Assembly (NCBI RefSeq): GCF_000150275.1
Contig: NW_002061020.1
Span: forward strand, 1-28,656
Length of the DNA stretch: 28,656 nt
Direction: 5' to 3'
Origin: Trichoplax adhaerens
Taxonomy: Eukaryota; Animalia; Placozoa
In this document: piece after piece, positions 1 through 28,656 of the stretch
Layout of the letters: every line of letters starts with the position of its first letter
Position numbering within the stretch: position 1 is the stretch's first letter
Notes under the pieces: model-generated
What the model saw: the letters and a program-made list of their open reading frames with translations, nothing else
Databases searched by the model: none
What the model was told of the DNA's origin: nothing
Translations under genes and position numbers: made by a program

Positions 1-2
1 AG

Positions 3-1602
3 AATTCAAGGAAACTGAGCATTATGAACAAGTTTTTCCATGAGGATGAATATCATATCATTAAGAAGTATATGTTATGAAGTTGAAACTTTGCATATTA
101 TTAATACTCTACTTTGCCGAAAGACTATAATTAAAACTAATTTCAAAATTATAGACTATATTTGCCTGAAGCAACCGTTCTTCTGCTAATACTTGCTATT
201 TGCTGGACACTATTCGTGCTATTTATTGCCTTCAACAATACAATATTGCAGCATATTTTTGCAGCAGTGTGCGTTATAAAGGTATGAAAATTCTATATTA
301 TCAATAGCTTGTAAAAAAAGTAGCTACCCGCATCTTCCGCTGCAAGAGCAGTTTTGCTTTTAAATAAATTAAAGATCGATTTTTACTACAGTACGAAAAT
401 ATGGAAATATTTTATTTCATCTAGGCATAATTAATATAAATGTAATTTTTTGATGAAATTGCTGAAAATAGAAAATGTACATTGATTATGACTTAAATAA
501 TAATACTCACATACTTCATAAACGTTATATATCACTAGGGACTTTATGTATTTGCATTCTATGGATGTATAAATATAATTTATCACGGTCTTAAAACGGT
601 AAGTGATCCTCTTATCAGCTTAGTAAATCACTGCAGTTTGTATTGTCTGAAGCTTACGGAAAATCTCATAAATAAGGATATAATTGCACTAATATATGAA
701 GCATTTTTATAAATAATTAATTTTAATATCTATTTTATAATATTTTACTAGGTTGTTTGTCAATATTGCGTTAAACATTTTAATTTAAAAAAATCAACAG
801 TAAATAACTTTAAAAAATCGAACATCGAAGATGAATTAATACATTTTATGTCATGGCGATAAAATAGGGAGAAATAAATTGGTGCAAGTCTAGATTACCA
901 TACCTTAAGAATGAGAATTCTACAACTCCAAATTTCGAAAGTGAGTACATTTTAGCAAATTTTTTGTTAATGAGTAGCAGCATTTTAATTACTTTATATT
1001 TTATCTTATGTATCTGCTGTATACTAACAGTTTTATCAAAATAAGCATTTACAATTTATACTAAGCTAACTTGCTAAGTTAATTTCAAAATATATTTTAA
1101 AGTTACATGTTATGCCTGTATAAGCTACGAGCATTATAATTATACATAGACACTAACCAGTAGTTTCGATAACTTTAAATTCGAATGATTGTCATTTACT
1201 AAGGATCCTTATAGATTAATTGATAGAAATACTATATAGACAAACAGTATTAAGAATTTAATCTTATCTCTATATGTACACTGCACAGTGCCCAGTATAT
1301 TCATAAGTGCTTTATTTTCTATTAAAAGCTGCTAAAAAAGAAGATAAAGCTTCTTCTAGCAGTGATCATAGAATTACTAAGGTAAGTTATGATATTATTT
1401 ATGTAATGTAGTATAAAAATAGCGATGCATAATAAAATGAAATTGTTTCATGGCAGTAAGTAACAAGTTTACCTAATTTTGATAATTTGCTTAACAATAA
1501 CTGTGCAAAAATTTTAAATATTATTAAGCTATAGCTTACCTATGTATTTTATAGTATGAAAACTTGTATACGAATGGGGAACTGAATCAAGCAAGCTTTT
1601 AG
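3..1602 (+). CDS. 3' part (TM6-TM7 and cytoplasmic tail) of a secretin-family/adhesion-type 7TM GPCR; 5' end lies outside the window
   Basis: Hand-spliced GT-AG exons 3-67, 155-281, 539-598, 752-799, 868-940, 1329-1381, 1555-1602 keep one frame: ...KKLYLPEATVLLLILAICWTLFVLFIAFNNTILQHIFAAVCVIK|GLYVFAFYGCINIIYHGLKT|VVCQYC...YENLYTNGELNQASF*. This matches the family-2 TM6/TM7 pattern LLGxTW..F...YxFxxxNxxQGxFIF..C. The tail exons are less certain than the TM exons. Confidence 0.75.
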
Positions 1603-1695
1603 AATTCATACTAATTGGATAAGTCCCATATAGCTGTTATATAACCTTTTAGAATTCATACTAATCAGACATGTCCAATACAGCTTTTATAAAGA
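1596..1695. repeat. Two-copy 50-bp tandem duplication overlapping the GPCR stop codon
   Basis: cttttagaattcatactaat starts both copies (about 1596 and 1646); the rest of each unit aligns without gaps with a few mismatches. Confidence 0.85.
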
Positions 1696-2574
1696 TAGCG
1701 CTACATCGAATTATATTCGTTATGTTAGTTATTATTTCGTAAAGACTTTCATTGTAATGCAAAAGCTGCAAATGTCAGGGATTGATTTTCGTTGTAAAAT
1801 TTATCCTGAGAATTTCTTTACAGTCCGCATACACTAAGTTAGGTAATGGAAGCACACATAGGTTTATAATTGCAATCTAAATGCATATTGTAATGTTATT
1901 ATACAAACTATCATAGAAATAGATTGGTAAATTCAATAATTTTAATTCTCTCATAAAGTAATCGAGCCTAAATACTTACAGTAAGAAAAGCAAATTACGA
2001 TTGTGCTGCGGTAAATAGCCTATTCCATTGCACCGTACTAATATTTTTACATGTTATTGTACCAGCAGTTGTAGTATATTACTCATATTTACCTTGCTAG
2101 TCGTATTGATTATAATTAAATAATTAGTTTATGATAGATCGTGTGCTGTAGATAAACCATTTCATAAAAACACAATGTATTCTGACAATCTAAAATAAAA
2201 CATCAGATATCTATGTCTACAAATGGTACTGCGCAAATTAGCTACTATTAGATAGTTTGGTATAAATCCACAGCTTGAATTATGTGGAGGTTAATAATTC
2301 TGCCACTTATAACTACTTTATTAGAGTGCAGTATGTAAACTCCACCACCATATTGATTACCGTAGAGAGATTTAGTCAATTAGCACAATTTTGGCCAAAG
2401 TAAGAACGTACAGTACACTACTGTAACTGGAGTATTTCTCTCGGCTCGTATTGGTCCGTGGTATTATGCCACCAAGAGACCAGTTATACCATTACAGGTC
2501 ATACGGTGATGAGGTGATGTTATTGTTTTGAAAAGACGCCCGATTAATTATTTTACGGTACTGTATAAACAGAT

Positions 2575-2730
2575 TAACAGTACATCAGTCATCCTGAATG
2601 CTAAAAGTATCCAAGGTTTTTACTGATCAGATACAGACATACAGTCATCAGTCATACAGTCATCCTGAATGCTAAAAGATCAGATATCCTGCAATGATAC
2701 CAACATGATCGTACATGATCGTTGATCATC
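2575..2730. repeat. Patchwork of short local direct repeats
   Basis: cagtcatcctgaatgctaaaag is exact at 2586-2607 and 2657-2678. It is interleaved with acagtcat/gatcagata fragments and followed by acatgatcgt x2. Confidence 0.75.
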
Positions 2731-3204
2731 TTTCCATCCTTTACCATGATTTGCGATACAAAGTTTATGTAGATTTAAATTACATATTTAAATAAAGCAT
2801 CTTATTTGCAATAGATTGATACCAAATTTGTCTAATTTGGTGTTGAAATTGTGTTTTTATATAACTTCAATCATCGTAAATTTTTCATGAGACACCCTGG
2901 ACTCTACAGTTACAGTAAACTGGAGTATTGGCGTAAGCAACATGCGCAATAGCCAGAAAGATACAGTCATAAAGGAAACTGTTGCAGTATTTTGTAGTTT
3001 TAAGAATGCTTTGAACGCCAATCATTGGTGTAAGTGTAAGTACGTCAATGATGAAAGAGTACAGTAAAGTGAAACATTGAAGTGTAGCCTGCTCTTTTTA
3101 GATTTGATACACAGCACTGTAATGTATGTATAGTATAGCCATACTGGACTACATTACACCAGTTTTTTACTATTTAGCCATACTCTACATCTATTTTATC
3201 ATCA

Positions 3205-3248
3205 CTAGTACAAACTCCCGTCGCTTTGTTGACGGTTTACGATAATGT
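3205..3248 (-). mobile_element. Helitron-type 3' terminus (non-autonomous element end)
   Basis: The minus strand reads acattatcgtaaaCCGTCaacaaagcGACGGgagtttgtaCTAG|T: a GC-rich hairpin 9 nt before a terminal CTAG followed by T. It is 42/44 identical to 23015-23058. Confidence 0.75.
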
Positions 3249-3492
3249 TAAAGGCTCCACTGCTGGATAGCGAGGTGCTGCAAATGCAAAATATTGAGCT
3301 TGGCAATCATGAATTACAACGCTGTGTAATCTGCGATCCACTGCACTAAGACAACTACAAATTATCCCAGTATATCGTGTATTAGCATATTGTCGAAAAC
3401 TACTATCGCACAACTATTGTACAATACAATACTTGTATTGTATAATAGCATTGCTTATATTGATGTGAGCTGCATGCCCTAATAAATTAACA

Positions 3493-5931
3493 ATGTCTGA
3501 TCAAGTCGTAAGAAAAAATAAAGCGGTTAATGTTCACTGTCCAGATCCAACTCAATCGTCATCGTCGTTGCAATTGAATCAATAGATAAACAATTTAACG
3601 GAACCGATAATATTCAAGGGAATGATTGAAGAGTGGGCAAGTCGCCAGTGGACACCAAGGTATTTTACTGATCAACTAGGTGATTTGCCTGTGAAGGTTA
3701 AAATTGGACCGAACGCAGCTACTATTTCGTCCAATAATCCAATCTTAGAAACCGATTGTTGTTATGAAGTATGCACGATGCAAGAATATAATCAATGGTT
3801 GAACAAAGACCCGAATTGTGGCAATTTAAATCAGTACGATCCTGATTTATGTTGGTGTTATGTAGATTATCAGTACATTGCACTTACCTTTCAAGCATAT
3901 CCAGAAATTCCACAAAGTATTGATTGGAGTAAGTTTGGATTGAATGGACGCAAAGGTGATCAGTCGACTTTCTGGATGGGCAGCAAGGGTGCAAGTACAC
4001 CTTGTCATTACGATAGTTATGGCTGTAATCTCGTTGCGCAATTATATGGTAGGAAAAAGTGGTTATTGGTAGCTCCTGATGAATCCCAATACATGTATCC
4101 TATCAGAGTGCCGTATGAAGAATCATCCATCTTTAGCGCTGTCAACATGAAATCTCCCAACCTTGTGTCGTACCCTAAGTTTGCCAATGTGACGATCTAC
4201 GAGGTATTAGCTGTGAATGCAATATTGCATAATGAATAGTTTTGATTTGCAATCTCAAAAAAGTCAACGTTGTAGTAATAATAAGTATAAACATTCACTT
4301 TTATGAGCAATCTCATAATAATTCTCATTGACTGCACCCCTTGAGACCAGTTGTGATAGTAGAAGTACAAATACAGAATAAGATGAGGGCTGATATACTC
4401 GTACCTACATCTACCGTACGAAGAATCATCGATCACGTTATTCGTTCGTTCGGAGATATTACAATAAAAATGCTATGCGGGACATAACTATGAATATGAC
4501 ATTTTAAGAACCAGTAGATCTAGTTAGCTAGACTAGCTATAATATGTAAACTAGTTGGAAATGTTGTTACCAGCGTTCCTATAATCTAGTCGATTTTTTA
4601 TTCCATCATTCCATGAAGGAAACTATCTCATAATGAAATCACTGCTATTGCAAAACTTTCGTCTCGTGTTCCTATAGGGCGTAACTTTTATCGTCTTAAA
4701 AGCTACAGTTTATAAAGTAACATGTTTTATTTATTGAATTTGAAAGATATTGCTTAACTATCTGCAATACTAGAAATCTTATCAAAATGTTGATCTAGAA
4801 TAACTGCAGATTTGAATTATCTTAGGTGATCTTAGAACCTGGCGACGTCTTATTTGTGCCCAAGTATTGGTGGCATGATGTAGAGTGCTTGGAAACAGCA
4901 ATTAGTGTTAATACCTGGATCGCTCTAGTGCGTTACATATTTCTACAGAAATCGCATCGTTATATTATTACTATTGATATGGCTATGAAATATAAGAACA
5001 ATTACCATACGTATTATAAAACTGAAAATATTTTTAATTTATTTACTCGTGATCTACTAGTATCATTATTTCAACAACTACTAACTTTTATTATTCTTAG
5101 CCTTCCGACGGTATGGATCGTCTGTGTGAAGCAGTGACAAAAACTGTTGTAAGTAATATATTCTAATGTATTGGAGTACAGTACGGTACGTTTAGATGGG
5201 CATATTTTTCTTGCTTTAATCAACCAAGATCGCCTTATTTATTTAATGTTATGGTGCTCAACTACATGATACTAAGATTTAATATAAATAACACAAACTT
5301 AGGTATTTGCTTTAAAATCCGCGGAAGGAAATAAAATTACGCAATGGCTGAATCCGTCAGAGGTAAGGAGTAACATAGGCATTATCAGGGAAAAAATTAA
5401 TTTTCAATTGTTTTCGTAAAATAGTCAAAATTAGTAAGTTCTGTAACAACCTTGTCGTCCGTGGAAAGATGGTATAATTATTGGTATTAAATATTGAACA
5501 GTTAGTTTTGTATTAATATTTTGTATTGTACGGTATCGCATGGCACGGTTATCAACGATTTTCCATAGATATTAAGGCTGCAGCATTTGTCCTCTTTTTT
5601 CATTTTTGGAAAATGCTTATTTTTAGTGACTCTAAGGATGGTGCACTTTATTCTTATCAAAAGTATTAGTTATACCGAAATTGTCACATACACGTAATGT
5701 AATAGAAGATCAAAACCTACTTTCATTTCGTAGGTTCCAACAAGTTACCAGACAAACATTGGTTACCTTAAGAACTCATTGGAACAACTAATGCCAAAAT
5801 TACATACAGACTTTCCCAATTTGTATAAAGACGATTTATTAGACAGAGTCATTAATTCTTTGCTATCACCGGACCTGATCAAAGTAGCAGCAGAAAGGAT
5901 TATTTCCTCGTTTACTGCTAGTAACGATTAG
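3493..5931 (+). CDS. HSPBAP1: HSPB1-associated protein 1-like JmjC (cupin-8) 2-oxoglutarate/Fe(II) oxygenase, about 346 aa, 6 exons
   Basis: Exons 3493-3507, 3586-4203, 4826-4927, 5101-5148, 5303-5362, 5734-5931, all phase 0 with GT-AG introns. Motifs STFWMGSKGASTPCHYDSYGCNLVAQLYGRKKW, PIRVPYEESSIFS, LEPGDVLFVPKYWWHDVE, DRLCEAVTK, ALKSAE..WLNPSE and the C-terminal LLSPDLIK are characteristic of HSPBAP1. The HxD...H triad is intact. The first exon is tentative. Confidence 0.9.
4330..4434 (+). pseudogene. Decayed relic copy of part of the JmjC exon inside intron 2
   Basis: ccgtacgaagaatcatcgatc (4414-4434, PYEESSI) matches exon 4111-4131 at 19/21, and both differences are synonymous. Weaker similarity continues upstream with stops. 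Confidence 0.55.
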
Positions 5932-7362
5932 GACATGTACTTTTTGAAAGCTCAAGTCATAATCAATCGTATTTAATTGTAAATATAAGTTTTGAACGCT
6001 TATTTTAATCAATCGGCACTGTTGTACTGTAACAACATATTATAATACTTTTTCAGATTTTCTGTTCATAATTATACAAATTTACTTTACAATGCTGCAT
6101 AACTGCAGATGACATTCACTTTGTATGTTTTTAGTAAAAAGTGTGGATGTACAGTAATTATATAACAACAGGTAGGATGTTATGATACCTGTAGGCCTTC
6201 TCACTATAAAAATTTGGAGCACTTCTTGAAATAGTTTCTTGATGATGTTGGCTCGTTATTAAAAACCCAAGATTGAACAGTTTTGGAGGCTTCGGTACTT
6301 ATTCTTGACGTACTAAAATTATAGGTATGAACTTGAAAATCTTTTCACAGCGGTTCACGTTTAGCTGTGATACTATAATTGATATCGATTTAGACTACTC
6401 TCTAAATTACGTATTACCTGATTGAAAGATATGGAATTTTTTGACGCTCTTTCTTACTAGTGTGAAAGGAGGTCTAAGTATAAGAGCTCATGGTACTGTT
6501 ACTGATTCAATCTTGCAAAGGTATACGCTTTAAAATAGTTAGCTGAGTTCGTTCTCCTTTGAGATTAAACTCGCAAACATTAGAATCGCATATTGATATT
6601 ACCTCATTGAATTCTCAAAATGAGAAATTTGAAGGAGCTGTAAATAATATTATGAATGAAGTAAATGTGTTACTATCTAATTTTATTCACATTGGACTGC
6701 GTCCTGCATATATGTTCAGGTCTTTGATTATCGATAAGTATTCAATAAACTACGAATGCGAATAATTAATCGAAATTATTAATGGCTTTCTTTATTGCTT
6801 TATTTAATATTTTTCCCTGTAGTATTCCTACGCATTGTAAATATGCAAAATTTAAGTGTAAATATTGCTATTAAGGCAAAACCGATATGTGGCCTAAAGA
6901 CATCATTATAGGTGAATACTGTAGTTGAACACTTTAATTAACTAAACTGCTAGCGTAGATAACATACCGTTATTGTGCTTTTGTGTCTGATGATAACCAT
7001 GTATTACATGACAAATCCAACATCAAGATAACTCTACGCTTAATCGATAATAAATGATTAAGGGAGGAACTGGTATAACTGTTTACCGTATTAAATATCA
7101 GAGCTTATTAAGATCTAGCCTTGATTGCTAAGCAACATAGCGAATACAGCAAGTATGATGTATCTGCAAAAGTACGCATTTGCATGTGTAAGAAACTCAC
7201 TCACAATCGGATTTAGTAGCAGGAATGACGATGAGTTGTAACAGTAACTATGCACATATGATAATATATACTAATCATAGCCGTATCTGCGGCTAAATCA
7301 GCAAATCCTAGTTGCAAAATACATGTCCATGAGGTATCGCACTTAAGGCAGTTTACCGTTAC

Positions 7363-9295
7363 TTAATCATTACTTCCGCCATAGTCATCGTGCTGCTGCA
7401 AATAGTCGTCAAGATAAATCTGTTCTTCATTTTCTTGGTTTTCTTCGATGTTTTCTTGTATTTCAGAATGACGTAATGGCCTGTCTTTTTTCCCATAAAA
7501 TCCTTCTAATACTCTCTTAGATTCGTAAGCAAACCAGGTATCACCTCTAGTAATTGGTGTCGGTAGGGAAAATCGGGCGCGTGGAGGACTTGTTTGCTTT
7601 ATATGATCACTCTTACGTCTGGTTTTATCAAAGGGTTGCTCATTTGAGAATTTGGGTGAAATTGTATTCCAAGAAGTTTGTAATATTTCACTGTCCATTT
7701 GAGTTCGATCAACTGAATCTCTTGATTGTTCGGGATCTCTTTGACTATTATGCTGATTTAACTTGGAAGAATTGAAATCATATTGTCGGTTTTCTTGATC
7801 GATACTAATATCTTTATCAAATGGCAAATCGAACGCTGTATCGGGTAGAGGTACTTTACTTTTTCCTCTTTCATAGGGTGAATGCTGTCTTACTTGCTGA
7901 GTTACCTTATTGGTATTGCATTCATGAATTCTACTATCCTGTCGATGAGATATCTTCATTTTGCTATGGCGTTTAAAGTCTTTAACAGTAGGCAAATGTT
8001 GCGATGTTGTTTTTTCTTCATTTTTATCTTTTATTTTGCGGCTTAATACCTGTTCAATGTTATTATATTCTGACCCTAGCAAGACAGTAAATAATCTGTA
8101 ATAGTGGTAAAATAGAACTTATAACAATGAATTGTACTCTTGATGAAGTTATCTACCTGGTAGTTGAAAAACATCCCACTCCGAAACATCATCATCTTCA
8201 CTATACTGCTTTCGATAGAGCTTAAATTGAGTTGGATAGATTGACTTATCATTACATGGCTTAACATTCCATTCGCCTCGACGTTTTGCAGATCGATTTC
8301 GGACATGACTACATTTAAATAGTTATTAAAGTGTTTAAAATTTCGTCAGTAATTTGTGCCAAGTATCTTCAATAATGAAAAATTGATATGAAGCCACCAG
8401 CTAAATACATGTACACTATGTCAGCATCAGATATATGGTCTATTAATACGAGATTGCCGAGCAATTATGGGGAATACTTAGCACTAATCTTGAAGTAGTA
8501 GTTTCACATTGGAAGATATTTCATGCTGCTATTTTAAATATGTTGATTGTAATATCCATATATTAGAATTAACTGAATTTTAGAGAATTGACCGCAAACT
8601 AAGTAACACGGGAAAGTTGATTTTAATGTTGACTGTAGCTATATTCTGATATCCACATTAGGTGGTAATCTGATTGACATCATAAGGTAATCACGTAAAT
8701 GACTAGCTTCTACGCCTTGATTTCAGAGGATCTTCAACATTAGGATAACACTACAGGTACTACAAGGACAATAGAAACCTGCAATAACATTTTTTAAAAC
8801 TTACCATTGGTGTATTAAGCACACGACCAAAAGTATGAAATATTACCAGTATGGCTTTAGGATTACGAAAATGATATAAGTTTACTTTTACAAAGCTTAC
8901 CATTTATGTAGTGAGCACTCAATTAGAAGTATAAGTCCTGCTATCAGAGCCATCAAGATACAGGTACCGAATAAAACGTAGGAAGCGATGATTAAACTGT
9001 TGGCTACTAAAATGACGTAAGAATTAATCAATAAAAGTACTGCATCAGTTAGATTGTCAAAGTGTAATTTGCCTCGGCTAGGCAAAATCGTAAATGATCA
9101 TAATATGTCATAATGTTTAGGCTTTGCCATTCTTACTTTGACATTGTTCGACCGCTACCGATGCTGATGATGATGTAGTTAAACCGTAAGGACATGGCCA
9201 ACAGTCGGATTGATTTGCATATGGTTGATAAGTACCGACTTGACAAGGCAGGCAAGTTTGATCGGACTGGAGGTAGTACCCAGGAGGACAAATGA
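7363..9295 (-). CDS. 3' part of a single-pass membrane protein: GCC2/GCC3 (ephrin-receptor-like) Cys-rich repeat, TM helix, long polar cytoplasmic tail; 5' exons not found
   Basis: Exons 9295-9137 (ICPPGYYLQSDQTCLPCQVGTYQPYANQSDCWPCPYGLTTSSSASVAVEQCQ, phase 1-1), 9003-8901 (TM: LIIASYVLFGTCILMALIAGLILLI), 8308-8157 (basic HVRNRSAKRR...DVFQLP) and 8075-7363 (tail to TAA) splice in frame with GT-AG sites. Confidence 0.8.
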
Positions 9296-9749
9296 CTAGT
9301 TAAATACATTAAATTTAGACGATAAATAAATTATAGAAATATAATCATGATCATCTGTCAATCCTTCTTTTGCTAAAAAAATTTAGCTATACTTTATCCC
9401 TCATATTATCGTTATATCAGTAATAGAATTGAATATCTCAACCACAAAATCTAACATTATTCTTTTCTATTCTAATTATAGAATTCGAATCTATAACTAT
9501 CATGCATTTTAGTAATGACGTGGTTAACCGATCTCGATATCCATATACTGGTGCATCATTTACACCGTACATGACGAAAGCAAACTCGGCCCCTTAACTT
9601 TATTTTGTTGCTTGCGTAGACTTGTACAACATATAAAAAATACATGTAAAATACTCCGCTTGTAAATTTACTGCAGTATATCGCTCATTCTACGAAGTAT
9701 TATAAAATTATGACTGCTCAGTAAAATCTGGAATTATGTGACCATCGAT

Positions 9750-11505
9750 AAATTAGAAATGGAAATATTTTGAACGATAGCTTTCCATAAATATTAAACA
9801 TGCATAAAGGAAACTATACCCTTTTCGGTAGCATGGATTATAAATAATTATCAAACAATATAGGGTGCTACTTTGTCATGGCAAATTAGAACTTCCATAA
9901 ATTGTAATTGCAGTAAGTTCTTAGTTAACATACGGTAAGTATATGTAATAAAATTGGAAGGGATGTTTATCTATTATGAGCTATTTCAAGAGATTCTTGC
10001 TCCGTTATAACTAATTATATCAATGCATTAGTCTACCATGCCATTACAGATGAGGTCCAACGTTTGTTAATAAAAACGGACAAGTCTTCAGTCAATACGT
10101 ATGAAAAAATTGAGTACTCATGAATCTGTTAAAATTTCTTAGTAGTTTAATGGTCTTTATGGTAATCAAGATTTGTATCTAGAGGAAAAGTACTGTAGTA
10201 AAGATATTGCGCCACAGCATAAACACTGAAACTGAAACCTTAACTGTGGCAATTGTACAAATTCCAAGTAAAATCAAATTGCGGATAGTGAATATTACTA
10301 TAATAACTAGATTACGAAGTCTTCTACTACGGCTCCTCTTGATAAGGATAAAGCAATATTCCCAAAACCGATAAAGTTTTAAAATTGTAATAGGATTAAA
10401 GTAAATAAGTGAAGAATGATTTAAATCGAAAACATAAAAGAATAATAAAGTAGAGAATAGGCTAATAGATATTGACTTAAAATTTCATTTCAATGTCAGT
10501 GCAAAAGCTCTAAGAATCCAAATCAGAGGAAACATGTTTGGAAATCATTTCTAGGAGCACGTTGCTTAATGAAGTAATAATTCTGATGATGATTTAAATT
10601 GAAGGTATACTGTAGTTAAAACTGATGATATGGGAAACGATAAAGAGGAGAATGTGATTGATGATTATTTTATTTTAAGCATTTGCTTCAAATACTGTAA
10701 GCTACACTTTCAAATCATAATTGATGAACTTCTTGAAACGCGTTTTAATCGCCATTATTTAATTAACTGAGTAACCTCCATAATAATGATATTAAAATTA
10801 TAACTTAAAATTATATCCTTCATTCAAAATACAGGAATAAATAATAAAGCTGAGAGTTAATCCACGAATAATTTGATTTGAAACAGTAAATTTAAATTCA
10901 AATTCTAGAAAGCAATTTAAAAATAATTTCAAAGGTCTATTATTTGACGGAGTACTTCCAGCTCGGGAATAATTCAATTGGATGCATGAGTTTAATTGAA
11001 TAAAATAACGTATAAATGACGTAGGATCGAATTAACAAATGTTTTATCTAAAGATTAATTTCAAATGCTCTTATTGGAATACAGTGAGACCCGTATCGCT
11101 TCAATGAATCATTGATCAAAAGATTGTTAGCTCTAAAGCGTAACTCAATGTTAAATTAAGAATACGGAAAAAAGAAATAGTAAAGAATTTATTCTTCCTT
11201 AAATATTACTTCTAAACGCCTTAGTTAAGGAAGTACGTTTAAAACCCACATCAGAGAAAAACAAATAAAAATCGTTTCCAGGGCCTACACTTATGAAAAT
11301 AATTGAGCTAGTTTTACCGAAAGATGATCCAGAAACTGTCTGTCCTGTATTTTCCATCATCTACCTGTTAAAGGATAATAATTGCATTTCTGATTGGAAT
11401 GTCTTACTTGCTTGCGCTATTACTAATCTCGTAGTTGCTTTCAAGATCAGCACAATCACGTCAGCTAGATTTTACTTGAAAGAAATAGCTTCAATAGATC
11501 CTTAA
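9750..11505 (+). pseudogene. Heavily decayed intron-less ankyrin/helical-repeat gene (boundaries approximate)
   Basis: Allowing frameshifts, 9784-9882 reads SINIKHA.KG.TIPFSVAWIINNYQTI/RVLLCHG, in register with the ankyrin consensus IN.kD..G.TPLh.A...g..eiv..LL..G. Further fragments are NKIGRDVYLL*AI, EVQRLLIKTDKSSVN and SRGK/STVVKIL. ORF 11293-11505 has ISDWNVLLACAI, which resembles the motif at 12350-13002. Confidence 0.5.
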
Positions 11506-12349
11506 CGATGTCAATATGTAATAAAACAATAAGCCCACTAAATATAGATTCCGAATTTAGTTAATTAAAGACGTAAATAGCTTTAAATGGGTACTTCAAA
11601 CTCAAACAGTTATCGCTACATTACAGGATATTGAGTAGTACAATAATAAAATGGAGCTTGAATTAGTAAAGATCGTGATCAAAATACCATTCCTATTAGC
11701 AAGTTTCAAGGATATTAAATGTAACGCGGAAATGTATTAAGTACTATACTGTTGAGAAGAAATGGATTGCTTTAATGTCAGTTGGAAGTAAGATTCTCGA
11801 TTGTAATAAATTGAAAATTTTAAACCAGTTATAGTATTAATTAAATTTCAGTGGTTTTGGCATCAAAGGCTGTAATTATCTTGGAAGTCTATATAGTAAG
11901 ATAATCGAGTTATAAATTTTCTTTTAATGTATTGCTTTGTACAGAATACGCTCATGTTCACTTGAATAGGTGGCTTATTAGTATAAATTAAAGGCGATCT
12001 TTAACCATGGCGTATGCGATATTGTACTATTATTGATCGACTTTGAGTAATGAAAGCGATCAAGTTGAGGGTTGGTTCTAACTCAATCCTCCATTTTACG
12101 ATACTATACACTTTGGAGCATGAAATTTTGCAAATACTATTCATTTTAGATGGTCTATAGATTTGACATCCTGAGCCAGACATGGCAATAGTATCCTAGT
12201 TAGCCTGAATTTATATTTGGAGGGTATTATCCTTTGCATCACTTTATTTACTGAATGGTAAAATAGTAGATTTTATTTCATAAGTATAAAGCCTTTCTCG
12301 GATAAAAACTAAGAAATGTAATTTTAAAAGGCGACTTACGCGAAGACAA

Positions 12350-13002
12350 ATGAATTAAACGTATAGTACTATATTTATAACCGAAATAATCGTATTAATC
12401 AGTCGCTAGAGTAACTGCGTACTACAAGATTACTTTAATCCAAAATTTCGATGATTTTCCTTATAACTATAAAGTTTAATCTAAAGGATATTTATGTGAA
12501 GGAAGTGGAATGCTTGTAATCTATATTTTAGATTGATTCTTGAGAGACTATAGCATATTATAACATCATGTTCCAGTGAGAAAATTCGGAGTCTTTATCC
12601 TCTTCAACTATACGGTATTATATTGATAGGCGATTAGTCATATTAATCAGTTACTGGAGTGACTAGGCACTACTAGATAGCTTTAATTCAAAGTTTCGGT
12701 GGTTTTCCATATAATGTAAAGTGTAATCTAAAGGGCACTTTGTAAACAAGGCAGAATGCATGTAACCTATGTTTTAGTTAAGTTTCTAGAGAGACTTCGG
12801 CGTATTGTAACGTGATGCTCCAGTGAGCTAATTTTTGATGATTATCCCCTACAAATTTTGGCATGGAATTTAAAGGTGATCTATAGATGACAAGATGAGT
12901 TGAAATATTCTTGTCACATTTATGACAACTGTAAGTTACTAATAGGCAGTTGCTTGGAATAGTTGCTAAAATTTGAGCGATACGGAGATCATTTCTATCC
13001 AT
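12350..13002 (-). pseudogene. Decayed coding relic containing a diverged two-copy tandem repeat of about 248 bp
   Basis: Anchors attaatcag at 12394/12642 and gagact at 12544/12791 give a period of 247-248. Minus-strand translations GDNHQKLAHWSITLQYAEVS and EDKDSEFSHWNMML*YAIVS align, with a CAA>TAA stop in the second. Confidence 0.55.
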
Positions 13003-13224
13003 ACTGTGGAGTGTTAAGTATCAGTAGTTTTATCACTGACTCAGCAGCATGTTTTTCCACGTCGTATTGATATTAATACTTAAAAAATTTCTAAAAAACT
13101 GTAGAGATAACTTATTGCACTATGTCACTTTAGCTTACGTAACCCACTAAAGCTTAAATTAAAAAAATATCTTTTTATCGAGTGACCATACCGAGCACAG
13201 TTTCAAGTTATTGTAACTATCATA

Positions 13225-13832
13225 ATAGCGCAAGATTGTCAGGCGTGCCTATACTGCTGTAATAAAATTATATTACTGTAGTACCATAAATAACGTACAT
13301 AGTTCATCCACATAGTACTCTTGTTATATCAAATCTGGAAAGGTATAAATAGTCGTATTTTACTAGAATAAAATGAAGAAAATGGTGAATTAGTATTTTT
13401 AGGATAAGCAGCTATTAAGTTATCAAGATCGTAACCATATTGTTTGGTGACTTAAAGACTTTGATTAAGAAAGAATAGAATGATTTCTTCCATTAAAATA
13501 GCGGTTTAAAGATTTTTTTAAAGGGTTTTCAATAGCTGGTTACGATCTATTTACGATATTGATTTTACTTATTACAGCGGCGATCGTAAGGAATCATAAA
13601 AATACATTCATTTACAAGATCGAACATGCTATCGTGCCGCAGATTACAGTACTAAAATTATGGCGATTTAAGTAGCGCATCTTTAAAGAAGAAGATGACA
13701 TCTTTTATTTTTTAAGCACATCAGGGAGTGTGATCCATTCTGAATTAAGATATTACTGATGATAGTAGGGTGTAAGGATCCAGGGGGTGGAATGTTACTT
13801 CGCATTGTCTTTCATTAGCCTCTAATTAATTA
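13225..13832. repeat. Diverged direct repeat of about 600 bp, copy A (left of the ankyrin ORF)
   Basis: Colinear with 18595-18940 plus 19802-20036. Shared anchors: ttgttatatcaaatctg, atggtgaattagt, gctattaagttat, tttcttccatt, ggcgatcgt|aaggaatc, actaaaattatgg, aagatgacatcttttatttt, gaatgttactt, tctttcattag. Confidence 0.85.
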
Positions 13833-14219
13833 AACCTCTTCTGCACTATAATATGATACGGTAGCATCTGAAATATGTAGAGTCGAACATTAAAGCTAAT
13901 ACATTTAAAATATGGACGCTTTTGTGATCACCTTTACCGTTTAATAATACATAGCTTAGCCTGCAGTTATCATATTGTTTTGATTGGATTCACCTATGCA
14001 GCATGCTAAGACAATTTATATCAAAAATACTGCAGTCAATTTTAGTCGATTATCATTACTTTAGATCTATAATTAATAGTGAAGTACTGTTACTATGCAG
14101 TATAGGAGATCTTAATCCAGATTTGTAGGCACTGGTTATCGTAGAAAATTCAAAGACCATGTATTAAAAATCATGTTGAGTAAACCCTGAAATTTACTGT
14201 AACTTCTTAATTATATTTA

Positions 14220-14545
14220 AGCGAAGAAAATCGTATCATAACCACCGCTTTGAATATAATTAATATTCCTGTATGTTTCATATTCTGAGTCTTCGTATTG
14301 TATTCTTCATCTTTATATTCTAACCTTAATATTTCATCTAAACTATTGCAATTTGGAGCTGCTGTTATAATTTTCTTAATGACATCTGTTTAATTCTTGG
14401 TCAAGAATTACAGAAAAAAACTCTTTTCTGATTTCCCATTAATAAAATCAATTTTTATTGCATTTTGGATGAAGATATTGATAGTTCAAAATCATTACTT
14501 GCAATAGCATGCTCTGAAACACTTCGTTCATAATCTTCTCTTTAA
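14220..14545 (-). pseudogene. Decayed former C-terminal coding region of the ankyrin gene
   Basis: After frameshifts near 14540 and 14480 it reads EDYERSVSEHAIASNDFE/INIFIQNAIKIDFINGKSEKSFFL*FLTKN*TDVIKKIITAAPNCNSLDEIL. This aligns with the internal ORF segment VEFLINSGAEIDFKDSKTQEFFIFFAQENNMIMVRKILEAAENYDDLKFIL. Confidence 0.75.
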
Positions 14546-17500
14546 CAGACCTTCTAAATCATTCTGAGTTGTAGCAATATCCAAAATCGTTGCTACTAAG
14601 TTAGAACAGCCGGCATCCATTAAAAGATTAAGTAGCTGTAATGTTGTTCGTTTATAACAATCTACCTTTACATTATTACTTATCAGTAAATCTATGATCT
14701 TAATAAAAGCTGCTTCATGCTGCTCAAAATTCTCTTTTATAAAACTATCAAAAGATAGGTTAATTTCTTGGCTTTCAGAATCAGAAGATTTACTGTCAAC
14801 AGGTGTTTTTATGATGCGTAAAATGCTTTGATGTCGCTGGTTAATCTGCAGTCGTTTGAATCTAAGCATTATATCCTTGAGTATCTTTAGGAATTTCCTA
14901 AAAAGCACATCTAACCAATTCTCTCCGTAACTATCTGTAATTTTTAAAAATTTGTCTATAGATTTTTGATATAATTTCTGTATTTCTTCCTCCTGCGCTA
15001 TAGTGGCTTCGAGTTCTATACATTTTTGCGGTCCTATTGCAGTTATCAGCTCTTCTAGTATTTTTATGTTACTAGATTCAGCAGCGTAATGCAAAGCTGT
15101 TTTGCCATCATTATCTTGTATTTGAAGCAAATTACTAACTGCTTGCTGTTGTGATCCAGCTAACTTTCTTTGATCTATCCTTAGCCCTTGCATACATTCT
15201 TTTTCTCCATTTCTTGTTCTTCTTATTTTCTGTATTTCTTCCTCCTGCGCTATAGTGTCTTCGAGTTCTATACATTTTTGCGGCCTTATTGCAGTTATCA
15301 GCTCTTCTACTATTTTTGTGTTACTAGATTTAGCAGCGTAATGCAAAGCTGTTTTGCCATCATTATCTTGTATTTGAAGCAAATTACTAACTGCTTGCTG
15401 CTGTGATTCAGCTAACTTTCTTTGATCTATCCTTAGCCCTTGCATACATTCTTTTTCTCCATTTCTTGTTCCTCTTATTTTCTGTATTTCTTCCTCCTGC
15501 GCTATAGTGTCTTCGAGTTCTATACATTTTTGCGGCCTTATTGCAGTTATCAGCTCTTCTAGTATTTTTGTGTTACTAGATTCAGTAGCGTAATGCAAAG
15601 CTGTTTTGCCATCATTATCTTGTATTTGAAGCAAATTACTAACAGCCTGCTGTTGCGATTCAGCTAACTTTCTTTGATCTATCCTTAGCCCTTGCATACA
15701 TTCTTTTTCTCCATTTCTTGTTCCTCTTATTTTCTGTATTTCTTCCTCCTGCGCTATAGTGTCTTCGAGTTCTATACATTTTTGCGGCCTTATAGCGGTT
15801 ATCAGCTCTTCTAGTATTTTTGTGTTACTAGATTCAGCAGCGTAATGCAAAGCTGTTTTGCCATCATTATCTTGTATTTGAAGCAAATTACTAACAGCCT
15901 GCTGCTGCGATTCAGCTAACTTTCTTTGATCTATCCTTAGCCCTTGCATACATTCTTTTTCTCCATTTCTTGTTCCTCTTATTTTCTGTATTTCTTCCTC
16001 CTGCGCTATAGTGTCTTCGAGTTCCATACATTTTTGCGGCCTTATAGCGGTTATCAGCTCTTCTAGTATTTTTGTGTTACTAGATTCAGCAGCGTAATGC
16101 AAAGCTGTTTTGCCATCATTATCTCGTATTTGAAGGAAATTACTAACTGCCTGCTGCTGCGATTCAGCTAACTTTCTTTGATTTACCCTTAGCCCTTGCA
16201 TATGTTCTTTTTCTCCATTTCTTGTTCCTCTTATTTTCTGTATTTCTTCCTCCTGCGCTATAGTGTCTTCGAGTTCTATACATTTTTGCGGCCTTATTGC
16301 GGTTATCAGCTCTTCTACTATTTTTGTGTAACTAGATTCAGCAGCGTAATGCAAAGCTGTTTTGCCATCATCATTTTGTATAAGAAGGAAATTACTAACT
16401 GCCTGCTGCTGTGATTCAACTAACCTTCTTTGATCTATCCATGGCCCTGGAATATATTCTTTTTCTCTATTTCTTATTCCTTTTAACAACTCGCCAACTA
16501 TTTCTACATTCTTTCTAGCAACATAGTGCAAAGCTGTGTTGTCATCTCTATCTTTCATAAGTATTCTTGCTCCTCTATCTATCAACGTTTTAACTATTTT
16601 CACATAGGCACTCTCGGATGCGTAATGCAAAGCCGTTTTGCCTCTACAGGCTCGAAAATTCACTGGAGCACCATATTTTAACATCAGTTCAACAATCTCC
16701 TCATTACCTCTTTCTACAGCATGGTGTAGAGCTAATTTTCTGCAATCGCTTTTAGCGTTTAGAATAAATTTTAAATCATCATAATTTTCTGCAGCTTCTA
16801 AAATTTTCCGAACCATTATCATATTATTTTCTTGAGCAAAAAAAATAAAAAATTCTTGTGTTTTGCTGTCTTTAAAATCTATTTCTGCACCACTATTAAT
16901 AAGAAATTCAACTAATTCTGCACGTACGATTTCAAAGTCATCATCAAAACCGCCGTTCGGGTATAATTCTATATTATATAAGGGGGCATTACCATTATTT
17001 TGTTTAATATTTACCTCAGCTCCATTATCTACAAGTAGTTTAGCTATATCATATTGTCCTTGCTTAGCTGCATAAAGTAAAGGAGTTGTGCCATCGTCAT
17101 TACTAATATTTGCATCCGCTCCGTTTTCTATAAGTAGCCTGGCTATATTAAAATTGCTTCGTGAAACCGCAATAGACAAAAGTGTAGAACGAAATTCAGG
17201 TGAATCAAAAATGAAGAATAAATCTAAAGAAATATTGAAATTATCTTGAGATTTAATATTTGTATCTGCACCATATTTTGTAAGCAGTTTAACTATTTCT
17301 TCGTTTTCACTTATTACTGCATAACATAAAGCTGAATGATGATCATGATCTTGTATATTTACCAAAGCTGAATAAATATCATGATCTTGATTATCTACCA
17401 TAGTGGCATGTTCTAAAATTAGGTTAACAATATCTTCATTTTCCTCTATAGTAGCGTGATGCAAAAGAGTTTTTCCATCATTATCTTGAGCTTTTAGTAA

Positions 17501-18049
17501 GTGTAATAAATATCCTTGATTTTTTAAATGTGTTATATGTTCTTGATTTTCGCAGACTAAAGAATCATCTTCTGAGTTTGTAATTTTATCCTGATCCTGA
17601 TAGGCAGCCTGAATATCTCGATTCACGGATTCAGTATAGCTTCCATTTTCATCTTGAAGCAATGTGGAAGCTTTTGTTTCTTTCTGAAGCAATCTGGCGG
17701 CTCTTAGTTTTTTTATCCTTGCAGTTTCTTCTCTACTTCTCCGAGCCATTTGTGCTAGATTATCCAACAATCTTGGATTCTGTATAGCTTGTAAAATGGT
17801 TTCCAAGATGGCTAAATTATTTTTTTTAGCAAGCTTAGCCATAAAAGTCATATGCGAGTGTTCTTCAACCGTTGTAGTGATTGTACTAATGACAAATGGA
17901 TCATATTGAATTCTTAAGAAAAAATTTTTGTCACCATTCTTTACTGCTTGTCTCAAGACTTCAGCAAGTTTTTTCGCACTTGAATATTTTAAGCTTTTTG
18001 GCCCCGCTTGAGTTGAATTGCTTGACTGCGATAGTCTTCTTGTATCCAT
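14528..18049 (-). CDS. Single-exon multi-ankyrin-repeat protein (1173 aa) with six 84-aa expanded ankyrin units
   Basis: Uninterrupted 3.5-kb ORF. Canonical repeats include DDGTTPLLYAAKQGQYDIAKLLVDNGAEVN and RGKTALHYASESAYVKIVKTLIDRGA, followed by DNDGKTALHYAAESSNTKILEELI repeated every 84 aa. No signal peptide or TM segment is evident. Confidence 0.9.
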   Translation of the reverse strand: MDTRRLSQSSNSTQAGPKSLKYSSAKKLAEVLRQAVKNGDKNFFLRIQYDPFVISTITTTVEEHSHMTFMAKLAKKNNLAILETILQAIQNPRLLDNLAQMARRSREETARIKKLRAARLLQKETKASTLLQDENGSYTESVNRDIQAAYQDQDKITNSEDDSLVCENQEHITHLKNQGYLLHLLKAQDNDGKTLLHHATIEENEDIVNLILEHATMVDNQDHDIYSALVNIQDHDHHSALCYAVISENEEIVKLLTKYGADTNIKSQDNFNISLDLFFIFDSPEFRSTLLSIAVSRSNFNIARLLIENGADANISNDDGTTPLLYAAKQGQYDIAKLLVDNGAEVNIKQNNGNAPLYNIELYPNGGFDDDFEIVRAELVEFLINSGAEIDFKDSKTQEFFIFFAQENNMIMVRKILEAAENYDDLKFILNAKSDCRKLALHHAVERGNEEIVELMLKYGAPVNFRACRGKTALHYASESAYVKIVKTLIDRGARILMKDRDDNTALHYVARKNVEIVGELLKGIRNREKEYIPGPWIDQRRLVESQQQAVSNFLLIQNDDGKTALHYAAESSYTKIVEELITAIRPQKCIELEDTIAQEEEIQKIRGTRNGEKEHMQGLRVNQRKLAESQQQAVSNFLQIRDNDGKTALHYAAESSNTKILEELITAIRPQKCMELEDTIAQEEEIQKIRGTRNGEKECMQGLRIDQRKLAESQQQAVSNLLQIQDNDGKTALHYAAESSNTKILEELITAIRPQKCIELEDTIAQEEEIQKIRGTRNGEKECMQGLRIDQRKLAESQQQAVSNLLQIQDNDGKTALHYATESSNTKILEELITAIRPQKCIELEDTIAQEEEIQKIRGTRNGEKECMQGLRIDQRKLAESQQQAVSNLLQIQDNDGKTALHYAAKSSNTKIVEELITAIRPQKCIELEDTIAQEEEIQKIRRTRNGEKECMQGLRIDQRKLAGSQQQAVSNLLQIQDNDGKTALHYAAESSNIKILEELITAIGPQKCIELEATIAQEEEIQKLYQKSIDKFLKITDSYGENWLDVLFRKFLKILKDIMLRFKRLQINQRHQSILRIIKTPVDSKSSDSESQEINLSFDSFIKENFEQHEAAFIKIIDLLISNNVKVDCYKRTTLQLLNLLMDAGCSNLVATILDIATTQNDLEGLLKRRL
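14975..16487 (-). repeat. Coding tandem array, 252-bp period, about 6 units
   Basis: gcaaagctgttttgccatca occurs at 15091, 15343, 15595, 15847, 16099 and 16351 (exact 252 spacing). Inner units are near-identical. Confidence 0.97.
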
Positions 18050-18594
18050 TTTAATTTACCTCTATATACAACCATACTTGACTCGGTTATAAGTACTTTA
18101 ACTTTTATAGCTATATTTGCGCTTTAAACTAGAAAAAAGTATGCACCCTCATGGACTACTATCTTGATGTATCTGAAGATAGATATACATAACCAGGGAC
18201 TTCATGAATTCATAATAAATTATCAAGTTGCACAGTACTGTCTAATACAGCATAGTGTTAGCTTTCGGTAAAGGTTAAACTCAAGCAGACTCTCTCGACG
18301 CATATATAGGAAAGCAACAACTACGCCTATTTACAGTCTAGGCTTGATTAGAGGTCGTAAACAAACATGACAAATCTAGTAATTAAGCTTTAATCATAGA
18401 ATATCTTAAAAGGAGCATAAAAAAATCTGATCTTGAGTCGCTTGTTGCAATGGCAAAACAGAAGTACACAATTTGAAGATAGCCTTACGCGCTTGCGTAA
18501 AGAAATAACAGCAAAGATTCCTCATCAGACTTAAAGCTATGCATATGATTAACCAATATTATATAACATAACATATAACTATTATCCTTGTCAT

Positions 18595-20036
18595 ACAAGA
18601 TTATCAGATATGACTATGCTACTGTAATAAAGTTACCAAATCAACATAAATACGTAGTTTTTCAACAAAATACTTTGTTATATCAAATCTGAAAAGGCAT
18701 AAATAGGTGATGTTTGGTAAATTGTAAAGAAGATGGTGAATTAGTTATTCTTAGTAGAAGCGGCTATTAAGTTATGGAAATGGTAACCATACTATTTAGT
18801 GACGTAAGACTTTAATTAAGGAAGAAGGCAATAGTTTCTTCCATTTAAATTGTGACGAAACGATTATTTATTATGAATTTTTCAAGAGCTAGTGATGATC
18901 TGTTTACGATCTTGACTTTACATCTTACAATGGCGATCGTGATAATTAATCTTGTATCGCCGGAGAACGATACTGATGGATACTGTTTGGCTCGGATTTA
19001 TATGAAAGAATAATCGGATAGCTTTAGCTTAGGGAATAAAAAGTTTACTACATATCGCAACAGCTACTATTTACAGTACTTTTTTATGTCGACCTGTAAT
19101 TAAAGTGTATAACTGTCTTAGTCAATGCTAGTTTTAAAAGGCTTTCATCGCAAGGTTTTAGGAATAGTAGAGCAATAATTGATTACTACAAGAATCTAGT
19201 CTAAAATATAAAGTATTTCAAGCTCAGAGTGAAGTGAAGTCTCTTCTCCCTAGTGAGCTCATCTCTGCAGTTCTTAAATGTATTTCGCTAAATACATTTA
19301 CGACAACTTGATTAGTCTACAATCAGACATAAATCATCAAATGAAATAATTTTTCTCAAATAGAACCTCATCAGTACAAACTCCCGTCACTATGCTGACG
19401 GATTACATTGTTATAATATTAAAAACTCCCGTCACTTTGCTAACGCATTATGCTTTTATAATATTATACTTCTAGAATATTGTTTTACAATAATACTTCA
19501 AACGTGACTCGGCCTTGCGTTGCTATGCAAACGGATTACGTTGTTATAATTATACAATCTCCCGTTGCTTTGCTAACGGATTATGTTCTTATAATATTAT
19601 ACTTCTAGAATATTATTTTACGATAATACTAATATTAGTTATCAACAATTTCGAATAGAGTAGTTATCAATCATCTAATATTAGCTTCACGAAAATATGT
19701 ATTCTTAGTAACTTAACTATATCAAATATAGCTATCAATACAATCAAATATAGCAATCCACATAATCAAATATGGGGTGCATCGCTACACGACTAAACCA
19801 CAAGGAATCGCAAAAATAGATTCATATATAAAATCTAACACAATTACGTTGTACAAGATGACTAAAATTATGGTGATTTAATCAGTCCTTGATCAAAAAG
19901 ATGACATCTTTTATTTTATGGACGGCGAAAAGTCTTATCAATTGTGAATTACGGTGCTATGCCGAACATAGCCGGGTATAGGGATCTAGGCGACGAATGT
20001 TACTTTGTACTATCTTTCATTAGTCTCCGATTAATT
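18595..20036. repeat. Direct repeat copy B, interrupted by an insertion of about 860 bp (18941-19801)
   Basis: Copy A is contiguous at ggcgatcgt-aaggaatc. In copy B ggcgatcgt ends at 18940 and aaggaatc resumes at 19802. Confidence 0.85.
19371..19630 (-). mobile_element. Stack of four Helitron-type 3' hairpins ending in CTGA|T
   Basis: Plus-strand units are cccgtc-actatgct-gacgg, cccgtc-actttgct-aacgc, gcgtt-gctatgca-aacgg and cccgtt-gctttgct-aacgg. The pair of units is duplicated with a period of about 133 bp. The terminal tcagtacaaactcccgtc matches 3205-3222. Confidence 0.7.
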
Positions 20037-21414
20037 ACCAGCATTAAGGGTTTTATTTCGATTATGTTTCTAACTAGACAACCTATTAATTAAAAAACTA
20101 CAGTAAATTCGAGTACTTAAAAACACTAATTAAAATCTACTGTACTGCGTGATAGTTAATCATGGACTTAATATCGAATATAATCAACTAAAGTTTGGCG
20201 AAGAATAGTTACTGTAGAATAATAAAACTACATTATCACTGCTTAACAAGCTTTATATTTTCATTGCAAATTCACCGCAATATTTTTGATATTAATTATG
20301 CTAATTTACTACGCAGCTGAATCGGATCAAAACCACATGATAGTATGATAGCTGCGGGATATGCTACCCGCTATTGTTAGATTGTAAAATTTATTACAAA
20401 AGCGTAGGGTCGTTAATTGTAGTAGCCTTATAATAAATGTTAGACTATAGGCATTTTAGATGCTGTCATAGCGAGATTCTAGACAATTTATTTCAGTAAG
20501 TGTCCAGCAGCACTTTTAAAACAGACAAAATTCGTAAAATCTACGCATAACGATCGGTAAACCTACGATCCTGATGTACTGATTTAGAAAAATCATTTAA
20601 ACGATTTCTCGATATTTCATAAAATTGAATACGAAGTGAAATTTTTAGGTATGTTAAAAGCTATAGATGACAATCTTGTAGGTGCATAGCATAAGAACTT
20701 TACAGTCAACCAGAGATAGTACTAACGAGGATACAGTATATGTTCATCATTTCTTCTGTTGCATGCAATTTTACTTGAATTTTATCAAATACAATAAAAT
20801 ACACGTAAGCTTAATGTAAATTATGCTACTTTTCTTAAGTGCTTTATCAAATTAGTATTTCAGAGTTGTAATGCCAAACATGTAGCCACAACAAGGCTTA
20901 GTCCCTGGTATTAACAGTCTACGTTATCAAATTTATCTAAGCTTTCTAAGGGCATGAGCATTATTTTATACTAGTAGGTACTTAAATTTAAGTACCTTTA
21001 TTTAGTCATTAAGTTTTAAGATTTTATCCTTACAAGTAGCATTGTAATACTCGAGCACACTTAATAATTATTTAGTAATCGGTTAACGAGATGTGAAACC
21101 TTGCATACCGATTGCTAACGACCTTATCAACAGGTAGTAAATATAATCGTTCATGTAGCGTATGTTGTACTTTCTAAACTTAGAAGATATGCAACCAATT
21201 CCTTATTTCAATAGTCGTCCTTCTACAATCGATAAATCTTCTTTATTGAACTGGCTGATGTTGAAAACGCTAATTCAAAATCTATGTTATCCACATCTTG
21301 GATTACATCTATTGCTATAATATCGAAAATTCTCACTTTTTTATGCTGATAGTTGTCTTTTGCTTTGTTATGTAATAGATTTTGCAGTCTTTGTACCTAC
21401 AGTACAGAAACAAT

Positions 21415-24400
21415 ATGATGGCGCCGCTGTTAAGATGGCTGGTCATGCTGTATTTAGTGGGCTTATCTTTGCAAGAAGGTCAGTAAGGATCGATTTGATA
21501 TAGAATGAAATGTGATATAGCTTTTATTCGAGAGTTCAAATATAATTATTTGTCAACTTTTGCCTTTGTTAGGCAGGCATCGCAACTAAATAGTTAAGAT
21601 ATTATATTAGCTATAGACAAAAAATAAAATTATTTATTCTTGAAATAATTATGTCATCGTACAAAAAATGTATGTTAACATCGTACTGAAATCCTTAATT
21701 ATCGTCTAGGCCCAAAATTCTTTAATTTCAATCCTTTGAGAACCATGATACCATACTATACTCTAGACCCTCATCATGCAAAGCACTGATTTAAAGATGG
21801 CCAATGGAAAAGTTAATACATAATCAATTCCATTTACCGTATTTGCTTATGGAGTACACATTAATTAATGATATGGCCTGCAAATAAATTTATTTTTAGA
21901 ATACGAGCTTATTTATAATATCTTATCTATGCTTTACTATGGCACGACTCAACAACTGAGAATTGATATTTGTTCTGTACGTATTTAGTGTCAAATAGAT
22001 TGAATGCATTCCCATCTTCATACCATATATAGATAGATATAGTATATTGCGTAAGAGATTTCCAATAATTTTTTTTCCGGCGAAATAGTTTACTGATAAG
22101 TTTGTGTTCGGTTGGGTATAAAATTTCAGTATCGCAACTGCAATTTTCCTTCTAATGATGCATCCGCTACCTTTTCATTACGATCTTGTTTATCACTATA
22201 GTAGTAAATACGATACCTCACACAGTTGATTTTAGCCGTGCTATGCTGTTCTCGAGGGATATTGGGCCTTCTTATTTGGAACGTTGAAGGAATATTGCAT
22301 GCGGTATAGTGAATTGTAATGTAAGTATACGCGTATCCCACCCACCCTTTGGACGAGCAGCGCGGGGGTATTTATACTACTGTTAGATGACTTTGATTAT
22401 GGGTTCATTTCAATAGGTCAGTATAAGATTCTTACAGTACTTTTTACCTCAAGATTTCTTCATGTAAAACGAATAGCTCTAAGGTAGTCATTTCTGCAAA
22501 GTACTGATTTTTAAAATAGTATTCGTTATATCGTTAAGGGTGGCCACTGGGCCTTTCAATTTTGATTTGATGTAATACGCTGATAAAAATTGAATAAACA
22601 TAGAATCTTTACAGAGTTTTCTACACAGCCATTTTGATTGTTACTTTTTCTTATAACGGTTGTTATCGACAGAGTAAGCTTTGCTTGCATACGCAAGCGA
22701 TCCTTAGACACATTATAATGATTGGTATAGAATTGACCACAGTACTAAGGACATGGTACCGCACTGTAGATATCTTACAGTACCTGCTAATCTTAACTTG
22801 GTATGTCCATCACAGTACATTAGTTATCATAATGAGCTTTGTACCATTAACTAATCTTAATATAGTATTTCATAACATTTCCTCCGTCCATGTATTATTG
22901 AAAAGTAGTATTCTAGAAGCATAGCTGTGAATATAGTAGTGCCTGGCTATTACCGGGATATATGTAATGTCGAATGGTAATACTATCTGTTAATTATGAA
23001 CAAATAAGTACTGTACATTATCGTAAACCGTCAGCAAAGCGACGTGAGTTTGTACTAGTGTTACTTAATTCTTCACGGTCGCTCGTACAGTGACATGTAG
23101 TATTTTAGTATCGTATATCGTGTATATAGTTTATGATATTACCAAGAGTTATATTAATACATACAATACTTAATTACATCAACTTGTTTAGCTATGCTGT
23201 AACTGATAATGTCTTTGCGATAGAGTATATTATTGTTTATATAAATATTTATGTAATATTATAACGACAAATTTGTTAAATTTAAATATAATAGAGATAG
23301 TACTCGTGATAAGATTACAATGTACTGTGTAGTAATTAATTAACTGAGATATCTATGTTATTATGTTTACTAGATTCGAAAGTTGAGAAAAGTTCGGGAC
23401 GAGAGTTTTTTGTGGGTTTTCTAAGAATGAATTCCGTCCAACCACAATATATCACCATAACAAGTTATAATAAGCCAGCTGTTGTCAATGTTACAAATAA
23501 GTTTGTTAATACAGTTGACGAATACACCATTGCATCTTATGAATCAAAAACACTAACATTCGCAAATACTATGAACCTTTATATAACTGAATTGACTTCT
23601 AAAATCGTGCATATCGTCTCAGATGAAGATATAACAGTCAATAGTTTTTATATATATCATTCTGCATTGGCTTCAACATTAGTTTTACCGAGTCATCTAT
23701 ACGATAAGGATTATGTTGTCGCTGCGTATGATCGATACGCTTTCATCAAACTATTAATAATCGCTAAGTACGCCGACACACATCTTAATATCAGTTTCCC
23801 AGTGAGTACTTACTATTCTGGTGAATATTATTCAAGAAGTAAAAATTTGTCTATTACTTTACAATCTTCGCAAGGATTTCATTTAAAAACGAACAAACAG
23901 ATACCTGGCGCTATTGTCTATTCCGATAAAGATGTTGGAGTTTTGGCTGGTAATGAATGTGCATTTATACCTAGTAGTACGGGTAGATGTGATAGTACAC
24001 AAGAATTTCATTTACCTATTACGCGTCTTGGTAAAAATTATATTATATCGACGTTCGCTGATAGAACAGCTGGTGATATATATCGTGTTTTCGGTGGTCA
24101 TAATAATACGACAGTAAGTGTTAAAGTAACATCTCAAAATTATCAACTGTCTCGAGGAGATTTTGTAGAATTTGAATTAAACAGCGGTAATAGTTCGTAT
24201 GTTACATGCGATAAGCCATGCTTAGTTACTCAATTCGCGAAAGGAAGCCGAGTAGATAATACTAAAAGCGATCCATTCATGACATTTGTACCAGCAATAG
24301 AACAATATAGTCGAGATTACAATACATTTTTGCCGTCTCTTCTTACAAATGTACGAACTGATCGAAATTATGCGTTGATTACTATACAAGACAAATATAA

Positions 24401-27400
24401 GAACGGATTGATGCTAAACGGAGTAATACTACAAGATATTACCTGGCGACAAATCCTTACAAATACTGTTAACGAAACTTATGTTACTGCATCTGTTCCT
24501 GTTACAATTGGCGGAATAAGAATAACTCATAACGATTCTAACGCATTATACGGATTAATTAACTACGGCTGGAGTCAAAATTACGCGGGATACGGTCACT
24601 TAGGCGGTATACGAATTGTTAAAATCTATCCATGTAAGTTACTATTATACAATAGAAGTATTTAAGTGTTATAATAACATTGTAATTTTAGAATACAATT
24701 TCATTATTCTCCACGAGAAATGATTCAAATTTGTACTTGACGATAACATATTGTAGCATAATTAATTACAGAAAGAGAATCATATACAAATTTATAGAAA
24801 CAAATGATTGCCTTATTGTTGTTAATCGATATCTACTATGCACATATCATATTAATTTGGGTATAATTTTAAATTTTGACGGACTATAGATGCGCCGCGA
24901 ATCATTGAAAAATCCTCAAACATATATGTGTATGAAGGTAACATGACGGTATTAGAGTGTAACGCGACAAGCTCGCCGATATCTACTATTACTTGGTTAA
25001 AAGATGGAATCCCTGTTATAAATTATGAGAATACGACAATAGTCGAAGGTTTCTATATTTATAGTCGTTTAGTTATTACAGAAACGTTTATACACGATAT
25101 GGGGAATTATCAATGCGAATACGTTAACACAGTTGGATCAATAAGAAGTAATAACACATCGATAAAAGTAATCGGTGAGTCTATAATTGATGTATGTGAA
25201 TAAAATAAATTAAATATCACACTATGATATTTTTTAATATACTTATATCGATGAAATTAGAATAAATTTATTACTATTTAGTTTACTCGAGTTGAACTTA
25301 GATCGAATGCTTAATGTATGAATTAATTTAGCTCTGCATAAAATAATTATATTTAGGACTACTGGTGTAATATTAAACTATAATCATTCGCAGGTTCATT
25401 TACTTATTATAAAATCGAGTGATTTCTCGCTTATCAGACGCTTAAGTCGTTATTGATATCATACTTATATAATCTTTCCTTTAGAGACCGAAATATTTCA
25501 TAACTTAAAGAGTAGTTTTCTTGTTATATAATAACCTAGCCTCAGTATTTAACTACTATTCTAATTTTTAGATATTAATTTATACGAGAAAAGTATTTGA
25601 AGACAGTATAAATTAAGATAGGAAAGAAATATTGTAGTGAAATCNNNNNNNNNNNNNNNNNNNNNNNNNNNNNNNNNNNNNNNNNNNNNNNNNNTATTTA
25701 TGTATAGTCTCGATATTCTTATTGTACTCTATAAACTTATTACGTACTGTACATTGAATAGTGTAAATAATTTATTGTTATCTATCTAATTTGAATATAG
25801 TATATCCTGTAATTACGCAACATCCACAAAACGCCGACGTTATCTATGGTAACACTCTGATTTTACATTGTAATGGAAAAAGTAATCCTATATCTAACAT
25901 TACGTGGCTCAAAAACGGATATCCGATATCGAATTACGATAATGTTACATCGATTGATAACATTCACATATATAGTCGTATCACTATTAGAGAAGCAACT
26001 GTACGTGATAGAGGATTCTACCGATGTCGTTATAGCAATACAGAAGGAACGGCTATAAGTAAAGATGCAATTGTGACTGTTTACGGTAAGTACTGTATAA
26101 TGCATAGAAACATAGTTTAGATATTTCTAGTTACAGTAAAAATTATAATTGTTAAAAACGATATTTTAAAGTAGCTATAATAAATATAGTTACGATACTT
26201 CTTTAACTGATAACTGGTTTACATGATTTCCTAAACAATACTATAATTGATACCTTGTACTTGATAATACTGCATATAAATCAATACTACATAAACACAA
26301 AGTTTAGTTTCGAGATTGAAACTCAGTGTTACAGTATCATAAGCCAGCTATGTAACAAGATAACGCAAAGGTTAACTTGTACAAATAGAGACAATAGTTT
26401 ATGAGCTTATAACTTTACATCAGATAAAGCTAGCGAGCTGATTTTACTCAACTATCTGTCGGGCTTATATATATGTTATATATGTTATACACGTCGACAG
26501 CGGCTAACATTGATAAATCATCTTACAATAATACTCATAGACATACACATGTATCAATTGTTTTTACCTAATCAGACTACATTATGTCTATTCACAGAAC
26601 TATTTCAGTACACTTTCGATCTACTTTTAGCTAGAACTACGACTACAAGAGCTTGTAGCATAAACAATTATTATATAAGAATAACTATTACACGCCATCA
26701 TATTGTAACGTCAGTGATTCCTACTGTGAGTAATTGTGATCACTATATGTAAATATTAAACTCGCTAAACTTGGTTACTTAACTCTTCACGGTCGCTCTT
26801 ACGGTGACATGTAGTATTTTAGTTTCGTATATCGCGTATATAGTTTATAATATTACAAAGAGTTATATTAATACATATAATACTTAATTAATTACATCCA
26901 CTTGTTTAGCTATGGTGTAACTGATAATGTCTTTACGATAGAGTATATTATTGTTTATATAAATATTTATGTAATATTATAACGACAAGTTTGTTAAATT
27001 TAAATATAATAGAGATAGTACTGGTGATAAGATTACAATGTACTGTGTAGTAATTAATTAACTGAGATATGTATGTTATTATGTTTACTAGATTCGAAAG
27101 TTGAGAAAAGTTCGGGACGAGAGTTTTTTGTGGGTTATCCAAGAATGAATACCAGGCAATCATATTATCTTACCCTAACAAGTTATAATAAGCCAGCTGC
27201 TGTCAATGTTACAAATAAGTTTCTTAATACGGTTAATGAATACACTATTGCATCGTATGAATCAAAAACACTAACAATTGCAAGTACTATGCTTATTTTT
27301 AATTCTGAATTGACTTCTAAAATCTTTCATATCGTCTCAGATGAAGATATAACAGTTAGTAGTTTTTATATATATGCTTCTGTATTGGCTTCAACATTAG

Positions 27401-28656
27401 TTTTACCGAGTCATCTATACGATAAGAATTATGTTGTCGCTGCGTATAAACCATACTCTAACATCAAACTATTAATAATCGCTAAGTACGCCGACACACA
27501 TCTTAATATCAGTTTCCCAGTGAGTACTTCCTATTCTGGTCAATATTATTCAAGAAGTAGAAATTTGTCTATTACTTTACAATCTTCGCAAGGATTTCAT
27601 TTAAAAACGGACAAAGACATATCTGGCGCTATTATCTATTCCGATAAAGATGTTGGAGTTTTGGCTGGTAATGAATGTACACGTATACCTAGTAGTACGG
27701 GTAGATGTAGTAGTGCACAAGAATTTCATTTACCTATTACGCGTCTTGGTAAAAACTATATTATATCGACGTTCGCTGATAGAACAGCTGGTGATGTATA
27801 TCGTGTTTTCGGTGGTCATGATAATACGACAGTAAGTGTTAAAGTAACATCTCAAAATTATCAACTGTCTCGAGGAGATTTTGTAGAATTTGAGTTAAAC
27901 AGCGGTAATAGTTCGTATGTTACATGCGATAAGCCATGCTTAGTTACTCAATTCGCGAAAGGAAGCCGAGCAGATAATACTGAAAGCGATCCATTCACGA
28001 CATTTGTACCAGCAATAGAACAATACAGTCGAGATTACAATATATTCTTGCCGTCTGCTCTTACAAATGTACGAAGTGATCGAAATTATGCGTTGATTAC
28101 TATACAAGACAAATATAAGAACGGATTGATGCTAAACGGAATAATACTACAAGATATTACCTGGCGACAAATCCTTACAAATACAGTTAACGAAACTTAT
28201 GTTACTGCATCTGTTCCTGTTACAATTGGCGGAATAAGAATAACTCATAACGATTCTAACGCATTATACGGATTAATTAACTACGGCTGGAGTCAAAATC
28301 TCGCGGGATACGGTCACTTAGGCGGTATACGAATTGTTAAAATCTATCCATGTAAGTTACTATCATAAAGTAAAAGTAAATAAATGTTAATAATAATATT
28401 GCAGTTCTAGAATAAAATTTCATTATTCTCTACGAGAAATGATTCAAACTTATACTTGACGATAACACATTGTAGCATAATTAGTTACAGAAAGAGAATC
28501 ATATAAAAACTTACAGAAAGAAATGATTGCCTTATTGTTGTTAATCGATATCTACTATGTACATATCATATTAATTTGGGTATAATTTTAAATTTTGACG
28601 GACTATAGATGCGCCGCGAATCATTGAACAATCCTCAAACATATCTGTGTATGATA
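21415..28656 (+). CDS. Secreted or cell-surface modular protein: signal peptide - IgGFc-binding (FCGBP N-terminal-type) domain - Ig - Ig - IgGFc-binding domain - Ig...; runs off the window and spans an assembly gap
   Basis: Exon 21415-21478 (MMAPLLRWLVMLYLVGLSLQE, phase 1), then phase 1-1 exons 23374-24633, 24890-25174, 25801-26085, 27092-28351 and 28609->28656. The large exons carry FCGBP-N motifs SGREFFVGF, SDKDVGVLAGNEC, LPITRLGKNY, CDKPCLVTQF, SDPFMTFVPAIEQY and YGW....GYG. The small exons are I-set Ig (LEC..ITWLKDG..D.GxYxC). Confidence 0.85.
23015..23058 (+). mobile_element. Helitron-type 3' terminus in intron 1 of the IgGFc/Ig gene
   Basis: acattatcgtaaaccgtcagcaaagcgacgtgagtttgtaCTAG|T; 42/44 identical to the reverse complement of 3205-3248. 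Confidence 0.75.
23060..28656 (+). repeat. Recent tandem segmental duplication (23060->24937 vs 26774->28656, offset about 3.72 kb)
   Basis: Intron, IgGFc exon, following intron and Ig exon start are colinear and highly similar. Both copies begin gttacttaa(t/c)tcttcacggtcgctc. Confidence 0.95.
25645..25694. other. Assembly gap (50 N)
   Basis: Run of N; the true length is unknown. Confidence 1.

What the first reader, a model, noticed from the sequence alone, without database searches (positions are those of the whole stretch)
23374..28351. Duplicated IgGFc-binding exons with hypervariable patches: candidate diversifying recognition receptor
Seen: two 1260-nt exons whose flanking introns are nearly identical. 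By hand count they differ at about 48 of 420 residues, about 38 of them in the N-terminal half. The differences form patches (FLRMNSVQPQ/YPRMNTRQSY, NLYIT/LIFNS, YH/YA, DRYAF/KPYSN, AF/TR, NY/NL), often via 2-3-nt codon changes (cat>gct, ttt>cgt, tac>ctc). I see only roughly a dozen silent changes. All exons are phase 1-1 and so could be skipped or swapped. Known: this domain is the N-terminus of FCGBP-type mucosal proteins. Inference: a modular [IgGFc-Ig-Ig]n surface or secreted protein whose binding surface is under diversifying selection, possibly an undescribed innate-immune or self/non-self system in an early-branching animal.
Basis: partly seen in the sequence, partly recalled or inferred. 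Interest (0 to 1): 0.8.

Follow-up and report, generated by a model that had tools for sequence, protein, structure and literature searches.

The report
Fast-evolving duplicated receptor head, Trichoplax
Two recently duplicated head modules at the start of a Trichoplax surface-receptor gene keep a conserved core, while a small set of loop residues changes faster than neutral DNA, which makes this gene a candidate recognition receptor, with an unknown ligand.

Summary
Two 1260-nt phase 1-1 exons (23374-24633 and 27092-28351) differ at 75 nt and 48 of 419 residues, 38 of them in the first half.

The window is the whole Trichoplax adhaerens scaffold carrying TRIADDRAFT_62494. The N gap lies in the Ig1-Ig2 intron and breaks no exon. 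The 449 nt to its left probably belong after module 2. The tandem duplication is real, because scaffold C1397 carries the same pair without a gap.

Mean dN/dS is about 1. About half the codons are frozen, and 5-10% have omega of 11-30. This survives a mutational hot-spot control. There are no indels or stops, where about 17 and 7 would be expected under neutrality. The variable residues sit mainly in loops. The adjacent Ig exons are under purifying selection.

On C1397 the same gene continues into Ig/FN3 repeats, HRM, GPS and a 7tm_2 core, so it is an adhesion GPCR. This scan had already noted that family on other DNA of this genome.

Two things remain untested. Whether C1337 and C1397 are haplotypes or recent paralogues is unresolved. 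The self/non-self reading is also untested.

Verdict: a new variant of a known receptor kind, with credible diversifying selection on its head.

The parts
21415..21478 (+). Exon 1: start codon and signal peptide (MMAPLLRWLVMLYLVGLSLQE), ending in phase 1 with a GT donor
   Evidence: tblastn with the signal peptide of TRIADDRAFT_60863 gave 95% identity. The sequence was read directly. This exon is missing from the deposited model TRIADDRAFT_62494.
22337..23058 (.). Multi-copy element of about 720 bp (Helitron-like) inserted in intron 1, ending at the 5' edge of the duplicated block
   Evidence: More than 40 copies at 88-94% identity occur across the genome. It is absent at the matching site on C1397, where window 22336 and 23059 both map to 486703.
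23060..24935 (+). Copy 1 of the duplicated block (intron tail, head exon, intron, start of Ig1)
   Evidence: 93.7% identical over 1881 nt to 26774-28654.
23374..24633 (+). Head exon W1 (FCGBP_N / IgGFc_binding domain, 420 codons, phase 1-1)
   Evidence: Pfam PF17517 E 3e-59. AlphaFold2 model has mean pLDDT 90.3. It is 97% identical to a partial Trichoplax sp. H2 protein.
23418..23999 (+). Stretch of W1 (residues 15-208) holding the six variable loops (17-23, 63-71, 95-96, 115-123, 173-179, 197-205). The same stretch in W2 is 27136-27717.
   Evidence: Variable-site map and secondary structure. Sites with posterior above 0.8 for the omega>1 class are listed.
24890..25174 (+). Ig1 exon (285 nt, phase 1-1)
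   Evidence: Ig_3/I-set E 1e-12. dN 0.005-0.019 against dS 0.017-0.053 among copies.
25196..25644 (+). Intron piece that probably belongs downstream of module 2 (repeat-induced misassembly at the Ig1 exon)
   Evidence: 98% identical to C1397 481456-481009, which lies after module 2's Ig1. It is absent from the 118-nt Ig1-Ig2 intron of C1397 and apparently from the H2 contig, which ends 24 nt into that short-type intron.
25645..25694 (.). Assembly gap (50 N), inside an intron
25801..26085 (+). Ig2 exon (285 nt, phase 1-1)
   Evidence: Ig_3/I-set/Ig_2 E 1e-13. dN 0.024 and dS 0.090 against C1397.
26774..28654 (+). Copy 2 of the duplicated block
   Evidence: 96.2% identical to C1397 484672-481717 together with the Ig2 exon and long intron.
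27092..28351 (+). Head exon W2 (FCGBP_N / IgGFc_binding domain, phase 1-1)
   Evidence: Pfam PF17517 E 3.4e-60.
28609..28656 (+). First 48 nt of the second Ig1 exon, cut by the end of the scaffold
   Evidence: In register with 24890 (period 3719) and read directly.

Best explanation
The window holds the 5' end of a Trichoplax adhaerens receptor gene. It has a signal-peptide exon followed by two copies of a three-exon cassette: an FCGBP_N ('IgGFc-binding') head, then Ig, then Ig. The cassette arose by a recent tandem duplication. By homology with the nearly identical locus on scaffold C1397, the gene continues into further Ig domains, about 15 FN3 domains, HRM, GAIN/GPS and a secretin/adhesion-type 7TM core, so it is an adhesion GPCR carrying two heads on a long stalk (inferred for this scaffold, shown for C1397). 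About half of each head's codons are frozen. A small class (5-10%), mostly in inter-strand loops of the first 210 residues, accumulates amino-acid replacements 10-30 times faster than synonymous changes. Gene conversion homogenises the second half of the heads within each scaffold. The most likely mechanism (inferred) is that these loops contact a variable external ligand, either a microbial or prey surface or a partner molecule of another individual or gamete. The two heads would then give one receptor two specificities, with binding reported through the adhesion-GPCR core.
For: Structure and reality of the duplication: the exons, phases and splice sites are intact in all four genomic copies. 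An ungapped tandem pair lies on C1397 with a 3211-nt period. The deposited model TRIADDRAFT_62494 joins both heads. In the N-terminal part, informative sites group the copies by position, (W1,H2,C1) versus (W2,C2). Further along they group by scaffold, which indicates gene conversion.

Selection: M2a against M1a gives 2dlnL = 77 on the best tree (omega 12.9 in 9% of codons) and 36-45 in partitions. All four pairwise tests, which need no tree, are significant (p 6e-9 to 1e-5). A neutral hot-spot class with omega fixed at 1 is rejected (2dlnL 28.7 for five sequences; pairs p 0.044 to 2e-5). Substitutions are clustered 2-3.7 times above expectation only in the first half of the exon, not in 3.3 kb of intergenic DNA or in the introns. 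No indels or stops occur, where 17 and 7 are expected if the exon were unconstrained. dN in the first half (0.10-0.15) exceeds the divergence of flanking non-coding DNA (0.02-0.09). The Ig exons next door have dN/dS well below 1. Of the 28 hypervariable sites, 18 lie in predicted loops, against 40% loop content overall. An independent recent pair of the same family (L005/L006) has omega 1.07, and its replacements overlap the same positions (19 observed against 8.4 expected, p 7e-5).

Receptor class: Ig, fn3, HRM (24.9 bits), GPS (33.2 bits) and 7tm_2 (30.2 bits) exons lie downstream on C1397.
Against: Mean omega is not significantly above 1 in any region (p 0.28-0.9). Only five closely related sequences were available, and they recombine, which can inflate site-model tests. 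The pairwise tests lean on codons with 2-3 differences. The overlap of variable positions between paralogue pairs would also arise from shared low constraint. The scaffold ends after module 2, so the adhesion-GPCR body is inferred from C1397, and no second copy of that body exists in the assembly. No transcript, ligand or population data were available. Whether the variable loops form one surface could not be tested.
Confidence: 0.65

Rival explanations
1. Relaxed constraint only. After the duplication the redundant heads drift neutrally at surface loops, and nothing is being selected for diversity.
For: Whole-exon omega is about 1.0-1.3 and is not significantly different from 1. The variable positions are also the less conserved ones among distant paralogues (entropy 2.23 against 1.74). 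One other recent pair, L014/L015, has omega 0.31.
Against: With about half the codons at omega near 0, a mean omega of 1 requires other codons well above 1. M1a, the nearly neutral model, is rejected at 2dlnL 77. It is also rejected in tree-free pairwise tests and after allowing neutral hot spots. First-half dN exceeds intron and intergenic divergence. Twenty-two sites show 3-4 different residues among five sequences that differ by only 4-8%.
Confidence: 0.15
2. Targeted mutational process rather than selection. Patches would be written into the exon by micro gene conversion from diverged family members, or by multi-nucleotide mutation.
For: The differences come in patches with many adjacent changes (13-24 adjacent pairs per comparison). 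The copies look like mosaics of shared patches. dS is also about twice as high in the first half.
Against: The nearest other family members are only 45-49% identical. 14-mers shared with them are equally few (35-36) in all four copies, so none of the copies shows an excess that would point to donor tracts. Neighbouring non-coding DNA shows no clustering. A fast class with omega fixed at 1 fits significantly worse than one with free omega. Exchange of patches among the four copies is likely, but it shuffles variants and does not create them.
Confidence: 0.07
3. Assembly artefact. W1 and W2 would be two haplotypes of a single-copy exon that were scaffolded in tandem across the N gap.
For: The gap sits between the two copies. 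The left contig's end is probably misplaced. C1337 is a small 28.7-kb scaffold in a region with many gaps.
Against: C1397 carries both modules in one ungapped stretch. The contig right of the gap carries the Ig2 exon and the long intron ahead of W2, in line with C1397 at 96%. W1 is attached to the unique upstream region and the signal-peptide exon. The H2 contig shows a W1-type head followed by Ig1 and the start of the short-type intron that leads into Ig2 on C1397. N-terminal site patterns pair W1 with C1 and W2 with C2.
Confidence: 0.03

Closest known systems
FCGBP (vertebrate IgGFc-binding protein) and the FCGBP_N domain family (Pfam PF17517; Lang et al. 2016, PMC4948705)
   Same: The head exon matches the full PF17517 profile (E 3e-59). 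As in most family members it sits directly after a signal peptide at the N-terminus. Lang et al. report the domain in all major metazoan branches and in bacteria, with many different partner domains in invertebrates.
   Different: There are no VWD-C8-TIL units. The head occurs twice, each followed by two Ig domains. The body is an Ig/FN3 stalk on an adhesion-GPCR core. Placozoans have no IgG, so the name says nothing about the ligand here. As far as I could find, no rapid evolution of this domain has been reported.
Adhesion GPCRs, including the placozoan CTLD-headed secretin/adhesion-type GPCRs (Kamm et al. 2019, PMC6321704) and the FCGBP_N-headed loci noted earlier in this scan
   Same: The C1397 counterpart has HRM, a GPS motif (CYCNHTTTF) and 7tm_2 exons behind a long Ig/FN3 ectodomain. 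Kamm et al. describe placozoan 7TM receptors of this family with recognition domains as ectodomains.
   Different: The head is an FCGBP_N domain, which I did not find described for adhesion GPCRs. The GPS has HT|T in place of the usual HL|T. The two heads are a very recent duplicate (84-89% identical), whereas heads in other two-headed family members are 26-37% identical. There is a signal of positive selection in the head loops.
Invertebrate diversified recognition receptors (Hydractinia Alr1/Alr2, Botryllus fuhc, snail FREPs, amphioxus VCBPs); comparison from my own knowledge
   Same: They share a membrane-distal domain with hypervariable patches, replacements exceeding silent changes at a subset of sites, tandem duplication, and patch exchange between copies.
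   Different: The domain is of another type, and signalling would run through a 7TM core. No population polymorphism, phenotype or ligand is known here. Allelic status is unresolved.
Dscam-type mutually exclusive exon arrays; comparison from my own knowledge
   Same: Both have duplicated, symmetric-phase exons that encode variant versions of one recognition domain.
   Different: There are only two copies, and they are separated by two constitutive-looking Ig exons. The deposited model and the cassette layout indicate tandem inclusion. No transcript evidence was available.

Membership tests
FCGBP_N / IgGFc_binding domain family (PF17517) | Significant full-length match to the family profile | tested here: met
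   201 and 204 bits against a cut-off of 25.6, covering profile positions 2-297 of 297, in both exons.
FCGBP_N / IgGFc_binding domain family (PF17517) | N-terminal position behind a signal peptide (typical of the family, Lang et al. 2016) | tested here: met
   The signal-peptide exon 21415-21478 splices in phase 1 onto W1. W2 is internal, which is atypical.
FCGBP orthologue (mucus protein) | Multiple VWD-C8-TIL units after the N domain | tested here: not met
   No such units occur in the window or in 20 kb downstream on C1397. Ig, fn3, HRM, GPS and 7tm_2 are found there.
Adhesion GPCR | Secretin/adhesion-type 7TM core | tested here: inconclusive
   The window ends after module 2. On the 92-96% identical C1397 locus, 7tm_2 exons score 30.2 and 17.2 bits against a cut-off of 20.6. 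No second copy of that body exists in the assembly.
Adhesion GPCR | GAIN domain with a GPS motif just before TM1 | tested here: inconclusive
   On C1397, GPS scores 33.2 bits (cut-off 22.5) with the motif CYCNHTTTFATIL, and a partial HRM scores 24.9 bits. Neither is present in the window itself. Autoproteolysis cannot be tested here.
Gene under diversifying (positive) selection | A codon class with omega above 1 that is supported against nearly neutral and hot-spot-neutral models | tested here: met
   M2a against M1a gives 2dlnL 77; pairwise values are 22-39; the free-omega against omega=1 fast-class test gives 28.7. Caveats: only five sequences, and they recombine.
Gene under diversifying (positive) selection | Mean dN/dS significantly above 1 over the region | tested here: not met
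   Omega is 1.04-1.16 for the exon and 1.25-1.58 for codons 1-210, with p 0.3-0.9 against omega = 1.
Allorecognition / self-non-self locus | High allelic polymorphism in populations that segregates with fusion or rejection | not testable with these tools
   Only the reference assembly and one H2 contig were reachable. Whether C1337 and C1397 are alleles is unresolved.
Mutually exclusive exon array | Transcripts that carry one or the other variant exon | not testable with these tools
   No transcript data were available. The cassette layout and the deposited model suggest tandem inclusion.

The most novel reading that the evidence does not exclude
C1337 and C1397 are two haplotypes of one locus, and the heads are held polymorphic by balancing selection, with 37-53 amino-acid differences per head between alleles in a genome whose average SNP rate is about 1%. 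The FCGBP_N-headed adhesion GPCR would then be a placozoan specificity determinant for self/non-self, mating or microbe discrimination, with recognition loops on a fold that has no solved relative and with direct G-protein output.
Probability: 0.15. Interest if true: 0.85.

Novelty: new variant of a known kind. Interest (0 to 1): 0.55.

Why it matters
Placozoans are among the simplest animals, and no polymorphic recognition receptor is known for them. This gene has an ancient, functionally obscure domain (FCGBP_N) as its head. That head shows the molecular signature of a binding surface in an arms race or a specificity system, and it is coupled to an adhesion-GPCR core. If confirmed, it would give a testable candidate for how early-branching animals discriminate microbes, prey or conspecifics. 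It would also give the FCGBP_N domain, whose role in vertebrate mucus is still unclear, a first hint of where its binding surface lies. The claim is limited: it rests on five sequences from a fragmented 2008 assembly, and the receptor family itself was already noted elsewhere in this scan.

Tried and rejected
- **Fold relatives.** Foldseek against the PDB gave only low-TM multi-sandwich matches (TM up to 0.15). VIA-align against 48,161 chains gave a best Z of 5.0, for residues 4-108 against TM1070. A profile search of PDB sequences found nothing at E up to 1. No fold assignment is made.
- **N-terminal piece alone.** Folding the first 112 residues alone dropped pLDDT to 75, against about 90 in the whole model, so this part is not an autonomous domain. 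I did not search with that model.
- **One-surface test.** Model coordinates are not exposed, so I could only use secondary-structure elements.
- **Haplotype or paralogue.** Window 12988-28656 lines up with C1397 islands 568254-565027 plus 493556-481717, at 100% falling to 92%, and the downstream body is single-copy in the assembly. Both points favour a haplotig. Three points favour a second locus: window 2400-12988 has no near-identical partner; there is a third version of 18284-19514 (C1067, 99.9% to C1397); and non-coding divergence is 2-5% against a genome SNP rate of 1%. C1397 495702-565026 reads N. The question is unresolved.
- **More placozoan copies.** Word searches with W1 and with the deposited 1017-aa model found only one close H2 fragment. 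The length filter would hide a full-length receptor.
- **Conversion donors.** 14-mers shared with distant paralogues are equally few in all four copies, so no copy shows a donor-like excess.
- **Literature.** Searches for Trichoplax with IgGFc or FCGBP, for placozoan adhesion GPCRs, and for the three locus tags found no description of this gene or its family.
- I did not build or search a joined spliced protein; exons were searched one by one by reference, and the only multi-exon query was the database's own record P0006. The large HMMER representative search was not run, because Pfam and the word search had already placed the protein.
Full report
**What is there**

The window is the entire 28,656-bp scaffold C1337 of a 105.6-Mb, 1414-scaffold assembly. 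Protein hits identify it as Trichoplax adhaerens. The deposited model on this scaffold is TRIADDRAFT_62494 (1017 aa), which already joins both head exons in tandem.

Reading the sequence gives this gene start on the + strand:
- a signal-peptide exon at 21415-21478, missed by the deposited model
- head exon W1 at 23374-24633
- Ig1 at 24890-25174
- Ig2 at 25801-26085
- head exon W2 at 27092-28351
- the first 48 nt of a second Ig1 exon, cut by the scaffold end

Every internal exon is a multiple of 3 and in phase 1-1. Both heads match Pfam IgGFc_binding over the whole profile (E about 1e-59). The duplicated block is 23060-24935 = 26774-28654 at 93.7% identity.

The counts are exact. The two heads differ at 75 nt and 48 of 419 residues, 38 of them in the first half. 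Nine codons are purely synonymous and 16 differ at 2-3 nt. All quoted patches and codon changes are present.

**The gap**

The 50 N (25645-25694) lie in the Ig1-Ig2 intron, so no frame crosses them. The layout around the gap is probably wrong, for four reasons:
- Window 24953-25643 is 98% identical to the sequence that follows the second module's Ig1 on scaffold C1397, while the rest of the W1 unit is only 89-95% identical to either C1397 unit.
- On C1397 the Ig1-Ig2 intron is only 118 nt and lacks this piece.
- The Trichoplax sp. H2 contig NOWV01001093.1 ends 24 nt into the same short-type intron.
- The contig right of the gap is bounded on both sides by Ig1 copies.

The simplest reading is a repeat collapse at the near-identical Ig1 exons, so that 25196-25644 belongs after module 2.

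This does not touch the main point. C1397 carries two intact heads (C1 at 486491-485232 and C2 at 483280-482021, minus strand) 3211 nt apart in an ungapped stretch. W1 is tied to the unique upstream region and the signal-peptide exon. W2 is tied to Ig2 and the long intron. The mis-scaffolded-haplotypes explanation is therefore rejected.

**How the copies relate**

Five versions of the exon could be compared: W1, W2, C1, C2 and the H2 contig. All are 1260 nt, open, and have the same splice sites. Pairwise differences run from 18 nt and 13 aa (W1-H2) to 105 nt and 66 aa (C1-C2).

In the first 470 nt or so, informative sites group (W1,H2,C1) against (W2,C2), which is grouping by position in the gene. 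Further along they increasingly group by scaffold (W1,H2,W2 against C1,C2), which is the mark of gene conversion between the tandem heads. The duplication therefore predates the C1337/C1397 split, and the second half of the heads is being homogenised while the first half is not.

**Selection**

Pairwise dN/dS is 0.9-1.3 for the exon, 1.2-2.2 for codons 1-210 and 0.4-0.9 for codons 211-419. dS is also about twice as high in the first half, so part of the contrast is deeper divergence. None of these averages differs significantly from 1. The heterogeneity among sites, however, is strong:
M2a beats M1a by 2dlnL = 77 on the best tree, with 47% of codons at omega 0, 44% at omega 1 and 9% at omega 12.9.
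- The margin is 36-45 when the exon is split at the recombination switch.
- It is 22-39 in the four pairwise comparisons, which need no tree.
- These tests could mistake mutational hot spots for selection, so I added a model in which the fast class has a higher overall rate with omega fixed at 1. Freeing omega improves it by 2dlnL 28.7 for five sequences, and by p 0.044 to 2e-5 for the pairs. The fitted omega is 11-30.

Independent controls point the same way:
- Substitutions are clustered (next difference within 2 nt) 2-3.7 times more than expected in the first half of the exon. They are not clustered in 3.3 kb of intergenic DNA, the long intron or the flanking introns.
- Non-coding DNA carries about one indel per 300 nt, or 0.089 per substitution. 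The exons carry none where about 17 are expected, and no stop where about 7 are expected.
- First-half dN (0.10-0.15) exceeds flanking non-coding divergence (0.02-0.09).
- The Ig exons in the same cassette have dN 0.005-0.024 against dS 0.017-0.09.

**Where the changes fall**

An AlphaFold2 model of W1, built on 19 family members from this genome, is confident (pLDDT 90.3, pTM 0.91) and almost all-beta.

Of 88 variable positions, the dense runs are the loops 17-23 (6 of 7 residues), 63-71 (7 of 9), 95-96, 115-123 (5 of 9), 173-179 (4 of 7) and 197-205 (7 of 9). Of the 28 hypervariable sites, 18 lie in loops. In the first beta-meander every second loop is variable (17-23, 42-45 and 63-71 are; 31-34 and 53-56 are not). 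That is what one end of a sandwich would give, but without coordinates this is only a hint.

No solved structure resembles the model. The first 112 residues do not fold confidently alone.

**A replicate in the family**

The genome has at least 23 head exons. Another recent pair, L005 (C1369) and L006 (C1402), is 90% identical with omega 1.07. It has 41 replacement against 13 silent codons, and its replacements overlap the W/C variable positions (19 observed against 8.4 expected, p 7e-5). The pair L014/L015 is under purifying selection, with omega 0.31. Shared low constraint could also produce the overlap, so this is supportive rather than decisive.

**What protein it is**

On C1397 the open frames downstream of C2 are Ig, Ig, about 15 fn3 exons, Ig, a partial HRM, a GPS motif (CYCNHTTTFATIL, 33.2 bits) and 7tm_2 exons (30.2 bits). 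This is an adhesion GPCR with two FCGBP_N heads.

Earlier notes of this scan describe about nine such head-capped adhesion-GPCR loci on other DNA of this genome. I confirmed the architecture for the C1397 locus only. For the window itself the body is inferred, because the scaffold ends and the assembly holds no second copy of the body.

In the literature:
- Lang et al. 2016 define FCGBP_N and note its N-terminal position and varied partners in invertebrates.
- Kamm et al. 2019 describe placozoan CTLD-headed secretin/adhesion GPCRs as likely pattern receptors.
- I found no description of FCGBP_N-headed receptors or of this gene.

**Haplotypes or paralogues?**

Window 12988-28656 is collinear with C1397 (568254-565027, then 493556-481717). 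Identity is 100% at 12988-14699 and falls to 92-98.6% further on. The downstream gene body is single-copy in the assembly. Both points fit a haplotig.

Against that:
- The non-coding divergence of 2-5% is several times the 1% SNP rate reported for this genome (PMC6057997).
- Window 2400-12988 has only 66-71% partners.
- A third version of 18284-19514 exists on C1067, 99.9% identical to C1397.
- C1397 has a 69-kb run of N beside the locus, which may hide sequence.

The W1 type is present in the H2 lineage at 97.7% identity. I leave this open at roughly even odds. Either way the selection signal stands. If the two scaffolds are alleles, each head differs by 37-53 residues between haplotypes.

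**Verdict**

This is the duplicated, fast-evolving head region of a placozoan adhesion-GPCR-type receptor, with credible but thinly sampled evidence for diversifying selection on head loops. The immune or self/non-self role, alternative exon use and the one-surface claim remain untested.

No contig looked human.

Noticed in passing
window 22337-23058: A multi-copy element of about 720 bp (more than 40 genomic copies at 88-94%, ending ...CTAGT, Helitron-like) lies in intron 1. It ends within a few bases of the 5' boundary of the duplicated block. It is absent from the matching site on C1397, so the insertion differs between the two versions of the locus. All four units start at the same sequence (GTTACTTAAT/CTCTTCAC...).
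   Followed up: partly
window 14531-18055 (-): An intron-less 1175-aa ankyrin-repeat ORF (Ank_2 E 3e-85) contains six 252-nt tandem units at 14972-16531. On C1397 the same gene is broken by assembly gaps inside this array, and its two halves lie 72 kb apart in scaffold coordinates.
   Followed up: partly
window 1-12465 vs C1397 465606-455735: The left third of the scaffold is collinear with the region just downstream of the C1397 receptor gene. Identity is 97% for the first 2.4 kb and only 66-71% after that. This looks like an old segmental duplication with a recently exchanged or transposed end. The stretch includes a Cupin_8/JmjC-like gene at 3586-5134 (+).
   Followed up: partly
G000:C1397:495702-565026: A run of 69,325 N (an assembly gap or a withheld stretch) lies directly beside the paralogous or allelic locus. 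Islands at 565027-568254 are 98-100% identical to window 12988-16039.
   Followed up: no
L005 (C1369:56965-58203) and L006 (C1402:1634550-1635788): A second recent pair of FCGBP_N heads (90% aa identity) has omega 1.07, with replacements in the same loops as the W/C copies. Again one member sits on a small scaffold and the other on a large one.
   Followed up: partly
Deposited models TRIADDRAFT_62494 (window) and TRIADDRAFT_60863 (C1397): Both deposited gene models are faulty. 62494 starts at an internal Met and lacks the signal-peptide exon. Both read through the donor after a head exon into the intron (ending ...CKLLS). 60863 stops after the first head although the gene continues for about 20 kb.
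   Followed up: yes
C1397 467856-467653 (-), locus L029:2654-2857: The GPS motif of the C1397 receptor reads CYCNHTTTF, with HT|T where adhesion GPCRs usually have HL|T. Autoproteolysis may therefore be altered or absent.
   Followed up: no
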